64,000 nucleotides of DNA, taken from assembly GCA_040080065.1 (NCBI GenBank), contig JBEBJB010000028.1, forward strand, positions 1,495 to 65,494, given 5' to 3'. Below the pieces are notes generated by a model. The model was not told where the DNA came from. It saw nothing but the letters and a program-made list of their open reading frames with translations, and did no database searches. The position numbers and the translations under genes are program-made. This stretch comes from Pyrinomonadaceae bacterium. GTDB lineage: Bacteria > Acidobacteriota > Blastocatellia > Pyrinomonadales > Pyrinomonadaceae. Below, piece after piece: positions 1 to 64,000 of this stretch. Numbering within the stretch: the stretch's first letter is position 1; each line of letters starts with the position of its first letter.

Positions 1-366
1 AGCGCCAAAACTCTCGCCTGTGACGAGCGGTACGAGATACTTCTGCTTCTGAGCTTCATTGGCAAACGTGTAAATGTGATTCGAGCAAAGCGAATTATGC
101 GCCGCGACCGACAACCCGACGCTGCCGCAGACCCGCCCCAACTCCTCGATAATGGTCGCGTATTCCACATAACCCATCCCCGCACCGCCATATTCCTCAG
201 GAAAAAGAATGCCCATCAGCCCAAGCTCGGCGAGTTTCGGCCGTAATTCCTCAGGAAAATGCTGGGTCTCGTCCCATTCCATCACATGCGGTTTTATCTC
301 GCTCTCGGCAAATTCGCGTATGCTGTATTTTATTTGTAATTGCTCTTCGGATAGTTCAAAGTTCAT
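1..366 (-). CDS. acyl-CoA dehydrogenase, N-terminal part (gene runs off window start)
   Basis: Own minus-strand translation from ATG at 366: [79 protein letters not shown]..., a typical ACAD N-terminal domain. Not in the ORF track because it is truncated by the edge. Confidence 0.8.
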
Positions 367-479
367 AAATGCGTATATAACAAACAATTATGATGACATA
401 ATGACGCAAGCGCGGGCAAACTTTTCCTGCTGAAATTATTTGCTTGCAGAGATGGTGAAGTTGTAACTAAACTTGGCGT

Positions 480-920
480 ATGAACTGGAAAGATAACATC
501 CTGACAACTGACGACCAGATCAGGGAACTGCTTTGCGAAACCAAGACGATCGCCGTTCTCGGTATCAAGCCGGAATCTCATGCCGGGCAGCCAGCGCATT
601 ACGTCCCAAAATATATGGCGGACGCGGGTTATGAGATCATTCCGGTGCCGGTCTATTATCCTGAAGTGACCGAAATACTCGGCAAACCGGTCTATCGCGA
701 CCTAACGCAGGTGCCGGGCGAGATCGATATGCTGAATGTCTTTCGGCGGTCGGAGGATATTTCGAAACACACGCTCGAAATACTGGCCAAGAAGCCGAAA
801 TCGGTGTGGTTTCAGTTGGGAATCCGCAATGACGACGTCGCCGAACGCTTCGCCGAGGCCGGGATCAAGGTCGTGCTGGATCTGTGTCTGATGGTGGAGC
901 ATCGGGCTTTGCTGCGGTAG
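480..920 (+). CDS. CoA-binding domain protein (YccU/YneT-like)
   Basis: 146 aa. TIAVLGIKPESHAGQPAHYVPKYMADAGYEIIPV...DMLNVFRRSEDI...WFQLGIRNDD resembles the small CoA-binding (Rossmann-like) family. Confidence 0.8.
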   Translation: MNWKDNILTTDDQIRELLCETKTIAVLGIKPESHAGQPAHYVPKYMADAGYEIIPVPVYYPEVTEILGKPVYRDLTQVPGEIDMLNVFRRSEDISKHTLEILAKKPKSVWFQLGIRNDDVAERFAEAGIKVVLDLCLMVEHRALLR

Positions 921-983
921 AAAATCCCAACATTTCAATCGATAAATCTTGAAAGTGATGTCAAATAGTAGTATCATCGAAAA

Positions 984-1238
984 GTGAAAAGCAAAGATCG
1001 GAAATTGCTGGAAAAGATCTTTGCGAGACCCGTTTCCGGCAATATTCGATGGACTGAGATGGTTTCATTGTTCAAGAGCCTGGGGGCCGAGATTTCTGAG
1101 GCGCAGGGTTCACGTGTTCGGGTTTTTTTGTTTGACGAGATCAGAGTGTTTCACAGACCCCACCCGAGCCCGATGATCGATAAAGGAGCAGTCGAATCCA
1201 TTAGAAAGTGGTTTTCGGAACACGAAGTAGAACCATGA
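984..1238 (+). CDS. hicA: type II toxin HicA family
   Basis: 84 aa, GTG start. KLLEKIFARPVSGNIRWTEMVSLFKSLGAEISEAQGSRVRV...FHRPHPSPMIDKGAVESIRKWF matches the HicA-like mRNA interferase pattern. Overlaps the next gene by ATGA. Confidence 0.75.
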   Translation: MKSKDRKLLEKIFARPVSGNIRWTEMVSLFKSLGAEISEAQGSRVRVFLFDEIRVFHRPHPSPMIDKGAVESIRKWFSEHEVEP

Positions 1239-1564
1239 GAAACACTATGAAATTCGGTAAATATTCGGCGGTCATAAGTTATGACCCGGATATTGCGATG
1301 TTTCGCGGCGAATTTGTCGGCCTGAACGGCGGAGCAGATTTTTATGCCAGCAGCATCGAAGAGCTAAGAAAAGAAGGCGAAACCAGTTTGAAAGTTTTTT
1401 TAGACTTTGCTAAGGAGAAGAATATTTCGCCTGAAAAGGCATATTCTGGCCGGCTCGTACTTCGTCTCGATCCCGCGCTGCATCGAAAATACAAGCTCCT
1501 TGCCTCCGCAAAACATATCAGCCTGAATCAGCTCCTCAACGAGGCCCTGGAAAAAGCTCTTTAA
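1235..1564 (+). CDS. hicB: type II antitoxin HicB family (RHH C-terminus)
   Basis: ATG at 1235 overlaps the hicA stop (ATGA). KYSAVISYDPDIAMFRGEFVGLNGGADFYASSIEELRKEGETSLKVFLDF...GRLVLRLDPALHRK...SLNQLLNEALE is the typical HicB plus ribbon-helix-helix tail. Confidence 0.75.
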   Translation: MRNTMKFGKYSAVISYDPDIAMFRGEFVGLNGGADFYASSIEELRKEGETSLKVFLDFAKEKNISPEKAYSGRLVLRLDPALHRKYKLLASAKHISLNQLLNEALEKAL

Positions 1565-1600
1565 CCCTACTTCGATTTGTTGCAGGGTTTGCTGTCGTAG

Positions 1601-2350
1601 CTATCTGCGGAATGCCGGTTTCTTTGGCGCGACCCTGCCCATCAGAATATCGTATTCTTCCTTGGTCAGAGATCGGCTCATGCCGGGTTTTAGGTACGGA
1701 TCTCGTACGGTTCCGATGGCGACGCGTTTTAGTTTTACTACGGAGTGGCCGACGGAGTCGAACATTTTGCGGATCTGCTGATTGTGGCCTTCGTAGAGGA
1801 TTACTTCGTACCAGCCGTTCTTGTCGGTTGGCTTGAGATCTTTTATTTCTGCCGGAGCGGTTTTGAATCCATCTTCTAACAGCACGCCGCGGCGGAGTTT
1901 GTTGATCGCGACCGGTGTGGGCAGGCCTTTTACCTTAACCTCATAAACCTTGGGGATCGTCTTGGAATTCGCGACAAAATTCGTGAAATCGCCGTCGTTG
2001 GTAAGGATGATCAGCCCGTCGGTGTTGTAATCCAATCGGCCGACGGGGTGCAGGCGGCCGTAGCCTTTGACGAGGTCGACGACGAGCTTGCGACCTTCGG
2101 CGTCGGCGGCGCTTGAGAGATAGCCCTTTGGTTTGTTGACGAGGATGTAGACGTTCTCACGGTTTTGGAGCTTGGCGTTGATGAGCTTGCCGCGGACCTT
2201 GATGTGGTCTTTTTCGGGGTCGGCCTTCGTCCCAAGCTCGGTCACGATCTCGCCATTGACCGAAACGTCGCCATTCCGGATCAGTTCCTCAGAGGCACGC
2301 CGCGAAGCGATACCGGCCTGAGCTATTAATTTTTGTAATCTTTCCTGCAT
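1601..2350 (-). CDS. rluB: 23S rRNA pseudouridine synthase, RluB/RsuA family
   Basis: 249 aa. N-terminal S4 domain (RLQKLIAQAGIASRRASEELIRNGDVSVNG) followed by the HPVGRLDYNTDGLIILTNDG catalytic motif. Confidence 0.85.
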   Translation of the reverse strand: MQERLQKLIAQAGIASRRASEELIRNGDVSVNGEIVTELGTKADPEKDHIKVRGKLINAKLQNRENVYILVNKPKGYLSSAADAEGRKLVVDLVKGYGRLHPVGRLDYNTDGLIILTNDGDFTNFVANSKTIPKVYEVKVKGLPTPVAINKLRRGVLLEDGFKTAPAEIKDLKPTDKNGWYEVILYEGHNQQIRKMFDSVGHSVVKLKRVAIGTVRDPYLKPGMSRSLTKEEYDILMGRVAPKKPAFRR

Positions 2351-2397
2351 GCGAACGTGCGATTGTACAGCATTTGGATTGATTCCGCGAATTGAGC

Positions 2398-3000
2398 CTA
2401 AAAATAGGGATTCGCGAGGATGCTTTCCATCGTGCCATGCGGCATGTCGTCGAGTGTGTTAACGAAATCACGCATGAGACGAAAGCTGTTCGGGATGTAC
2501 TCATCAGGGATGTCGCTGGCACGGTCAACGAAAACCTTCATCTGCCGAGCCGCGACGACGGCTGCGACATGCGTTTTTGCCATCAACTGATCATGCGAAT
2601 CCGGCGTGAATGCGGAGCCGCTCGGATCGGTGCGTTTGATGGTGGAAACCTGCGAGAACGTGTCGAGAAACTCGCGCTCGGCTTCGGCAAATGGGCTGTC
2701 GGTGGCGACTTCGCGCGTCAGGATCGAGTTTCGTTTCTCAGCCGGCGTTCTCGCACCGAATAGCGGATGGATCGACGTAACATTCGGGGTGTAACGCAGT
2801 GCCATTTCGGTGCTCGGTTTCTGCACGCTGCACACATTGATCAAATGCCGGTCGCGATGGCCCGAAGCGAGACTGTCGTACGCCGAAATCGGAACAGCGA
2901 GAATGACGCTGTCCGCCGATTTGTCGATCTCGAAGATCGGGCCGAGCAGTTCGTGAAGAAAGCTGCCGAACGAGCCTTCGCCGATGATTTGTATCTTCAT
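2398..3000 (-). CDS. prephenate dehydrogenase-like (TyrA family, short form)
   Basis: Start moved to MKIQIIGEGSFGS (ATG at 3000); the longer ORF begins inside a REP element. IHPLFG and DSHDQLMAKTHV motifs resemble TyrA. Confidence 0.55.
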   Translation of the reverse strand: MKIQIIGEGSFGSFLHELLGPIFEIDKSADSVILAVPISAYDSLASGHRDRHLINVCSVQKPSTEMALRYTPNVTSIHPLFGARTPAEKRNSILTREVATDSPFAEAEREFLDTFSQVSTIKRTDPSGSAFTPDSHDQLMAKTHVAAVVAARQMKVFVDRASDIPDEYIPNSFRLMRDFVNTLDDMPHGTMESILANPYF

Positions 3001-3038
3001 GATGTCTTTCTTTTCCCCCGGTCGTGGCCCACACGGAG

Positions 3039-3112
3039 CACAAGCCCGCGCGTAAGCAAGGGCGTATCGTTCAACTTGAATGGTTTCCCCTTGCTCACGC
3101 GCGGGCTTGTGC
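3039..3112. repeat. REP/MITE-like palindromic element, family 1
   Basis: Arms caagcccgcgcgtaagcaagggcg / ccccttgctcacgcgcgggcttg around a loop containing caacttgaa. Same element at 3784, 9625, 11075 and clustered at 53540-54050. Confidence 0.85.
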
Positions 3113-3144
3113 AAACGGTGTTCTTGGTCGCGGTAAAGCGCCCT

Positions 3145-3708
3145 CTACGTTACTAGATCCTCAAAATCCTCAATACTCGGAAGTTCGCTCAGGTCTTTCA
3201 AACCGAACTGCATCAAAAACTCCTTCGACGTGCCGTACATCATTGGTCGGCCGACAGCTTCTTTGCGGCCTTTGGCGATGATGAGGCGTTTGTCGAGCAA
3301 GGTTTTGATTGCTGACGCTGACTGGACGCCGCGAATCTCAAGGATCTCGGGCACGGTCACGGGCTGTTTGTAGGCGATAACCGCGAGCGTTTCGAGCGAG
3401 GCGAGCGACAGCTTGGCCGACGGACGCGTTCGCAGGAACTGCCTTACTTCTTCATGCAGTTCTGTCCGCGTCGCAAGCTGCCAGCCGCCGGCGATCGCTC
3501 TGACTTGCAGGCCGCTGCCGCGTTCTTCGTATTCGCGTCCTAGTTCCTCAGCCGCCGCGTCGATGCTTTCTTTCTCTTCGCCCAAAACCTCAGCCAGCAA
3601 TTTTGATGTCACCGGTTCATCCGCAACAAAGATCAATGCCTCGACGAGCGACATAAGCTCCGCAGGCGTGCGTGCAGGTTTAGAAATTTCCTCGATCTCT
3701 TCGGTCAT
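3145..3708 (-). CDS. scpB: segregation and condensation protein B
   Basis: 187 aa. LVEALIFVADEPVT...RGSGLQVRAIAGGWQLATR...SLETLAVIAYKQPVTVPEILEIRGV is the typical ScpB winged-helix pair. Lies downstream of scpA. Confidence 0.85.
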   Translation of the reverse strand: MTEEIEEISKPARTPAELMSLVEALIFVADEPVTSKLLAEVLGEEKESIDAAAEELGREYEERGSGLQVRAIAGGWQLATRTELHEEVRQFLRTRPSAKLSLASLETLAVIAYKQPVTVPEILEIRGVQSASAIKTLLDKRLIIAKGRKEAVGRPMMYGTSKEFLMQFGLKDLSELPSIEDFEDLVT

Positions 3709-3783
3709 AGTCGGAATCTAACAGGATAGACAGGATGGGAAGGATAATCAATCGAAGAACGGGAATTTCACGTCGAAATGCAG

Positions 3784-3850
3784 AAGCCTGCGCGTAAGCA
3801 GGGGCGTGTCACGCACTTGAATGTTTCGCCCTTGCTTACGCGCGGGCTTG
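3784..3850. repeat. REP/MITE-like palindromic element, family 1
   Basis: gaagcctgcgcgtaagcaggggcg ... cgcccttgcttacgcgcgggcttg with a cacttgaatg loop. Lies between scpB and scpA. Confidence 0.8.
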
Positions 3851-3863
3851 CGCCGCTGAGCAT

Positions 3864-4667
3864 CTATTCGAACGAAGGGCCAAGTTCGGCGGTTTCTGTC
3901 GCTTTCATCAAAATAATATCGCCGAAAGTTTTCCGCTGAACCAATTTCACGCCGACCGTCCGCACTATCTCGAGGACCGCAATGAAAGCAGTCACGAGTT
4001 CGCGTTTTGAGTGCATCTCCTCGAAAAACACGAGCAGATTTATCTCGCCGTCTTTGAAAATCCGATCCCTCAACGTTTTGATCATGTCAGAAAGCGAGAT
4101 CTCTTCGCGCTCGATCTCCATTTTGATCTCGTCGACGTGGCGGGCGACGATTTTTTGGAAAACGGTGAGGATATCAAAAACGGTTGCGTTGACCTCGGCG
4201 TTGCTCGCGTCAGACTCGATCGGGCCGCGGGTGAAGATTGCTTGTTCGATGGTCGAGCGCTCGTAAAGCATTCCGGCGGCGGATTTGAATTTTTCGTATT
4301 CGAGAAGGCGGTCGACAAGCTCTTTACGCGGATCTTCGAACTCTTCTTCCTCGGTGAGCGTCGGATCGCGAGGCAGCAGCATCTTCGATTTGATCTCGAT
4401 CAGCGTTGCCGCCATCACCAGGAAATCGGCCGCGACGGCGATGTCGAGCCGCTTCATGAGGCGGATGTATTCGAGATACTTCTGTGTGATGCGGGCGATC
4501 GGTATGTCGAAAATATTCGCCTGCTCCTGTTTGATCAGAAACAAAAGCAGATCGAGCGGCCCGGCAAAATCGCCGAGCTTTATCTTCAGATCCTCCGACG
4601 AACCGCCCAATATCTGGGCTTTTTCGTTATGAAAATCAAAGCTGAACTGTTCGGCCGTTTGCTCCAT
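3864..4667 (-). CDS. scpA: segregation and condensation protein A
   Basis: 267 aa. [35 protein letters not shown] is the ScpA kleisin signature. Confidence 0.85.
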
Positions 4668-7062
4668 GAATAGAGCATTCTAGCGTAAAGCGGCTGTTAC
4701 ATAAAGGAGCGGCTTCTGAAGAGATCAACCACGTAACGTCATTCAGCAGCCAGTTCGAATACCGCCGACTTTCTGTCTGGTCGGGGATCGTCCCGGCGGC
4801 CGGGCCACATCCGGCACTTGCTGTGATCGTTCCCAAGATGATCTGACGAATAACGGTCACATCACCAGCATCGATCTGGCCGTTTCCGCAAGGCAGATTA
4901 ACATCGGATCGCTGAAATTGATTCGGCGTCGTTACGGGCGTCGCGGTTCCAAGAATAAACTGCCTGATCACGCTAACGTCATTAGCCAATATGAACCCAT
5001 CGCCCGCAGGTCCGCCATTTCCGTCCACTACATCCCCCTCAATGCCCGTCTCCACGATCGGCGTCGGAGTTGGCGTCGGTACGGGTGTCGGAGTCGGAGT
5101 TGGAGTCGCCGTTGGAGTCGGAGTCGCCGCCGGAGTTGGCGTCGGCGTCGGAGTCGCCATCGGAGTTGGAGTCGGCGTCGGAGTCGCCATCGGAGTTGGA
5201 GTTGGCGTCGGCGTTGGAGTTGGCGTCGGAGTTGGCGTCGGAGTTGGAGTTGGAGTTGGAGTCGGAGTTGGAGTCGGAGTCGGAGTCGGAGTTGGATTCG
5301 GCGTCGGAGTTGGAGTCAGAGTTGGAGTCGGCGTCGGAGTTGGAGTCGGCGTCGGAGTTGGAGTCAGAGTTGGAGTCGGCGTCGGAGTTGGCGTTGGAGT
5401 CGGAGTTGGCGTTGGAGTCAGAGTTGGAGTTGGAGTCGGTGTTGGAGTTGGCGTCGGGGTCGGTGTCGCTCCGCCAGCCGCGTTTACTGCTGCAAGGGCG
5501 TCGATGCGACCGTAGCCGAAGGAATTGTTTGGGATCTGTGTTGATGGGATTCCGCCGCAGGTTTGAGCGGCGACACTCACCGTCGGGTTCGCCGTATTTT
5601 GCAACATAGCTTTTGTCGCAGCGATGTCGCGAACGAGGGCTGGGCGAGCTGACCACAACAGTGCAACTACGCCTGCTACATGCGGGCCCGCCATTGAGGT
5701 TCCGCTGAGATTTGCAAACGCCGTATCGCTCGTTCTGGTCGCAGATCTGACATTTACGCCGGGTGCTGAAATGTTCGGTTTCAGCAGGTTTGGTGTGTAA
5801 TACGTGCTTGGCCCGCGGCTGCTGAAGCTCGCCATGGAATTATTGATATCAAACGCTCCGACCGAAAATGACGCCTCATAGATCGCCGCCGGCGTGCTGA
5901 CGGACGAACAGCTCGGGCCCGAATTTCCGGCGGAAACCGCAACAAATATTCCGGTGGCCTGCGTATTGTTGACGATCGTCTCGAGTTCAGCCCGCGTTGT
6001 GCAGCCTTCGCTCGCCGGGCAACTCCAGGAGTTGTTCAAAACGTGCGGGCGAAGCGTAGGATTGGGGTTGTTTCCGGTCAGATCGGTCGGGGCTATCATG
6101 AACTGAAAACACTCGGCATACGTGGCGGGAGTGCCGTCGCCGACGTTCATATTGCGGCAGCCGATCCATTTGGCTCCGGGAGCGACACCGACCTGATTTC
6201 CGGTGCCATCATCGCCCACAACGGTTCCAACCGTGTGCGTTCCGTGACCATCGTCGTCGCAAGGTGCAGTTGTATTCGCACCGCAGACGCCTCCACCAGA
6301 ATGGATAGCGTCGAACCAATTATAGTTGTGATCCGCTGTCGTTCCATTCCATCCGCGATACTTGGATTTTAGTGTGTTATGTGTCCAACGAATCCCCGTG
6401 TCGAGTCCGCCGATGACGATGCCTTGGCCATTGAATCCCATCGTCCAGACCGACGGAGCATTGACGTTTGTCACGCCCCATTCGACGGCATTCGGCGTAT
6501 CGGGACGAGCGGCATCCACAGCAAATTTAGCTACTTTGGGATCTTCGATCCACCTTGTCGGACGGTTCGAATCTATGCGAGCAACGTCCGGACGCGCGGC
6601 TAATTTTTGCAAAAGGGAGTGGTCCGCGGACGTGACGATCATGTTTGCCGCCCAGTACGACTGGTATTTTCGCCCTTCGTTGTCGAGTAAATTCTGGAGG
6701 CTTGCCTGCGTGCGGTCAGCTTCACTCTTAAGCGTTCGGTAAACGAACCAACCGCGTTCGTCCTGATCGGTGATCGAATATGCTTTGCTGACATCGGCTT
6801 GTTCCGCGAGCAGAATGACGATCGGTGTTGATTTACCATCCGCCGTATCTCTGCGAACATCAGGCGAGATCTTGTCTTCCTGACCAAGAGTAAACGGCGG
6901 GATCGCGGGCGAAGTTAGGCCGAAAACCGAAAGAAAAGTCGGTTGAATACCAGTATTTACGCTCGCTTCGCTAACCGGAGAGATAATCATCCATCCTGCG
7001 ACCAGCATGAGTAAAACCGCTCCAAAAAAAACACCTCGTCCGCGAGAAAATGATCGTGACAT
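4636..7062 (-). CDS. secreted S8 (subtilisin-like) serine peptidase with PT-rich linker and dockerin-like C-terminal repeats
   Basis: 808 aa. Signal-like N-terminus and an I9-like propeptide. Catalytic D (GGLDTGI), H (HGTHTVGT) and S ([11 protein letters not shown]). A 136-aa (T/P) linker, then two DxNxxGxIDxxDVxVIRQxILG repeats. Confidence 0.85.
5059..5466. repeat. imperfect tandem (ACN-CCN) repeat encoding the Pro-Thr linker of the S8 peptidase
   Basis: ggagttggagtcggcgtc-type periodic DNA. Generates long spurious ORFs in other frames and on the other strand. Confidence 0.9.
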
Positions 7063-7155
7063 CTAAATCTCCTAATAAATCGCTAATTCAAGTGTATTTA
7101 CCCGCAGAGCTTCGTGTCAATGTTTTGTCCGGCCTCGTAATTGAAAAAGCTCCTG

Positions 7156-8304
7156 CTAAGGCAATTCGCTTATAGCTCGTGAAAGGTCGTCGATCAATAC
7201 GTCCGCTTCTTCCAATCCGACATAAAACCTGATCATACTGACCTGCGGATCATCGGCCGGGACGAACGCACATTTTGGCATAATGAGCGATTCGTGACCG
7301 CCCCAGGAGACGGCGATGAGGAAGTATCGGAGCGATTCGCAAAACCGTTTGATCGCGGCAACATCCCTTGTTTTCAACGCAATCGTGAACATTCCCATCG
7401 GCATTTTCATCTGGCTTTTTGCTAGTTCCAATTGCGGGCTGTCTTCGTTGAACGGATACCAAATTCGCTCGATCTTGGGTGAACTGCGGAGGAATTCTAA
7501 GACCTTCAAAGTGCTTTCGGATGACTGCTTGAGTCTGATCGGCAGTGTCCGAAGGCTGCGGAGCATCAGCCATGCGTTTTGCGGGGCCAGGATGTTGCCG
7601 AAGGTCATGAATTCGTTATGAAATATCTGCGTGATCTTCGCCTCAGAACCGCAGATCGCTCCGGCGACCACATCGCTGTGGCCGTTGTAATACTTGGTCG
7701 CGGAATAGATGACGAGGTCGATCCCGAGATCGATCGGCCGCTGGCATAGCGCAGTGCAATAGCTGTTGTCGATCACCGTCGTGATGCATCGCCGTCTGGC
7801 AAAACTCGCTATCGCGCGTAGATCTTGAATCTCAAACGTCCACGAATTCGGCGATTCGAGATAGATCAACTTGGTCTCGTCGGAAACCGCTTTCTTAAAA
7901 TTCCTGGGATCGGTTCCATCGACAAAGGTTGTCTCAACATCGAATCGCGGGAGGATCTTGGTCATCAGGTGATTTGCCCAGGTGTAAGGGTTTTGTACCG
8001 AAACGATGTGGTCACCGGCGTTTACCTGTGACATTACGGCGTTCGTGATCGCCGCAGCACCGCTGCCGACCATCAGACAATCTTCGGCGCCCTCGAGAGC
8101 CGCCATTTTCTTGGCGAGCATGGTTACGGTCGGGTTATTGCCGCGCGTGTAGATGTGCTCGTCCTTTTCGTTCGTAATCGCGTGGATGAACTCATCGACC
8201 GTTGGATACGCAAAATTGCTCGTCTGAATGATCGGCGGAGCGACCGCGTGGAAATAATTCTCGCGGTCTTCGGCTAGCTGGTTGATGATGAAGGATTCGT
8301 TCAT
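7156..8304 (-). CDS. Cys/Met-metabolism PLP-dependent enzyme (cystathionine gamma-synthase/beta-lyase family)
   Basis: 382 aa. SATKYYNGHSDVVAG carries the PLP-lysine motif and the overall trans-sulfuration family pattern is present. 4-bp overlap with the upstream permease gene. Confidence 0.8.
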   Translation of the reverse strand: MNESFIINQLAEDRENYFHAVAPPIIQTSNFAYPTVDEFIHAITNEKDEHIYTRGNNPTVTMLAKKMAALEGAEDCLMVGSGAAAITNAVMSQVNAGDHIVSVQNPYTWANHLMTKILPRFDVETTFVDGTDPRNFKKAVSDETKLIYLESPNSWTFEIQDLRAIASFARRRCITTVIDNSYCTALCQRPIDLGIDLVIYSATKYYNGHSDVVAGAICGSEAKITQIFHNEFMTFGNILAPQNAWLMLRSLRTLPIRLKQSSESTLKVLEFLRSSPKIERIWYPFNEDSPQLELAKSQMKMPMGMFTIALKTRDVAAIKRFCESLRYFLIAVSWGGHESLIMPKCAFVPADDPQVSMIRFYVGLEEADVLIDDLSRAISELP

Positions 8305-9608
8305 GCTTCTAAACTGGATTGGGTCTTACGAAATACCACGAAGAAAATGCATCCGAGAGCCAGAAAGATCAGACCGGCAACGGCTTCCTGGGGCTTTTCA
8401 TATAAGGTGTTGACGATTATGAAGCCCGTCATTGCGAGAAAGACAAGAGCCAGAAAGCTGCCAAGCAAGTTCTTCGATTTGATGAGAAAGAAAAAGCTTA
8501 ATGCTGTCAGGAAGAAAAATATCTCATCGACAAAAACCACGAAAGTTATAAGATTTGAAAACGTTTTCCAGAAAACCAGCAGGACGATCGTCCACGCGGA
8601 TTGGAACACGATAGCCCAAACTGGCGTGCCGTATCTGGTGTGGATCTCGGCAAATTTCCTAAAGAAAAGCTTGTCGTCTGCCATTGCGAAATATATTCGT
8701 GGGGCCGTCAAAATGTAGATACCGATCGTCCCCACGACCGAGACGATGATCAGGAACGAGACGAATTTTCCACCGAGGCCCCAGATCGTGTTGATCGCTT
8801 CCGAAGCGACACTTTTCGATGCGGCAATCTGCTCGATCGGCAGGAAGCGGAGGTACGCGACGTTTATCGTCAGATATGCGAGGCAGACGATAAGTATGCC
8901 GATGACCAAAGCTTTAGGGACGATCTTCGCGGCATTTTTGACTTCGGCAGCGACGAACGTTGCGTGTTGATAGCCGCCGAATGAGAAGGTAACGCCGATC
9001 AGAGCCAGGCCGAAAGCTGAGATAAGCGACAGATCGTTAGCTATAGGAGCATAGCTCGTGTTCAGGTAATTTACATGCTGATTTGTTCCGAAAAACAGCC
9101 CGAGAAAGACGACGAACAGAATTCCCAAAAGCTTCGCTGACGTAAAAATGCTGGCAAACAAATTACCGAATTTTACACCAAAAACGTTCATCACGGTCAG
9201 GACAACAATTGTAAGGACGGCAATGACGAGCTGGGCGTTGTCGGATAGCGGAATGAACGAACTCAGATAAGAAGTGAAGACCAAACTAAGAGCTGCGAGC
9301 GAGCCGGTATTGATCACGAGCAGCATCGACCAGCCGAACAGGAACGCGGGCAGTTTGCCGTACGCTTCTTTCAGAAAAACATAAAACCCGCCAACGTGCG
9401 GGAATTGTCCGGCGATTTTTGCAAAAGTCAGAGCTCCGCACAGAGCGATCATGCCGCCGAGAGCCCAAACGATCAACATAAGGCCTTCGCTCGGGAGGTA
9501 GCCGGCAATTTCCGAAGGCGTCCGGAAGATGCCCGAACCGATACTTGACCCGATCGCGATCATCGTCAGGCCGTACAGGCCGATCTCTTTTTTGTTGAGT
9601 TCTTCCAT
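8301..9608 (-). CDS. amino acid permease (APC superfamily)
   Basis: 435 aa, about 12 hydrophobic segments. N-terminal IGSSIGSGIFRTPSEIA motif. Confidence 0.85.
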   Translation of the reverse strand: MEELNKKEIGLYGLTMIAIGSSIGSGIFRTPSEIAGYLPSEGLMLIVWALGGMIALCGALTFAKIAGQFPHVGGFYVFLKEAYGKLPAFLFGWSMLLVINTGSLAALSLVFTSYLSSFIPLSDNAQLVIAVLTIVVLTVMNVFGVKFGNLFASIFTSAKLLGILFVVFLGLFFGTNQHVNYLNTSYAPIANDLSLISAFGLALIGVTFSFGGYQHATFVAAEVKNAAKIVPKALVIGILIVCLAYLTINVAYLRFLPIEQIAASKSVASEAINTIWGLGGKFVSFLIIVSVVGTIGIYILTAPRIYFAMADDKLFFRKFAEIHTRYGTPVWAIVFQSAWTIVLLVFWKTFSNLITFVVFVDEIFFFLTALSFFFLIKSKNLLGSFLALVFLAMTGFIIVNTLYEKPQEAVAGLIFLALGCIFFVVFRKTQSSLEA

Positions 9609-9624
9609 AAGATGTGCCGACGGT

Positions 9625-9700
9625 GCGAAAGCCCGCGCGTGAGCAAGGGCGAATCACTCAAGTTGGAGGTTTCGCCCTTGCTTACGCGCGGGCTTTCGCA
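9625..9700. repeat. REP/MITE-like palindromic element, family 1
   Basis: gaaagcccgcgcgtgagcaagggcgaatc ... ttcgcccttgcttacgcgcgggctttc with a caagttgga loop. Confidence 0.85.
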
Positions 9701-9705
9701 ATAAG

Positions 9706-10104
9706 CTATTCCACCGCGTGCCGCTTTAGGTCTTCGAGGCTGACGACGGTTAACGCTTGAGCGTGAGTAGCTTCGAGATAAACGCGCGGAGCCATTCCGG
9801 CTTCGAGGGCTTCGCGCCAGCGGAGCATGCAGAGGCACCATTTGTCGCCCGACTTGAGGCCGGGAAACGCATATTGCGGCATCGGCGTTGAAAGGTCGTT
9901 TCCGGCGGCTTTGGAGAACGCCAAAAACTCATCCGTCGCCTCGATGCACACCGTATGTCGGCCCGTATCGTCAACACCCGTGCGGCAATAGCCGTCGCGA
10001 TAAAATCCCGTCATCGGGTCGGTGCAGCAGCTTTGCAGTTCCGTGCCGAGGACGTTTTTGGGTTTAGGGGCGTGGCCGTTGCCGTTTCCGTTTGTGTAGC
10101 TCAT
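9706..10104 (-). CDS. DUF2237 family protein
   Basis: Start at MSYTNGNG (ATG at 10104). GTELQSCCTDPMTGFYRDGYCRTG...TVC...KSGDKWCLC is the DUF2237 cysteine pattern. Confidence 0.8.
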   Translation of the reverse strand: MSYTNGNGNGHAPKPKNVLGTELQSCCTDPMTGFYRDGYCRTGVDDTGRHTVCIEATDEFLAFSKAAGNDLSTPMPQYAFPGLKSGDKWCLCMLRWREALEAGMAPRVYLEATHAQALTVVSLEDLKRHAVE

Positions 10105-10137
10105 GGTTCGATATTCTAACAGTCGGCGGCGATAACC

Positions 10138-10217
10138 GACTGGAGGGGCGAGCATCTTGCTCGCCTGTGGTGGCTTTTCCAGACGAAACGGGCGAGCAGG
10201 ATGCTCACCCTCCAGTC
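10138..10217. repeat. palindromic element, family 2 (CTGGAGGGGCGAGCA...)
   Basis: gactggaggggcgagcatcttgctcgcc ... ggcgagcaggatgctcaccctccagtc. Related copies at 18700-18793 and a half copy at 42254-42280. Confidence 0.8.
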
Positions 10218-10218
10218 G

Positions 10219-10707
10219 TTATTTCTTTGCCATTGGGGCCGAGACCTTTCCGATTGCATTTCCGCCTGTTGGTTCCGTAACGGTCGGACGCCGGCCATTT
10301 ACGTATTTTGAGTATTTTACCGTATTCTCGCTGCCGTTCAGGACGAACTCCAAAGCCGCCTCGGCCGTTACTTGGTTGCGATCGCCATTTACCATAATCT
10401 GTTGGCAGCCGCCTTTGATCGTGACGGTGTTATCGTCGCCATTTACCATCACGCGATCGAATTTTTTGCAGGCGGCGGTTTGGGTTTCTTTGTAGCCGTT
10501 GACCGCAATCGTTCCGCCCTCCAGAGACGTATCAACCGTCACAACATCCGCCGGATCGATGGGCGACGGTGTGGGGACCGGCGAGAATTCCGGAGTCGGT
10601 TTGGTCTCGAACTTCTCCATTTCCTTTTTCGCCGTCTCGCTCCGAACGTCGCACGAAACGAGCGTCAACAGCAATGTAAATATTAGGATTACAGGGAGTT
10701 TTATCAT
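10219..10707 (-). CDS. DUF3060-like lipoprotein
   Basis: 162 aa. Lipobox LLTLVSC. Repeated VNGDDNTVTIKGGC / VNGDRNQVT / LNGSENTVKY units typical of DUF3060. Confidence 0.65.
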   Translation of the reverse strand: MIKLPVILIFTLLLTLVSCDVRSETAKKEMEKFETKPTPEFSPVPTPSPIDPADVVTVDTSLEGGTIAVNGYKETQTAACKKFDRVMVNGDDNTVTIKGGCQQIMVNGDRNQVTAEAALEFVLNGSENTVKYSKYVNGRRPTVTEPTGGNAIGKVSAPMAKK

Positions 10708-10711
10708 GATC

Positions 10712-11062
10712 TTATGCTCCGATCAGTTCCAAAGCCTTCTCGATCGGCCTCGCTAAAACTGCCTTATCGCCAACCTCAACGATCGGCCGCTGGATGATCG
10801 AAGGATATTTCACCATCGCCGCGATGACTTCGGCGTCGCGAGAATCTTTATCGATCCCAGCGAGCTTGTAGTCTGGCTCAGCACGACGAAGAACGTCAAA
10901 CGGTTTCATCCCCGTCTTTTTAAGCAGGGAAGTGAGCTTTTTTTCGTCGAAAGGCTCGATGAAATAGTTGACCTTCGTCCAGTCAACCCCGTTCTCGATG
11001 AAAAGCTTATTCAGCTTGCGGCATGTCGTGCAGGTTGGTTTTTCGTAGACGGTAATGTTCAT
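10712..11062 (-). CDS. ArsC/Spx-family reductase-like protein
   Basis: Start at MNITVYEKPTCTTCRK (ATG at 11062). Shows the thioredoxin-like ArsC family pattern. Confidence 0.8.
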   Translation of the reverse strand: MNITVYEKPTCTTCRKLNKLFIENGVDWTKVNYFIEPFDEKKLTSLLKKTGMKPFDVLRRAEPDYKLAGIDKDSRDAEVIAAMVKYPSIIQRPIVEVGDKAVLARPIEKALELIGA

Positions 11063-11074
11063 AAGGTTCCTGAT

Positions 11075-11150
11075 GCGAAAGCCCGCGCGTGAGCAAGGGC
11101 GAATCATCCAACTTGAGTGAATCGCCCTTACTTACGCGCGGGCTTTTGCA
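11075..11150. repeat. REP/MITE-like palindromic element, family 1
   Basis: gaaagcccgcgcgtgagcaagggcgaatc ... atcgcccttacttacgcgcgggctttt. Its right arm contains the last 6 codons and the stop of the DUF779 gene. Confidence 0.85.
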
Positions 11151-11539
11151 CCGATGCTTTCCTCGTAATCTCCGTAGTGAACGTCGGTCAGGTTCTGATA
11201 TTCGTCATCCGAGAATAACCTCGATTTGGTGACAAACCTAAGCCCAAGCGGTATCTCCAGCGAAAAACTTGCACCGCGACCCGGAACGACATCGATCGTC
11301 AGTTCGGTGTGTTTCCAGTACTCGAACTGATCTTTCGCCATGTAAAAATCGCAGCCCGCAATCTCGCCCAGCCAAACGTCCGAGGAACCGACCATAAACT
11401 CGCCTTTCGGATAACACATCGGCGAAGACCCGTCGCAGCAACCGCCAGATTGATGGAACATGAGTTCGCCGTTTTTTTCGAGGAGTTGATTGACGACTGC
11501 GGCAGCCTCGGGCGTGATTTTAACTCTACGAATTCGCAT
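11132..11539 (-). CDS. DUF779 family protein
   Basis: 135 aa. FHQSGGCCDGSSPMCYPKGEF...IDVVPGRGASFSLE is typical DUF779. Sits directly downstream of an aldehyde dehydrogenase, as is usual for this family. Confidence 0.8.
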   Translation of the reverse strand: MRIRRVKITPEAAAVVNQLLEKNGELMFHQSGGCCDGSSPMCYPKGEFMVGSSDVWLGEIAGCDFYMAKDQFEYWKHTELTIDVVPGRGASFSLEIPLGLRFVTKSRLFSDDEYQNLTDVHYGDYEESIGAKARA

Positions 11540-11565
11540 ATGCCTTCCAATGAGGGCGAGTGTCT

Positions 11566-11662
11566 ATCGCCCCTACGGGGCTTAGGACTTTATTGTGAGC
11601 TAACCCCGGGTTCCGCTTTGCTTCACCCGGGGCTACATTCTGTCGCTGCTCCGCAGCTAAGA
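11566..11662. repeat. palindromic repeat (CCCCGGG...CCCGGGG type) in the ALDH-DUF779 spacer
   Basis: taaccccgggttccgctttgcttcacccggggcta followed by tgtcgctgctccgcagc. Resembles the short dispersed repeats at 42320-42562. Confidence 0.55.
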
Positions 11663-11666
11663 CCGA

Positions 11667-13178
11667 TTAGAAAAATCCCATCGCCTTCTTGTCGTATGAG
11701 ATAAGCATATTCTTCGTCTGGCGGTAATGGTCGAGCATCATTAAATGATTTTCGCGGCCAAATCCTGACTTTTTGTATCCGCCGAACGGGGCGTGTGCCG
11801 GGTAGTTGTGATAATTGTTTACCCAAACGCGGCCCGCCTGGATGGCACGCGGGACACGATAAAGCTCGTGAGCGTCGCGTGTCCAGACACCGGCTCCGAG
11901 GCCGTAGAGCGTATCGTTGGCGATGGCTATGGCTTCGTCGACATCCTTAAAGGTCGTGATGCATGTGACCGGGCCGAAAATCTCTTCCTGAAAGACACGC
12001 ATCTTATTGTGGCCTTTCAGCACGGTTGGTTCGATATAGTAGCCGTTTTCGAGGTCGGCATTTTTGTAGGCGTTGCCGCCGACTAGGACCTCGGCACCTT
12101 CGTCTTTGCCGATCTGGAGGTAATTGAGAATTTTCTCGTACTGATCCTGGCTCGCCTGTGCTCCCATCATCGTCGAAGGATCGAGCGGATGGCCCATTTT
12201 AATCTGTTTGACGCGTTCGATGAATCGTGGGATGAATTTGTCAGCGATCGATTCCTGCACCAGCACTCGCGAAGGGCACGTGCAGACCTCGCCCTGATTT
12301 AAAGCAAAAAGCGTCGCACCTTCCAGACACTTGTCGAAAAATTCATCGTCCGCATCCATCACGCTTTCGAAGAATATATTGGGCGATTTGCCGCCGAGTT
12401 CGAGCGTGACGGGAATGAGATTTTGCGAAGCGTACTGCATGATCAGGCGGCCGGTCGTGGTTTCGCCGGTGAAGGCGACCTTCGCGATGCGGTCGGATGT
12501 CGCAAGCGGTTTTCCGGCCTCGACGCCGAAGCCGTTGACGATATTTACCACGCCTTTTGGCAGCAGGTCACCGATCAGTTCGAAAAGCACCATGATCGAC
12601 GCCGGAGTTTGCTCGGCGGGTTTGATCACGACGCAGTTTCCGGCTGCGAGTGCCGGAGCGAGTTTCCAGGTAGCCATCAGGATCGGGAAATTCCACGGAA
12701 TGATCTGCCCTACGACGCCGAGCGGTTCTTTGATAATAACGGACAGCGTGTTCTGATCGAGTTCACTCGCCGAGCCTTCTTCAGCTCGAATGACGCTTGC
12801 GAAATAGCGAAAATGATCGATCGCCAGCGGAATATCCGCGGCCATCGTTTCGCGGATTGGCTTGCCGTTGTCCCACGTTTCTGCCCTGGCGAGCATCTCG
12901 AGATTCTGCTCCATCCGGTCCGCGATCTTGAGCAGGATATTGCTGCGTTCGGTCACGGAAGTCTTGCCCCACGTCGTAAACGCCCTATGGGCTGCGTCAA
13001 GAGCCGCATTTACGTCAGCTTCGTTGGAACGTGCAACCTTGGTGAACGACTTGCCGTCCACCGGCGAAATGCACTCAAAATACTCGCCGCTATTCGGAGC
13101 GGCCCACTCGCCGCCGATGTAGTTTTCGTACTGCTCTTTGAATTTTGGGATGTCGAAAGATTGTTTTGTCGATTCCAT
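11667..13178 (-). CDS. NAD(P)-dependent aldehyde dehydrogenase
   Basis: 503 aa. [12 protein letters not shown] and GEVCTCPSR (catalytic Cys) motifs, with ALDH-family pattern along the full length. Confidence 0.9.
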
Positions 13179-13315
13179 GATGAACTCCTTATGAAAATGT
13201 AAATCTAACCGCCTGCATTGACAGGCAAAAAGGTACCGAAGGTATGAGGAAATTATATCACCGCCGGTGCGAGAATCGACAGAAAATTAACAGAACCTTG
13301 GCGTGCTTTTGCTTC

Positions 13316-13364
13316 CTTCGCGACTTTGCGGGAAACCGGATGAGTTTCCCGCAAAGTCGCGAAG
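13316..13364. repeat. 21-bp-stem perfect hairpin between the DPP-IV and ALDH genes
   Basis: cttcgcgactttgcgggaaac cggatga gtttcccgcaaagtcgcgaag. No flanking T-run on either strand, so it is called a palindromic repeat rather than a canonical terminator. Confidence 0.6.
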
Positions 13365-13395
13365 TTAGGCAAAGATCGCAAAGATATGGGAACAG

Positions 13396-15669
13396 CTATC
13401 TGTTAATCGGCAAATGCTGATTCAGATATCGTGTCAGCAGTCCGTAAAGGTGCAGAGTTGTCCCTTGGCCCTCGGAGATCCCATGTGTTCGGTTTGGGTA
13501 CGCCATGATGGTGAAATCTTTGTTGGCGGCAATGAGTGCATCGACGAGGCGTTCGGTGGCCTGATAATGCACATTGTCGTCGCCGGTGCCGTGTACGATG
13601 AGCAGATCGCCTTTGAGATTGCCCGCGAAGGTGGTCGGGGCGGCTCGTTTGAACACATCGGGGTCGTCTTTTGGCAGGCCGAGATAGCGTTCGGTGTAGA
13701 TGGTGTCGTAGTAGAGATTGTCGGCTGGCGGGGCGACGGACATTCCCATTTTGTAGACGTCGGGATAGCGGAACATCGCGTTCAGCGTTGCCGCTCCGCC
13801 GCCACTCCAGCCCCAGATGCCGACGCGTGACGCGTCGAGGTATGGCATTTTTGCGACCAGAGCCTTTGCCGCATTTGCCTGGTCCTGTGAATTCAACACG
13901 CCGATCTTCTTGTAGATGCTTTTGCGAAACGCACGTCCGCGAGGGCTCGGTGTGCCGCGATTATCGACGCTCGCGACGATGTATCCCTGCTGCGTGAGCA
14001 TAGTAAACCAAAGGTAATTTGCACCCGACCAACTATCCATCACGGTCTGCGAGGCCGGTTCGCTGTAGGCGTAAAACAGGACGGGATATTTTTTCGCAGG
14101 GTCAAAACCGGGCGGTTTCATCATCCAGCCGTCGAGCGTGACGCCGTCGCCGATATCAATTTTGAAAAACTCCTGCGGGCCTTTTTGGATCTTATCCACC
14201 TTTGCCTGTAGCTCGGCGTTGTCAACAATATTTCTCGCGACCGACATTTTGCTCAGATCGAGCAGATCGATCTTCGACGCTTTCCCAAACGACGAACTCG
14301 TCTGGATCGCCCAGCGGCCGTTCGGCGAGGTGTTGTAGCTGTTCACGCCTGAAAAATTAGCTGGTGTGACGCGTTCCGGTTTCGAGCTGCTGCCGTCGAG
14401 CTTTGATCGATAGAGATAACGCTGCGTCGGGTTGTCGGGCGAGGCGATGTAATAGAGCCAGCCGTTTGCCTGGTCGATCGCCTGGATCGAAATGACATCG
14501 AATGCACCGATCGTTATCGGCTTGCTGTCTTTGCCGTCCTGCGAAACCGAATACGCCCGACTCCAACCGTCCCGGTCACTTATCCATAAAAAACGCTTGC
14601 CGCCATCGAGCCAGCGCATGCTCGGCAGTTCGAGATCGATCCACGCGTCGTCTTTGTCGGTGAGGATCGAGTTTGTTTTGCCGCTCGTCGGGTCGGCGAC
14701 GAGCACTTGAAGCGTATTTTGCAGGCGGTTGAAGTGCTGCATGTAGATCTGCCGCGAATCACCGGTCCAATCGACCGACACGATGTAACTGTTTCGCAGA
14801 TCGCCCGGCGTCTGCATCCAGCGGATCTCGCCGCCGGCGGAGCTGATCACGCCGACGCGAACGGCGGCGTTCGTCGTTCCGGTTTTCGGATACGGAATGT
14901 GCGTTAGCGTAGGGTAAAGCGATCCTGTGTTGTTAAGCAGCACAAAATCTTCGATGCCCGAAGCGTCGAACTGCCAGAAGGCGATAGACTTGCTGTCCGG
15001 GCTCCAACGCCAGCAGTCGCGGAGATTGAATTCCTCTTCGTTGACCCAATCGGACGTGCCGTTGATCATCGTCGGCGATCCGTCTTTGGTGAGGCGGGTG
15101 ATCTTGTTGGTTGCGACGTCTTCGACATAGAGGTCGTTCTCGCGGACGTATCCGACCTTTGTACCGTCGGGCGAGAATTTGGCGAACATGAGCGTCGAAG
15201 GTTTCGCATCGCCGCCGAGTTTGGTCAATCGCCCACCCGGCCCTTCGTAGACCCAATAGTCACCGCGTGTGTTCTGCCGCCAAACCTTTTTTGAATTCGT
15301 GTAGATCAACATCCGCTGATCTTGTGCTGTCCAATCGTAGCCCTGAACCGAAAGCGGCTTTGTCTCGCCCTTTGGGATCAGCTTTTCAGCGGCGAGGAGC
15401 ACGTCGCGTTTGTTTGTGTCGATTTGATAGCTAACCAGGTCAAACGCTCCATTCCGCGTCGGCGATGGGTTGAATTTCGCGTAGGAGTTGCCGTCCTTCA
15501 ACCAACGAAACCCGCCAAATCGGGCGGGCTGAAATTCACCGCTCGCGTAGATCCTTTCAAGCGTCAGCTTTGCCGGATCGGGCGTTTGCCCGATCGAAAA
15601 CTGCGTGGCGACAGCAACGATTACGGCGAGAATGCTGAACGACAGTTTGCGAGCGATGGATATTTTCAT
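13396..15669 (-). CDS. S9B dipeptidyl-peptidase IV family serine peptidase
   Basis: 757 aa. Signal peptide, DPP-IV N-terminal beta-propeller region, and a C-terminal alpha/beta hydrolase with GIWGWSGGG nucleophile elbow and DDNVH. Confidence 0.85.
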   Translation of the reverse strand: MKISIARKLSFSILAVIVAVATQFSIGQTPDPAKLTLERIYASGEFQPARFGGFRWLKDGNSYAKFNPSPTRNGAFDLVSYQIDTNKRDVLLAAEKLIPKGETKPLSVQGYDWTAQDQRMLIYTNSKKVWRQNTRGDYWVYEGPGGRLTKLGGDAKPSTLMFAKFSPDGTKVGYVRENDLYVEDVATNKITRLTKDGSPTMINGTSDWVNEEEFNLRDCWRWSPDSKSIAFWQFDASGIEDFVLLNNTGSLYPTLTHIPYPKTGTTNAAVRVGVISSAGGEIRWMQTPGDLRNSYIVSVDWTGDSRQIYMQHFNRLQNTLQVLVADPTSGKTNSILTDKDDAWIDLELPSMRWLDGGKRFLWISDRDGWSRAYSVSQDGKDSKPITIGAFDVISIQAIDQANGWLYYIASPDNPTQRYLYRSKLDGSSSKPERVTPANFSGVNSYNTSPNGRWAIQTSSSFGKASKIDLLDLSKMSVARNIVDNAELQAKVDKIQKGPQEFFKIDIGDGVTLDGWMMKPPGFDPAKKYPVLFYAYSEPASQTVMDSWSGANYLWFTMLTQQGYIVASVDNRGTPSPRGRAFRKSIYKKIGVLNSQDQANAAKALVAKMPYLDASRVGIWGWSGGGAATLNAMFRYPDVYKMGMSVAPPADNLYYDTIYTERYLGLPKDDPDVFKRAAPTTFAGNLKGDLLIVHGTGDDNVHYQATERLVDALIAANKDFTIMAYPNRTHGISEGQGTTLHLYGLLTRYLNQHLPINR

Positions 15670-16643
15670 TATGCGATTCCCATTTTTTGATAGACGTTCT
15701 GAAGCGTTTCTGCTGCGATACCGCGAGCTTTCTCGGCTCCGGTCTTTAGAATCTTGTCGAGCGCTTCATCATCGAACTGCTTGATCCGCTCTTGGAATGG
15801 CCGGAGGAATTCGATCGTGACCTCGGCGAGTTCGCCTTTGAACTGGCCATAGCCTTTGCCTTCGAAATGAGAAACGCTTTCATCTACAGTTTTGCCGGTC
15901 AGAAGATGGTAGATCGTGAGCAAATTCGTGATCGCCGGGCGTGTCGGGTCGAAATTGATCTCGGTTCCGGAATCGGTCACTGCTTTTTTGAATTTTTTCG
16001 TGATCGTATCCGCATCGTCGAGCAAAAAGATCGAACCATTCGGATTTTCATCCGACTTCGACATCTTCTTCGACGGATCTTGAAGCGACTGTATCTTCGC
16101 TCCGACAGGCGGGATGAAGGGCTCAGGAACTACGAATGTTTCACCGAAATCGCGGTTGAAACGTTCGGCGAGATCGCGAGAAAGCTCAAGATGCTGCTTC
16201 TGATCCTGCCCGATGGGAACGAGGTCGGTTTGATAGAGCAGAATATCCGCCGCCATCAGAACCGGATAGGTGAAAAGGCCAACTCCCGCACTCGAATTTC
16301 CTTTACCTTTATCCTTAAACTGCGTCATCCGCTCAAGCTCGCCCATTCGGGATTGAGTTGAGAGGATCCACGTCAATTCTGCGTGTGCGGCAACGTCGGA
16401 CTGAATGAACACCGTTGCTTTTTCCGGATCGACGCCGGCGGCGAGATAGATCCTCGCGAGGTCACGCGTTTTTTGACGCAGCGTGTTTGGGTCTTGCGGC
16501 AGAGTGATCGCGTGGAGATTTACAATGCAGTAAAAGCTTTCGTACTCGTCCTGCAAAGCGACCCAGTTCTTGAGTGCCCCGAGATAGTTGCCAATATGAA
16601 GCTCGCCGGTCGGCTGGGCTCCGCTGAAGATGCGTTTTTTCAT
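15669..16643 (-). CDS. trpS: tryptophan--tRNA ligase
   Basis: 324 aa. HIGN (HIGH) and KMSKS motifs. The stop overlaps the DPP-IV start by 1 nt (TAATG). Confidence 0.95.
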   Translation of the reverse strand: MKKRIFSGAQPTGELHIGNYLGALKNWVALQDEYESFYCIVNLHAITLPQDPNTLRQKTRDLARIYLAAGVDPEKATVFIQSDVAAHAELTWILSTQSRMGELERMTQFKDKGKGNSSAGVGLFTYPVLMAADILLYQTDLVPIGQDQKQHLELSRDLAERFNRDFGETFVVPEPFIPPVGAKIQSLQDPSKKMSKSDENPNGSIFLLDDADTITKKFKKAVTDSGTEINFDPTRPAITNLLTIYHLLTGKTVDESVSHFEGKGYGQFKGELAEVTIEFLRPFQERIKQFDDEALDKILKTGAEKARGIAAETLQNVYQKMGIA

Positions 16644-16648
16644 AAGAA

Positions 16649-17335
16649 CTAGAGCCTTAACAGGAAAATTAAGCCATAAAAGAACGGTGTGATAATTATC
16701 CTGAGAACTCCTATATAGATGAGGGCCATCAAGATCAGAAATCCGTATTGCTCAAAAAGGTTGAAAATAGGAGCAGCACTCGCGGGCAAAAATGTCTGCA
16801 GGATCTTGCTGCCGTCGAGCGGCGGAAAAGGGAGCAGGTTAAATACGAACAGCGACAGGTTTAGCGTCATCAGATAGCCGACGAAGATCGCGAGAGGATT
16901 ATTGCTCTGGCCAAAGAAATCGGCGACGCCGAAGCCCTGCGACATCATTATCCTCGCCGCGACAAATCCAACAATCAAGAGGATAAAATTAGCGACGACA
17001 CCGGCAACTGAAACAGTGACATTTCCTAATTTGTAGTTTCGCCAGTTACGCGGATTTACGGGCGTTGGTTTGCCCCAACCGATCAATGGTATCGACGCCA
17101 TTGCTCCGCCCATCGCGCCAAAGAGGAACGAGATCATCGGGATTAGCAGCGTTCCGATCGGGTCGGTATGCGCAACCGGATTGATCGTAACGCGACCCAA
17201 CATATAAGCCGTGTCGTCACCGTTTTTATAAGAAACCCATGCGTGGCCTGCCTCGTGCAGCGAGATCGCGAGAACGAGTACGACCATGTAGATCAAAAGG
17301 TGGCTGACCAGATCCAAAATATCGATGTTTCCCAT
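16649..17335 (-). CDS. site-2 protease family (M50) membrane metalloprotease
   Basis: 228 aa, multi-pass. HEAGHAW zinc motif in TM1 and LLPFPPLDG near the C-terminal half. Confidence 0.8.
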   Translation of the reverse strand: MGNIDILDLVSHLLIYMVVLVLAISLHEAGHAWVSYKNGDDTAYMLGRVTINPVAHTDPIGTLLIPMISFLFGAMGGAMASIPLIGWGKPTPVNPRNWRNYKLGNVTVSVAGVVANFILLIVGFVAARIMMSQGFGVADFFGQSNNPLAIFVGYLMTLNLSLFVFNLLPFPPLDGSKILQTFLPASAAPIFNLFEQYGFLILMALIYIGVLRIIITPFFYGLIFLLRL

Positions 17336-17489
17336 ATAGATCGCGTACCGGCTTTAGCGATGTCGCTTCCAACCGCAATTCTAAATATTCGTTGTCTTTA
17401 CTGCTAAATTGTGCCATTCTTTTATGTCAAAATAAAATCTGCATCCAGGAAACAGACTGGCCGTTATTCGTCTTTAAGAGTATCAGTTT

Positions 17490-18701
17490 ATGCAAAAACA
17501 CATCGCGATCATTGCGAGCGATTTCAAGGGGTCGGAATTTGTTGAGGAATGTCATAATGCCGGCTGGCATGTGACGCTCGTTACACGAAAAAAGATGCTG
17601 GACAGCGCGTGGCCTTGGACGGCGATCAATGATGCGAGAACGGTTGAGGACGATGCGGGTGTATTGGATTATGTCAGGGCCGTGACAAATCTCGCTGGTT
17701 CCAGGCCGATTGATAAGGTTGTCGGTCTCGACGAATTTGACGTATTGACCGCAGCAATGGCGCGTGAGCATCTGAGTCTGCCGGGCATGAGCCGTTCGTT
17801 CGCACTGCGGTTTCGCGACAAACTCACCATGCGTGAGATCGCCCAAAGGGCGGGAATTCCGTGCCCGGAGTTTGTCGGAGCATTTAACGCTGAACAGTTA
17901 AATCATTTTCTGGCCACGGTTCCCGCACCGTGGGTCATCAAGCCCAGGCACGAGGTTTCAGCATTCGGAATCAGAAAGTGCTACACCGCTGAAGACGCCT
18001 GGAGCGTCTTAACAGAGCTCGATAACCGTAACACCTGGCGCGACCATCCGTCGCAATTCTTGATCGAGCGGTTTATTGAGGGCAAGGTCTTTCACGTCGA
18101 TTCGGTCGTTGAGAACGGCAAAGTTGTTGCGTGCGGCGTTAGCCAATATGGCATCACGCCGTTCAATGTTTCGCACCACGGCGGTGTCTTTACGTCGTTC
18201 ATAACGCCGTATAAATCTACGGAACGTAAGCAGTTAGAGGTTATGAACCGGGCCCTTTTAATGGCTTTCGAATACGATCGCGGTGTTTCGCATGCGGAGT
18301 TTTTGCAGAGCGACGAGACTGGCGAGTTCTTTCTGCTCGAGGTTGCCTGCCGTGTCGGTGGTGCATATATCGCCAACGTTCTCGAATACGCCTGCAATTT
18401 CAACCTCTGGCGCGAATGGGCAAAACTCGAACTTCATACTGAAGAGCGACCGTACAAACTACCAAAACTCCGAAAGGAATTTGCCGGCATCACGCTCGCC
18501 CTTGCAAACTCCGAGGAGCCGGACATCTCCGCCTACGTTGACGACGAGATAGTCTATTCTGTCAAAAAGCCACGGCATGTTGGTTTTATCTTCCAATCGA
18601 AAAAGCAGGAACGTATCGACGAGCTTCTCAGCACATACACGGAGCGCATCACTAGTGATTTCCTGACGATTGCCCCGGTCAAGGAGCGACATGATGACTG
18701 A
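17490..18701 (+). CDS. ATP-grasp domain protein
   Basis: 403 aa. WVIKPRHEVSAFGIRK...FLIERFIEG...HAEFL...FFLLEVACRVGGAYI fits an ATP-grasp ligase fold. Substrate unknown. Confidence 0.7.
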   Translation: MQKHIAIIASDFKGSEFVEECHNAGWHVTLVTRKKMLDSAWPWTAINDARTVEDDAGVLDYVRAVTNLAGSRPIDKVVGLDEFDVLTAAMAREHLSLPGMSRSFALRFRDKLTMREIAQRAGIPCPEFVGAFNAEQLNHFLATVPAPWVIKPRHEVSAFGIRKCYTAEDAWSVLTELDNRNTWRDHPSQFLIERFIEGKVFHVDSVVENGKVVACGVSQYGITPFNVSHHGGVFTSFITPYKSTERKQLEVMNRALLMAFEYDRGVSHAEFLQSDETGEFFLLEVACRVGGAYIANVLEYACNFNLWREWAKLELHTEERPYKLPKLRKEFAGITLALANSEEPDISAYVDDEIVYSVKKPRHVGFIFQSKKQERIDELLSTYTERITSDFLTIAPVKERHDD

Positions 18702-18793
18702 CTGGAACGCAAGCGTCCCGCTTGCGTGCGCTAAGCCATGCTCGTAAGCTGTTAAGTGTTTTCACTCGCAAGCGAGACGCTTGCGGTCCAGTC
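18700..18793. repeat. palindromic element related to family 2
   Basis: gactggaacgcaagcgtcccgcttgcg ... cgcaagcgagacgcttgcggtccagtc. Confidence 0.75.
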
Positions 18794-18797
18794 CTAT

Positions 18798-20006
18798 ATG
18801 ACATCACCCGCCGATAGCATCATCGGACCGCCTACGGTTCTTGATCACGATCTTAATCAATATTTTCCCGACCTGTTGAAGTTCGAATCGAACGCCGAAA
18901 TGCAGGCGTCGGACCTTTATAAAAAGATCCGCCCCGATGTCGAGCGGATCATGAATGCGGTGGTTGTCGAGTCATTTGCTCGGCCGGTCGGGAACGATAG
19001 CGAAACGATCACGGCCCTCGCCTGGAACCTCGAACGCGGTATTCAGTTCGAAGGCATTCTCGACGCTCTCAAAAACCACGAACGGCTAAAAGACAAAGAC
19101 CTGCTGATCCTGACAGAACTCGATTACGGCATGGCACGCAGCGGGACCCGCTTTGTTGCACAGGAGATCGCGACCGAGCTTGGGCTGAATTACGCTTTTG
19201 CGCCAGTCTACATTCCACTCCAAAAGGGAAGCGGTGTCGAATCGGATATGGATGGCGAAAATACCGTTTCGATCCATGGCCTCGCAATGTTTTCGCGGTT
19301 TCCGATGAAAAACGTCCACGCGGTGCCGTTGCCGAACGGCAAGGACAAGATGTGGGGCAAGGAGAAACGCATCGGTTACCTGCGGGCGATCGTCGCCGAT
19401 GTTGGGCATCCGACGGGCGACTTTCGGGCTGTCACTATACATCTCGACGCACATTGCTCGCGGGCCCATCGCGTATTGCAAATAAAGATAATTCTCGATC
19501 ATCTCGACACGCTGCCGCCAATGCCGACGCTAATTGGCGGCGACTGGAACACCACGGGATTTAATTCGCAAAGCTCAACGCGGGCGATCATGGGTTATTG
19601 GCGGCGAGTTCTGATGGGGCCGAGGAATGTTGCTCTAAATCATTTGCCGCATCCGGAACGATACTTCGAAAAGCATCTGTTCACTGGCCTCGAAAAACGC
19701 GGCTATCATTTTCGCGACCTTAACAATATCGGCGTTGGAACGCTTCATTACGATATCGGGAGCATTGAAAAGAACACAAACCTCCGCGATTGGGTCCCTG
19801 AATGGTGTTTCCCATTTATATTCTGGGCCGCCGGACGTGTCGGAGGTCTGGTCTCAGCGCGGCTCGATTGGTTCGCGGCAAATGGCCTGAAACCCGCGCC
19901 GGGAACTATGCCCCAAACCGTCAGTAACCTTGTCTCCGCCGATAAGAAGCCGCTGTCGGATCACGACGCGATCACGGTCGACCTAGTGCGTTCGACTGAC
20001 ACCTAG
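18798..20006 (+). CDS. endonuclease/exonuclease/phosphatase (EEP) family protein
   Basis: Start moved to MTSPADS (ATG at 18798) because the longer ORF starts inside the repeat. LAWNLERG...LLILTELD...GGDWNT...SDHDAITVDL are EEP motifs. Confidence 0.6.
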   Translation: MTSPADSIIGPPTVLDHDLNQYFPDLLKFESNAEMQASDLYKKIRPDVERIMNAVVVESFARPVGNDSETITALAWNLERGIQFEGILDALKNHERLKDKDLLILTELDYGMARSGTRFVAQEIATELGLNYAFAPVYIPLQKGSGVESDMDGENTVSIHGLAMFSRFPMKNVHAVPLPNGKDKMWGKEKRIGYLRAIVADVGHPTGDFRAVTIHLDAHCSRAHRVLQIKIILDHLDTLPPMPTLIGGDWNTTGFNSQSSTRAIMGYWRRVLMGPRNVALNHLPHPERYFEKHLFTGLEKRGYHFRDLNNIGVGTLHYDIGSIEKNTNLRDWVPEWCFPFIFWAAGRVGGLVSARLDWFAANGLKPAPGTMPQTVSNLVSADKKPLSDHDAITVDLVRSTDT

Positions 20007-20031
20007 CGGCTTTTGTGCCATAATTCTTGCT

Positions 20032-20286
20032 ATGGAAGTAGCATTTTGCCAGACGCTCAGCTTTAACACTGACACTTTTGAATACGAAGCGGCCGCCTCG
20101 GAAAACGGGAACGCGACGGTTATTAAATTCGCGGTCGACGAAAAAACGGTTAGTCCCGGTGATGTCGTTGTCGTTGTTAACAGTGAAGGCGAAATCAGTT
20201 TTCACGGCCTAATCGGCAAAATCGAGGACGGGCACGCTTATGCCTCCGACCCAAAAGGCTCGCTGCTGCCGGCTGGCGTTCAATAG
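20032..20286 (+). CDS. hypothetical protein (84 aa)
   Basis: ORF only; no recognisable family. Plausible composition. Confidence 0.35.
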   Translation: MEVAFCQTLSFNTDTFEYEAAASENGNATVIKFAVDEKTVSPGDVVVVVNSEGEISFHGLIGKIEDGHAYASDPKGSLLPAGVQ

Positions 20287-20326
20287 ACTTGCACTTTTTT
20301 CTTTTTCCTTTTACCTTTCTTAGTAA

Positions 20327-20403
20327 GGGGATGTAGCTCAGTTTGGCAGAGCGCTGCGTTCGCAATGCAGAGGTCGGGAGTTCGATCCTCCTCGTCTCCA
20401 CCA
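20327..20403 (+). tRNA. tRNA-Ala (anticodon CGC), CCA encoded
   Basis: GGGGATGTAGCTCAGTTTGGCAGAGCGCTGCGTTCGCAATGCAGAGGTCGGGAGTTCGATCCTCCTCGTCTCCACCA. Cloverleaf folds by hand, with the G3:U70 Ala identity pair and anticodon loop TTCGCAA. Confidence 0.9.
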
Positions 20404-20417
20404 CTCATATCAAAAAG

Positions 20418-20451
20418 CGACGGCCGCCTGAAAGTGGGCGGCCTCGTTTTG
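20418..20451 (+). terminator. intrinsic terminator after tRNA-Ala
   Basis: ggccgcc tgaaagtg ggcggcc stem-loop followed by tcgttttgtt. Confidence 0.6.
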
Positions 20452-20520
20452 TTCCTCAAATGACTGTTTTTTACCGCCCCCAGTTTTTGAATAATCTTGG
20501 CGCGGACAAAATTTGCGTCA

Positions 20521-20546
20521 AAAAGTGTGAAACGTTTCACACTTTT
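20521..20546. promoter_or_regulatory. perfect 26-bp palindrome containing TGTGA-N6-TCACA (CRP/FNR-type or LacI/Cra-type operator)
   Basis: aaaagTGTGAaacgttTCACActttt. The identical 16-bp core recurs at 41668-41683. Confidence 0.45.
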
Positions 20547-20691
20547 TGTAATATGCCCTGTTTATCGGACAAATATTCGCGCAATGGCTTGATTGGTCGA
20601 ACGGATCGGCGCCGTTTTGGGGCAATAACAGGTGGTTTGGTAGAGTTATCTCGATGATTGGTCGAACGTTTTCGGGGATTTTAACTTTGAC

Positions 20692-20850
20692 CTATTTGGC
20701 CAAGTCTCGACCGTCGTCTCGCAGGGGGAGTTTCTCGACCCTTACCGAGTTTTCGAGGTCAGAAGACTGGAGAGCAACTGCCAATTCCCATAGCTGATCC
20801 AGCTCGATCATTCGCTGGGTCACGGCTTCTTTCGACATATCAACCTTCAT
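20692..20850 (-). CDS. hypothetical 52-aa protein, translationally coupled to the upstream nucleotidyltransferase-fold gene
   Basis: Own translation: MKVDMSKEAVTQRMIELDQLWELAVALQSSDLENSVRVEKLPLRDDGRDLAK. Its ATG overlaps the upstream stop (ATGA). Below the ORF-track length cutoff. Confidence 0.3.
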   Translation of the reverse strand: MKVDMSKEAVTQRMIELDQLWELAVALQSSDLENSVRVEKLPLRDDGRDLAK

Positions 20851-21308
20851 TTGCCTACTCCCCTCAGAAACTCCAGATCGATCAGATCTTTCGGCCGTCG
20901 GGCTCGCTCCTTCATGTCTATCATACCTTGCGTGTCAACCACGCGGTATTCGCCGTTATTCCATTTCACCAACCTTCTGCCACGCCAGGCACTCTCATAG
21001 ACCTCGGTCGCGAGAATCATATCGAGCGTGATCAGCGTTTTCGTTTTGGAATCTATCTTCGAAAGGCGCCTGATCAAAGTTTTGCCGCCGTCGAAATTCA
21101 GCGGTAGGCCATCGATATCAAATCCAAGGTCGATCGCTATTGTTTTTACATTTTCAAGATCCTCAGCGAGTATCAGAATATCAATATCGGTTGTTGCCCG
21201 CAGGAAACCATGGATAGCCATCGCCCAACCGCCGCAGACGGCATAGTCGATCTTTCGCACATTTAGAGCGTTGACGATCCGAACGAATTCTTCGAGCAGC
21301 GAGGCCAT
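20847..21308 (-). CDS. nucleotidyltransferase-fold protein (minimal NTase, TA/Abi-like)
   Basis: 153 aa. DYAVCGGWAMAIHGFLRATTDIDILI is a GG...TxDxD NTase signature. Confidence 0.55.
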   Translation of the reverse strand: MASLLEEFVRIVNALNVRKIDYAVCGGWAMAIHGFLRATTDIDILILAEDLENVKTIAIDLGFDIDGLPLNFDGGKTLIRRLSKIDSKTKTLITLDMILATEVYESAWRGRRLVKWNNGEYRVVDTQGMIDMKERARRPKDLIDLEFLRGVGK

Positions 21309-21380
21309 ATCTAACGTATATCCTAAGAACTCCTTCGAGTGAATTGCAAATCACGCGCTTCGGGAGCAAGGTCTGAGTCG

Positions 21381-23258
21381 CTACTTCCTCTTTTTACGGA
21401 TCTTCGATTCCGGTTCTTCGACTGGGACGTCTTTCAATATTCTTCCGACCGGATAAATTCCGACCTTCTGATTCAAAAAATAAGGCGAGCGTTCGTAAAA
21501 GAATCTGAGCCTCGCCTGTGGGCTGCGGGCGAAGGTGGGTTCGAGGAGATTGCGGTCGAATTCTTCTTGCAGCTTTGGGTCTTTGGCGAGCATTTCGCGG
21601 GCTAGTTTTTCGAGGATGTAGCCTTCGCCGTATTCTTTTTGTTCGAAGATCGCGTTAAAAAATCCCCAGTAGAGAAACGAATCGGGGCCGTTTGGTTCGA
21701 GCAGATGGATCGCGACGGCGGCGGCTTCCTGGTCGAGGCGGATGATGATCGAACCGGCCAGAAATGTCCGTGTTTCTCTGTACGGAGTCTGCTTTGCGGT
21801 CAAAGTAACGCGGTTTTCGAAGGACGTTGGCGACCATTTTGGTTCGGTGAGTTTGTAACTTTCGACCTCGATCGTCAGCGGTTTTTTCAGGCGGTCGAAT
21901 TTGAGGCCGTGGGCGGTGATGACGTCGATCACATCCTTGTATTGCGGCGGAATGATATACGCGAGCGGCGGTGCGACCGACGCGGTTACTTTACCCTCGT
22001 CAAATTTTGGGATCTTGATATTGAGCGGAGCGGTGCCATAGACGATGCGTTTTGTGTTCGAGATCGTGCTGTCTTCGAGCTTATACTCGGTGCCTTTGAA
22101 ATTGATCTGCGTCGCTTTTTCCGTAACGCCGAGCTTGAGCGGGAATTGGCGTTTGTCGTCGTACATTTTGCCGCGCTCGACGCTTTGGGTGTCGGCGGTT
22201 ACGTTAGCGATGAAAAGGCTGGATTTCGCCTTTGCAACTTCTTCGATCGTGTATCGCAAAATATCGTAAGTGCCACGAACCCGCGACTTATACGGTTTGT
22301 AAACGTGCGTTTCGATCAATAATCCGGCACGGTTCCTGAGCGGCGCGTAGCCCGTCGCGTATCGCGGTGTGGCGATGAATGTCGCGACACCGCTCGTTAC
22401 TTCACGGCCGGCGAACTCGACGTAGTGCGTCATCAGATTGCCTTCTTTCTCGACCAGCGGGACGACGTTACCGTCAAAATGCTCGTCCATCCATGATTTG
22501 ATCGAGGGCGAAACTTCCTGAAAGTGGGCGTATTCGTATGTCAGGTTGTACTGAAACTCGGCGCCGTCGGTAACGTGGCAATCGATGAAAAGGTCGGGCT
22601 TCCATTCATTCCAGAGGTTTAGCCACGCGCGGGTTTCCGGCGCATTGGCTTTCATGTAATCACGGTTGAGATTGAGGTTGTTGGCATTACCGCGAAAACC
22701 CATTTCGTCGGGGCCGTTCTGGTTGATCCGCATGTACGGATTGAAATTCTCGTGGCCGTCGACGTTGTAGATCGGAATGAAAAGAATGATCGCGTCCTTC
22801 AGTAGATCGATCCGTGTTTTGGTGATCGCTATATCGCGAAGCAGTGCGAGCCCGGCGTCTTTGCCGTCGATCTCGCCGGCGTGGATGCCCGCCTGGATAA
22901 AGACAATCGGGCGGCCCGTTTTCTTCGCCCACTTCGGTGAAAACGCATTATCCCTCGCCGCTATCAGAAGTGGAATATCCCGGCCTTCGCCGCTTTTCCC
23001 AATGGACCGATAGCTAATAAGGGCGGAGGCTTTATCGAGCCGCTTTGCGTACGCTATTGTTTCGTCATATCGCCAGGTCTGTTTGTAATCGGTCGATTCG
23101 GCCCTGGTCTGCCATTCCGGTGGAATGGCGCCGGCGTCGCTTTGAGTGAACACGGATGATGATGCCAATAGAAACAGCAAAAAGCTGTTGACGATCGGCC
23201 TTATTACAGAAAGAGAGCCATGTAAAACTTCACGGTAAACCATGGCTCGATTATACAA
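21381..23258 (-). CDS. M14 family zinc carboxypeptidase, secreted
   Basis: 625 aa. IQAGIHAGEIDGKDAG (HxxE zinc ligands) and a signal-like N-terminus. Exact start uncertain (several Met). Confidence 0.75.
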   Translation of the reverse strand: MYNRAMVYREVLHGSLSVIRPIVNSFLLFLLASSSVFTQSDAGAIPPEWQTRAESTDYKQTWRYDETIAYAKRLDKASALISYRSIGKSGEGRDIPLLIAARDNAFSPKWAKKTGRPIVFIQAGIHAGEIDGKDAGLALLRDIAITKTRIDLLKDAIILFIPIYNVDGHENFNPYMRINQNGPDEMGFRGNANNLNLNRDYMKANAPETRAWLNLWNEWKPDLFIDCHVTDGAEFQYNLTYEYAHFQEVSPSIKSWMDEHFDGNVVPLVEKEGNLMTHYVEFAGREVTSGVATFIATPRYATGYAPLRNRAGLLIETHVYKPYKSRVRGTYDILRYTIEEVAKAKSSLFIANVTADTQSVERGKMYDDKRQFPLKLGVTEKATQINFKGTEYKLEDSTISNTKRIVYGTAPLNIKIPKFDEGKVTASVAPPLAYIIPPQYKDVIDVITAHGLKFDRLKKPLTIEVESYKLTEPKWSPTSFENRVTLTAKQTPYRETRTFLAGSIIIRLDQEAAAVAIHLLEPNGPDSFLYWGFFNAIFEQKEYGEGYILEKLAREMLAKDPKLQEEFDRNLLEPTFARSPQARLRFFYERSPYFLNQKVGIYPVGRILKDVPVEEPESKIRKKRK

Positions 23259-23273
23259 CTGAAACGGCCGGAG

Positions 23274-24059
23274 CTATTTCTCTACACTCAAATAGAGAAA
23301 GATACCGCGTTCGCCGCGGCTCGGGCCGACGCCGAGCGGAATGCCGATACCGGGCACGATCTGGAGTCCGTTCTTCATATTCCATGCCCAACGGATAGCC
23401 GGATTGATGAGCAGGCTGTATTCGGATTCGGTGCGGTTGCGGCCGATAACCTTTTCGTTGTAGTTCCAAACCGTTTCTACGAGGACGTTAAAGTTCGTTT
23501 TGGCGAGGAAAACGGTACTTTGGCCGAGGTTGAATCCCTTGGTGTTTACCTTCTCGCCGGTAATACTTCGAGCTTTGGGGATGAAAGTCGTGCCAGCGTT
23601 CCAGTGAGTGACGAACTTTTTGGAATGCGTAACAGAAACGGGAAGATTGAACTGAAAACCTAACGCACCGCTGCCGGTCTCGCGGCGATAGCTGCCGGTT
23701 GGCAGGATAAGCGAAAAACGCGGTGCGACCGCGATCTTGTCCTCTTCCTTCAGCCCGGCCATCTGATAGCGATAATTGATGTAGGTATCGCCGAAACGGG
23801 TGGTGCCGTCGTTCCGGTTTACGTTGATCGTGTAGCTGAACTGATGCTGCTGCTTCTTGATCGGCATTTCGTTCGTAAAGCTGTAGACGAAATTGCCGCC
23901 GCGTTCGCGGTGGAAAGTTCGGATGTACTGGATGACGCCTTTTTCCTGGTTATACGCTTCTTCCAGCAGAAAGCTATTGTCCTCGATTGGGCCTTGAGCG
24001 CTGATCGCAATAGCTCCCAGCAGCAGGGCGAATGCAAGTTGTATTGTTTTCATTTCCAA
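23274..24059 (-). CDS. outer-membrane beta-barrel transporter-like protein (MetA-pathway/phenol-degradation-like family)
   Basis: 261 aa. Signal peptide ending AISAQG, alternating beta-strand pattern, aromatic C-terminal region. Confidence 0.5.
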   Translation of the reverse strand: MEMKTIQLAFALLLGAIAISAQGPIEDNSFLLEEAYNQEKGVIQYIRTFHRERGGNFVYSFTNEMPIKKQQHQFSYTINVNRNDGTTRFGDTYINYRYQMAGLKEEDKIAVAPRFSLILPTGSYRRETGSGALGFQFNLPVSVTHSKKFVTHWNAGTTFIPKARSITGEKVNTKGFNLGQSTVFLAKTNFNVLVETVWNYNEKVIGRNRTESEYSLLINPAIRWAWNMKNGLQIVPGIGIPLGVGPSRGERGIFLYLSVEK

Positions 24060-24087
24060 GCATTGTCCTACGGGCGGCGGTCGTTGG

Positions 24088-24747
24088 TCAATTTCGGCTT
24101 GTGCGTTTGTAATTTGTTACGGGATTAGGGATTCCAATGCCTGGTTTTGATCGCTCATCTGTGATCGGTTCTCCGGTTTCGAGCGACATCGGCAGCACAC
24201 CTGCCCAGACGTCGAGCGCGTAATCCTTGTCGTCATCGACCGGCGGGCCGGTGCGAATTTTGGCGGAGGCCTCGGTTATCGGCAGTCTCAGAACGCTCGT
24301 CGCTTTTAGTTCAAGTTCGGTCGGCGGCCGCACCTCGGCCCATCGGCCGGGAATTATTTGTTCTGAGATCGCGAAGAGAGCCTTATTTTTCTCGTCAGCA
24401 TCGGTAACCAGTTCCGCCTTGCCGAGAATAACGACGGAGCGGTAGTTCATCGAGTGATGAAAAGCCGAACGCGCGAGGACGAGGCCGTCGAGGATCGTTA
24501 TGGTTACGCAAACGTCCATGCCGCCGCTCAGATTTCTGAGCATCCTGCTCGCGGCTGAGCCGTGAATATACAGGTTGTCGCCGATTCGCCCGTATCCAGT
24601 GGGAATCACATACGGCTGGCCTTCGACGGTGAATCCCACATGGCAGATAAAGGCGTCGTCAAGGATCGAATTTATCGTCTCACGTTCGAAATGTCCGCGT
24701 TTTGGTATACGTTTTAATCGCGTCTTCGGGGTCTCTGGAATATTCAT
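24088..24747 (-). CDS. pyridoxamine 5'-phosphate oxidase-family FMN-binding protein
   Basis: Start at MNIPETPKT (ATG at 24747). INSILDDAFICHVGFTVEGQPYVIPTGYGRIGDNLYIHGSAASRM is the typical Pyridox_ox_2 split-barrel pattern. Confidence 0.75.
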   Translation of the reverse strand: MNIPETPKTRLKRIPKRGHFERETINSILDDAFICHVGFTVEGQPYVIPTGYGRIGDNLYIHGSAASRMLRNLSGGMDVCVTITILDGLVLARSAFHHSMNYRSVVILGKAELVTDADEKNKALFAISEQIIPGRWAEVRPPTELELKATSVLRLPITEASAKIRTGPPVDDDKDYALDVWAGVLPMSLETGEPITDERSKPGIGIPNPVTNYKRTSRN

Positions 24748-25018
24748 CGTGTTCAATGTTAGCGCGAAGCGTCGAATTTTTTCGAAGCGCCGCGAGAAAA
24801 CTCTCACTCGGCACGACCGAATCGTTGCTGAACTCATTCGGGAGCACTCAGCAAGCCTTTAAGTCTCCTAAACACAATAGTTGCAAAAACCAGTGGAATG
24901 CCGCGCAAACGGCACGGCGATTGCGCGCTTAAATGAGTGATTATGTATTTCGATCTCTATCTAAGCTCTCGTTTTGCGCCCGGTATCGGGCATTTCCTCA
25001 TGGAATGAGGGAGGTATT

Positions 25019-28000
25019 ATGAAAGCCACACGTCTACTCAGCAGTTTTCTCTCGATACTTATTGCTTACTCTTTAGTTGTTACCTCCGCGGTTAAGATCC
25101 CTCCGGAACCCGCTCGTTCGATAATTCAGGAATCTGCACCTACGGCCGGCGAACTTCTTATGATGGAAGAGCCGGCCGAGCTATTTCCGGGCTCCAACGG
25201 GCCGTTTCAGGAAGGCATCGATGCCGCGACAAAGAACTTCTTGAAGGGACTTTCCGGAACGCGCCTCGAGGTCGCGATGAGCGTGATCCAGACCGTAAAC
25301 AAGGCCGGCGGTAAAGTGGTTTTTGTCGGAAGCTGGATAAGCGGGAAGAATTTTGCCGATCCGCTACTTGGCGGAACGTCGGATTTCGACATGCGCGTGG
25401 TTTTCGATGGCAGTGAGGACCTCGCTAAGGCGAAATACAACCAGCTGCGACGCGAGATCACAAACCAGATCAATCAGCGTTTTGGCGCCGACGCCGCAAA
25501 GATATTGAAAAGCACGAATGTTTATCCGCCCGAAGTGATCCTCGAGGGCATCGATGATGCCGAAGAAGCATTGCAAAAACTAATGGATAAGGGCATCAAT
25601 CCTAATCTCGGCGGAGCCAGTACTGAAGGTCTATGGGGAAAGGGAGCGAAGGCTTTTCGCGATGCTTATGAAGCACAGGCAGGACGCGTGATCTGGAAAG
25701 AAGGAAACACGATCCGTTCCGGGCTCGCTGATCTGCTGCCGGCGTTAGAGAGCGCCGGGGTCTATACGATCGACGGAGCGGGAAATACTTCGCTGCAGTT
25801 CGTCGAAAAGATCGAGGATGCACTAAAAGCGGGCGATACGAAAAGTGCGGCAAAGAGCCTCGACCGCCTTCGAAAAATGATGAGAAAAGGCCGGGATCTG
25901 GGCCGGTTTGGCGAGGCGACCTATCTCGATGACATTTTGCGGGAATGCTGCCAGTCTTTGCAGCTCGTCAATGGCAAAGAGGCGCTTGTGATCGATCTCA
26001 AAAAGGCTGCTGAGGAGCTTGCAAAACCAAGCGTAAGAGAAGGCCTGGGAAACAGTCTTCGCCGGGCGAAGATCGAGGCCGAGCTGCTCATAAAATTCGC
26101 TTCTGAGACCAATCCGCAGACGCTCCAAGCCATCCGGGAAATGCTTCAGGCCGGCTCAGGCAAGTGGAAGCGGGTGATGGAAGCCTTTCTTCACTACGGA
26201 GGACGAGTAGCGGAGATCGGAGGTAAAGTTCGTTGGGACCTCGCGTTGAAAGGGTTCTTCGGCTTTCTAATGGTTTTGCAGGCTAAGGATTACCTGAAGA
26301 AAGCCACGCAGGGAGATCTCGAAGGGCTCGTCCAGAATATACTCCTTGATGCGACCTTTATGGTCTCGTCGAAATTTGTGATCGGGTTTGTGCCATTGAT
26401 ATTGAAGGCGATCATGGATGACGCGATCGCGGCTGGCTACAACATAGTCACGGCCCAGCAGGAATGCCGGGATCTGATCGCGGGAATTTATGAGGTCAAG
26501 GGCCGCGAATCGCTCGATGTGAATCAACGCACCGAACGGAGCATCGAGCAACTCGCTACGTTATATACAGAGGAATCCAAAGTACTCGAGGTCGTTGCCG
26601 TACACGCCAGAAATGCGTCCGTTAGAAATAATAAAGCCGACCCTGAGATCGAGAGCATTCTCAACGACAAATGCGGCCCTGAGATCGTCAGCCGATGGCG
26701 AACGCGCCGGATCGAACTGATCGCGGACGCAATTGATGTGTTGAAGAAAGTTGAGAGCGATTTCAACGCGAGCATGCTGATCGCAAACGCGGAACCTGAC
26801 GAAGTGACGCTTATTCCGGATCAGGAAAGCGAAGTCAACGTAAAAGCGACCTTCGAGGGAAGTACTCAAAATATTCAGAAAGGCCTCGCGGAATTTGATA
26901 AGCGGATGCGGCTGCTCGGCGGCCAGGACAAACTGGTTGCCGTTGAGGTCACGCAGGTATATCGCTGGAAACCATTCAATCTAACTGAGGAAGAGAGTTG
27001 GTCACCTGTATTTCCGGTCTTCGCACCGGAAAAAGCGGCGAGAAAATTCAAATTTACCGGAGATACGATAAAGATCCTCCGATTTGAGTACGAATTGAAC
27101 ATCGACGTAAAAACCATCGCCGATGACGTACTGAGTGCCAAATCAGAACTCGATAAACAGCTAACTAAATCGGTTCCCTTCAATATCATCGTTCATCGGC
27201 AATCGGGCGAGCTAGATATTGGCGTTTCACCTAACCCGGAACCCGAAAAGACTATAACGCTGACCGCGATCCTCGATGACGAGCTGAAGAAGATCAAAGA
27301 CCGCCGACTTGCATGGACCGACCTGACAGTCGGCGGCAGCCCGAAAGCGGGCGATTCGTTCTCTTTCACGCTCCCGGAAAACAGTTCCAAAAACGTACGC
27401 CTCGAAGCGTTTGCCAAGGTGAACGGCGTCGAGGTGAGGATCGCTCAAGCTGAAAAGGCTGTGAGCGTTGGTAAAAAAGTCACGAAACCATCGCCCACTC
27501 CGACGCCCGCAGATCAGGTGGTCGATACGCGAAAGCTGATGTTCGCGGGATCCGTTCCGGGAATCTGGGATGGAGGAAACAATGCTCAGGGTTTTGATCT
27601 GGCCCGACAGCACGCGAAAACCAAAACGCCCGGCGAATGCCAATGGGAAGCTCAGGTGCATTCCGAGGTGTGGGGAAGGATAAACCCGTCATTTGCTCCT
27701 CGAACGGCGGCCGAGCTAGCCCAAAAGATCGATGATCTTGTTGCTGACGCTAAGCGTTGGGGATTTACGCTGAAGGTTCGAAGCTACGCAATCGGCGACT
27801 TCAAGGGACAATTTGTCGATTCGTCAGTCAAGTTCTCTAATGGCGCATGGGTTGGATATGGGTACAACGCAGACGGCGTGCAAGCTTATGGCCGCGGTTG
27901 GGCGATCAAGGGACGGGATGTCGTTGAGGTCGGTTATAACGCCGGCGGCTCAGGATGCTGGACGAACGTTGATCGCGGTTTTCTCGAAGCTCACACCGCA

Positions 28001-31000
28001 TCCGCTCAGTCAGAAGCGATCGGGATCGTGAACAGTCTCGCGCTCGTTGAGAAAGGTGAATTCAAGAAAATACCTTATACCGGGCCGAAACTCGATGGTT
28101 CGGATCTGCCGAAGGTGACGTTTTCGCCGCCTTCGCTCGAAAAGCTGAAGGTCGGGGAATCCGCTCGTGTGACGGTGATGGTCGAGAATGCCAAAGCGGA
28201 AGATTCGCCGTTCAAATACGGCTGGGGTGGTGTTTTCGAAGGGAAACCGGAAACCTCGCGAGATGTTGCAACGGTTACCGTCAAGGCTGCAAAGCCCGGC
28301 AAGTTCCCTCTGTCAGTTGGCGTCGAGGGAAACAGGTACTTTCTCGGCTCCGCTTATCTAGAATACGAAGTAGCCGACTATAAGGCAATCATCAAGCAGG
28401 ACAAGCCGAACACGCGAAAGGTTGCGGTCGGCACGCCGGTAATATTTTCAGCTCAGGTACTCTCAAGCGGAGCTCCGGCGACAGGCAATTTTGTCTATCA
28501 GTGGCAGCCGAATCCCGAAGTCACATTCGATCCGGTCGAAGGCCCGAAAAATACGGCGATCGCAACGTTTAACCGTCCAGGCCTGACGAAGGTCTGGGTC
28601 GAGGTCTTTGAAAAAAAGGGCCAGGTTCTCGTGCCCCTCGCCGAAGCCGATCAAATAGAGGTTGAGGTCGTAAATCCGGATCTGAAAGTGGTATTCACAC
28701 CTGAAAAGGGCTTTATCGGTAAAGAGGTAAAAGTCCGCGTCGAGGTTACGCCGCCAGAGTTGAAAGACATCGACTTTCGCTGGCAAATTACCGCAAATGG
28801 CAGACTGACGTTCGAATCTCAGGATAAACGTGAGATCACGTTCATTCCACAGAATGCAGAGCCTGTGACGGTAATGGTCAGAGCTCGCGTTCAGGGTAAA
28901 GGCGACGATTTTGGCGAGAAATCGGGCACTTTTACGGCAGAAAAATACGATGTAAAGGTCAACGTTCTCGGTCCGGAAGGCCCGAAACCGCAGATCTGGA
29001 GGGAAGGCGTTGGGCTGGTGCCGCTGGAGAAGGGAATTGCCGTTCATCAGTTCGTCGGAATGCGTGCTGAGGTTACGCCAGCGGTGGAGGGAGCAAGATA
29101 TGAATGGTCCGTTAACGAAGACACGCATTTCGAGAGCAACAATATTTCTCAGCAGATCAGGCTGTCACGCAGCCAGGTCGGCACCGGCATCGCGACGGTA
29201 ATTGTTCGTGATATGAACGGTATCGAACTCGGTCGGGCGAGCAATTCGTTTGATGTCTCGGTTTCACAGGCAGATCTGGATAAGCGGCCAAAGGCCACTC
29301 CGACCCCAACTCCGAGGCCGACGCCAAAACCGACGCCTGTTACGATTCCTTCGTCGAAATTTGCCACGAGGCTCATCCAGGGCGAAGCAATGTCAGGCGA
29401 AGCGCGGGAGACGCAAGGGCCGAGAGGTAACAAGTCCTGGCCGTTTACGCTGCGGATAACCAGCTACGATCCCGCGACAGGCTCTGTCGAAGGCGAGATC
29501 TCGTGGCCGAGCCTGCAATCGGTGCATCGGGTTCGCGGCAATTTCTCGGGAAACACATTAGAGCTTACGGAGAAGGAAGCGATAAAAGCAGGCCAGGCTC
29601 ACTTGAATGTCGACTACACGATAAATGTTACTGACAGCGGAGCAACAGGCACGTACAGCGACCATGCTGACAATACCGAAGGCTCGGTCAGAATGCCCGC
29701 GACGAGCGAAACGGGCACGGGCAATCCTGCCGCAACCGCTATCAAACAGGGCGATACGCTCTACGACAACGGAAAATATCAACAGGCAATAGACGCCTAC
29801 AACGATGCTCTTTCGTCGGATCCGAATTCTGCAGCGGCTTATGCCGGTCGCTGTCTTGCCAAGCGCAGCCTACAGGATAGTGCTGGAGCTTTGGCGGACT
29901 GCAATCAGGCACTCAAGCTCGATCCGAACAACGCGAGTGCGTATCGCGGAAGGAGCATGATCAAACGGGGTAATAATGACTTCAATGGAGCGGTGGCGGA
30001 CGCGACGCGGGCTATTCAGATCGATCCTAACGATTATAAATCATATCTAACACGCGGACTCGCAAAGGACGCACTGAAAGACTACGCCGGAGCTGCCGCT
30101 GACTACGATCGTTCACTCCAGATAAATCCAAATTACCCGAACGGCTATTCCTACCGCGGTCTGACGAGGATTAATCTCGGTGACAATCGCGGAGCGCTAT
30201 CCGATCTCGACAAGTATATCTCGATGAATCCGTCGAGCAGTTCGGCGTTTAATAATCGTGGGCTGGCCAAGGAGCGGCTGGGTGATATTCCGGGAGCTGT
30301 CGCGGATTATGAAAAGGCGATTGCACTCGACCCAAAGAATGAGACGGCGAGGAGGAATCTTGCCACTCTAAAAGGTAAATCTACAGGCTCTCCGAAGGCC
30401 GGTTTGTATCGCATTGATGGCAGCGGAGTCACTTTTGAGTTATCTGCCATAACTCCGAACACCATGAGAGTCCGTCAATGGCAGACGATGACGCCCGAAC
30501 CGCCGGAAAGGGGCGGCAGTTACTACAACGCCGGAACCGCTACTTTGCTTGGCGACGGCATTACATGGCGAACGAAAAATCGTGACGTTGAGGGATACTG
30601 CTGTGGCAACAATGTCGAATTCGAGTTTCAATTCCTCTCTCCAACAAGCTTTAAGGGCATCCGTTACCGATTATGGCCATTGGGCAGCCCGTCACCGGGA
30701 GCGAATGATTCCTGGCAGGCTCATCCGCCCGACGAATTTCGGTTGGTCGGAAACGTGCCGAATTCGACAGTGATTTTGCCCACCGCAACGCCGATTACTG
30801 TCTCGTCGGCCACGACAGAAACGGTCATTTTCAAGAACACAAATATCGGCGGAGTAAATAACGGGCCGACGGCTGCGACTCAGTTCACGATATCGACTCC
30901 GCATATGATCACATATGTTTTTACGTATCACTGGAACGATGGCCGCGGAGCCGTTCGTCCCGGCACGATCTCGCTGCGGAGGTCAGACGGTACGATCTAT

Positions 31001-31540
31001 GGCCCATGGAGCACGACGGGAACTGCCGGACAGGGCGGCGTACCTAACGCGAATTGGGAAGCCCATCCAAATACCGTAATCCCCGCAGGCACATACACGA
31101 TCGTCGATTCCAGCCCGTCAACCTGGGCACAGAATGGCGAAAGCGGCGGCCGCGGACACGCGATCGTCAAGGGCTATCCCAGTGGCAGAACGCCCGTTGC
31201 CGATCCGGTTTCGACCGTTAAGCCGACTCCAACGCCACCGAAACAGCCCGTGTCGATCAGCGGACGTTACATTACCGCGATATTCGAAAATCGGTCCGGC
31301 GAGGCGGTTCATATATTCGCCGAGGGGCTGAACTTCGGCCCGGAAAACAAACTCGCTCCGGGAGAAAAGCGTGAGGTGCGGGTCTTAATGACGGCGACGG
31401 GGCGGATCAAGTTTATCTCAGGCCGTAGCGGACAGGTCATCGCTACCAAATTCTGGGACGGCGATCCGGAAGCTCTTAGCCGTTACCCACGTGTCATTTT
31501 TGACGGTTCCCAGTTGCTCATCACGACAGGACTGCGTTGA
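25019..31540 (+). CDS. giant exported multidomain protein (2,173 aa): NTase-like motif, hydrophobic hairpin, Ig-like repeats, TPRs, unnamed beta domains
   Basis: Start chosen at ATG 25019 (GGGAGG 4 nt upstream; MKATRLLSSFLSILIAYSLVVTSAV signal/anchor). GSWISGK...TSDFDMRVVF; hydrophobic segment 26234-26413; about 5 Ig-like repeats 28106-29269; PT linkers; about 6 TPRs 29741-30373; YHWNDGRG...PSTWAQN domain 30806-31177. Confidence 0.8.
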   Translation: MKATRLLSSFLSILIAYSLVVTSAVKIPPEPARSIIQESAPTAGELLMMEEPAELFPGSNGPFQEGIDAATKNFLKGLSGTRLEVAMSVIQTVNKAGGKVVFVGSWISGKNFADPLLGGTSDFDMRVVFDGSEDLAKAKYNQLRREITNQINQRFGADAAKILKSTNVYPPEVILEGIDDAEEALQKLMDKGINPNLGGASTEGLWGKGAKAFRDAYEAQAGRVIWKEGNTIRSGLADLLPALESAGVYTIDGAGNTSLQFVEKIEDALKAGDTKSAAKSLDRLRKMMRKGRDLGRFGEATYLDDILRECCQSLQLVNGKEALVIDLKKAAEELAKPSVREGLGNSLRRAKIEAELLIKFASETNPQTLQAIREMLQAGSGKWKRVMEAFLHYGGRVAEIGGKVRWDLALKGFFGFLMVLQAKDYLKKATQGDLEGLVQNILLDATFMVSSKFVIGFVPLILKAIMDDAIAAGYNIVTAQQECRDLIAGIYEVKGRESLDVNQRTERSIEQLATLYTEESKVLEVVAVHARNASVRNNKADPEIESILNDKCGPEIVSRWRTRRIELIADAIDVLKKVESDFNASMLIANAEPDEVTLIPDQESEVNVKATFEGSTQNIQKGLAEFDKRMRLLGGQDKLVAVEVTQVYRWKPFNLTEEESWSPVFPVFAPEKAARKFKFTGDTIKILRFEYELNIDVKTIADDVLSAKSELDKQLTKSVPFNIIVHRQSGELDIGVSPNPEPEKTITLTAILDDELKKIKDRRLAWTDLTVGGSPKAGDSFSFTLPENSSKNVRLEAFAKVNGVEVRIAQAEKAVSVGKKVTKPSPTPTPADQVVDTRKLMFAGSVPGIWDGGNNAQGFDLARQHAKTKTPGECQWEAQVHSEVWGRINPSFAPRTAAELAQKIDDLVADAKRWGFTLKVRSYAIGDFKGQFVDSSVKFSNGAWVGYGYNADGVQAYGRGWAIKGRDVVEVGYNAGGSGCWTNVDRGFLEAHTASAQSEAIGIVNSLALVEKGEFKKIPYTGPKLDGSDLPKVTFSPPSLEKLKVGESARVTVMVENAKAEDSPFKYGWGGVFEGKPETSRDVATVTVKAAKPGKFPLSVGVEGNRYFLGSAYLEYEVADYKAIIKQDKPNTRKVAVGTPVIFSAQVLSSGAPATGNFVYQWQPNPEVTFDPVEGPKNTAIATFNRPGLTKVWVEVFEKKGQVLVPLAEADQIEVEVVNPDLKVVFTPEKGFIGKEVKVRVEVTPPELKDIDFRWQITANGRLTFESQDKREITFIPQNAEPVTVMVRARVQGKGDDFGEKSGTFTAEKYDVKVNVLGPEGPKPQIWREGVGLVPLEKGIAVHQFVGMRAEVTPAVEGARYEWSVNEDTHFESNNISQQIRLSRSQVGTGIATVIVRDMNGIELGRASNSFDVSVSQADLDKRPKATPTPTPRPTPKPTPVTIPSSKFATRLIQGEAMSGEARETQGPRGNKSWPFTLRITSYDPATGSVEGEISWPSLQSVHRVRGNFSGNTLELTEKEAIKAGQAHLNVDYTINVTDSGATGTYSDHADNTEGSVRMPATSETGTGNPAATAIKQGDTLYDNGKYQQAIDAYNDALSSDPNSAAAYAGRCLAKRSLQDSAGALADCNQALKLDPNNASAYRGRSMIKRGNNDFNGAVADATRAIQIDPNDYKSYLTRGLAKDALKDYAGAAADYDRSLQINPNYPNGYSYRGLTRINLGDNRGALSDLDKYISMNPSSSSAFNNRGLAKERLGDIPGAVADYEKAIALDPKNETARRNLATLKGKSTGSPKAGLYRIDGSGVTFELSAITPNTMRVRQWQTMTPEPPERGGSYYNAGTATLLGDGITWRTKNRDVEGYCCGNNVEFEFQFLSPTSFKGIRYRLWPLGSPSPGANDSWQAHPPDEFRLVGNVPNSTVILPTATPITVSSATTETVIFKNTNIGGVNNGPTAATQFTISTPHMITYVFTYHWNDGRGAVRPGTISLRRSDGTIYGPWSTTGTAGQGGVPNANWEAHPNTVIPAGTYTIVDSSPSTWAQNGESGGRGHAIVKGYPSGRTPVADPVSTVKPTPTPPKQPVSISGRYITAIFENRSGEAVHIFAEGLNFGPENKLAPGEKREVRVLMTATGRIKFISGRSGQVIATKFWDGDPEALSRYPRVIFDGSQLLITTGLR

Positions 31541-31568
31541 CGCATTTTGTCGTGGAGGAGGTTTTATC

Positions 31569-32891
31569 ATGCTTAGACTAATTATTCTATTTACGACATT
31601 CGCTCTAGCGGCAACATCGACGCTTTCTCAGGGTGCTTTCAAACCTCGGGATGCAGATGAGGAGCAGGCTTGGCGAATTCACACGTCCTATAAAGAGGGC
31701 AGGAAAAAGGAGGACGAGTTAACACGACAGATCGCTCTTTTGCGACGTGATATCGCCAATTCGTCTGTCAGCACGATCGGCGTCTTCGGCAGCGACGCCA
31801 AGGATCGCGAGCGGTTAACAAAGATGCGAGAGCAGCTCACGGCCGAGCAGGCCAAGCTCAGAAAACTCGAAACCGATTGGGATCAGAAATTTTACGGACG
31901 TTATGGCCACCTACAGGATTCCGATGCGACGATCGTCGATCCCGTGACAAAGCGGACAATGGATAAGGTCGAATTTCGCCTCATCAATTTCCCGTTCAAC
32001 GACGTGAAGAAAAAAGAACCCTTGCCCACAACCTCCGGCATCTGGAGAAAGATTCGCGAAAAATTCTGGCCCTTCACCTCAACACCTAATGAGCCAGACG
32101 AAAATCAGGAGGAAAGCGGCGCTCCATACGATATCACGTACGTAAACAACTATTACGACCGAAACGGCACCCGACGTTGGCAAAAAGATACTTCACATGC
32201 GATGTGCCGCTTAGATCTCATCGACGCAGACCGCGTTGCCGCTGGGCAAAAAGTAAAGGTTCATTGTTCGCTTAACTACAAGGCGGAACACTACACGAGT
32301 GGAGCTATGGCGTCTTTTTGGGCCGGCGAACCGGCGATCGAATTTCCAAATGGCTTCAAGCAGGACGGATCGCTATATCCGATGTGGGGCTACTTCACGG
32401 AGCCGGTGCTTCGGGTTAGTGCCGGAAACAATGCCACGGGCGAAGCATCGGGTGAGTTTTCATTTCCGGCGGGCCCGAGGTCTGATAAGTCTCCGTTCTG
32501 CGTGAAACTCACCTCGGGCACACACGGTACCGCAGCCGCCGAGGTTTGCTACGAATGGCAGGCGGGCTCGACTGCACGGGAACTCAAACAGTCCACAAAA
32601 TGGGAAGGTCAATGGCAATCCACGTGGGGAAATATTTCAATAACGCAGGCGGGGAATAGCATAACGGGAACCTATGAGCACGACAACGGCCGGATCGTAG
32701 GCACCATTGTCGGAAACAAGATCGTCGGCACGTGGTCCGAGGGGCCAACTTTCACGGCTCCGGACGATGCAGGCGATCTGGAGTTCACACTTTCAGCCGA
32801 CGGCAGCGGCTTTACCGGTCGATGGCGATACGGTTCAAACGGTGCGTGGCAGACGAAGGAATGGACAGGTACGAGGGCAGGAATTCGATGA
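31569..32891 (+). CDS. secreted protein, paralog 1 of an unnamed N-module family (440 aa)
   Basis: GGAGGAGG 7 nt before the ATG; signal peptide MLRLIILFTTFALAATSTLSQG. The N-module GAFKPRDADEEQAWRIH...GRYGHL...DPVTKRTMDKVEFRLINFPF is shared with 32915 and 34792. W/G-rich beta C-terminus. Confidence 0.75.
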   Translation: MLRLIILFTTFALAATSTLSQGAFKPRDADEEQAWRIHTSYKEGRKKEDELTRQIALLRRDIANSSVSTIGVFGSDAKDRERLTKMREQLTAEQAKLRKLETDWDQKFYGRYGHLQDSDATIVDPVTKRTMDKVEFRLINFPFNDVKKKEPLPTTSGIWRKIREKFWPFTSTPNEPDENQEESGAPYDITYVNNYYDRNGTRRWQKDTSHAMCRLDLIDADRVAAGQKVKVHCSLNYKAEHYTSGAMASFWAGEPAIEFPNGFKQDGSLYPMWGYFTEPVLRVSAGNNATGEASGEFSFPAGPRSDKSPFCVKLTSGTHGTAAAEVCYEWQAGSTARELKQSTKWEGQWQSTWGNISITQAGNSITGTYEHDNGRIVGTIVGNKIVGTWSEGPTFTAPDDAGDLEFTLSADGSGFTGRWRYGSNGAWQTKEWTGTRAGIR

Positions 32892-32914
32892 CCGTTCTTG
32901 GTAAGGAGGATAAT

Positions 32915-34279
32915 ATGCTGCAAAAGCTTCTCAATTTGATCGTGATATTGATCGCGATGTTTGCAGTTGCGGCGGGACAGGGAACATTCAGGCCACGTGA
33001 TTCTGACGAAGAGCAGGCCTGGCGGATCTACAACGGATACAAGGCAAGCAAAAAGCTCGTTGCGGAGCTTCAGCCTAAGATCCGTCAGGTGCAGAGCGAT
33101 ATTGATAACGCTTCACAGAGCTCCATAGGAGCACTCGGAGCACATCCCGAAGACGTGGCAAATCGCAACGCAATGCAGGCTCAGGTGAAAGCCGAGCAAA
33201 AACGACAGGCGGATCTGCTTGCTTCGTGGCAAAAGAAATTTGCCGGAAGATACGGCGATCTTAAGTGGTGCGATGAACAAATACGCGACCCGAAAACGAA
33301 TCGGGACATGGATCGGATAGAGTTTGCCCTCACGTATTTCGCATTCAATTACAAGCCCGAACCACCGAAGGCTGTAACGCCAACGGCCGTGGTTCCGGTC
33401 AAACCAACGCCTCCCGCAGCCTCGGCATCGACCAGCCTGACGCTGGAACTTCCGGGGTACTGGGGCCATCTCAGCTACACGATCTCAGGAGCCAGACTCG
33501 ATCCGCCAACCGGATCGGATCGCGGCAACGTCGGCGGCAGGCAATACAAAGGCGAACTCACAGGAAGCACTCTCACTGTCTCGGGAAATGCAGTGAGCGA
33601 CAATCCGTCGAGCGGTCCTGGTTCGATGGATTACTACGAGATCGTCGTTTCCGTCGATGTCGGGAAGGAGAAAAAATACTACGGATACATTGCCCAGAAA
33701 GGCGAGAAACTCAGCAAAGCATTCTCACTGACAGTGCCCGTGACGCCCGGGGCGTCAGGAAGCTTCAGCATAAGTTTGATGGAACAAAACGCGAATTATG
33801 GGCCGCACGGCTGGCTCGTTACTGGCAGCCTCGCACCGATGAAAGCAGGAAGTACACCCGCAAAGGCGACGACCACAACAACTGTCACCAACAAACCGCC
33901 ACCGAACAACACTGCGACAATTCCAGCGGGCGAACCCGTAACTTTTTTCAAAACCGGCAACGATTACGCAGTCTCAAATGGCGGTACGCCGCCTAGTTTT
34001 GTGGCAAAAGCCCCAGTAACGATCACGCAGATAATGACATACCACTGGAACGGCGGTCGGGGATCGAATGGAGGAACGATCGCGTTACAAAATTCAGACG
34101 GCAAGGTCTTCGGGCCGTGGGTCGTGAGCGTTCGGAACGGTGTCTATTGGGAAGTTAACCGAAAAATAACGCTGCCGCCGGGAACCTACTCAGTTATCGA
34201 TTCTGAGCCGTCAACATGGGCACAGAACACGGCAAGCGGCGGCAAGGGAATGGTCGAGATCAAGGGACTAAAGCCCTGA
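32915..34279 (+). CDS. secreted protein, paralog 2 of the N-module family (454 aa) with C-terminal YHWN domain
   Basis: AAGGAGGA before the ATG; signal peptide. N-module GTFRPRDSDEEQAWRIY...GRYGDL...DPKTNRDMDRIEFALTYFAF. C-terminus MTYHWNGGRG...GTYSVIDSEPSTWAQNTASGGKG is homologous to 30806-31177 of the giant protein. Confidence 0.75.
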   Translation: MLQKLLNLIVILIAMFAVAAGQGTFRPRDSDEEQAWRIYNGYKASKKLVAELQPKIRQVQSDIDNASQSSIGALGAHPEDVANRNAMQAQVKAEQKRQADLLASWQKKFAGRYGDLKWCDEQIRDPKTNRDMDRIEFALTYFAFNYKPEPPKAVTPTAVVPVKPTPPAASASTSLTLELPGYWGHLSYTISGARLDPPTGSDRGNVGGRQYKGELTGSTLTVSGNAVSDNPSSGPGSMDYYEIVVSVDVGKEKKYYGYIAQKGEKLSKAFSLTVPVTPGASGSFSISLMEQNANYGPHGWLVTGSLAPMKAGSTPAKATTTTTVTNKPPPNNTATIPAGEPVTFFKTGNDYAVSNGGTPPSFVAKAPVTITQIMTYHWNGGRGSNGGTIALQNSDGKVFGPWVVSVRNGVYWEVNRKITLPPGTYSVIDSEPSTWAQNTASGGKGMVEIKGLKP

Positions 34280-34318
34280 TACTTTGTCATTCGAGCAGCG
34301 AAATAGGAGGTCAAGAAG

Positions 34319-34750
34319 ATGAATAAGCCATTGATGATGTTTATATTACTTGTCGCTTCGGCAATTGCGGCATCTGGCCAGTCCGGCACGATATCGGGAA
34401 AGCTGGCCTATCCGAGCGACGGCATTCCACGCGACATGATCTTATGCGTTAAGGCAACGAATCTTTACGCAGAGCCGGTCTATTGTTCTGACAACAAAGC
34501 CACAGCCCCGCGCAATGCAAAAGTCAGTTTCAAATTGAATCTAAGGACGGCAACCTACAAGATCGACCTTCCGGCGGGAACTTATCTGCTTTACGCAATG
34601 ACCGGCGAAATGCGCGGACACAAGGCGTATTATAATGAATTTGTGAAATGCGGCATGAGTGTCGATTGCCATTCGAAAAAGGCGATCCCTGTAAAGGTCA
34701 AAGCCGGGCAGAAGGTTAAAGGCATCACGGTTGGCGACTTTTGGGAGTGA
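34319..34750 (+). CDS. small secreted protein (143 aa), beta-sandwich-like
   Basis: AGGAGG 8 nt upstream; signal peptide MNKPLMMFILLVASAIAASGQ. TISGKLAYP...YKIDLPAGTYLLYA resembles carboxypeptidase-regulatory-like folds (weak). Confidence 0.65.
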   Translation: MNKPLMMFILLVASAIAASGQSGTISGKLAYPSDGIPRDMILCVKATNLYAEPVYCSDNKATAPRNAKVSFKLNLRTATYKIDLPAGTYLLYAMTGEMRGHKAYYNEFVKCGMSVDCHSKKAIPVKVKAGQKVKGITVGDFWE

Positions 34751-34791
34751 TTGACGACAGGTTATCGATAGTAAGGAGGCTCGGAAAAGAT

Positions 34792-35676
34792 ATGTTTTCA
34801 AAGATCGTCGCAATTGTCGCTTTTGTTTTCTTCATCGGCTCGTCGATCTTGGTCGCCTCGGGGCAAGAGCCTTTCAAACCTCGTAGCGGGGCAGAGACGC
34901 AGGCTTGGAGATTCTACCAACAATTCAAGGAAAGCAAAGCGAACGAGGCCAGGCTTAAGAACGCTATTACTCAGGCAAAAGGAGACTACTCGGACATATC
35001 ACAAAGCTCGATCGGCGGCCTCGCCGGGATCATCACCGGCGAGGCGACGGATCTGGCGAATTTGAGAAGGGAACTGGCCATTGAATTGGCTCTCCAGCAT
35101 CAACTGCTTGAGATCTGGGGAAAGACATTCTTCTGGAGATATGGCGAACTCAAGGACGTCGACCGTCCGGTGAACGACAAGACCTCCGGAAGAAGAATGG
35201 ATCGCGTGGAATACGCTATACGGAACTTTCCTTTCTATCGGGATCAGGTAACAGCCGCAGGTACTTCCGTAACCGCAGAAAAAGGTTCGGCAGAAGCGTG
35301 GTCGCACCTACGCGTGTCGTTGTCCAATGTGATCGACTTCAAGTCAGCTGATTCCCCAGGATGGCGAAACAACGGGACGCGTTTTACTGGAAAGGCGGCA
35401 CGACAGGGAAAGGTTCCGGTTCGGGTCGAGATCGTCGGAAAAGGCGGAGTCTCATATTTTGACTACGACTTTAGCGTTTCCGTAAACGCGCAAGGTGGAG
35501 CCGTCTTGCTGAACGAGAAAGGGAAATTGTCAAAGGATGGAGGGATAAAGACTTTCAGCTTTGAATGGGATCCAAATGTGAATCCAGGATCGCTAAGCAT
35601 TATGGTAAATATCGGCGGCGGTAATCCCGAGAGTTTTGTCTATTACGTATCGGGTACGATCGAGGCACTGCCGTAA
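34792..35676 (+). CDS. secreted protein, paralog 3 of the N-module family (294 aa)
   Basis: AAGGAGG upstream; signal peptide. N-module EPFKPRSGAETQAWRFY...WRYGEL...DKTSGRRMDRVEYAIRNFPF. Distinct beta-rich C-terminus. Confidence 0.75.
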   Translation: MFSKIVAIVAFVFFIGSSILVASGQEPFKPRSGAETQAWRFYQQFKESKANEARLKNAITQAKGDYSDISQSSIGGLAGIITGEATDLANLRRELAIELALQHQLLEIWGKTFFWRYGELKDVDRPVNDKTSGRRMDRVEYAIRNFPFYRDQVTAAGTSVTAEKGSAEAWSHLRVSLSNVIDFKSADSPGWRNNGTRFTGKAARQGKVPVRVEIVGKGGVSYFDYDFSVSVNAQGGAVLLNEKGKLSKDGGIKTFSFEWDPNVNPGSLSIMVNIGGGNPESFVYYVSGTIEALP

Positions 35677-35688
35677 CCTCTAAATTGA

Positions 35689-38424
35689 TCACTTCGCATT
35701 CATCCAATTGTCGCCGACACCGATCTCGACAGTAAGCGGAACGTCGAGTGTTGCGGCTGCTTCCATTTCTCGTTTGATCAGGGCTGATGCGGCTTCGATC
35801 TCGCGTTCGGGAGCTTCGAAGAGGAGTTCGTCGTGAACCTGCATTATCATCATGGTTTCGAGCTTTTCTTCTTTTATGGCGTTCGCAACGCGGATCATCG
35901 CGATCTTGACAATGTCGCTCGCGGTTCCCTGGATCGGCATGTTGATGGCTTCGCGTTCGGCACGGCTGCGGACCGAAAAGTTGCGGTCGTTGATCGACGG
36001 GAAGTAGCGGCGGCGGCCGAAGAGCGATTCGATATAGCCTTGTTTTCGGGCTTTCTCGGGCGTCCGGTCCATGTATTCGCGAATGCCTTTATAGGTTTCG
36101 AAGTAGTCATCAATGACCTTGCGGGCCTCGGCGCGGCTGATGCCGACTCGTTGCGAAAGGCCGAAGGCTTCGACCGCGTAGGCGATGCCGAAATTAACGA
36201 TCTTCGCGAGACGACGCTTTTCCTTGAGGTCCTTTTCGTCGGTCGCTCCGAACACAAGTCGTGCGGTCTGTGAGTGGATGTCCTCGTTATTCTTGTACGC
36301 CTCCAGCATTCGCGGATCCTGCGTTATGTGGGCGAGGATACGAAGCTCGAGCTGGGAATAATCGGCTGAGATCAGTTTGTTGCCTTTTTCGGGAATGAAA
36401 GCTTTCCGAATACGCTGGCCGAGTTCGGTGCGAACAGGAATGTTTTGCAGATTCGGATCGGTTGAACTGAGACGGCCCGTCGCGGCGACTGCTTGATTCA
36501 ACGCTCCGTGAATACGGCCATCGGCGGCGATCATTTTCGGCAACGCATCGGCGTAGGTTGCTCGTAGCTTGTCGAGTTCGCGATAATCGATGATGTGCTG
36601 GGCGATGTCGTAGGTCTGGGCGAGATCCACCAGAACATCATGGCTCGTCGAGATCTGGCCGGTTGCGGTCTTTCGGCCAGTTTCGATATTTAACTCGCCA
36701 AATATCTCGCCTACCTGTTTTGGCGAGCCGATATTAAACTCGCGGCCCGCGATGCCGTAGATCTTTTCCTGTAACGTCGCGAGTTCTTTCGTGATGAATT
36801 CCGAAAACGTTTTCAGGCTTTCGCCGTCGACCTTCATCCCGACGAGTTCAATGTCGGCGAGGATCGGAATTAGAGGGAGTTCGATTTCCGTGTACATTTT
36901 TTCGAGGCTGTTCTCGCGGATCTTTTGGCGAAGAACCGGAGCAAGACGTGCGACGAAATCGGCCTTTTCGGCGGTGCGAAACGCGGCTTCGTCAAAACCG
37001 CCGGGAACGCCGTGTGCCATGTCGAGATCGAGATAAGCCTGAGCGAGAAAGTCGATCGGGTAGCTGGCACGCGTCGATTCGAGCAAGTAGGCGGCGACGA
37101 GAATGTCCTCGCGGACAGGCTCGGGCCGGATGCCGAGAGCGAGCAGCGGGCCAAGATTTTTCTTCTCGTCGTAGGCGACCTTGTCCATGAAGACATTTGT
37201 CAGGATGTCCTGTAACGGACGTTGCACCGCTTTGATCCCGCCTTCGAAATTCAGTAGATCGACGTAATACGCTTCGCCATTTCCCAGGCCGATGCCGATG
37301 CCGAGCGGAGCTTGTTTGCCATAGCAGCTCGCTTTTTCATTGGTGCTGTGATCATTGACGAAAAAGCTCCATTGCTCGACCTCGAATAGGCGGCGAATCA
37401 TTTTATCGATGTTTTCGCTGGTTTTGACGACAGTATAGTTTGTATCAACGACTTGGCCCACGGTCGGAAGACTGTCGAACAAACCTCCACCACCGCTCGG
37501 AGCTGCGGCTGATTGAGCGATCGCGGCACCAGCAAATTCATTAGTCAAGGCTTTGAATTCCAACTCGCGGAAAAGCTCATACGCTTTCGCCCGGTCCGGC
37601 TCACAATGTTTGAGAGCGTCGAGGTCGAGCGAGACAGGAACTGTAGTGTGGATCGTCGCAAGTTCTAGGGATTGCTTGATGATGTCCTGATTATTGAGCA
37701 GGCTTTCACGCTGAGTTTTGTGCGTGATCTCCGCCGCGTGTTCCATTGCATTGAGAGCCGAACCCCATTCAAGAACGAGTTTCAGGGCCCCGACCGCACC
37801 GATTCCCGGAGCACCCGGAATGTTATCTACCGCATCGCCCATTAGTCCGAGGAGATCGATGATCTTGTCTGGCGGCAGTCCGAATTTGTTTTTGACCCAG
37901 GCTTCGTCGCACCATTCGACCGCCGGGACAGGCACTTTGCGTTTTACATTCGTCGAATTTTGCCTCATCGCGATGATGTGCGGATCGACTACAAGTTGGC
38001 AGAGATCCTTGTCGTTTGAAACGATCACCGCCTGCATGTCTTTTGCCTTGATCTGCTGGGCGAGAGTGCCAATGACATCGTCAGCCTCAAAGCCATCCGA
38101 CTTGACGATTGGAATACAAAAAGCCTCGCAAACGCGGATGATATAGGGAATTTGCGAAGCGAGATCGTCAGGCATCGCTTGCCGGTTTGCTTTGTAATCG
38201 GCATACGAATCGTGTCGAAATGTCGGCACATCCGTATCGAACACCGCCGCGATATACTCGGGCCGCTCGTCATTAATGAGCTTGCGGAGCATGTTCGTAA
38301 ACACAAAAACCGCCTGCGTAACCTGGCCTTTGCTATTGCGCAGCGGCTCCTGCTTCATGCCCATCGGGGCAAAGAATGCGCGGTAGATATGCGACATTGT
38401 GTCGATGAGGAATACTCTTTTCAT
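35689..38424 (-). CDS. polA: DNA polymerase I
   Basis: 911 aa. N-terminal 5'-3' exonuclease, central 3'-5' exo-like region, and C-terminal family A polymerase motifs (DYSQLELRILAH, QVHDELLFE). Confidence 0.95.
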   Translation of the reverse strand: MKRVFLIDTMSHIYRAFFAPMGMKQEPLRNSKGQVTQAVFVFTNMLRKLINDERPEYIAAVFDTDVPTFRHDSYADYKANRQAMPDDLASQIPYIIRVCEAFCIPIVKSDGFEADDVIGTLAQQIKAKDMQAVIVSNDKDLCQLVVDPHIIAMRQNSTNVKRKVPVPAVEWCDEAWVKNKFGLPPDKIIDLLGLMGDAVDNIPGAPGIGAVGALKLVLEWGSALNAMEHAAEITHKTQRESLLNNQDIIKQSLELATIHTTVPVSLDLDALKHCEPDRAKAYELFRELEFKALTNEFAGAAIAQSAAAPSGGGGLFDSLPTVGQVVDTNYTVVKTSENIDKMIRRLFEVEQWSFFVNDHSTNEKASCYGKQAPLGIGIGLGNGEAYYVDLLNFEGGIKAVQRPLQDILTNVFMDKVAYDEKKNLGPLLALGIRPEPVREDILVAAYLLESTRASYPIDFLAQAYLDLDMAHGVPGGFDEAAFRTAEKADFVARLAPVLRQKIRENSLEKMYTEIELPLIPILADIELVGMKVDGESLKTFSEFITKELATLQEKIYGIAGREFNIGSPKQVGEIFGELNIETGRKTATGQISTSHDVLVDLAQTYDIAQHIIDYRELDKLRATYADALPKMIAADGRIHGALNQAVAATGRLSSTDPNLQNIPVRTELGQRIRKAFIPEKGNKLISADYSQLELRILAHITQDPRMLEAYKNNEDIHSQTARLVFGATDEKDLKEKRRLAKIVNFGIAYAVEAFGLSQRVGISRAEARKVIDDYFETYKGIREYMDRTPEKARKQGYIESLFGRRRYFPSINDRNFSVRSRAEREAINMPIQGTASDIVKIAMIRVANAIKEEKLETMMIMQVHDELLFEAPEREIEAASALIKREMEAAATLDVPLTVEIGVGDNWMNAK

Positions 38425-38448
38425 TTAGAGAGATTCTATCATGCAGTA

Positions 38449-38757
38449 TTATGTAATGCCCTCAACGGTAAATCGCAATCCAAGAGCTCCAACCAACTGA
38501 ACGATAGTTTCGAAACGTGGTTTTGAATTCTTGTCTTCGGCGAGGATTTTGTAAAGCGATTTCTGACTGAGTCCGGCGTCCTTTGCCAAAGATTCGAATC
38601 CGCGAGCCTGTGCGATCTCGCGTATGGCCGCGACGATAGCCTCCGGCATGTCGGAATTCTCCTCAAACGAGGCTTTAAGATAATCGCGTTGATTTTCGGG
38701 GCTTTTTCTAAGCCAATCGATCAATCCTTGTTCATGAGAACGACTGTTCTTAAGCAT
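38449..38757 (-). CDS. addiction-module antidote protein (HigA-like HTH)
   Basis: Start at MLKNSRSHEQ (ATG at 38757), overlapping the toxin gene by 8 nt. LAKDAGLSQKSLYKIL is an HTH. Typical partner of the TIGR02683-type killer protein. Confidence 0.75.
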   Translation of the reverse strand: MLKNSRSHEQGLIDWLRKSPENQRDYLKASFEENSDMPEAIVAAIREIAQARGFESLAKDAGLSQKSLYKILAEDKNSKPRFETIVQLVGALGLRFTVEGIT

Positions 38758-39085
38758 AGTTCCTCCTTTTGAAATCTGACCAATATCGCTTGGCCCTTTC
38801 AATGTCCTTGTCCTGTGAACCTTTGTCTCCGCCACAGAGCAATACCACGATCGCGTCTCCATGTCGGGCAAAATATACTCTGTATCCACTTCCAAACGGC
38901 ATTCTCAATTCACTAACCCCGCTGCCGATTGCCTTTGCGTCACCAAAATTGCCGAAAGCGATCCTTTTCAACCTAGCCTCGATTCGTGCTGTCATCATTC
39001 GGTTGAGCGAATCGAGCCAATCGCGAATGGGGCGTTCGCCGTCTTCGGTTTCATAATCTAGAAGTATTCTCGGATTCGCGTCCAC
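38750..39085 (-). CDS. RelE/ParE-superfamily addiction-module killer protein (HigB-like)
   Basis: 111 aa. PIRDWLDSL...RIEARLKRIAFGNFGDAKAIGSGVSELRMPFGSGYRVYFARHGDAIVVLLCGGDKGSQDKDIERAK is the classic pattern. Confidence 0.75.
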   Translation of the reverse strand: MDANPRILLDYETEDGERPIRDWLDSLNRMMTARIEARLKRIAFGNFGDAKAIGSGVSELRMPFGSGYRVYFARHGDAIVVLLCGGDKGSQDKDIERAKRYWSDFKRRNYA

Positions 39086-39142
39086 AAAATGATAGTATCC
39101 GAATGGATACGGAATTTCAAGTTTTTAGTCGCAGAAGTCCGT

Positions 39143-39171
39143 TTGACAGGCTAAATGCCGTGCGGTATTCT
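39143..39171 (+). promoter_or_regulatory. candidate sigma-70 promoter for tRNA-Glu
   Basis: TTGACA-N17-TATTCT, about 55 nt upstream of the tRNA 5' end. Confidence 0.45.
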
Positions 39172-39226
39172 TCTTGTTCGCCTTTTGACGGGTGGAGCGA
39201 TATTTGTAATTTTCATTTCCCTTTGT

Positions 39227-39301
39227 GTCCGGTTCGTCTAGGGGTTAGGACACCGCCCTTTCACGGCGGCAACACGGGTTCAAATCCCGTACCGGATACC
39301 A
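39227..39301 (+). tRNA. tRNA-Glu (anticodon TTC), CCA encoded
   Basis: GTCCGGTTCGTCTAGGGGTTAGGACACCGCCCTTTCACGGCGGCAACACGGGTTCAAATCCCGTACCGGATACCA. Anticodon loop CTTTCAC. Confidence 0.9.
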
Positions 39302-39380
39302 TCTCAAAGCCCAAGTTTTGCATCATATTTCTTTGTACAATTCGCTCATCACCTGAGCGAATTTTTGTTTGGAGTAACAG

Positions 39381-41177
39381 ATGCTGAAAAAAGTCCTTAT
39401 ATCCCTTCTATTTACGCTCCTTTTGGCGGTTTCGGCCCTTTCGCAGTCGCCGCAGAGTTCGAGCGATACGATTCTGATACTGCCGTTCGAGAATACTTCG
39501 GGAAAGCCTGAATTTAACTGGGTCGGTGAGAGTTTTGCCGATTCGCTGTCAGATCTTTTAAAGGTGCCTACGCTGAATGTTGTTTCAAATGAGGAGCGAA
39601 AGATCATCCAGCAGCGCCTGAGAATTCCGCTTACAAATATCCCGAGCCTCGCGACCGCTCTCAAAATGGCAAGAGATTCCAATGCAACGTTGCTGATCTC
39701 CGGCCGCTACACGATCGTTCCGGCCGGAGCGGAAACTGCGGCAACGATTAACGTTACTTCCAAGATCATCCGCGTGAACGAAGGCCGTTTCATGAGCGAA
39801 GTCATCGACGGACGCCAGGTAACCCGCGACATCAACCTGAATGACGCACTCGGCAACCTACAGACGATGCAGGGCCAGATCGCTTATCAGATCCTGTATC
39901 AGCGGGACAAGGCGTTGCCGTACTCACAGAATCAATTGATCGAGGCAGCGAATAAAGTTCCTGCGAGAGCGTTTGAGGCTTATATAAAAGGACTGCTGAC
40001 GCCGTCGCCCGAGGCTCGCGAGAATTACTTTAAGAACGCATCGAGGCTGTATACCGAGGCAACGCCGGACGCGACCTACACTGAGTCCGAGATCGAACTC
40101 GGCCATCTTTACCTCGGCCAACGCAAGTTTCCCGAAGCGATCGGTTCGTTTGAAAAAGTCGTCAGTGCGAGCCAGAAATGCCGCGATAAGGCAAAGGCGG
40201 ACAACAAACAGGCCCAGTGCAGCGATGAGAATTATGCCGAGGCATCGTTCTATATCGGGCTGATATTTTGGCAGCAGGGCAATTACGAACCGGCTCTCGC
40301 CACTCTTCGCCCGCTAACCGAAGACCTTAAATTGACCACCGTTTATAACGCTTTGGGAGCGATCGCTGTTCAGGCATCGCGAGCTGAGAAGAAAAACCCG
40401 GCGAAGGCCGCCGCCCTACTCAACGAAGGAATGGAGCTTCTGAAAAAGGCTTCGGACTCGGCCCCGGATGATGCGAATGTGCGGTTCAATTACGCGACGG
40501 CGTTGTTTTTGAATGGAAATACGGTCGATGCGGCAACTCAATTGCGTTCGACGATCGCCGCAAACCCGCGTGACGGAGAGGCTTACTATATTCTCGCCAA
40601 GGTGCTCGACGCCTTAAAAGATCCAACGCTCGCCGATATCAATAATCAGGCTCAGCGGTTCCTGACGGATAACAACCGCTACGCCAAGCTCGAGACCGAG
40701 TGGCTCAAGTCGAAGACGATCAGCGAGATCACGCTTCGGGTCAATCAGCCGGCGAGGAAGGACTTCGTCGCGGTTGTGCTGAGCCGAAAGCCTGTTTCGA
40801 CGGGCACCGCACAGATCAGCGAGACCGAAAGCCTGCTTGGTCTCGCACGCACTCTTATCAAGAACGGTAATGACGATGAAGCTATGACCACGCTCCGCCG
40901 CGTACTGGCGAGCGAACCAATGAGTGCCGAGAGCTATCTGCTGCTCGGCAAGATCCACCTGCGCCGCGGCGATATGGATCAGGCGGTCAGTTCGTTCAAA
41001 ACCTCGATATTCTGGGATAACAAGCTGATCGACGCTCACATCAGCCTCGGCAAGATATACGTTGAAAAAAACGATTGCCTGCAGGCGAAGGCTTACGTTG
41101 CATCTGCCCTCGAGATCAACGCAGAGAACGCCGACGCCCTGGCACTGCAAAGATTGTCGGAACGATGCTCCAAATAA
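39381..41177 (+). CDS. tetratricopeptide-repeat protein, exported
   Basis: 598 aa. Signal peptide. N-terminal ILILPFENTSGKPEFNWVGESFADSL domain followed by multiple TPR-like helical repeats. Confidence 0.8.
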   Translation: MLKKVLISLLFTLLLAVSALSQSPQSSSDTILILPFENTSGKPEFNWVGESFADSLSDLLKVPTLNVVSNEERKIIQQRLRIPLTNIPSLATALKMARDSNATLLISGRYTIVPAGAETAATINVTSKIIRVNEGRFMSEVIDGRQVTRDINLNDALGNLQTMQGQIAYQILYQRDKALPYSQNQLIEAANKVPARAFEAYIKGLLTPSPEARENYFKNASRLYTEATPDATYTESEIELGHLYLGQRKFPEAIGSFEKVVSASQKCRDKAKADNKQAQCSDENYAEASFYIGLIFWQQGNYEPALATLRPLTEDLKLTTVYNALGAIAVQASRAEKKNPAKAAALLNEGMELLKKASDSAPDDANVRFNYATALFLNGNTVDAATQLRSTIAANPRDGEAYYILAKVLDALKDPTLADINNQAQRFLTDNNRYAKLETEWLKSKTISEITLRVNQPARKDFVAVVLSRKPVSTGTAQISETESLLGLARTLIKNGNDDEAMTTLRRVLASEPMSAESYLLLGKIHLRRGDMDQAVSSFKTSIFWDNKLIDAHISLGKIYVEKNDCLQAKAYVASALEINAENADALALQRLSERCSK

Positions 41178-41190
41178 CGCAAAGCGTTTA

Positions 41191-41324
41191 GTCCAAAGTC
41201 TAAAGTCCAAGGCCCAAAGTCGGAGACCGCACGCGATTGCAATTTTCTTTTCATCAAAAAGCCCGAGAAATCGGGCTATTTTTATGGTCCGAAAGCTTTG
41301 GACATTGGACGTTGGGCTTTGGAC
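41191..41324. repeat. inverted GTCCAAAG-type repeat arms flanking a terminator
   Basis: gtccaaagtctaaagtccaaggcccaaagtc ... gtccgaaagctttggacattggacgttgggctttggac. Confidence 0.65.
41260..41285 (+). terminator. intrinsic terminator of the TPR gene
   Basis: agcccga gaaa tcgggct followed by atttttat. Confidence 0.7.
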
Positions 41325-41331
41325 CGATCTT

Positions 41332-41348
41332 TGGCACGCAACGTGCAT
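41332..41348 (+). promoter_or_regulatory. sigma-54 (-24/-12) promoter, copy 1
   Basis: TGGCACGcaacGTGCAt versus the consensus TGGCACG-N4-TTGCW. GG-N10-GC spacing is exact. Confidence 0.6.
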
Positions 41349-41357
41349 TAGTAAATA

Positions 41358-41501
41358 GCGGCCAGCTTGGTTTGGGAATCAAGACCTGCCGCCACAACTA
41401 CAACGAGCACGAGTTCAGCCACTGTGCTTTTAACCTTCCGAGCGTTCCACCAGTTGACCAACCTTTCAAGCCCGGCCGAATCGGCCGGGCTTCTTCCTTT
41501 T
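41358..41501 (+). ncRNA. candidate sigma-54-dependent small RNA, copy 1 (~145 nt)
   Basis: Runs from about 12 nt after the -12 element to the terminator aagcccggcc gaat ggccgggctt + cttccttttc. No ATG-initiated ORF. Paralogous to 41915-42059 with indels that break every reading frame. Confidence 0.5.
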
Positions 41502-41667
41502 CAATCAGTCGTTAGTGTGGCGTCCGGAGTCTGGAGCAGAAACCCGGAAGTACGTGGATCGCACCTCAACCATCACCGTTCCCATGGATATATGAACATC
41601 GAGATAACCTTTGTTGAAGAATCCGGGGGAGCTTTTTCACCTGTCATCTAAAACCGACAAATTTAAA

Positions 41668-41683
41668 TGTGAAACGTTTCACA
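41668..41683. promoter_or_regulatory. perfect TGTGAAACGTTTCACA palindrome (CRP/FNR-type or LacI/Cra-type site)
   Basis: Same 16-mer and flanks (cacactttttgt) as at 20526-20541. Confidence 0.45.
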
Positions 41684-41802
41684 CTTTTTGTGAAACGGCG
41701 ATAAATATTGCACGAAAGTTCGACAAACAGGGCGTTTGGTCGAAGGAATGCGGAGCTTTGCCGGGGATAAATGCCTCGATTGGTAGAGGTAAATGCGAGA
41801 TA

Positions 41803-41835
41803 GGTCGAAGGTTTTTGGAACTAAAAACTTCGACC
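41803..41835. promoter_or_regulatory. GGTCGAAGG...CTTCGACC inverted repeat, candidate enhancer (UAS) about 95 bp upstream of the copy-2 sigma-54 start
   Basis: ggtcgaaggtttttggaactaaaaacttcgacc. A further GGTCGAA lies 65 bp upstream (41738). Confidence 0.35.
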
Positions 41836-41888
41836 AAAAAAACCGCGACGCGCTCAAAACTCTCGACTGCGAACTCGCCACTATTCCG

Positions 41889-41905
41889 TGGCACGCTATA
41901 TGCAA
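41889..41905 (+). promoter_or_regulatory. sigma-54 (-24/-12) promoter, copy 2
   Basis: TGGCACGctatATGCAa. GG-N10-GC spacing is exact. Confidence 0.6.
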
Positions 41906-41914
41906 TAGAAGCAG

Positions 41915-42059
41915 TGGCCAGCTTGGTCACCCGATCAAGACCCTCCGCCATCACTACATCGAGCGCGGTTTGCCACTGTGCTCTTACACCTTCCGAGCGT
42001 TCCTACAGTTGTCCTTCCTTTAAGAGCCCGACTCACCCGAGTCGGGCTCTCCTCCTTTT
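41915..42059 (+). ncRNA. candidate sigma-54-dependent small RNA, copy 2 (~145 nt)
   Basis: Shares the blocks GGCCAGCTTGGT, ATCAAGACC, CCGCCA, GCCACTGTGCT and CCTTCCGAGCGTTCC with copy 1. Terminator agagcccgactc accc gagtcgggctct + cctcctttta. Confidence 0.5.
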
Positions 42060-42253
42060 AAACTCAGTGTTTTCGGGCTTTCCAGTAAATACAGGGCTAT
42101 CGTTCAATTTGAATCAAATTCGTTCAATCTGCGTCAGGCGTTTCGGGCTATCTGACCTGTCGCCTGAAGGCGAACCGGTTATCTGACAGATTTTGTCAGT
42201 TGGAACTGACGCAAATTGTTGTTTTGTCATTTTGAACGGTCAAAATGGTTTAA

Positions 42254-42289
42254 CTGGAGGGCGAGCATCCTGCTCGCCCGTTTTTTGTT
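42254..42289 (+). terminator. terminator-like hairpin (half copy of palindromic family 2) with T-run
   Basis: ctggagGGCGAGCAtccTGCTCGCCcgttttttgtt. Confidence 0.45.
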
Positions 42290-42319
42290 AGAATAAATTT
42301 TGATCGACCGTCCTCTCCG

Positions 42320-42562
42320 AGTCAGAACCGCCTGCGTAAGCGGGTGGAACGAACACATGGTGGGGACGACCCAGGATGTCTGAAAAACGGCGAATTTGAG
42401 AATGTCGGCTCCATAGGAGCCAAATGTTTGTAGAAGACGATGTCTAACTACGAACATAGCTCCGTAGGAGCGACCCATCGAGGTCGAAGCGGTGCCGCTC
42501 CTAAGGAGCTTTTTACTTCTGTTGTTTCTGTTTCTACAAACATACCGCTCCGCTGGAGCTAA
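42320..42562. repeat. cluster of short dispersed palindromes (GCTCC-N-GGAGC type)
   Basis: cggctccataggagccaaatgtttgtag, tagctccgtaggagcgac, ccgctcctaaggagc, ctacaaacataccgctccgctggagc. The only ORF here (42227-42478, minus) is a repeat translation. Confidence 0.7.
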
Positions 42563-42580
42563 AACCGTACCGATATTACG

Positions 42581-44170
42581 ATGAGCCTTATATCCAAAAT
42601 ACTCCCATCCTGGAAAACCGCTCTGCTCGCTATCCTCGCAGCGGTTTTGTTGATCGTGGCATTTCCCGATTTCGAATGGTGGTTCACGGCGTGGTTCGCT
42701 CTGGTTCCGTTGATGTGGGCGGTGGAGCGAGAAAAGGAATCGGTGGTGCGGTCGTTTGTGGTTGGATGGCTGTTCGGAACGGTATTCTTTTTTGGCACGT
42801 GCTGGTGGCTGACGTTTGCTCCGATAAACTACGCAGGATTTCCGCCGTGGCTCGCGTATTCGGGAATGGCGTTCGTAGCCGCCGTTGTCGGGCTGTTTCC
42901 GGCACTGTTCGCGGGCATCCTGGCGGTGTTGCTCAGGCGGTTCGGTTCGTGGGGTTTCCTGGCGGCTCCGTTTGTTTGGGTATTCACCGAGTTTCTACGG
43001 TATTGGCTGGCGGGGAATAACTGGAATGCTATTGGGTATTCGCAGGCATTCGTTGAGGTATGGCCGGTGTTCCTTTTCTGGACAGCTCGTCTCGGAGGTG
43101 TTTTGCTTACGGGCGCCGTGGTTGTGAGCGTCAACTGTCTGATAGCTCGTACATTTGTAGTTCTGATAGGGGCAGACGAAATGCGACCGAAGCTCAAACA
43201 GTGTTTCATCGAGTGGGCGGCCTTCCTGACAATTTCGTTGATTGCACTTATTGTGAACTTTCTCACTATTGGGGAGTTACGGTCGGAGGTGCCTCGGTTC
43301 ACGGTAATTGCAGTTCAACCAAATGTTCCAATGAGCTATCTTGATCCAATAAGGCTTGAGCAACTTCGTGAACGACAGATCAACCTTGCCGAAGCGGAAA
43401 TCGCAAAACTCACAGCCGAACAACGATCAAACATCTTAGTTGTCTTCCCCGAATCCCCAATGAACTTTATGTACACGGATGACCGAGAGTTTCAGAAGTT
43501 TATCGGGGATTTTACCCAACGAAATAATGTTAGCGTCCTGTTTAACTCGGCTGAGCCTGACTCAACCAACGCCAAGTATTTTAACTCGGCGGTGATGGTC
43601 GGAAGTGACGGACGAAAGGTCGATGAGTACGACAAGATATACCTCCTGCCCTTTGGTGAGGCCATTCCGTCGCCGCTCGACGGCATCATGCCAGGTTTTG
43701 TTGGGAATTTTTCTTATGGCCGTGAATACGATCTATTTCCCGTAGGTGATGCCAAAGCGGGCGTTATGATCTGCTTCGAATCGCATTTTGGAGCGTTGAG
43801 CCGCGAGTATGTCCGCAAAGGGGCGGACGTTCTAATTGAAATGACCAACGACGGGTATCTCGGTCCGACACCTGTCCTGCGACAGCATCTGGCCAACGCC
43901 GTTTTCAGGGCAGTCGAAACGAAAAGACCTGTCCTTCGGGCGACGAACGTCGGTATAACAGTACGCATAAATCAATATGGCGATATGTGCGATTCGCTAA
44001 TTAGCTGTGGCCCAGAATCGTATACTGAGGGAGCAAGCGTCTGGAGCGTATCAAAAAGCGACGGTTCGCAGACGTTTTACGTAAAATACGGCGATTGGTT
44101 TGCGTGGCTGTGTTCTGCGGTGACATTAGGAATATTGGCATTGAGCCTTAGGAGAAGATCAACCACATAG
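42581..44170 (+). CDS. lnt: apolipoprotein N-acyltransferase
   Basis: 529 aa. N-terminal multi-TM region plus a C-terminal CN-hydrolase domain (VVFPES...ICFES). Confidence 0.85.
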   Translation: MSLISKILPSWKTALLAILAAVLLIVAFPDFEWWFTAWFALVPLMWAVEREKESVVRSFVVGWLFGTVFFFGTCWWLTFAPINYAGFPPWLAYSGMAFVAAVVGLFPALFAGILAVLLRRFGSWGFLAAPFVWVFTEFLRYWLAGNNWNAIGYSQAFVEVWPVFLFWTARLGGVLLTGAVVVSVNCLIARTFVVLIGADEMRPKLKQCFIEWAAFLTISLIALIVNFLTIGELRSEVPRFTVIAVQPNVPMSYLDPIRLEQLRERQINLAEAEIAKLTAEQRSNILVVFPESPMNFMYTDDREFQKFIGDFTQRNNVSVLFNSAEPDSTNAKYFNSAVMVGSDGRKVDEYDKIYLLPFGEAIPSPLDGIMPGFVGNFSYGREYDLFPVGDAKAGVMICFESHFGALSREYVRKGADVLIEMTNDGYLGPTPVLRQHLANAVFRAVETKRPVLRATNVGITVRINQYGDMCDSLISCGPESYTEGASVWSVSKSDGSQTFYVKYGDWFAWLCSAVTLGILALSLRRRSTT

Positions 44171-44235
44171 GAACATAGGACACATAGGCTGAAGATATTT
44201 TGGTCCTTTTCTATGTGTTCTATGTATCTATGTGG
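44163..44235. repeat. CCACATAGG-type inverted repeat at the lnt 3' end
   Basis: ccacataggaacataggacacatagg ... ctatgtgttctatgtatctatgtgg. Confidence 0.7.
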
Positions 44236-44259
44236 TGAAATGTAACTGGAATACTAAAA

Positions 44260-45361
44260 ATGGAACTAACCGACCTACAAACCAAATTCGACGAGATCAA
44301 AGAGAAAGTTGCCCAACTTGGGAGGTTTCTTTGACGCGCCTGCCAAACAACGCGAATTAGACGAATCGGAAAAACTTATTTCGACGCCGGGATTCTGGGA
44401 CGATCAGGAGTCGGCGCAGAAGGTCGTGCAGCAGCGGTCGCGGATCGAGAAGGCTTTGTCGCGGCAGAAGGCGTTTGAGACGGGCGTTTCGGATGCTGAG
44501 GTGTTGTTCGATTTTGCGGCTGAGGATGCTGATTCGGCGACGGAACTTCAAGCATTGATCGAGCGTTTGGATAAAGAGGTCGCCGAGGCTGAGACCGAGA
44601 GTTTGCTGTCGGGCGAAACGGACGCGAACAACGCGATCTGCTCGCTCCAGGCCGGAGCGGGCGGGACGGACGCTCAGGATTTTTGCCAGATGCTGCTGCG
44701 GATGTATCTGCGTTGGTGCGAGAAAAAAGGTTTTAAGGCCGAGGTCATCGACGAACAATCGGGTAGCGAAGCCGGTTTAAAATCGGCGACATTTCGTGTC
44801 GAGGGCGATTACGCCTACGGGTTGCTTTCCGCCGAGGCCGGAGTTCACCGGCTCGTGCGCATCTCGCCGTTCAACTCGGGCGGCAGCCGCGAGACTTCGT
44901 TCGCATCGCTTTTTGTCTCGCCCGAGATCGACGAGACGATCGAGGTGAACATTGAGGACAAGGACCTTCGCATAGACACCTATCGCTCGTCCGGAGCGGG
45001 AGGGCAGCACGTGAACGTGACCGATTCGGCAGTAAGAATCACGCATATTCCGACCAATATTGTTGTAACATGTCAGAACCAGCGTTCGCAGATCCAAAAC
45101 CGGGCCGTTGCGATGCAGGTGCTGCGGTCGAAACTGTACGAGGTCGAACTAGAAAAACTAAGAGCCGGAGCCGCCGAATTAGAGGCCACCAAACAAGACA
45201 TCGCCTTTGGCTCGCAGATCAGAAATTATGTGCTGCATCCGTACAAACTCGTGAAAGACACGCGTACTAAATTTGAAAAATCGGATGTCGATGCGGTTTT
45301 GGATGGGGAGATCGATGAGTTTATTAAGGAGTTTTTGGTGTTCAAGAAATCCAACGTCTAG
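44260..45361 (+). CDS. prfB: peptide chain release factor 2, two frames joined by programmed +1 frameshift (44260..44331 + 44333..45361)
   Basis: Frame 0 reads MELTDLQTKFDEIKEKVAQLGRFL then in-frame TGA. The +1 frame continues DAPAKQRELDES... with SPF and GGQHVN motifs. The ORF track shows only the downstream frame. Confidence 0.9.
44320..44335 (+). promoter_or_regulatory. RF2 +1 frameshift site
   Basis: GGGAGG ttt CTT TGA C: an internal Shine-Dalgarno-like box, 3-nt spacer, slippery CUU and a UGA-C stop, as in the classical prfB site. Confidence 0.85.
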
Positions 45362-45402
45362 CCGCATAACATCTATGCTAAAATGCCCGCGAGGCAGAAA
45401 AT

Positions 45403-45615
45403 ATGATCTCGATCGAAACTATCAAAAATAAACTTGAAATGCTTCCGCCGTCCTCGCGGAAACAAGTGCTGGACTACGTCGACAGTCTGCTTGCAAAGCC
45501 GACTGAGTTCAATAGAGAGGAGCGAATAGCGGCCATCAAAGAGTGGGCTCAAAGTCACGCAAACAATCGCGCAGTTATACATGACGACAGTCGCGAAGGG
45601 CTTTATGAGGATTGA
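45403..45615 (+). CDS. putative antitoxin (70 aa) of the downstream PIN toxin
   Basis: Small acidic protein (IKNKLEMLPPSSRKQVLDYVDSLL, DUF2281-like feel). Its stop overlaps the PIN start (TGATG). Confidence 0.5.
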   Translation: MISIETIKNKLEMLPPSSRKQVLDYVDSLLAKPTEFNREERIAAIKEWAQSHANNRAVIHDDSREGLYED

Positions 45616-46076
45616 TGGGCGTGGAAAAGATCGTCGCCGACACAAACATCCTTTTACGGAGTGTTGAGCCTTCTCACGAGGCCCATTTCACGGCGGTAAA
45701 CGCCCTCGTTGTTTTAACTGCGGATTACGGAGAGATCTGCGCGTTCCCCCAAAATCTTGTTGAATTCTGGAACGCGGCTACACGCCCACTCTCAAATAAC
45801 GGGCTAGGTTGGGACGCGATAGCTGTGGAGAAGGAGATAAATAGAATTGAATCACTTTTCACGATTTTGCAAGACTCGGAATTCATCCATCAAGAATGGA
45901 AAACGATCGTGAGTGAAAAGTCGGTTCTTGGGAAGCAGGTTCATGACGCTCGGATTGCCGCGACGATGAAGGTTCACGGAGTTTCCAAACTCCTGACATT
46001 TAATGTCAAGGATTTCACGCGATTCGATCGCATTGAAGTTATCGATCCGAACGTTCTCATGTCCACTGATAACTAA
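45615..46076 (+). CDS. PIN-domain ribonuclease toxin (VapC-like)
   Basis: IVADTNILLR...VHDARIAATMKVHGVSKLLTFNVKDFTRF shows the PIN acidic residues. A TTG at 45612 is an alternative start. Confidence 0.8.
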   Translation: MGVEKIVADTNILLRSVEPSHEAHFTAVNALVVLTADYGEICAFPQNLVEFWNAATRPLSNNGLGWDAIAVEKEINRIESLFTILQDSEFIHQEWKTIVSEKSVLGKQVHDARIAATMKVHGVSKLLTFNVKDFTRFDRIEVIDPNVLMSTDN

Positions 46077-46102
46077 GCTCATCGCCGAAATCGTTACCAG
46101 AA

Positions 46103-48610
<2,508 letters not shown>

Positions 48611-48754
48611 ATGATATGAAAAATCTGATATGCTTGTTATTGAAAATGAAATTCGTCAAATTCTAAAGGAAGAATATTAGAATAAACGCTAGCACACATC
48701 GGCATGAATGAGGGCATGGAGTGTGTTTGTTGTGCCGCGAGGCACATCGGAAAA

Positions 48755-48813
48755 TAGCCCGATGCGTAGCGTCGGGTTACGAAGCCCAAAGAGATTTCCA
48801 CGCCGCAGGCGTG
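48755..48813. repeat. bipartite REP upstream of the RAYT gene
   Basis: tagcccgatgcgtagcgtcggg ... cacgccgcaggcgtg. Inverted copies lie at 49325-49392. Confidence 0.75.
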
Positions 48814-48826
48814 ACGGAACAAAAAC

Positions 48827-49276
48827 ATGGCCCAAACTCACCTTAGCCTCCAAGTCCATCTCGTTTTTCATACATCTGACAATCGAAAAAGCATCAAGCC
48901 GGAATGGCGTGAACGACTGTACGCATTCCTTGGTGGATGCATTAAGGCCGCGGGATGTGTGCCCTTGGCGATCGGCGGTACGTTTGACCACATCCATCTT
49001 CTAATCGGGTTTCGGGCGACACACGCGCTCGCCGACATCGTTCGGGACATCAAGGTGGCATCGTCCAAATGGGTGCACGACGAGATCGGTCACAGAGCTT
49101 TCGGTTGGCAAGGCGGCTACGGCGCGTTTAGTGCGAGTCCGTCCCACGTCGATCGTGTTAAGAATTATATAGCGAACCAGATGGAGCATCATCAGGTTCG
49201 TTCGTTTCAGGACGAATATGTAGAAATGCTCGATTCGGCCGGCGTGGCCTATGAGGTGAAATATTTGTGGAAATGA
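48827..49276 (+). CDS. REP-associated tyrosine transposase (IS200/IS605 TnpA-like, RAYT)
   Basis: 149 aa. LQVHLVFHTSDN..., HUH motif DHIHLLIG and WQGGYGAFS (catalytic Tyr region). Confidence 0.8.
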   Translation: MAQTHLSLQVHLVFHTSDNRKSIKPEWRERLYAFLGGCIKAAGCVPLAIGGTFDHIHLLIGFRATHALADIVRDIKVASSKWVHDEIGHRAFGWQGGYGAFSASPSHVDRVKNYIANQMEHHQVRSFQDEYVEMLDSAGVAYEVKYLWK

Positions 49277-49324
49277 TTCGCTCCGCCGCCCCTGCGAGGC
49301 GGGGAAAGGTGTGTGGGGATTCGG

Positions 49325-49392
49325 CCCCGACGCTACGCGTCCGAAGACGGACGCTACGCATCGGGCTAATTTCCGGTACGCCTGCGGCGTGA
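49325..49392. repeat. inverted copies of the RAYT-flanking REP
   Basis: ccccgacgctacgcgtccg, gacgctacgcatcgggcta (exact reverse complement of 48755-48773) and acgcctgcggcgtg. Confidence 0.75.
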
Positions 49393-49667
49393 TATTGATC
49401 GCGATATTCCTGGCGTCCACTGCCTGTAGCTCAAAAGTTGTACATGAGCCAGATTCTCAAACTTTTTCTCGGGGTGAAATAAATATCAACACGGCGACTA
49501 TAGACGAGCTAGAAAAACTGCCGCACATTGGCCGCAAGACGGCGGAAGCGATCGTTGAGTTTCGCGAACAGAACGGCCCGTTTCGACGGGTTGAGCATCT
49601 GATGCAGATTCGCGGGATCAGCGAGCAACGTTTTCTCGACCTTCGTCCATTTATCAAAACCGAATAA
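49389..49667 (+). CDS. comEA: ComEA family helix-hairpin-helix DNA-binding protein
   Basis: Start proposed at GTG 49389 (VILIAIFLASTACSS lipobox); the longer ORF from 49311 begins inside REPs. INTATIDELEKLPHIGRKTAEAIVEFREQNGPFRRVEHLMQIRGI. Confidence 0.75.
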   Translation: MILIAIFLASTACSSKVVHEPDSQTFSRGEININTATIDELEKLPHIGRKTAEAIVEFREQNGPFRRVEHLMQIRGISEQRFLDLRPFIKTE

Positions 49668-49675
49668 TTAATACG

Positions 49676-52369
49676 ATGCCCGAAGATCGTCTTCCTCCCA
49701 AATTCAACCGCAACCCGATGCTCTGGCTCGGGCTGGCGTTTGCGTTGGGGATATTGTTGGCGAGCGTAGTGAGCGTCGATCTGCGGATCGTGGCGGGTAC
49801 GGCTTGTGTTTTCACGGTGGTGGCATTTGTTCTGCGTTCGAAGGCCATTTCAACGTCGCTGATCCTTGTCGCTTTCGTCTTTGCAGGAACGTCGGCAGCG
49901 ATCGCGGAAAAGCAAAGCGTATCGCTCAATCGGCTAAAAATCCTCTACGATAACGGCACACTGATGTCCGGGGACCCGGTCGAGGTCGAAGGCGTTTTGC
50001 TCGGACGGCCTGAATCATCGGTCGACGGTGCAGTCCTAAACCTCGCGGTCGATCACATTAAACAACACGGCACTGAACGAAAGGTCAGCGGCAACGTCCG
50101 TCTCTACGTTCAAACCGAGAATCTCAAATCTGAAATCTCAGATCTCAAATATGGCTCCCGCCTGCGTATCGCCACCAAACTCGAACGCGACGATGAATTC
50201 CTAAACCCCGGTGTGATCCCAAAACGCGAGATCCTCGACCGCATCGGTGTCGATGCGACGGGAGCGGTGAAGAGCCCGCTGCTGATCGAAAAGATCGCTG
50301 ACGAGAGCGTTTTCCTGCCGTTGGCGTGGGTTTACGATCAGCGGGCGAAGATGATCGAGAGCTTTCGCCAGAACCTTAGCGGCCCATCCGGTGGGGTGAT
50401 GATCGCGAGTTTGTTGGGGAACAAGCAGTTTTTGGATAAGGACACGGCCGACTTGTTTCGTGAAGGCGGGACGTTTCATATTCTGGTGATTTCGGGATTG
50501 CATATCACTTTCATTGGTGGTTTGCTGCTGCTTTTTCTGCGTCGACTTACGCCGAATCGCTGGATTCAATTTTCCGTAACGACGTCGGTTTTGTGGGCAT
50601 ATACGCTGGCTGTGGGAGCCGATGTTCCGGTCGTTCGGGCGGCTTTGATGTCTACGGTGATGTTGTTTTCGTACAGCATCTACCGGCGATCCGGTTTGCT
50701 GAATTCGCTGGGGTTTTGCGGGCTGGTCTTGCTTGTTTGGCGGCCTTCGGAACTGTTCAATTCATCGTTTCAACTGACCTTTGTTAGCGTTGCGGCGATC
50801 ATCGCGGTTGCGTATCCGTTGATCGAGATGCTGCGGAATATCGGCGGTTGGATGCCGACCAGAGAGCGGCCATTTCCACCGGATGTGCCGATCTGGCTCA
50901 AACGTGTTTGCGAGACGATCTACTGGAGCGAAGACCGCTGGCGATTCGAATCGAAGCGTCAGATATGGACCGCAAATATCTTCAAATCTCCGATGCTTGC
51001 GACAAAGATAACGAATGGCGTTCAATTTGCCGTGCGGTATATTTTTGAAGGCATCCTTGTTTCGCTGATCGTCCAGATCTGTATGCTGCCGCTGTCGGTG
51101 GTTTACTTTCATCGGGTGTCGCTGATCTCGGTGGTGCTGAATTTATGGGTCGGGCTTTTCATCGCTCTGGAGAGTTTTGCTGCCGTTCTAGGCGTTGTGG
51201 CGGGGCAGTTCAGCGAGCTGCTTGCTCGCGGTATTTTCGCTTTTGCGGAACTGTTTAACTGGCTGATGCTCTCGCTGCCACGCCTGTTTTCGGATAATAG
51301 CTGGCTGAGCTATCGGCCGCCAGCGTATTCGGGGAATGGACGGGGGATCTACTTGCTGTTCTTTATTCCGGTTGTGATTCTGGCAATAGCTCTGAGCCGT
51401 TGGCGTCCGTTTGATATTAAGCCGAAAGCGGCGATCATTGATCGAAAAGTGCTTGTGCCGACGACTGCTGTCCTTGCCGCCCTAATAGCCGCGATCATAT
51501 TTCATCCTTTAAGTTCACCACGGCCTGACAGCCGCCTTCATGTTGATTTTCTAGATGTCGGGCAAGGCGATTCTGCATTAGTTACATTTCCAGATGGCCG
51601 GACGATGCTGGTTGATGGCGGCGGGCAGCAGAAATACAAGAAGGCAGACGAAAGGGAAGAACCGTTTGTACCTGACGCTCAGGGCATCGGCGAATCGGTC
51701 GTTTCCGCCTTTCTTTGGCACCGAGGCTATTCGCGAATCGACTTTATCGTGGCCACGCATGCTGATGCTGACCATATTCAGGGATTAACGGACGTTGTGA
51801 AGAATTTCTCCGTCGGTTCCGCGATCTTTGGCCGCATGCCCTTGAATGACCCTGATCTCGCTAACCTTGTCGAGGTTCTGAAACGTCGCGGCATCGGAAC
51901 TGAGATCGTCGAACGCGGCGACGTGTTCGAGATCGGTGGAGCGAGCGTCGAGGTACTTTTTCCGGCTGCGACGGACGATCCGCAGGCGGTTTCAAATAAC
52001 GATAGTTCCGTCGTCCTTCGGTTGGTTTATGGCAGCCGATCGATATTGCTGACGGGCGATATCGAGCAGCGGGCGGAGAGGGAATTGACCGACGGCACAA
52101 CCGTTTTGAGTGCCGACGTTGTCAAAGTTCCGCACCACGGCAGCCGGACGTCATCGACTGCGGCATTTGTAGAACAAATAGCCGCCAAGTACGCAGTTAT
52201 CTCTGTCGGACGAACCTCGCCGTTCGGACATCCGCATCCGGAGGTTGTTGAGCGGTGGAAAGCCAGCGGGTCCGCCGTTTCAACGGCCGGAGCGCGGGGA
52301 ACGATCACGGTTTCGACCGACGGCACGGATCTGGTCGTCACAGATATGACGACTGCAAACAACAACTAA
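49676..52369 (+). CDS. comEC: DNA internalization competence protein ComEC/Rec2
   Basis: 897 aa. Competence membrane domain plus a C-terminal metallo-beta-lactamase domain (DVGQGDSALV...ATHADADHIQGL...VPHHGS). Confidence 0.9.
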   Translation: MPEDRLPPKFNRNPMLWLGLAFALGILLASVVSVDLRIVAGTACVFTVVAFVLRSKAISTSLILVAFVFAGTSAAIAEKQSVSLNRLKILYDNGTLMSGDPVEVEGVLLGRPESSVDGAVLNLAVDHIKQHGTERKVSGNVRLYVQTENLKSEISDLKYGSRLRIATKLERDDEFLNPGVIPKREILDRIGVDATGAVKSPLLIEKIADESVFLPLAWVYDQRAKMIESFRQNLSGPSGGVMIASLLGNKQFLDKDTADLFREGGTFHILVISGLHITFIGGLLLLFLRRLTPNRWIQFSVTTSVLWAYTLAVGADVPVVRAALMSTVMLFSYSIYRRSGLLNSLGFCGLVLLVWRPSELFNSSFQLTFVSVAAIIAVAYPLIEMLRNIGGWMPTRERPFPPDVPIWLKRVCETIYWSEDRWRFESKRQIWTANIFKSPMLATKITNGVQFAVRYIFEGILVSLIVQICMLPLSVVYFHRVSLISVVLNLWVGLFIALESFAAVLGVVAGQFSELLARGIFAFAELFNWLMLSLPRLFSDNSWLSYRPPAYSGNGRGIYLLFFIPVVILAIALSRWRPFDIKPKAAIIDRKVLVPTTAVLAALIAAIIFHPLSSPRPDSRLHVDFLDVGQGDSALVTFPDGRTMLVDGGGQQKYKKADEREEPFVPDAQGIGESVVSAFLWHRGYSRIDFIVATHADADHIQGLTDVVKNFSVGSAIFGRMPLNDPDLANLVEVLKRRGIGTEIVERGDVFEIGGASVEVLFPAATDDPQAVSNNDSSVVLRLVYGSRSILLTGDIEQRAERELTDGTTVLSADVVKVPHHGSRTSSTAAFVEQIAAKYAVISVGRTSPFGHPHPEVVERWKASGSAVSTAGARGTITVSTDGTDLVVTDMTTANNN

Positions 52370-52408
52370 AGGCGACCGGATGACGACAACCACCCGATCG
52401 CCCAGCCT

Positions 52409-53410
52409 TTACATCGCTGGCGTTTCAAACATGAACGCCAGCTTCCATGCCTCGCCTTCTTTTACATAGACGGCGGCTTGATAGAGCGGCCCGTTCTTTT
52501 GGCCGTCGCAGGTGCCGTCAGATGTACCTTTCAAAGTTAGAATCTCGACCGTTGGCGAGATCGCTGAGGCAAAACCGTCGGTGACGCCCACCTTGGTTAT
52601 GCCTTCGCATTTCATGGTCTCGGTCCATTGTTTGATAACGTTGGCTTTGCCGTTGATCCATGTTCCGATCGGGTCGACGATAGCAAGATTGCTGGATGAG
52701 ATCTCTTCGAACTTCTTAGCGTCTTTTGCCTTAAATGCTTCCCAGCCCGAAGTGTGAATTTTTACAAGAGCTTCGGTGTTCGCACCCGGCTGTGGGGCGG
52801 CGGGCTTGTCCGTTTTGGCGGCGTCATCCTTCTTGGGCTCTTCCTTTTTCGCTTCGGCCTTTGCCGGTGGCGGTGGAGGCGATTTTGGGTCGATGATCAT
52901 AGTTTCGCCGTGAAAGGCACCTTTCCACTTGTCGCCATCGCGGACGTAGATGCTCGCTGCCCGAATCGGGCTCGGCAATTTTTGAGCCTTTCCGTCCTGC
53001 CCTGTGCACGAGCCGTCGAATGTGCCTTTGTAGCTAATCGCGTATGTGTCCGCGTTTATCATCGACATCTGCGGGTCTTCGAGATTCCACGTTTTGACAT
53101 CGCACTTGAACGAGCCGATCATCCCGAGCACATCCGCACGGTTCATCCGTTGGCCTTGCTCCATGGAGACAAACTTATCGGAAAGAAAGCCCTCGAAATA
53201 CGCCTCGTCGCCCTTGATCCAGGCTTCGTTCGCCTGTTTGTCCATTGCAAATAGAGCATCGACCGTCGGTGCCGCCGCGACAGGTTTTGCGGCATTTGCG
53301 TTTGAAGCGTTAGCATTATTCGCCGTTATTTTGTTATCTGCGGGAGCTCCGCAAGCTGTGAGCAAAGCCGCAGCTGCTAAAGCAAAAGTAATCAAACTCG
53401 TACGTTTCAT
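52409..53410 (-). CDS. lipoprotein with two NTF2-like (DUF4440/SnoaL-like) domains
   Basis: 333 aa. Lipobox LLTACG. Two similar ~120-aa modules joined by a P/A/K-rich linker. Paralog of 54049-55011. Confidence 0.6.
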   Translation of the reverse strand: MKRTSLITFALAAAALLTACGAPADNKITANNANASNANAAKPVAAAPTVDALFAMDKQANEAWIKGDEAYFEGFLSDKFVSMEQGQRMNRADVLGMIGSFKCDVKTWNLEDPQMSMINADTYAISYKGTFDGSCTGQDGKAQKLPSPIRAASIYVRDGDKWKGAFHGETMIIDPKSPPPPPAKAEAKKEEPKKDDAAKTDKPAAPQPGANTEALVKIHTSGWEAFKAKDAKKFEEISSSNLAIVDPIGTWINGKANVIKQWTETMKCEGITKVGVTDGFASAISPTVEILTLKGTSDGTCDGQKNGPLYQAAVYVKEGEAWKLAFMFETPAM

Positions 53411-53539
53411 AAATTTTCTCCATCGGAAATTGAATATCTCGAAACTGTTCCCAAAGGTGGAACAACCAACTAAGACTCAGGTAATAGTCACGTTTTTGCT
53501 AATCAGCTTATATGAATATAAGAATTTGTCAAGACATAT

Positions 53540-54050
53540 CGCGTTGCAAAAGCCCGCAGGTCAGTAAGGGCGTTCTGTGGCACAAGCCCGCACGTTAGTA
53601 AGGGCGTTCCTGTGGCACCATCAGTAAGGGGGTTTGCGTGGCACAAGCCCGCATGTCAGTAAGGGCGTTTCGCTTGAACGATTGATTTTGATTCGAGACA
53701 CGACGATGCTCCTGCATACCGCTTCAATGTGCATATCGCCCTTACTAACGTGCGGGCTAGTGCAACGATGGTCCTCGCGGTGCAAAAGCCCGCGTGTAAA
53801 CCAGGGCGTTCTTGTGGCACAAGCCCGCATGTCAGTAAGGGCGTTTCGCTTGAACAATTGATTTTGATTCGAGACACGACGATGCTCCTGCATACCCCTC
53901 AATGTGCATATCGCCCTTACTAACGTGCGGGCTTGTGCCACGATCGCCTTAATGTTCATACCGCCCTTACTAACGTGCGGGCTTGTGCCACGATCGCCTT
54001 AATGTTCATACCGCCCTTACTAACGTGCGGGCTTGTGCCACGATGGCATT
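53540..54050. repeat. cluster (BIME-like) of about 10 family-1-related REP arms including a ~175-bp direct duplication
   Basis: Repeated aagcccgca(t/c)gt(c/t)agtaagggcg and the inverse cgcccttactaacgtgcgggcttgtgccacg. 53633-53760 is nearly identical to 53810-53937. The 3' end carries three tandem atcgccttaatgttcataccgcccttactaacgtgcgggcttgtgccacg units. Confidence 0.85.
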
Positions 54051-55011
54051 AGGCGGCTGGATTTTCGAACGTATAGACAATCTTCCATTCCCCAGCTTCT
54101 TTCAAAAATATCGATGTGCCCCAGAAGCTTTCGAGCGGCGGGCCTTCGCAGGTTCCGGTGGCGTTGCCTTTGAAGGTGAGGATGCCGATGACGGGTGAGA
54201 TCTGGGTGGCGATGCCGTCGGACGGGGCGGCGGTTTTGATGTCGCATTTTGGCAGGATCCACGCATCGACTACCGCATTTCTGCCGACGGTGACGGTTCC
54301 GGTGCCGTCGACGAGCGTGAGGTCTTCGGTTAAAAGATGTTCCATGGCCGCACGGTCGCGGGCCTTCCACGCATCCCACACCTTTGTTTCGACAGCGAAA
54401 AGCTCGCCGGTAAAGGCTTCGCTCTTCGGTGCCTCGGCTTGCCTGGCTGCGGGCTTTTTCGGTGCAGCGGCCTTCGGTGAAGCTGGTTTCTGAGCCGCCG
54501 CCGGATCGAGTACCACCACATCATTGTGGTACGCCGAACGCCATTTGTCGCCGTTTCTGACGTAGAGCGAAGCCGACATCACCGGGCTCGGCAGCTTTTG
54601 TCCGCCGCAGGTTCCGTCGATGGTGACCTTGACGGTCAGAGCGATGGCATCGTTGCCGACCGGCGTCATCTTTTCGTCCGACAGGGAATAGCTCGCGACC
54701 TCGCATTTGGTTTCGGTGATGCGTTTGATGATGCCCGCTTTGTCGACTCGCGTGCCGCCGATGAACGAGACATAGTCGTCAGCGTAATACTCCTTCCAGA
54801 ATGCGGCATCGCCTTTTTTCCAAGCTTCCAAAGCCTTCGTTTCCAGCTCAAGCAGCGAGCCTTTCGTCGGAGCCGCCGCAACGGCCTTCTCGATCTTAGC
54901 CGTCGTCTCAGCGTTCGCCGGTACAGCGTCAGCATTCGCCGCACCGCCACCGCAGCCCGCAAACAAACCAACCGCAACCATAAACCCAACAAACACAAAC
55001 CCTTTCATCAT
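54049..55011 (-). CDS. lipoprotein with two NTF2-like (DUF4440/SnoaL-like) domains, paralog
   Basis: Start at MMKGFVFVGFMVAVGLFAGCGG (lipobox). Same two-module architecture as 52409-53410. Confidence 0.6.
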   Translation of the reverse strand: MMKGFVFVGFMVAVGLFAGCGGGAANADAVPANAETTAKIEKAVAAAPTKGSLLELETKALEAWKKGDAAFWKEYYADDYVSFIGGTRVDKAGIIKRITETKCEVASYSLSDEKMTPVGNDAIALTVKVTIDGTCGGQKLPSPVMSASLYVRNGDKWRSAYHNDVVVLDPAAAQKPASPKAAAPKKPAARQAEAPKSEAFTGELFAVETKVWDAWKARDRAAMEHLLTEDLTLVDGTGTVTVGRNAVVDAWILPKCDIKTAAPSDGIATQISPVIGILTFKGNATGTCEGPPLESFWGTSIFLKEAGEWKIVYTFENPAA

Positions 55012-55096
55012 CTCAAAAGCTCCCCACGCACCAAAAAACACAAAAGCCCGAGGGCTTTCAAATATTAAAAACCATCCGAGCGTGGGAGTTATATAC

Positions 55097-55125
55097 TTGA
55101 CAAACCCAAATCATTGTAATATCCT
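55097..55125 (+). promoter_or_regulatory. candidate sigma-70 promoter of the transposase gene
   Basis: TTGACA-N17-TATCCT, followed by a GAGGA RBS before the ATG at 55147. Confidence 0.4.
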
Positions 55126-55146
55126 TTAATCATTGAGGATATAACG

Positions 55147-56103
55147 ATGAACCTTGCCCAACTTACCAAGATTGTAGCAGACGAAGATTTAGCCCGCGAA
55201 TTGCTCGAAAAGATGCGGTGGAACGGTAACGCCGTATGCCCGCATTGTGATGCAGAGAAAGCCTATCAACTTACTCCGAAAGAGGGTAGCAAGACCCGCA
55301 AAGGTCTTTGGAAATGTCGCGTGTGCCGCAAGCAGTTCACGGTCACGGTCGGCACGATCTTCGAAGGTTCGAGAATCCCGATCAGCAAATGGCTAATGGC
55401 TTTGCACCTGATTTGTTCGTCAAAGAAAGGCATCTCGGCTTTACAGCTTTCCCGCAACCTAGGACTCACATACAAATCAGCTTGGTTTATGGCTCACAGA
55501 ATCCGTTACGGTATGAGTCAGGAACCTTTACGTACAAAACTCAAAGGTACGGTCGAAGCTGACGAAACGTACATCGGCGGCAAGGCTAAGAATATGCACA
55601 AAGCGGAACGCATCAGAGCAATGGAGGGACGCAAAGGCGGCACTCACTCCAAAGCTCCGGTCGTAACGCTCGTAGAACGCGACGGACGCGTTAAAACGCA
55701 CCATATGGAACACGTAACGGGAGTGAACATCAAACGCGTTATGCGTGAGTGCATCACACCTGACAACGCTTTCTTGATGACTGACGAAGCATATCCTTAT
55801 AACGGTGCGAATCGTATGTTCTTAGGACACGCAACGGTCAACCACAGCGAGAAAGAATATGTTCGCGGTACTGGAGCGGGCGCAGTTCATTGCAACACCG
55901 CTGAAAGCGTTCACGCATTGCTCAAACGCGGCGTGGTTGGTGTCTATCATCACTGGAGCAAAAAGCACCTTCACCGCTACTTAGCAGAGTTCGATTTCCG
56001 TTGGAATACTCGCAAGATCACGGACGGTGAAAGAATGGCAGAAGCGGTTACTATGGTCGGCGGTAAACGGCTGAAATATTCTGACCCTATTAAGAAGCAT
56101 TAG
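55147..56103 (+). CDS. IS1595-family (ISXO2-like) DDE transposase
   Basis: 318 aa. N-terminal zinc ribbon (CPHCDAEKAY...WKCRVCRKQFTVTVGTIFE), then EADETYIGGK...LMTDEAYPY...HCNTAESVHALLKR. No terminal inverted repeats found. Confidence 0.85.
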   Translation: MNLAQLTKIVADEDLARELLEKMRWNGNAVCPHCDAEKAYQLTPKEGSKTRKGLWKCRVCRKQFTVTVGTIFEGSRIPISKWLMALHLICSSKKGISALQLSRNLGLTYKSAWFMAHRIRYGMSQEPLRTKLKGTVEADETYIGGKAKNMHKAERIRAMEGRKGGTHSKAPVVTLVERDGRVKTHHMEHVTGVNIKRVMRECITPDNAFLMTDEAYPYNGANRMFLGHATVNHSEKEYVRGTGAGAVHCNTAESVHALLKRGVVGVYHHWSKKHLHRYLAEFDFRWNTRKITDGERMAEAVTMVGGKRLKYSDPIKKH

Positions 56104-56534
56104 CTAGGGCTTTTGCTTTCGAATAGGGCAGAATCCGCCACTCCAATTTTGAGCGGCGTTGTGAAATATAATTCCCCGTTGCCGTCTGATAGTTGAATTT
56201 CGTAATCACCTTCAACTGGAAGCACTATCCCACTAAGCTCTACTCCAAGGAGCATTTTCGAATCGGAGTTCTCAGGAATTGTAAAATCTGCAAGCGGTAA
56301 TTCAACTAACACCTCTTTCGATGGCAATTTCAACGTAAATGTTGATTGATGCACTCCCGCCTTGCCGGATACGTAAAAGCCAATTATTAAGTCGGCTACT
56401 GATTTATTTATTTCTTTTAAGTTGATTCGAACGTCCGGAGCAATCCCGAAAAGCCCATTGATCGAGATTTTGCCTAAGATTTCTTGCCGAATATCTTCAC
56501 AAACTAAACAATGTCTAACTTCAATATCTGCCAT
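56100..56534 (-). CDS. hypothetical beta-sandwich-like protein (possibly DUF6941-like)
   Basis: 144 aa. MADIEVRHCLVCEDIRQEILGKISINGLFG... Last gene of a three-gene minus-strand operon. Family assignment is from memory only. Confidence 0.45.
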   Translation of the reverse strand: MADIEVRHCLVCEDIRQEILGKISINGLFGIAPDVRINLKEINKSVADLIIGFYVSGKAGVHQSTFTLKLPSKEVLVELPLADFTIPENSDSKMLLGVELSGIVLPVEGDYEIQLSDGNGELYFTTPLKIGVADSALFESKSPS

Positions 56535-56538
56535 AAAT

Positions 56539-57150
56539 CTAGCTCCACTTCCCTAAAGCGAAGTTCGTGTTAACAGATGCACTTCGCGAATGTAATGCCC
56601 CAGGTATCCGTTTGTTAACCATCTTGGCGGCTATGCACACAAATAACGTGCTTGCCGCAGCTTGTCTTACAGCGTATTCAGCCATCGTAATGCGGCTAAT
56701 TGCCTGTGGCTTTTTAAGCGCAGGGCGCCCGCCTTTCATTCCATTCGCTCTTGCCGCGATTGCTTTAGCAGAAGTCTTTTTACTCCCACCAAGCCGTGCG
56801 ATCGCTTTCATCCATTCCTTCGTGCCAAAAATATTTGCGGCTAATCCTGCTACTGTGTAATGAGCGTTAAGATTATCCCAATGGATTGCATCTCCCGATT
56901 TTGTAACATAACCCTTTCGAATCTCAGCCGCAGAAGCATTTCTAAGTTCCTTTATTTTATAAACTGGGAAATCGATTCGGATGCCGTCTTTAGCTCTTAC
57001 TGATAAGACTCGCCCTTTCGGAATAAACCTGTATGAAAGGGCAACGGGCTTATCCTTTACGTAGTCCTTATAAAGTGACTTACCGTGCTGGATTTGCGCA
57101 TCTAATTCATCGTCGGTGAAAACCCACTCGCCGTTAACTTTTTTTGCCAT
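56539..57150 (-). CDS. DUF2442-domain protein with extended basic C-terminal tail
   Basis: 203 aa. LSVRAKDGIRIDFPVYKIKELRNASAAEIRKGYVTKSGDAIHWDNLNAHYTVAGL is DUF2442-like. It is followed by ARLGGSKKTSAKAIAARANGMKGGRP. Confidence 0.6.
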   Translation of the reverse strand: MAKKVNGEWVFTDDELDAQIQHGKSLYKDYVKDKPVALSYRFIPKGRVLSVRAKDGIRIDFPVYKIKELRNASAAEIRKGYVTKSGDAIHWDNLNAHYTVAGLAANIFGTKEWMKAIARLGGSKKTSAKAIAARANGMKGGRPALKKPQAISRITMAEYAVRQAAASTLFVCIAAKMVNKRIPGALHSRSASVNTNFALGKWS

Positions 57151-57403
57151 TTCCTTTCCTTTTGTCTTCTGTTTCGTTGAAAAGCTTTCTTAGCCGCCCT
57201 TGATTTGCCAAAAATATTCTAAAGGCTCGCTTTGCATCATTGCTTTTTATCCGAGGATTCATCGGACCGATCTCCGGTGGCGCATCATCGCTGCCAAAAA
57301 TCATTTTCATTTTCATTCCATCCACTTCCGCGTCAATATGAGGCGGATCGTGATCGTTGGAATATGCATTAAAGCGAATGCCCTGTATTGTCTTTGCGCC
57401 CAT
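57134..57403 (-). CDS. DUF4160 family protein
   Basis: 89 aa. GIRFNAYSNDHDPPHIDAEVDGMKMKM is the DUF4160 signature. Overlaps the DUF2442 gene by 17 nt. Confidence 0.7.
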   Translation of the reverse strand: MGAKTIQGIRFNAYSNDHDPPHIDAEVDGMKMKMIFGSDDAPPEIGPMNPRIKSNDAKRAFRIFLANQGRLRKLFNETEDKRKGNGKKS

Positions 57404-57577
57404 TTAATGGAAGTTTTGCTACTTAGGAGCGCAATCAACTACTTTGATGCTAAACCCAAGCGGATAGGTTTGTCAATATTTTTTAAGGCTCTTTAAGTTT
57501 AAGCAAATGTAACGGAAAGTGAACGAGCCTGTCAATTTAGGGGCTTGTTTAAAATGCACTACTATGCTAATAATAAA

Positions 57578-57663
57578 TGCGGACGGCGGGATTCGAACCC
57601 ACAAAACCCTGCTAGGTCGCTCGTTTCCTGAACGAGTGCGGTTACCAGTTTCGCCACGTCCGC
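57578..57663 (-). tRNA. type-II (long variable arm) tRNA, Leu-like, with non-canonical anticodon loop; no encoded CCA
   Basis: Minus strand: GCGGACGTGGCGAAACTGGTAACCGCACTCGTTCAGGAAACGAGCGACCTAGCAGGGTTTTGTGGGTTCGAATCCCGCCGTCCGCA. The Leu-like D-arm and discriminator A are present. The best 5-bp anticodon stem leaves loop UCAGGAA (C33, AGG), although CAG is present one nt out of register. Confidence 0.7.
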
Positions 57664-57826
57664 GTAAGAAAGTTGAGGCTTTAACCGAGCCTCTGCGGTT
57701 TTTAGTTAAATAGGCTTAATGCCTATGGGGGCACTACAATTACAACGATCATAATAAGCATGTGATTGTCCTCCATTCTTAAGAAATCGGCTTGTGATAC
57801 TCGCAATATCACGGGCCGTTTTTGCG

Positions 57827-58591
57827 TTAAAGCAAACTTGCTGATTCGTCTTGGCTTTCTTTGGATACCGCCTCGTATTCATCGAACAGATCATTGAGGG
57901 CAAGAATAAACTCCCGATCTCTACCTTTTTTCAACTCAAGCACGTTGGCATCAGATCCGAGCCATACGATCTTGCCGCTATCGGCGAGCGTGATGATCTT
58001 CATGGCTTTAATCACATTATCGTTGTCACCGCCTATAGCTCCATGGGATTTTTCCTTGCTAACGTCTGCCTCTTTTTTGACCGCTCCACTTCCAGCCATT
58101 GAGGCCGCCCCGTTAGCTTCGGGTTTCTTCTTTCTTGGCGAACGGATTCGTTGTGTCAGTAGCTTGGAATAGGCGGTTCCGGTGTAGTCGAGTGCCCCAA
58201 AGAAAAAAGCTCTTGCTTTCTTCCGTGTGTCCCCGTGGACGTTGTATAGGTCAGACGAAAACAGAGATTCGAATTGTGAGGGGCTAACCCTTGTTAAATC
58301 TGCCGCAAACAGGTTCTCGAACTTCTTCAACAATATCGCTTTGAGGTAGCCTTTCCGGTTCTCTTTATCCGAAACCAACCGATCAAGTTCGTCTTGTGGA
58401 ATCCCTTTATCATCGATCAGCCCCAAAAACAGCAAGGCGCTCATTATCTGGCTTTGCGTCGCTCCACTAAAACTCGGAAAAAATGATCTATCCAGTATAT
58501 TCGGAACGCCATGTGAGTGTAGGTGATCAAGTGTCGTTAGAAACGTCTTGAACGGAACATACGGTGCGGTCAATGCCTTTGTCTTTTCCAT
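57827..58591 (-). CDS. hypothetical protein (possibly DUF5343-like N-terminal domain)
   Basis: 254 aa. PYVPFKTFLTTLDHLHSHGVPNILDRSFFPSFSGATQSQIMSALLFLGLIDDKG. Lys-rich linker and a conserved-looking C-terminus. Family assignment is from memory only. Confidence 0.5.
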   Translation of the reverse strand: MEKTKALTAPYVPFKTFLTTLDHLHSHGVPNILDRSFFPSFSGATQSQIMSALLFLGLIDDKGIPQDELDRLVSDKENRKGYLKAILLKKFENLFAADLTRVSPSQFESLFSSDLYNVHGDTRKKARAFFFGALDYTGTAYSKLLTQRIRSPRKKKPEANGAASMAGSGAVKKEADVSKEKSHGAIGGDNDNVIKAMKIITLADSGKIVWLGSDANVLELKKGRDREFILALNDLFDEYEAVSKESQDESASLL

Positions 58592-58706
58592 AATTTACCC
58601 CCAATGCGTTTAAACATACTCGTTACCCCGTAATGCTGTCAATACCTGATAGTAAAATATTTAGACTTTTTTTGGAGATACGAAAAAGTCCTAATAAAAT
58701 AGGTCT

Positions 58707-58922
58707 ATGAACTTAATAGATTTATACACAAAGGGTGACCGTATCATCGTAAAAGCCTTTCCAGATCGAACGTTAGAGCGCCGGGTGGCAGGCATGTTAG
58801 ACGGCAAAACTGTCTTTGTTTGTAATGATGAAGAATTTAACGCCGCATTGGAAGAAGGGCGGGAACCGACCTCAATTGGCTTTCCGATCACTGATGTTAT
58901 AATCAATGACTATGAACAATGA
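58707..58922 (+). CDS. hypothetical protein (71 aa)
   Basis: ORF only, in the AT-richer island. Confidence 0.35.
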   Translation: MNLIDLYTKGDRIIVKAFPDRTLERRVAGMLDGKTVFVCNDEEFNAALEEGREPTSIGFPITDVIINDYEQ

Positions 58923-59064
58923 GAAGAAAGAAAAAGAACCTAAAGAACCTCTCCGAATCCCACTAGATTTTGAAGAGACTTTAGGTGATCTGCTCAAAGT
59001 AAAACCGCCACCGGACAAAAAGCCCAATGGCGGTAAACGAGAAGATAAGAAGTCGAGTAAGTAG
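58912..59064 (+). CDS. hypothetical Lys/Glu-rich 50-aa protein
   Basis: Own translation: MNNEKKEKEPKEPLRIPLDFEETLGDLLKVKPPPDKKPNGGKREDKKSSK. Overlaps the previous ORF by 11 nt. Below the ORF-track cutoff. Confidence 0.25.
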   Translation: MNNEKKEKEPKEPLRIPLDFEETLGDLLKVKPPPDKKPNGGKREDKKSSK

Positions 59065-60080
59065 TGTCAGCCTGTCACGCGCAGGGATATGATACTAAAC
59101 CGCAATGGGTTTGCGAAGTATATAATTCCCCCGAGCGTTCCCCAGTCGTCCTAATTGGGTGTAGTTTAAACACTTATACAAGATATTGCAAGAAAAAAGT
59201 TTCACACGGCTTTCACGAGCCTTTGTATGTCGCGGAATGGCTGGAACGATCCCGATCTTTGCCCGCCCAAAATCGTCTCACTTTCATGCGCAAAGTGAGA
59301 CGGCTTAAATGTAATTTCATCAACCACATACGGCCCAAAATCGTCTCTTTTTGTAAAAAACATCATGCTGAGTGAGACGGCCGGTCGTTCCCACTTTTGT
59401 GCGCAAATTGGAACGGGTTAACTGTTGTGAAAACAGCGCCTTATCGGAAAATATCGTTCCATTTTGAAAATTTCTTAACCTTGGTCGTCCTGAAACAGGT
59501 TTACATACGATCCGCCGCCCCGCAAAGCAGTTCAGCAGCACCTTGCCGCCACTCTCGCCTATCGTTAGGCTCTGCTCTCTATCATCATGTGCGGGGCACC
59601 TAGCGATAAAGCCATACTGGCTCCTCTTGACCCCACTAAGTTATTGAGTAATGTCAGTGATCGACATATGTTTCGAACTCACTCTGCGGTTGCTTCGTGA
59701 GTCTCACATATTGGCACACCTTGCACAGATGATACAAGCACGGTATGCACAGATTGTATAGTTATGCGGGTTTTGCGTACTTTTTCGGCGGGTGTATCGG
59801 CTGTTTCAGTTGTTGCAGATTGGGATGGTGAAACAGCTACGCAGCGTCAAAGACTCACTCTTATTCCTTCTCGCCGAGCGGAAAAGCTATGCTTTTCCGT
59901 GAGTCTCCCGCTAAACCAACGCGGCTATGCCGCCGCCTTCGAAGCCCGGCGGCACAGCCTCGTGATCAAAAAAGAAGCTGCCGGAATAGCACAGCATTTC
60001 CGCTCGGCGATGCGGTGGAACCGCAAAGAGGCTTTTTTCTGCCGACCGCTGACCGCCGACTGCTAACCGCCAACTGATTC

Positions 60081-61808
60081 CTAGTGTTTAAAATGCCTGA
60101 TTCCCGTGAATGCCATGGCGATGTTGTGTTCGTTGGCGGCGGTGATGGATTCTTCGTCTTTGATTGAGCCGCCGGGTTGGATGATGGCTGAGACGCCGAA
60201 TTTGGCGGCTTCGTCGACGTTGTCGCGGAACGGGAAGAACGCGTCGGAGGCGACGACCGAGCCCGCGAGCGACAGGTTAAAACGTTCGGCACGCATGGCG
60301 GCGATGCGGACGGAATCGACGCGGTTCATTTGCCCGGCACCGACGCCGAGGGTTTGGTGTTCGTTGGCGAAGACGATAGCGTTCGATTTGACGTGCTTGC
60401 AAACCGTCCAGGCGAGCTGCATGGCGTGGAGCTCGGCTGTCGTGGGCTGGCGGTCGGTGACGATGTTGAGGTCGGCTGGTTTTAGGACGTGAGCGTCCTG
60501 ACCCTGGACGAGGAAACCGCCGCTGATTTGCTTGTATTCAATTTGAGATCTGAGATTTGGAATTTCAGATCCTTTCGGATTTGGAGCTACACGCAAAACA
60601 CGTAAATTCTTCTTTGACTTAAAAATTTCGAGTGCCTCTTCAGCGTATTCGGGGGCTACGATTACCTCTGAGAACACCTCGATCACGGCTTTGGCGGTTT
60701 CGGCATCGACCTTTTGGTTAAAGGCGACGATGCCGCCGAAGGCTGAGACTGGGTCGGTGGCGAGGGCTCGTTTGTAGGCTTCGAGGCTGGTTGCGGCCGT
60801 GCCGACGCCGGATGGGTTGGTGTGTTTTATGATGGTGACGGCGAGCTGGTCGAAGTCCTGGACGAGATTCCACGCCGCTTCGGCGTCGACGTAGTTGTTG
60901 AAGGACATCTCTTTGCCGTGAAGCTGCTCGGCTGAGGCGATGCCTTCGGAGCCGTCTTCGGTCGTGTAGATCGCGGCACGCTGGTGCGGGTTCTCGCCGT
61001 ATCTTAGATCGGTGACCTTTGTTAGGTCGATGGAGCGGTATTCGGGGAGCGGTTTTGTCACGTCAGAGAGAACCACCCCGTCAGCCGAAGCGGCTGCCAC
61101 CCCTCCTTCGTAAGGAGGGGAGCTAAGATCTGACTCGTTTTCAAGCTCAATAAACGCCAGATGCCCCTGCGGATTGAGCGGTTCCAGTCGGTCGAGATCG
61201 TCGTTTGATAGCTGTTTGGCTAGGTACGACGAGATGGCGAGGTCGTAGCTGGCGGTGCGTGTGTAGGCGAGAGTTGCCAGACGCTGACGTGTTTCCAGCG
61301 AGAGCGAGCCGTCGTTCGCATCTAATTCCTCGATTATCTCTGCGTACAAACGCGAATCTGTTACGACCGCAACATCACGCCAGTTTTTCGAGGCGGAGCG
61401 GATCATTGCAGGGCCGCCGATGTCGATGTTTTCGACTGCTTCTGCGAGACTGACGCCGTCTTTGGCGATAGTTTCTTCGAAGGGGTAAAGGTTGACGACG
61501 ACCAAATCTATTGGCTCGATGCCGTGTTCGTGCATCGAAGCAACGTGTTCAGGATTGTCACGCAGAGCTAGAAAGGCTCCGTGCATCTTTGGGTGCAGCG
61601 TTTTGACCCGGCCGTCCATCATTTCGGGAAACCCTGTAACAGCAGAGACGTCTGTAACATTTGAGACAGTTTCGCGAAGGCTCTTCGCGGTTCCGCCGGT
61701 TGAGATGATTTCGACACCGTGTTTGGCGAGAGCCGCTGCGAAATCCGCAAGGCCGGCTTTGTCCGAGACGCTGATAAGGGCACGTTTGATCTTTCTGAGT
61801 TCGCTCAT
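60081..61808 (-). CDS. purH: bifunctional AICAR formyltransferase / IMP cyclohydrolase
   Basis: Start at MSELRKIKRALISVSDKAGL (ATG at 61808); the longer ORF begins in a REP. MGS-like IMPCH domain, LRYGENPHQ, and an AICARFT domain to the C-terminus. About 575 aa, longer than the usual ~510-530. Confidence 0.95.
   Translation of the reverse strand: MSELRKIKRALISVSDKAGLADFAAALAKHGVEIISTGGTAKSLRETVSNVTDVSAVTGFPEMMDGRVKTLHPKMHGAFLALRDNPEHVASMHEHGIEPIDLVVVNLYPFEETIAKDGVSLAEAVENIDIGGPAMIRSASKNWRDVAVVTDSRLYAEIIEELDANDGSLSLETRQRLATLAYTRTASYDLAISSYLAKQLSNDDLDRLEPLNPQGHLAFIELENESDLSSPPYEGGVAAASADGVVLSDVTKPLPEYRSIDLTKVTDLRYGENPHQRAAIYTTEDGSEGIASAEQLHGKEMSFNNYVDAEAAWNLVQDFDQLAVTIIKHTNPSGVGTAATSLEAYKRALATDPVSAFGGIVAFNQKVDAETAKAVIEVFSEVIVAPEYAEEALEIFKSKKNLRVLRVAPNPKGSEIPNLRSQIEYKQISGGFLVQGQDAHVLKPADLNIVTDRQPTTAELHAMQLAWTVCKHVKSNAIVFANEHQTLGVGAGQMNRVDSVRIAAMRAERFNLSLAGSVVASDAFFPFRDNVDEAAKFGVSAIIQPGGSIKDEESITAANEHNIAMAFTGIRHFKH
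61070..61125. repeat. palindromic (REP-like) element inserted in frame in the purH interdomain linker
   Basis: cagccgaagcggctg and cccctccttcgtaaggagggg hairpins. Translated as SSPPYEGGVAAASADGVV within the linker. Confidence 0.65.
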
Positions 61809-61818
61809 AATATTGTCG

Positions 61819-61880
61819 TTTGGAGTCCCGCGTTCAGGCGGAATTGCCGAGCAGAGGCCGCCTAAAGGCGGTACTCTGAA
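61819..61880. repeat. palindromic repeat upstream of purH
   Basis: ttggagtcccgcgttcaggcgg ... ggccgcctaaaggcggtactc. Each arm is itself a small hairpin. Confidence 0.6.
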
Positions 61881-61881
61881 C

Positions 61882-61912
61882 GAAAAACAAAAAAGCGGCT
61901 CACATGCCGCTT
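61882..61912 (-). terminator. intrinsic terminator (minus strand) after the 25-aa micro-ORF
   Basis: Minus strand reads aagcggc atgtga gccgctt followed by ttttgtttttcg. Confidence 0.6.
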
Positions 61913-61979
61913 CATCAAACACTAATATATTGCATTACGAACTCACCTACAAAGACGCTGTTGAGAAAACAGTAGGCGT

Positions 61980-62057
61980 TTAGAAGAAGAATCGTCCGAG
62001 GAACAACAGGCTCAAAACGACGATCATCGCGAAAATAATGACTTTGATAACACTCAT
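61980..62057 (-). CDS. candidate 25-aa hydrophobic micro-protein
   Basis: Own translation: MSVIKVIIFAMIVVLSLLFLGRFFF. AGAGGA RBS 3 nt upstream and its own terminator downstream. Below the ORF-track cutoff. Confidence 0.3.
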   Translation of the reverse strand: MSVIKVIIFAMIVVLSLLFLGRFFF

Positions 62058-62120
62058 AAATCCTCTATCCTGTGGGCAGAGCCTTGTGTGAAAGGTAATT
62101 CTATTCCCGCCCAAATAGCG

Positions 62121-63560
62121 ATGTCAAAAATTTTAGCACCAATTCCCACCGTTTTAGCCGCGTTCGTGCTGATTTTACAATTCTTTACATTTGCCGAGGG
62201 TCAGGACATCGATGTTCTGATCAAGATCAAGGCCGAAAAGGCTATAGCAGCCGATGTAACGGTCTCGGTAAATGTTACAAACAAGGCTGAGACCCTGTGG
62301 TTCATGGATCAATACGGCGACGTTTCGCGGTTGCTGACGGAGCGGTTTTCGCACATCTATTTCTACGACAAACCCGGCTTTCTCATTGCTCGCAAACGAA
62401 TCCAGCCGAACGAGATGGTCAACCTCAGAAACGTCGGCAAGCTCATCTACACCGTCGACCTCACACCTCGTCCGGGCACGTTTGCAGCCGCACATACTTC
62501 ATGGGCGAAGGACGATGGAGGCATGCTGGTTCTGGACGATCTGCTGCCTCAGGCGGTTGGGAAGACGGCAAAAGTGAGCTTTGAATTGCCTGTCGGGTGG
62601 AAAGTCGCAAGTCTTGCTGTTCAGCCTGTCGCTGTGCCAAATATTGAAAAGGCAGTGTTTTACGTCGGTTCAAACATGCGGGAACTGGCAACCGGCCCGA
62701 TTAGGCTGGCGATCTCGGGCGAATGGCAGTTTACGGACGCCGAGGCTGCTGAGATGGCGGTGTCCATTGCTAAAGAGTACGAGAAGATTTTTGGGAAGCT
62801 TGCTGAATCAAATGTCATCGTGCGGCTGTCGAAGTTTCCGAATCAAGTCGGTTTTGGTAATTGGGAGGGCGACACACGCAGCTCAACCGTGACGATCGTG
62901 TCGTCGGATATGCCGTTCAAGAATCAGTCGGTACAGCGTTTGCATGAGCAGCTGCGGCACGAGATGTTTCACCTTTGGATACCGAACGGCGTGAATCTGA
63001 GCGGGAATTACGACTGGTTTTACGAGGGATTCGCGTTGTATCAGTCGTTGAAGGTCGGTGTCGGGGTGAACCGGCTGCGGTTCGAGGATTTTCTCGATAC
63101 GCTCTCGCGTGCGTACGCGATCGAGGAATCGCAAACCAAGCGAATCTCGCTCATCGACGCTTCGGCAAACCGTTGGAGCGGATCAAACACAACGGTCTAC
63201 GCACGCGGAATGCTGCTCGGCTTCCTCTGCGACATCGCCATGCTCGAAGCCTCAGGCGGCAAACGTTCGGTCACAGACCTCATCAAGGAAGTCATCTCGA
63301 AACACAGTCTCAGCATGCCGCGAACGGACGGGAACACGGCTCTCGTCGCAATTTTCAAATCTCACGCGGAACTCGCCGCCATGGCAGAGCGTTATATTTC
63401 CGGAAGCGAACCTTTCGCGATCGAGGCAGCACTTTCATCAGCAGGCATCGAAATAGACCGCTCAACGGGCGTTCTTAAATTCAAGGTGGTCAACAAACCG
63501 CCAGGGAAGCAGAGGAAGATACTCGAGAAGTTAGGGATCGATAATTGGAAGAAGAATTAG
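62121..63560 (+). CDS. gluzincin metallopeptidase (M1/M61-like), exported
   Basis: HEMFHLW-X-E (HExxH then WFYEGFALY about 18 aa later). Signal/anchor MSKILAPIPTVLAAFVLILQFFTFAEG. GTG at 62088 is an alternative start. Confidence 0.7.
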   Translation: MSKILAPIPTVLAAFVLILQFFTFAEGQDIDVLIKIKAEKAIAADVTVSVNVTNKAETLWFMDQYGDVSRLLTERFSHIYFYDKPGFLIARKRIQPNEMVNLRNVGKLIYTVDLTPRPGTFAAAHTSWAKDDGGMLVLDDLLPQAVGKTAKVSFELPVGWKVASLAVQPVAVPNIEKAVFYVGSNMRELATGPIRLAISGEWQFTDAEAAEMAVSIAKEYEKIFGKLAESNVIVRLSKFPNQVGFGNWEGDTRSSTVTIVSSDMPFKNQSVQRLHEQLRHEMFHLWIPNGVNLSGNYDWFYEGFALYQSLKVGVGVNRLRFEDFLDTLSRAYAIEESQTKRISLIDASANRWSGSNTTVYARGMLLGFLCDIAMLEASGGKRSVTDLIKEVISKHSLSMPRTDGNTALVAIFKSHAELAAMAERYISGSEPFAIEAALSSAGIEIDRSTGVLKFKVVNKPPGKQRKILEKLGIDNWKKN

Positions 63561-63637
63561 AAACACCGGATTTCGAAAGGACATATTTTCGCCCTTCGGT
63601 TATAATACTTGGCGAATGAAGGCGGATGGTTTGTAGA

Positions 63638-64000
63638 TGAAGATTCACGTTATTCTATTGGTCGGGCTGGTGTTTATAGGGTTGTCGCAGCTTGGTTGCG
63701 GCGGTGTTACGACGGGTGTTTTTGGGGCGAGCGACACTGCGACGGTGATCGCTAAGACGGCCCAGATACGCACTTCGTACGCGGTTGTGGCGGCTGATCT
63801 GCTTGAGGTCAAACGCGGCGAGAGCCTTGACGTGATCGATGATTTCGAATACGAAAAGGTGTGGTGGTACCGGGTTCGTGCCCATGACGAAGCCGCAACC
63901 GAAGGCTGGATCGAAGCCCAAAACGTCATTACAAGCGGTACACTCGCCAAATCAAAGGCTCTTGCCGAGGAATTCAAAGATCAGGCACCGCAGGCCGCAG
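63638..64000 (+). CDS. lipoprotein with SH3b-like domain, N-terminal part (runs off window end)
   Basis: Own translation from ATG 63638: MKIHVILLVGLVFIGLSQLGCGG... (lipobox) ...VKRGESLDVIDDFEYEKVWWYRVRAHDEATTEGWIEAQNV (SH3-like). Confidence 0.55.

Follow-up and report, generated by a model that had tools for sequence, protein, structure and literature searches.

Organization of the gene cluster

The window analyzed here, a stretch of 64,000 nucleotides from a Pyrinomonadaceae MAG, contains five genes (g1 to g5) located between a divergent PNPOx gene and a convergent polA gene (Table 1). The earlier note had described five tightly spaced plus-strand genes, each preceded by a Shine-Dalgarno box and each encoding a product with a signal-peptide-like N terminus, and all three observations were confirmed. 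The open reading frame coordinates leave gaps of 23 to 41 bp (28, 23, 39, and 41 bp, in order from g1 to g5), and a GGAGG-type box, either GGAGG or GGAGGAGG, was found approximately 5 to 12 nt upstream of every ATG. Kyte-Doolittle peaks (19-residue window) within the first ~30 residues of the five products all exceeded 1.4, at about 1.7 to 2.6. Direct reading of the N termini identified a short basic n-region, a hydrophobic h-region, and a small-residue c-region in each, with AxA-like sites (TSA, SQG, GQG, and ASG) and no lipobox Cys. On these features, the five products look Sec exported. Promoter and terminator scans performed no better than scans of shuffled sequence, and no terminator signal was seen in the intergenic gaps; the cluster is co-directional and probably co-transcribed.

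Table 1. Genes of the cluster and features of the g1 product
Feature	Position	Strand	Description
g1	25019..31540	+	exported-type mosaic giant, 2173 aa
g1 signal-peptide-like N terminus	25019..25090	+	aa 1-24: MKATR, hydrophobic core, TSA; KD peak 1.96
g1 conserved core	25202..27241	+	aa 62-741; HMMER family, AF2 model
g1 GS...SDFD motif	25328..25390	+	G104-S105-W106 ... S121-D122-F-D124
g1 hydrophobic helical hairpin, polar turn	26225..26437	+	aa 403-473; family-wide hydropathy
g1 beta domain, PT linker, alpha/beta domain	27242..28123	+	aa 742-1035; direct reading
g1 four divergent PKD/Ig-like repeats	28124..29278	+	aa 1036-1420; ~95-aa units marked [FY]xW
g1 ~six TPR repeats	29726..30388	+	aa 1570-1790; Pfam TPR_1 3e-28, TPR_2 5e-26
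g1 YHWN beta domain	30758..31174	+	aa 1914-2052; common to g3
g1 C-terminal domain	31241..31537	+	aa 2075-2173
g2	31569..32891	+	440 aa; N-module + C-terminal GxW-rich beta domain
g3	32915..34279	+	454 aa; N-module, mid beta domain, YHWN domain
g4	34319..34750	+	143 aa; small exported-type 4-Cys protein
g5	34792..35676	+	294 aa; N-module + beta domain

Comparison with one relative gave a dN/dS of ~0.06 for g1, g2, and g3 (dS being saturated), and by this measure the three genes are under purifying selection. Because of the saturated dS, no dN/dS score is given for g4 and g5, which share 59 and 69% amino acid identity with the relative, respectively; as judged from these comparisons, all five genes are conserved. 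Scans against Pfam, NCBIfam, PADLOC, and PHROGs assigned TPR as the only named family in g1 to g5. The earlier remark that modules other than the TPR, Ig-like, and linker pieces could not be assigned to a named family held for those outside TPR and the Ig-like pieces, none of which matched these databases or PDB sequences. Since the GC content of the cluster is ordinary and its flanks consist of housekeeping genes, a mobile element or island was rejected. A defense system was rejected in the absence of any PADLOC match, as was a phage origin, the PHROGs match being confined to the TPR region of g1.

Mosaic structure of the giant protein

The g1 product corresponds to NCBI MEQ1606098.1, annotated just as "tetratricopeptide repeat protein." Its domain map is that of a mosaic, in which the conserved family core is limited to the first ~740 residues. 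The segment from residues 742 to 1035 had no family match in Pfam or NCBIfam. The proposed TPR repeats were recovered by several Pfam TPR models above the cutoff (Table 1), and PDB consensus TPR structures matched the same block at an E value of 3.5e-55; apart from TPR, PDB searches with g1 returned nothing but chance-level helical or de novo proteins. The Ig-like block claimed previously reads as four repeats, not about five, and the homologous blocks in 11 of 24 giants of the core family described below scored for PKD (E values down to 6e-20). In g1 itself, Ig-type Pfam models reached only sub-threshold scores (GldM_3rd, 0.012; CshA, 0.017), and a BLAST self-comparison detected no internal repeats at an E value of <1, the units being too divergent. 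The block is 56% identical to that of a giant with a different head at locus L030.

Overall, g1 shares 84% identity with its ortholog at locus L009. The N-terminal two-thirds are 87 to 95% identical and the C-terminal third is 56 to 78% identical; this faster distal evolution fits the expectation for ligand-facing modules.

The g1 core defines a widespread family

A word-indexed search using g1 residues 1 to 1029 returned only seven proteins and missed an ortholog with 84% identity, and the apparent rarity of the core family proved to be an artifact of that method. Using exhaustive HMMER searches, 251 clusters (at 50% identity) were identified at an E value of ≤1e-3, with 181 at ≤1e-30, from Acidobacteriota, Verrucomicrobiota, Pseudomonadota, and Desulfovibrionales. 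The core is always N terminal and, in nearly all members, lies behind a signal-peptide-like segment. Public records label the members only as "TPR repeat protein" or "hypothetical," and a literature search found nothing on the family. By these homology searches, the ~680-residue core defines a widespread, previously undescribed exported-type family.

The C-terminal extensions of family giants are of the adhesin type, with TPR in 14 and PKD in 11 of 24, and further domains include SprB, I-set, Big_9, and Cadherin_5. The TPR association takes two forms, being fused in g1 and present as a separate adjacent gene at L001 and L027. An all-against-all comparison of open reading frames from 18 genome-scan loci (L011 to L028) identified no conserved neighbor of the core, and none is kept across phyla.

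An AF2 model of the core built from 71 sequences reached a pLDDT of 85 and a pTM of 0.82; a first model from seven sequences had a pLDDT of 62, making its fold search meaningless. The model places a nucleotidyltransferase (NTase)-like alpha/beta domain before a helical domain with a hairpin, a 43-residue helix, and a beta-sandwich. Foldseek identified no fold match at an E value of ≤1e-3 in PDB or BFVD, and PDB sequence and profile searches with the core (A2) and its NTase-like region (A7) gave chance-level matches only. Acidobacteriota rank with the most abundant bacteria in soil and, to our knowledge, almost none of the proteins that they secrete or carry on their surface have been characterized. 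The locus exposes an unrecognized exported-type family whose confident core model is without a significant PDB or BFVD neighbor.

A hydrophobic hairpin had been noted in g1, and it was recovered as Kyte-Doolittle peaks at residues 440 to 473 together with a family-wide hydrophobic stretch at residues 403 to 430. This segment, 95% identical to that at L009, is the best-conserved part of g1 and forms a low-pLDDT region within the otherwise confident model. Colicin pore-forming and diphtheria toxin T domains are helical and contain a hydrophobic hairpin, and the core resembles them in having a hydrophobic helix-turn-helix inside an all-helical domain of an exported-type protein. It differs from them in lacking any sequence or fold match to these domains and in the charged residues of its hairpin helices, whose hydropathy (family median of ~1.5) is only marginal for a membrane-spanning segment. 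The hairpin could simply be a buried element of the core.

Nucleotidyltransferase-like features of the core

The NTase-like GS...SDFD region reported earlier was upheld as a motif, which is present and family invariant, but not as an assignment, as there is no significant NTase profile or fold match and no conserved carboxylate at the expected third position. Across 71 diverse homologs, GS...SDxD, K279, and R283 are invariant. V-G104-S105 follows predicted strand 99 to 103, agreeing with the hG[GS] pattern of the Pol-beta-like NTase superfamily, and D122-F-D124-M opens predicted strand 123 to 128, agreeing with the [DE]h[DE]h pattern of the second strand of the superfamily core. The invariant G104-S105 and D122-x-D124 are shared with enzymes such as kanamycin nucleotidyltransferase (KNTase) and those of the MNT type. 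So is the order predicted by the core model, helix-strand-GS-helix-strand(DxD)-helix-strand followed by a helical domain.

Several features set the core apart from these enzymes. Its GS-to-DxD spacing is 16 residues, compared with a canonical 9 to 13. No conserved D or E lies on predicted strand 166 to 169, where N167, conserved in ≥90% of sequences, occupies the third-carboxylate position and Y169 is invariant; the conserved E203 and E218 lie away from this strand. The core is also of the exported type and is joined to a ~450-residue helical/beta module carrying the hydrophobic hairpin. Significant NTase similarity was absent from Pfam, NCBIfam, and PDB profile searches. The best Foldseek NTase matches to the pLDDT-85 model had E values of 0.67 (4ebk_A) and 0.28 (phage NTase). 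Weak NTase entries came up in each of the three fold searches (3c18_B, 4ebk_A, and phage Mater NTase). An hhalign comparison with KNTase (sequence entered by hand) gave an E value of 0.017 and a probability of 2.7%, with both motifs in register. An NTase reading of the core fits the motif and the modeled topology and is unproven. If the site is active, the core would perform unusual nucleotide-transfer chemistry outside the cytoplasm; if inactive, it would represent a new kind of domain that anchors giant surface proteins or shapes their architecture. An exported NTase would have no obvious nucleotide supply.

N-module proteins and shared C-terminal domains

The genes had been described as linked by module sharing, and the matches are statistically solid for both the N-module (g2, g3, and g5) and the YHWN domain (g1 and g3). 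The N-module spans ~130 to 150 residues (residues 1 to 150 in g2 and g3), with pairwise E values of 1e-32 (g2/g3), 6e-25 (g3/g5), and 7e-21 (g2/g5), as expected from the claim that it is common to the three. It is followed by a mid beta domain (residues 160 to 310) and the YHWN domain (335 to 452) in g3, by the GxW-rich domain at residues ~338 to 436 in g2, and by the beta domain at 160 to 294 in g5, a gene with orthologs at L009 (69% identity) and L007 (41%). In the data analyzed here, the N-module family is restricted to Pyrinomonadaceae/Blastocatellia-type Acidobacteriota.

The C-terminal domain that one of the mid-size genes was said to share with the giant was recovered between g3 residues 330 to 451 and g1 residues 1914 to 2052 (41% identity; BLASTP E value, 6e-28; hhalign probability, 96%). 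As YHWN was the only domain common to the g3 family and the giants by hhalign, the N-module is not hidden inside the giant. YHWN is present in 10 core-family giants and, together with the g1 C-terminal domain, as a stand-alone 269-residue protein (P0079). The g2 C-terminal domain also terminates the core-family proteins P0092 (E value, 2e-15) and P0139 (3e-22) and is present in the N-module protein P0038, and the g3 mid domain was weakly matched in P0167. Elsewhere, YHWN and mid domains are fused to FecR, PAN_4, PKD, TIR_2, and Zn-PLC. Two alternative N-terminal heads, core or N-module, drawing on one common repertoire of C-terminal tails would fit these alignments better than a scaffold with interchangeable partners.

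The small g4 is the most constant neighbor of N-module genes, and a g4-like gene lies directly downstream of one in the window and at L009, L007, L006, L030, and L031. Its family comprises 35 clusters without Pfam or PDB relatives, and PDB searches of the g3 (A4) and g4 (A8) families yielded only chance-level helical or de novo matches. Distant homologs of g4 (35 to 48% identity) sit in unrelated contexts, indicating that the pairing is limited to closer relatives.

A possible surface-binding assembly and its conservation

Our preferred reading, held tentatively and at slightly less than an even chance, is that the co-directional, probably co-transcribed cluster encodes five Sec-exported proteins of an envelope or cell surface binding assembly with a "two heads, shared tails" pattern. 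One head would be the ~680-residue g1 core (NTase-like domain, helical domain with hairpin, long helix, and beta-sandwich) and the other the ~130-residue N-module of g2, g3, and g5, with both carrying the beta-rich YHWN, g2 C-terminal, and mid domains from a single pool of tails. After export, the g1 hairpin would associate with the membrane, and the beta domains, the PT linkers, and the four Ig/PKD repeats would form a stalk on which TPR and YHWN are displayed as binding modules. Along with g4, their small and constant partner, g2, g3, and g5 would be accessory binders of the same ligand(s) via the common tails; they may dock on g1, for which the TPR block is the obvious candidate site. Membrane association, stalk geometry, ligand binding, contact between g1 and its partners, and NTase-like catalysis are steps that we infer, and the binding role of YHWN and the other tails is a guess made only from their richness in beta structure and the promiscuity of the domains. 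No pathway for crossing the outer membrane was found. The pattern offers a testable way to the ligands of abundant soil bacteria.

A search of other genomes for co-occurrence, as the earlier note had proposed, gave a mixed result: the gene set recurs at L007 to L010, but the linkage is facultative. At L009/L010 the five genes are in identical order and adjoin polA, and at L007/L008 a giant occupies a different chromosomal neighborhood together with two N-module genes and a g4-like gene. Linkage of a giant with partners recurs in three lineages. At L006, L030, and L031, N-module and g4-like genes occur without a nearby core-family giant. L029 has an N-module gene with neither giant nor g4-like gene, and L011 (Pyrinomonadaceae) has a giant without N-module or g4 partners. 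Outside Pyrinomonadaceae/Pyrinomonadales, none of the core genes (15 loci; L013 to L027 and L003) has such partners. On this gene-order evidence, g1 to g5 are not one indivisible system and the giant-partner linkage is facultative. The dedicated extracellular or surface multiprotein system envisaged previously is consistent with the export-type N termini and module sharing, but not as an indivisible unit, as its parts occur apart.

These separations also suit an alternative in which there is no dedicated system, only a large pool of fast-shuffling, lineage-specific secreted modular proteins in Pyrinomonadaceae; the giant would merely sit beside an independent g2-to-g5 unit, and the shared domains would reflect a common pool, not joint function. 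We consider this unlikely, though deserving of weight. The stand-alone N-module and g4 units, the lone giant at L011, the many unrelated architectures in which YHWN and mid domains are fused, the g1 Ig block on a different head at L030, and the lack of a core neighbor kept across phyla are all in its favor. It accounts poorly for the short gaps without a terminator signal and for a five-gene order retained at saturated dS. The reappearance of a giant with partners in another neighborhood at L007/L008 is difficult to account for unless linkage is selected.

Comparison with known systems

Among the known systems closest to the cluster are large modular surface or adhesin-like proteins of bacteria, in which PKD, Big, or cadherin repeats form stalks with distal binding domains. 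They share with g1 a predicted signal peptide, PT-rich linkers, an Ig/PKD block, and beta-sandwich tip domains, and core-family giants carry the SprB, I-set, Big_9, and Cadherin_5 repeats. Unlike in such proteins, the conserved part of g1 is an enzyme-like N-terminal core and not the repeats. No anchor or sorting signals (LPXTG, PEP-CTERM, T9SS CTD, autotransporter, or RTX) were present in the Pfam/NCBIfam output. As in cellulosomes with scaffoldin and dockerin, a giant with repeated Ig-like modules lies beside smaller exported-type proteins with one common module. However, g1 to g5 have no cohesin or dockerin match in Pfam, the common module is N terminal and ~130 residues long, the Ig repeats differ strongly from one another, and g2 to g5 are without catalytic domains.

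A polymorphic effector set, suggested in the earlier note, was not supported. Like polymorphic toxin systems, reportedly treated by Zhang et al. in 2012, the cluster contains paralogous exported-type proteins whose N-terminal module is conserved and whose C-terminal domains vary, followed by a small gene, g4. In contrast to them, g1 to g5 contain no toxin domain (Pfam, NCBIfam, PADLOC, and PHROGs) and no T5, T6, T7, PAAR, Rhs, or LXG markers, and secretion system markers were absent from the scanned window genes and related loci. Unlike immunity genes, g4 itself is of the exported type. Moreover, g4-like genes (51 to 65% identity) follow both YHWN-tailed (window, L007, and L030) and non-YHWN-tailed (L031) N-module genes, and this constancy behind different tails, with which g4 does not covary, is unlike the behavior of a cognate immunity gene.

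The same observations bear on a further possibility, that the core is a self-delivering A-T-B toxin-type effector, with an NTase-fold A part, a hairpin-inserting helical T part, and a variable C-terminal receptor-binding B part, for which g2, g3, and g5 would be alternative targeting subunits. We regard this as quite unlikely. An exported-type protein with an invariant GS...SDxD, K, and R would be compatible with it, as would a hairpin that is flexible in the model and analogous to those of colicin and diphtheria toxin T domains, a variable, faster-evolving C-terminal part, a core that usually occurs alone, and the fusion of tail-domain relatives to TIR_2 and Zn-phospholipase C. The lack of a toxin family match (Pfam, NCBIfam, and PADLOC), of a covarying immunity-like gene, and of secretion system markers argues against it. 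So do strong purifying selection on the head rather than diversification, N167 at the third-carboxylate position with no significant NTase fold or profile match, and the placement of the cluster among housekeeping genes at ordinary GC. Less probable again is a new class of exported NTase-fold enzyme with a membrane-inserting hairpin, either a self-translocating A-T-B effector or an extracytoplasmic nucleotide-transfer/signaling machine, for which, in Pyrinomonadaceae, the N-module proteins and g4 would be interchangeable subunits with a targeting or regulatory role.

The least probable of the readings considered makes the core an envelope factor of the periplasm or associated with the inner membrane, linked, for example, to the handling of exopolysaccharide or biofilm matrix. 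Its NTase-like domain would act on a substrate in the periplasm, and the parts added in Pyrinomonadaceae would adapt it to matrix binding. None of the neighbors that suggest this is conserved, and nothing comparable was found within the window. GGDEF/EAL/HD-GYP genes lie near the core at L016, L019, L021, and L024, but genes for GGDEF/EAL are very common, and their presence at 4 of 18 loci may be due to chance. At L016, the end of the core gene is overlapped by a GH5-domain gene; at L022, a Laminin_G_3 gene follows the core gene; and at L029, the N-module gene comes after a cluster for EPS export (GNVR, Bac_transf, and Poly_export).

A multi-phylum family of exported proteins

Of greatest value here is a hitherto undescribed family of exported proteins that spans several phyla and is defined by the core, the conserved N-terminal domain (residues 62 to 741) of the giant protein g1, for which a confident model was obtained. 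A word-indexed search with g1 residues 1 to 1029 returned only seven homologs, whereas an exhaustive HMMER search of 1.84 billion representative clusters with a profile of residues 1 to 741 returned 251 clusters at an E value of ≤1e-3 and 181 at ≤1e-30. The apparent rarity of the core is thus an artefact, and estimates of rarity taken from the indexed search by itself would have misled badly. The indexed search also missed the 84% identical ortholog of g1.

Members were identified by genome and cluster look-ups in Pyrinomonadaceae and other Acidobacteriota, Opitutaceae and other Verrucomicrobiota, Thiobacillus, Ideonella, and other Pseudomonadota, and Desulfovibrionales and "Deltaproteobacteria". 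Public records give them no names beyond "TPR repeat protein", "coiled-coil domain-containing protein", or "hypothetical". Among 150 proteins listed, the core is essentially always N-terminal, behind a signal-peptide-like segment, and the proteins fall into two size classes, ~750 to 1,000 aa and 1,700 to 2,450 aa. Across 71 diverse members, 13 residues are invariant (g1 numbering: G104, S105, S121, D122, D124, Y169, P171, P195, G204, K279, R283, G489, and W560), with W106, N167, E203, E218, Q260, and R564 at least 90% conserved.

No conserved neighbor of core genes was found in other phyla. At 4 of the 18 genome-scan loci (L016, L019, L021, and L024), the core gene has GGDEF/EAL or GGDEF/HD-GYP genes within a few kilobases, and at L016 its end is overlapped by a GH5-domain gene; such proximity may be due to chance. 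The conserved segment EGLWGKGAKAFRDAYE weakly resembles the three cell-wall-binding CW_7 repeats of a lysozyme (PDB 5i8l; whole-chain E value of 0.008, single repeats insignificant).

Coordinates of the cluster genes, other features of the window, and predicted elements of the core (aa, g1 numbering)
Feature	Position	Strand	Amino acid identity to L009 or remark
g1 ORF	25019-31540	+	84%
g2 ORF	31569-32891	+	83%
g3 ORF	32915-34279	+	78%
g4 ORF	34319-34750	+	59%
g5 ORF	34792-35676	+	69%
PolA (flank)			92%
Conserved core segment	25625-25672 (aa 203-218)		EGLWGKGAKAFRDAYE
Acido-Lenti-1 sRNA match	11604-11658	+	
Aldehyde dehydrogenase gene	11667-13178	-	opposite strand to Acido-Lenti-1
tRNA-Ala	20327-20403		
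NTP_transf_5-type ORF	20847-21305	-	152 aa
Low-GC region	56000-60000		
DUF2442 gene	56539-57150		
tRNA-Pro(AGG)	57578-57663	-	86 nt
Core helix	aa 80-96		
Core strand	aa 99-103		then G104-S105 and short helix
Core strand	aa 123-128		beginning at D122/D124
Core long helix	aa 133-164		
Core strand	aa 166-169		N167, Y169; then two further strands
Core all-helical domain			after the strands
Core hydrophobic hairpin	aa ~403-473		low confidence
Core 43-residue helix	aa 542-584		
Core beta-sandwich	aa 586-727		

Is the core a nucleotidyltransferase?

An AlphaFold model of the core built with 7 sequences was poor (pLDDT 62), while that built with 71 sequences reached a pLDDT of 85 and a pTM of 0.82. 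In the latter model, the order of elements and the motif positions would be as expected of a Pol-beta-type nucleotidyltransferase (NTase), and hhalign placed both motifs in register with kanamycin nucleotidyltransferase. However, Foldseek gave no match at an E value of ≤1e-3 in PDB or BFVD, with NTases only among the weak matches (E values of 0.28 to 3.1), profile searches of PDB sequences with the core returned no NTase, and a conserved asparagine occupies the position where a third carboxylate is expected. For these reasons the domain is termed "NTase-like", its membership not being established. It is quite improbable that the core represents an exported machine of nucleotidyltransferase fold that is new in kind. 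The hairpin, whose turn is polar, is hydrophobic family-wide (median maximal 19-residue hydropathy of ~1.5), and no other segment is as well conserved between g1 orthologs (95%); it may contact a membrane or lie buried within the core.

Two heads with shared tails

Second in value is the head/tail modular logic of Pyrinomonadaceae. An N-terminal module of ~150 aa had been described as common to g2, g3, and g5, and BLASTP bore this out (E values of 1e-32 for g2/g3, 7e-21 for g2/g5, and 6e-25 for g3/g5), as it did the C-terminal domain common to g3 (residues 330 to 451) and g1 (residues 1914 to 2052; 41% identity, E value of 6e-28), here called YHWN. A search with g3 yielded 82 proteins, nearly all from Pyrinomonadaceae-type Acidobacteriota, and their mapping resolved three independent modules in g3: the N-module (1 to 150), a mid domain (160 to 310), and YHWN (335 to 452). 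The N-module carries as tails YHWN, the g2 C-terminal domain, PAN_4, TPR plus TonB_C, or FecR plus YHWN. No relatives of the N-module, mid domain, YHWN, or g4 were found in Pfam or PDB sequences.

The same tails occur on the core. YHWN lies at the C termini of ten giants, among them a protein of an Ideonella MAG. The g2 C-terminal domain ends core-family proteins P0092 (E value of 2e-15) and P0139 (E value of 3e-22), and the mid domain is weakly matched in core-family P0167. YHWN alone was common to the two families in hhalign, which rules out that the core contains the N-module in cryptic form. Most simply read, the beta-rich tails serve for targeting or binding, and the core and the N-module are two alternative heads with a functional or anchoring role.

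Other extensions of the core family are of adhesin type (PKD, SprB, I-set, Big_9, Cadherin_5, and TPR). The TPRs claimed for g1 are unambiguous (residues 1570 to 1790); the Ig-like block reads as four divergent ~95-aa units rather than five. Both g1 and 14 of 24 giants have TPRs fused to the core; in L001 and L027, a separate gene adjoining the core gene encodes them. That the locus specifies an envelope or matrix factor is very improbable. Cohesin and dockerin profiles are absent from g1 to g5. Pfam EAD11 (effector-associated domain 11; best E value of 9e-7) and MIT each scored in 2 of the 24 giants. Both are normally cytoplasmic helical domains, and the matches may be spurious, due to helical repeats.

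Proteins lacking the N-module also carry the mid and YHWN domains, beside FecR, PKD, TIR_2, or Zn-phospholipase C; P0078 has YHWN fused with TIR_2, and P0060 joins the mid domain to Zn-dependent phospholipase C. Given these enzyme-type fusions, the tails may target effectors in other proteins. An A-T-B toxin-like effector is improbable. The earlier suggestion of a polymorphic effector set did not hold, as neither a toxin domain nor a secretion-system marker was found and the tails vary independently of g4.

Organization, conservation, and linkage of the cluster

The description of the locus in the earlier note was largely accurate. The five genes are closely packed (gaps of 28, 23, 39, and 41 bp), a GGAGG-type box lies 5' of all five ATGs, and each product begins with a basic, hydrophobic, then small-residue segment resembling a signal peptide, with Kyte-Doolittle peaks of 1.7 to 2.6 located in the first ~30 residues and no lipobox cysteine in these segments. 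The flanking genes are polA, which is convergent, and a divergent member of the PNPOx family, in a neighborhood of housekeeping genes (ftsK, comEC, purH, prfB-like, and lnt). The GC content of the cluster is ordinary, and promoter and terminator pattern scans were uninformative. For the g1 product, NCBI has an identical entry, MEQ1606098.1, named [quoted passage not shown].

In a relative (L009/L010), all five genes adjoin polA in unchanged order, with a dN/dS of ~0.06 for g1 to g3 against L009, where dS is saturated. Judged from these comparisons, the genes are functional and evolve faster than the flanking housekeeping genes. The C-terminal third of g1 is 56 to 78% identical to its ortholog, compared with 87 to 95% for the N-terminal two-thirds.

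The order giant-g2-g3-g4-g5, found in the window and L009/L010, is replaced in L007/L008 (g3 63% identical, other flanks) by giant, FG-GAP_3, DUF3160, g5-like, g3-like, and g4-like genes. L006 carries g2-like, g3-like, and g4-like genes with the giant absent within 10 kb, L030 and L031 an N-module gene and a g4-like gene without a core giant, L029 an N-module gene with FG-GAP_3 and DUF3160, and L011, from Pyrinomonadaceae, a giant without any of these partners. From these arrangements, the tightest pair is therefore the N-module gene and g4. The giant and its partners occur together repeatedly, in three lineages and in two chromosomal settings, yet the association is facultative. The claim of one dedicated multi-protein system has partial support only. 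That the giant and its partners are independent secreted-protein units that are merely adjacent would suit L006, L011, L030, and L031 and sits poorly with the recurrence; it is unlikely, if not negligibly so.

Our preferred reading, held tentatively at somewhat below even confidence, is that g1 would be exported and then membrane-associated via its hairpin, with a stalk of linkers and Ig repeats displaying the TPR and YHWN modules, and that g2, g3, and g5, with g4, would bind the same ligands as g1 and possibly dock on it. The locus belongs among operons of modular exported or surface proteins, an already known kind.

Minor observations

The g4 family, with 35 clusters, consists of proteins of ~142 aa in which cysteines are conserved. 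In its distant homologs P0299 to P0301 (35 to 38% identity), a longer N-terminal membrane anchor replaces the cleavable signal peptide, and one distant homolog (L033, 8001 to 8513) lies directly 3' of an N_methyl/NHL-repeat protein. The pair of FG-GAP_3-like (~210 aa) and DUF3160 (~690 aa) proteins in L007 (6358 to 9074) and L029 (11289 to 13983), sharing 64 and 82% identity and lying beside N-module genes in two different genomes, may be a further optional component of N-module clusters. In L030 (18790 to 21299), a 1,755-aa protein has an Ig-repeat block that shares 56% identity with g1 residues 1032 to 1321 behind a different N-terminal head, which also stands alone as a 419-aa protein in L031 (12463 to 13722; 34% identity), a case of head swapping on a common stalk.

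Elsewhere in the window, the Acido-Lenti-1 sRNA match (37.3 bits against an Rfam gathering score of 37), directly adjoined by an aldehyde dehydrogenase gene, supports an acidobacterial origin; Pyrinomonadaceae belong to the Acidobacteriota, class Blastocatellia. The NTP_transf_5-type ORF, adjoined by tRNA-Ala, matches only positions 55 to 123 of the 249-position profile and would seem to be an "uncharacterised nucleotidyltransferase" gene in truncated or fragmentary form. The low-GC region (0.44 to 0.46, compared with ~0.53 elsewhere) holds an unusually long tRNA-Pro and a DUF2442 gene and may be a small element integrated at a tRNA.

Follow-up and report, generated by a model that had tools for sequence, protein, structure and literature searches.

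Between the gene for a TPR protein and lnt, the window (the whole stretch of DNA that was analysed, 64 kb from the MAG of a soil acidobacterium of the Pyrinomonadaceae, Blastocatellia) carries two tandem paralogous units. We put the probability at roughly 70% that each of these is an independent gene of about 145 nt for a non-coding RNA, which would be driven by Sigma-54 and would pair with Shine-Dalgarno sequences in trans. Seen from the sequence, we hold with high confidence that each is a conserved, structured and non-coding unit under a promoter of the Sigma-54 type, and with moderate confidence that the predicted RNA would act by base pairing in an anti-Shine-Dalgarno manner. By comparison between relatives, the promoter, the structure, the terminator and the single-stranded core can all be seen to be conserved, the unit to be non-coding and the synteny to be fixed. 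The features of the locus are collected in Table 1.

Table 1. Features of the locus, in the order of their position in the window (SL, stem-loop).
Feature	Position	Strand	Remarks
TPR protein gene, 598 aa	39381-41177		
Upstream arm, inverted period-7 array (AGTCCAA x4.6)	41190-41221		TRF; just past the TPR stop codon
Bidirectional terminator-like hairpin between the heptad arms	41260-41277		terminator scan; presumed terminator of the TPR gene
Downstream heptad arm (TTGGACn x3.9)	41296-41324		TRF; abuts the -24 element of copy 1
Sigma-54-type promoter, copy 1	41332-41347	+	TGGCACGCAACGTGCA; GG 41333-41334, GC 41345-41346; exact match
Predicted sRNA copy 1 ('type 1', upstream paralog)	41358-41501	+	~144 nt; covariance model 117.4 bits, E 1e-34
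Copy 1 SL1	41358-41392	+	
Copy 1 SL2	41405-41429	+	
Copy 1 single-stranded stretch	41432-41467	+	holds the invariant CCUUCCGAGCGUUCC at 41434-41448
Copy 1 terminator hairpin (followed by a U-rich tail)	41468-41492	+	11 bp, 9 GC; terminator scan
Degenerate heptad array upstream of copy 2	41859-41882		read from the sequence
Sigma-54-type promoter, copy 2	41889-41904	+	TGGCACGCTATATGCA; GG 41890-41891, GC 41902-41903; exact match
Predicted sRNA copy 2 ('type 2' paralog)	41914-42059	+	~146 nt; covariance model 157.4 bits, E 5e-47
Copy 2 SL1	41914-41948	+	
Copy 2 SL2	41961-41983	+	
Copy 2 single-stranded stretch	41984-42022	+	invariant 15-mer at 41989-42003, second CCUUCC
Copy 2 terminator hairpin (followed by a T-rich tail)	42023-42050	+	12 bp, 8 GC; terminator scan
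Palindrome-like and direct-repeat islands, sRNA-lnt spacer	42100-42240		repeats D6, D7 and I9
lnt, apolipoprotein N-acyltransferase	42581-44170		protein 100% identical to one from a Pyrinomonadaceae MAG

Promoters of the Sigma-54 -24/-12 class carry GG and GC exactly one helical turn apart, within TGGCACG-N4-TTGCW. An earlier note on this DNA had read such promoters, with exact GG-N10-GC spacing, at 41332 and 41889; they are present there and fit TGGCACG-N4-rTGCA, the spacing being that of the class and the -12 element being GTGC or ATGC and not TTGC. The pattern TGGCAC-N6-TGCW has only two exact matches in the 64 kb window, TGGCACGCAACGTGCA and TGGCACGCTATATGCA, both within the same intergenic region; when one mismatch was permitted, 3 Sigma-54-like matches were observed against 4.8 expected. 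A lone hexadecamer of this kind is not significant in 64 kb and therefore the case for the promoters rests on the relatives.

We scanned two collections with different patterns, neither of which contained the promoter: i) species-representative genomes, with CCACTGTGC-N5-9-CCTTCCGAGCG; and ii) metagenomes, with GACCCCGCCGCCA-N45-70-CAGTTGTCC. Together the scans gave at least about 230 related loci. The genome scan returned at least 119 stretches, two of them by chance (L058, L059) and 117 with a family unit; the metagenome scan returned at least 120, from which four chance matches (L148, L166, L171, L240) were excluded. Chance matches aside, the genome matches L009-L088 come from Acidobacteriota, Blastocatellia, Pyrinomonadales or 'Chloracidobacterium sp.' MAGs, and the genome matches L089-L127 bear the same family unit. 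The conservation in relatives that the earlier note had proposed to check was found in both scans for the unit, its -24/-12 promoter and its terminator alike. Among the matches listed, 215 of the 220 units with intact upstream sequence have the strict -24/-12 motif at a constant distance (genome set, TGGCAC-N6-TGC, 119/122; metagenome set, 96/98). The exceptions are three units of the genome set, each one base off, and two of the metagenome set, which have TTGT at -12. Within the genome set the motif lies 69-82 nt (mostly 72-73 nt) upstream of the anchor, TGGCACG and TGC are conserved to at least 90%, the 4-nt spacer to 40-80%, and the 11 nt that follow the -12 element are variable, after which conservation restarts at (A/G)YGGCYAGCUUG, the expected Sigma-54 start site. 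Conserved elements, a drifting spacer and a fixed distance together form the pattern that is expected of a functional -24/-12 promoter. The -12 element plus 12 nt and the onset of conservation would place the starts near 41358 for copy 1 and near 41914 for copy 2.

The terminator scan recovered the GC hairpin and T-rich tail that had been described at the end of each ~145-nt unit, and the distance from promoter to terminator hairpin is about 120-135 nt in both window units. The two copies have a mean column identity of 83% (MAFFT) and their shared blocks, which had been picked out by eye and returned here as the direct repeats D1, D2, D3 and D8, are split by short indels. The predicted fold of copy 1 has an energy of -47.6 kcal/mol (z -2.8) and that of copy 2 an energy of -50.2 kcal/mol (z -5.5). 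From an unfitted MAFFT alignment of 120 distinct units, RNAalifold predicts SL1 (GGC/GCC closing CUUGAU/AUCAAG in the consensus), SL2 (GAGCGCGGU/ACUGUGCUY) and the terminator. The stem noted earlier as GAGCAC/GUGCUU in copy 1 and GAGCGC/GUGCUC in copy 2 is real and corresponds to SL2 of the family. A covariance model built from the MAFFT alignment of 120 distinct units matches copies 1 and 2 only in the window.

Covariation, also proposed earlier as a check, was tested on 99 metagenomic members that were aligned to the model (91 distinct), and supports the stems in agreement with RNAalifold. Standard pairs fill 98.8% of the cells for the 91 distinct sequences, versus 36-43% when the 3' partners were slid by 1-3 columns, and double changes occur at 15 pairs, a number reached by none of 500 shuffles of the same set. 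These are spread over the inner helix of SL1 (4 of 6 pairs), SL2 (2 of 9) and the terminator (9 of 10); in six further pairs of SL2 a single partner changes, which turns G-U into A-U or G-C or the reverse. A long-range helix that RNAalifold draws between columns 50-52 and 105-107 is near-invariant, and thus neither supported nor refuted, and was omitted from the model.

SL2 and the terminator are separated by about 35 nt of pyrimidine-rich sequence, which is open in both the MFE and the centroid folds. Its 15-nt core, CCUUCCGAGCGUUCC, is the same in all 70 true members among the matches listed for the metagenome set, which was scanned with a pattern that leaves the core out. Of 215 distinct units, 211 have CAGUUG, 162 a second GUCCUUCC and 160 CACCUUCC, and in 174 two or three CCUUCC/CCUCC motifs stand in an unstructured context. 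The 3' tail of 16S rRNA (the anti-Shine-Dalgarno) is CACCUCCU, which CACCUUCC of the RNA units resembles closely, and because of this resemblance, pairing in trans with Shine-Dalgarno-like sites is the most likely mode of action.

We infer transcription of the units, their dependence on Sigma-54 and pairing with Shine-Dalgarno-like targets, and propose the following mechanism. RNA polymerase with Sigma-54 would bind the promoter at -24 TGGCACG and -12 TGC, and the promoter would remain silent until some signal activates an enhancer-binding protein. The RNA would start about 12 nt past the GC of the -12 element and would consist of two 5' stem-loops, an open stretch of about 35 nt and a constitutive intrinsic terminator. 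The open stretch would then base-pair in trans with mRNAs, at their ribosome-binding sites or at sites similarly rich in purines, by which translation would be blocked.

The seed role that had been suggested for CCUUCC is supported in so far as the stretch that bears it is the most conserved one and is predicted to be single-stranded, but the target search gave no enrichment in the window. Exact complements of the seed, with up to three mismatches, occur in the window at chance level, and the duplex energies for its 51 translation-initiation regions are no different from background; both searches are low-powered, as they covered 64 kb of the genome only. Among the conserved neighbours, the start regions of lnt and ftsK pair with the seed no better than with shuffled-seed controls. 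The start/frameshift region of prfB reaches -21.6 kcal/mol versus -15.4 kcal/mol for shuffled seeds (110 distinct sequences), and prfB is the only conserved neighbour with above-control complementarity to the seed. Conservation is high at the prfB site, CAACUUGGGAGGUUUCUUUGAC (window 44314-44335), which can pair with CCUUC-AGUUG of the sRNA through 5+5 bp around a 2-nt bulge. No covariation was found between sRNA and prfB, the prfB variants (CAG, CUC) being unmatched by changes in the sRNA, and prfB may be considered a weak lead as a target.

The predicted RNA might also work as a decoy, its CCUUCC motifs titrating an RNA-binding protein, as those of CsrB/RsmZ or CrcZ do, instead of pairing with single mRNAs, or the RNA acting as an anti-Shine-Dalgarno mimic. 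The repeated motifs in most units and the lack of a specific mRNA target in the window searches would agree with this, and CrcZ and CrcY are precedents of Sigma-54-dependent sequestering RNAs. However, the two or three motifs compare with about five (CrcZ) to about 20 (CsrB) in known sponges, the invariant core is a unique 15-mer and not a repeated short motif, and no known binder of pyrimidine motifs was identified, which makes a decoy unlikely, even if it is the alternative that we would consider first.

The locus itself is ordered polA(-), the TPR gene, the two RNA units, lnt, prfB and ftsK. Relatives that were found via Lnt homologs keep this order, and each of their TPR-lnt spacers contains a unit that shares the promoter and the blocks and whose terminator differs in stem sequence. 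The complete genomes CAVTYF010000001.1 (4.5 Mb) and JASGKA010000002.1 (3.1 Mb) are among the carriers of the locus. In all 179 loci with enough flank the unit follows the TPR gene, and in 165 of 167 it precedes lnt in the same orientation; copies dispersed elsewhere were not seen among the related loci. Most loci have one copy. Tandem pairs, in which each copy has its own promoter and terminator, occur in the window and at L008/L010, L012, L042, L088, L214 and L219, the tandem pair being a lineage-specific duplication. The earlier parallel with multi-copy Sigma-54 sRNAs applies to the tandem paralogs of the window, but not to most relatives, which are single-copy at the one syntenic locus. The single copy that is common in relatives has its ortholog in copy 2 of the window; copy 1 is of the upstream paralog type, which is more divergent and in which CCAACC replaces the second CCUUCC, so that the target sets of the two copies are probably overlapping but not identical. 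In the upstream paralog of L214 the -24 element reads TGGCAT and the core contains CAUUCC.

The invariant synteny with lnt keeps a role in cis under consideration. The Sigma-54 promoter would in that case drive an lnt-prfB operon and the ~145-nt element would act as a leader or attenuator that gates read-through into lnt, which would suit the near-constant placement between the TPR gene and lnt and the fact that dispersed copies were not seen. Several observations make such an attenuator less likely still than a decoy: the terminator stems covary freely and the stretch that precedes them is invariant; the RNAalifold consensus contains no antiterminator alternative, the invariant stretch not being seen to track the variable terminator stem; the spacer between unit and lnt is long (median 288 nt, range 180-657) and has conserved motif islands of its own; tandem loci hold two complete promoter-terminator units in series; and no riboswitch or leader family was matched.

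Heptad arrays adjoin the promoters of the predicted RNA genes. The two arms upstream of copy 1 form an inverted repeat of 29 nt (I1), 83% complementary. In the copy 1 array 'AC' is found 9, 16 and 30 nt upstream of the T of TGGCAC, with GC in the unit at 23 nt; in the copy 2 array ACT is found at 41859, 41866, 41873 and 41880, with an exact period of 7 and in the same phase as in copy 1. Of 208 distinct upstream regions, 57 contain period-7 arrays; other periods were not seen, and the sequence of the array unit varies by species (GAACTTT, GGACTTG, CGACTCA, CCACTCT and others). The phase of the ACT core is fixed at about 10, 17, 24, 31 and 38 nt from TGGCAC, also in both window copies. On the other side of the TPR-gene terminator, 72 of the 208 loci have an inverted partner array (at least 16/20 matches), which no shuffled control has. 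The lnt-prfB spacer contains a similar inverted pair of short tandem repeats, in view of which such arrays may be common to the intergenic regions of these genomes in general.

The islands in the spacer between the units and lnt (TCGTTCAATyTGA twice, CTGACAGATTTTGTCAG, GACGCAAATTGT and TTTTGTCAnTTnGAAC twice) are conserved across 60 relatives. They are candidate protein-binding sites whose belonging to the sRNA unit is uncertain, and their function could be tied to the lnt promoter or be that of a downstream enhancer. From the TPR stop codon up to -24 no conserved k-mer was found, only the end of the TPR coding region being conserved; variable period-7 arrays, and no conserved enhancer sequence, were found upstream of -24, and the conserved palindromes lie downstream of the gene. 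No match to the LuxO-type site TTGCAW3TGCAA was found near the locus within two mismatches.

Promoters of the Sigma-54 class stay silent until an ATP-dependent enhancer-binding protein is activated. Six-frame translations of the window and of the family's own loci contain no RpoN-box or GAFTGA motifs, no gene for rpoN or for an enhancer-binding protein was found in the window or in the fetched flanks, and a Pfam search of ten larger ORFs of the window returned no enhancer-binding proteins among them. Sigma-54 is reported to be near-universal in diderm bacteria with LPS outer membranes (PMC3162934), and its presence in this lineage is to be expected from such general knowledge and not from the genes at the locus.

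The repeats and palindromes, together with the prfB lead, could be read as an unusual wiring of the Sigma-54 promoter, in which array and inverted array would form an insulator or a cruciform, combined with a downstream enhancer, and the seed, as a mimic of the 16S anti-Shine-Dalgarno tail, may occlude the Shine-Dalgarno-like frameshift stimulator of prfB, two genes away. If true, this would link Sigma-54 signalling to the autoregulation of release factor 2 via the +1 frameshift of prfB, and we give it less credence than the attenuator.

Lastly, it is highly improbable that the units are no RNA gene at all and that the blocks are conserved as regulatory sites in the DNA or as a gene for a small protein: conserved DNA motifs do occur in the adjoining spacer and two forward frames are fairly open (median open stretch 42-46 codons), the latter because the sequence is poor in stop codons, but no more than 67 of 214 units have an in-frame ATG and none was seen on reading the two window copies, indels of 1-2 nt break the frame between conserved blocks, the 15-mer does not vary at third positions in genomes whose Lnt proteins share only 60-73% identity, and the compensatory changes in the stems are those predicted by an RNA structure. 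The broken frames and the lack of a usable ATG had been pointed out before; the indels are visible in the MAFFT alignment and no conserved ORF or start codon exists across the 214 family members. A coding unit was rejected on this ground and on that of an ATG in at most a third of the units, and the coding-potential analysis likewise excludes a location of the unit inside an ORF.

The predicted RNA pair is, as far as sequence can tell, a new family of a known kind, that of the Sigma-54-dependent sRNAs, and is filed as new because no Rfam 15 family matches it, LuxO-type sites were not found and the literature that was searched holds no description. That no RNA with this sequence is known, as the earlier note had it, agrees with the Rfam 15 cmscan, in which neither unit was matched by any family at the gathering threshold or even at E<=10; sub-threshold matches were far under the gathering scores and mostly on the terminator hairpins. 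Full-text literature searches likewise returned no description of such an RNA.

The closest resemblance in design is to Qrr1-5 of Vibrio (RF00378), which share a Sigma-54 promoter, a length of about 100-150 nt, 5' stem-loops, a highly conserved single-stranded seed, an intrinsic terminator and more than one paralog in some genomes. In contrast to Qrr, the present RNA has no similarity in sequence or covariance model (Rfam, also at E<=10; the Qrr core of about 32 nt), the locus has no LuxO-type site, the phylum is different, and the copies lie in tandem at one syntenic locus whereas those of Qrr are dispersed. Pxr of Myxococcus and related myxobacteria, which controls fruiting-body development, is reportedly Sigma-54-dependent, with tandem paralogs in some lineages at a single conserved locus; it is thus comparable as a Sigma-54-dependent sRNA of a non-proteobacterial-model kind with tandem paralogs at one locus, but is unrelated in sequence. 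NrsZ may be named along with Qrr and Pxr among the Sigma-54-dependent sRNAs whose way of working the predicted RNA would share. CrcZ/CrcY of Pseudomonas (CbrB/Sigma-54) and GlmY/GlmZ of Enterobacteria (GlrR/Sigma-54) are also paralog pairs of Sigma-54-dependent sRNAs, which act mainly by sequestration of proteins (Hfq/Crc and RapZ, respectively), CrcZ by means of several A-rich motifs; the RNA described here has instead one invariant pyrimidine-rich 15-mer and at most two or three CCUUCC motifs. Acido-Lenti-1 (RF01687) is likewise found in Acidobacteria and an element of it lies elsewhere in the window (11604-11658), but it does not match the sRNA locus even at E<=10 and is unlike it in size and architecture.

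The Acidobacteriota are among the most abundant bacteria in soil, and in Rfam and the literature searched we found no described regulatory RNA from the Blastocatellia. With its clear promoter class, supported structure and invariant seed, the family offers an entry point. Because Sigma-54 promoters are strictly activator-dependent, the predicted RNA would mark a signalling pathway in these organisms, for which its fixed position by lnt/prfB and the odd repeats around the promoter provide concrete first hypotheses.

Immediately 5' of the -24 element (the TGGCAC part) of the sigma-54-type promoters of both sRNA units, the predicted non-coding RNA genes of about 145 nt, lie period-7 repeat arrays, the phase of which relative to this element is fixed. 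The sequence of the repeat unit varies by species, with period and phase constant. Such arrays were found in 57 of the 208 loci, and an inverted partner, located on the far side of the upstream terminator that presumably ends the TPR gene, in 72 of the 208. Another heptad array occurs in an intergenic region elsewhere in the window (60044-60076). In several metagenome loci (L131, L134, L143, L158, L160 and others) the contig ends a few tens of nucleotides 5' of the sRNA unit; these ends are probably assembly breaks at the repeat arrays and not transcript ends.

The spacer between the sRNA units and lnt contains conserved palindrome-like and direct-repeat islands that look like transcription-factor binding sites. 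It also contains a third hairpin of the intrinsic-terminator type, with a corresponding terminator-like hairpin in the related locus L008, which could be the end of another small transcript or could insulate the lnt promoter. The spacer is longer in the window than in the relatives due to an insertion of clustered mini-hairpins, which resembles a REP- or MITE-like element.

In prfB, downstream of lnt, the classical site for programmed +1 frameshifting is present, and its context (CAACTTGGGAGGTTTCTTTGAC) is at least 90% conserved (63 distinct contexts). Further features of the window include an Acido-Lenti-1 RNA motif, located beside an aldehyde dehydrogenase gene at the gene's 3' end, and two tandem-repeat arrays, the units of which contain cores (GCACAAGCCCGCACGT and ACGTGCGGGCTTGTGC) that are reverse complements of each other.

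Positions of the repeat, hairpin and RNA features (window coordinates unless a locus is named)
Feature	Position	Details
Period-7 arrays	41190-41324; 41859-41882	nnACTnn
Period-7 arrays, examples from related loci	L006 3365-3500; L008 3030-3170	
Spacer islands	42100-42240	TTCGTTCAwTyTGA x2, TGACAAAATTyGTCA x2, GGTCAAATTGA x2 (family consensus)
Third terminator-like hairpin	42259-42279	GGGCGAGCATCCTGCTCGCCC + T-run; between copy 2 and lnt
Mini-hairpin insertion	42405-42560	four GCTCC-N3-4-GGAGC, enclosed by 28-nt inverted repeat (42408-42435 / 42532-42559)
Second inverted pair of short tandem repeats	44164-44188; 44209-44234	CACATAGGA x2.9; TTCTATGTG x3
prfB frameshift site	44260-44335	ATG 44260; Shine-Dalgarno-like GGGAGG 44320-44325; CTT TGA C 44329-44335
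Acido-Lenti-1 motif (RF01687)	11604-11658	+ strand; 37.3 bits, just at gathering threshold
Tandem-repeat arrays	53546-53669; 53897-54051	period 34; period 50

The second inverted pair of short tandem repeats forms a long hairpin in the lnt-prfB intergenic region. Hairpins made of such repeats may therefore be common to the intergenic regions of this genome in general.
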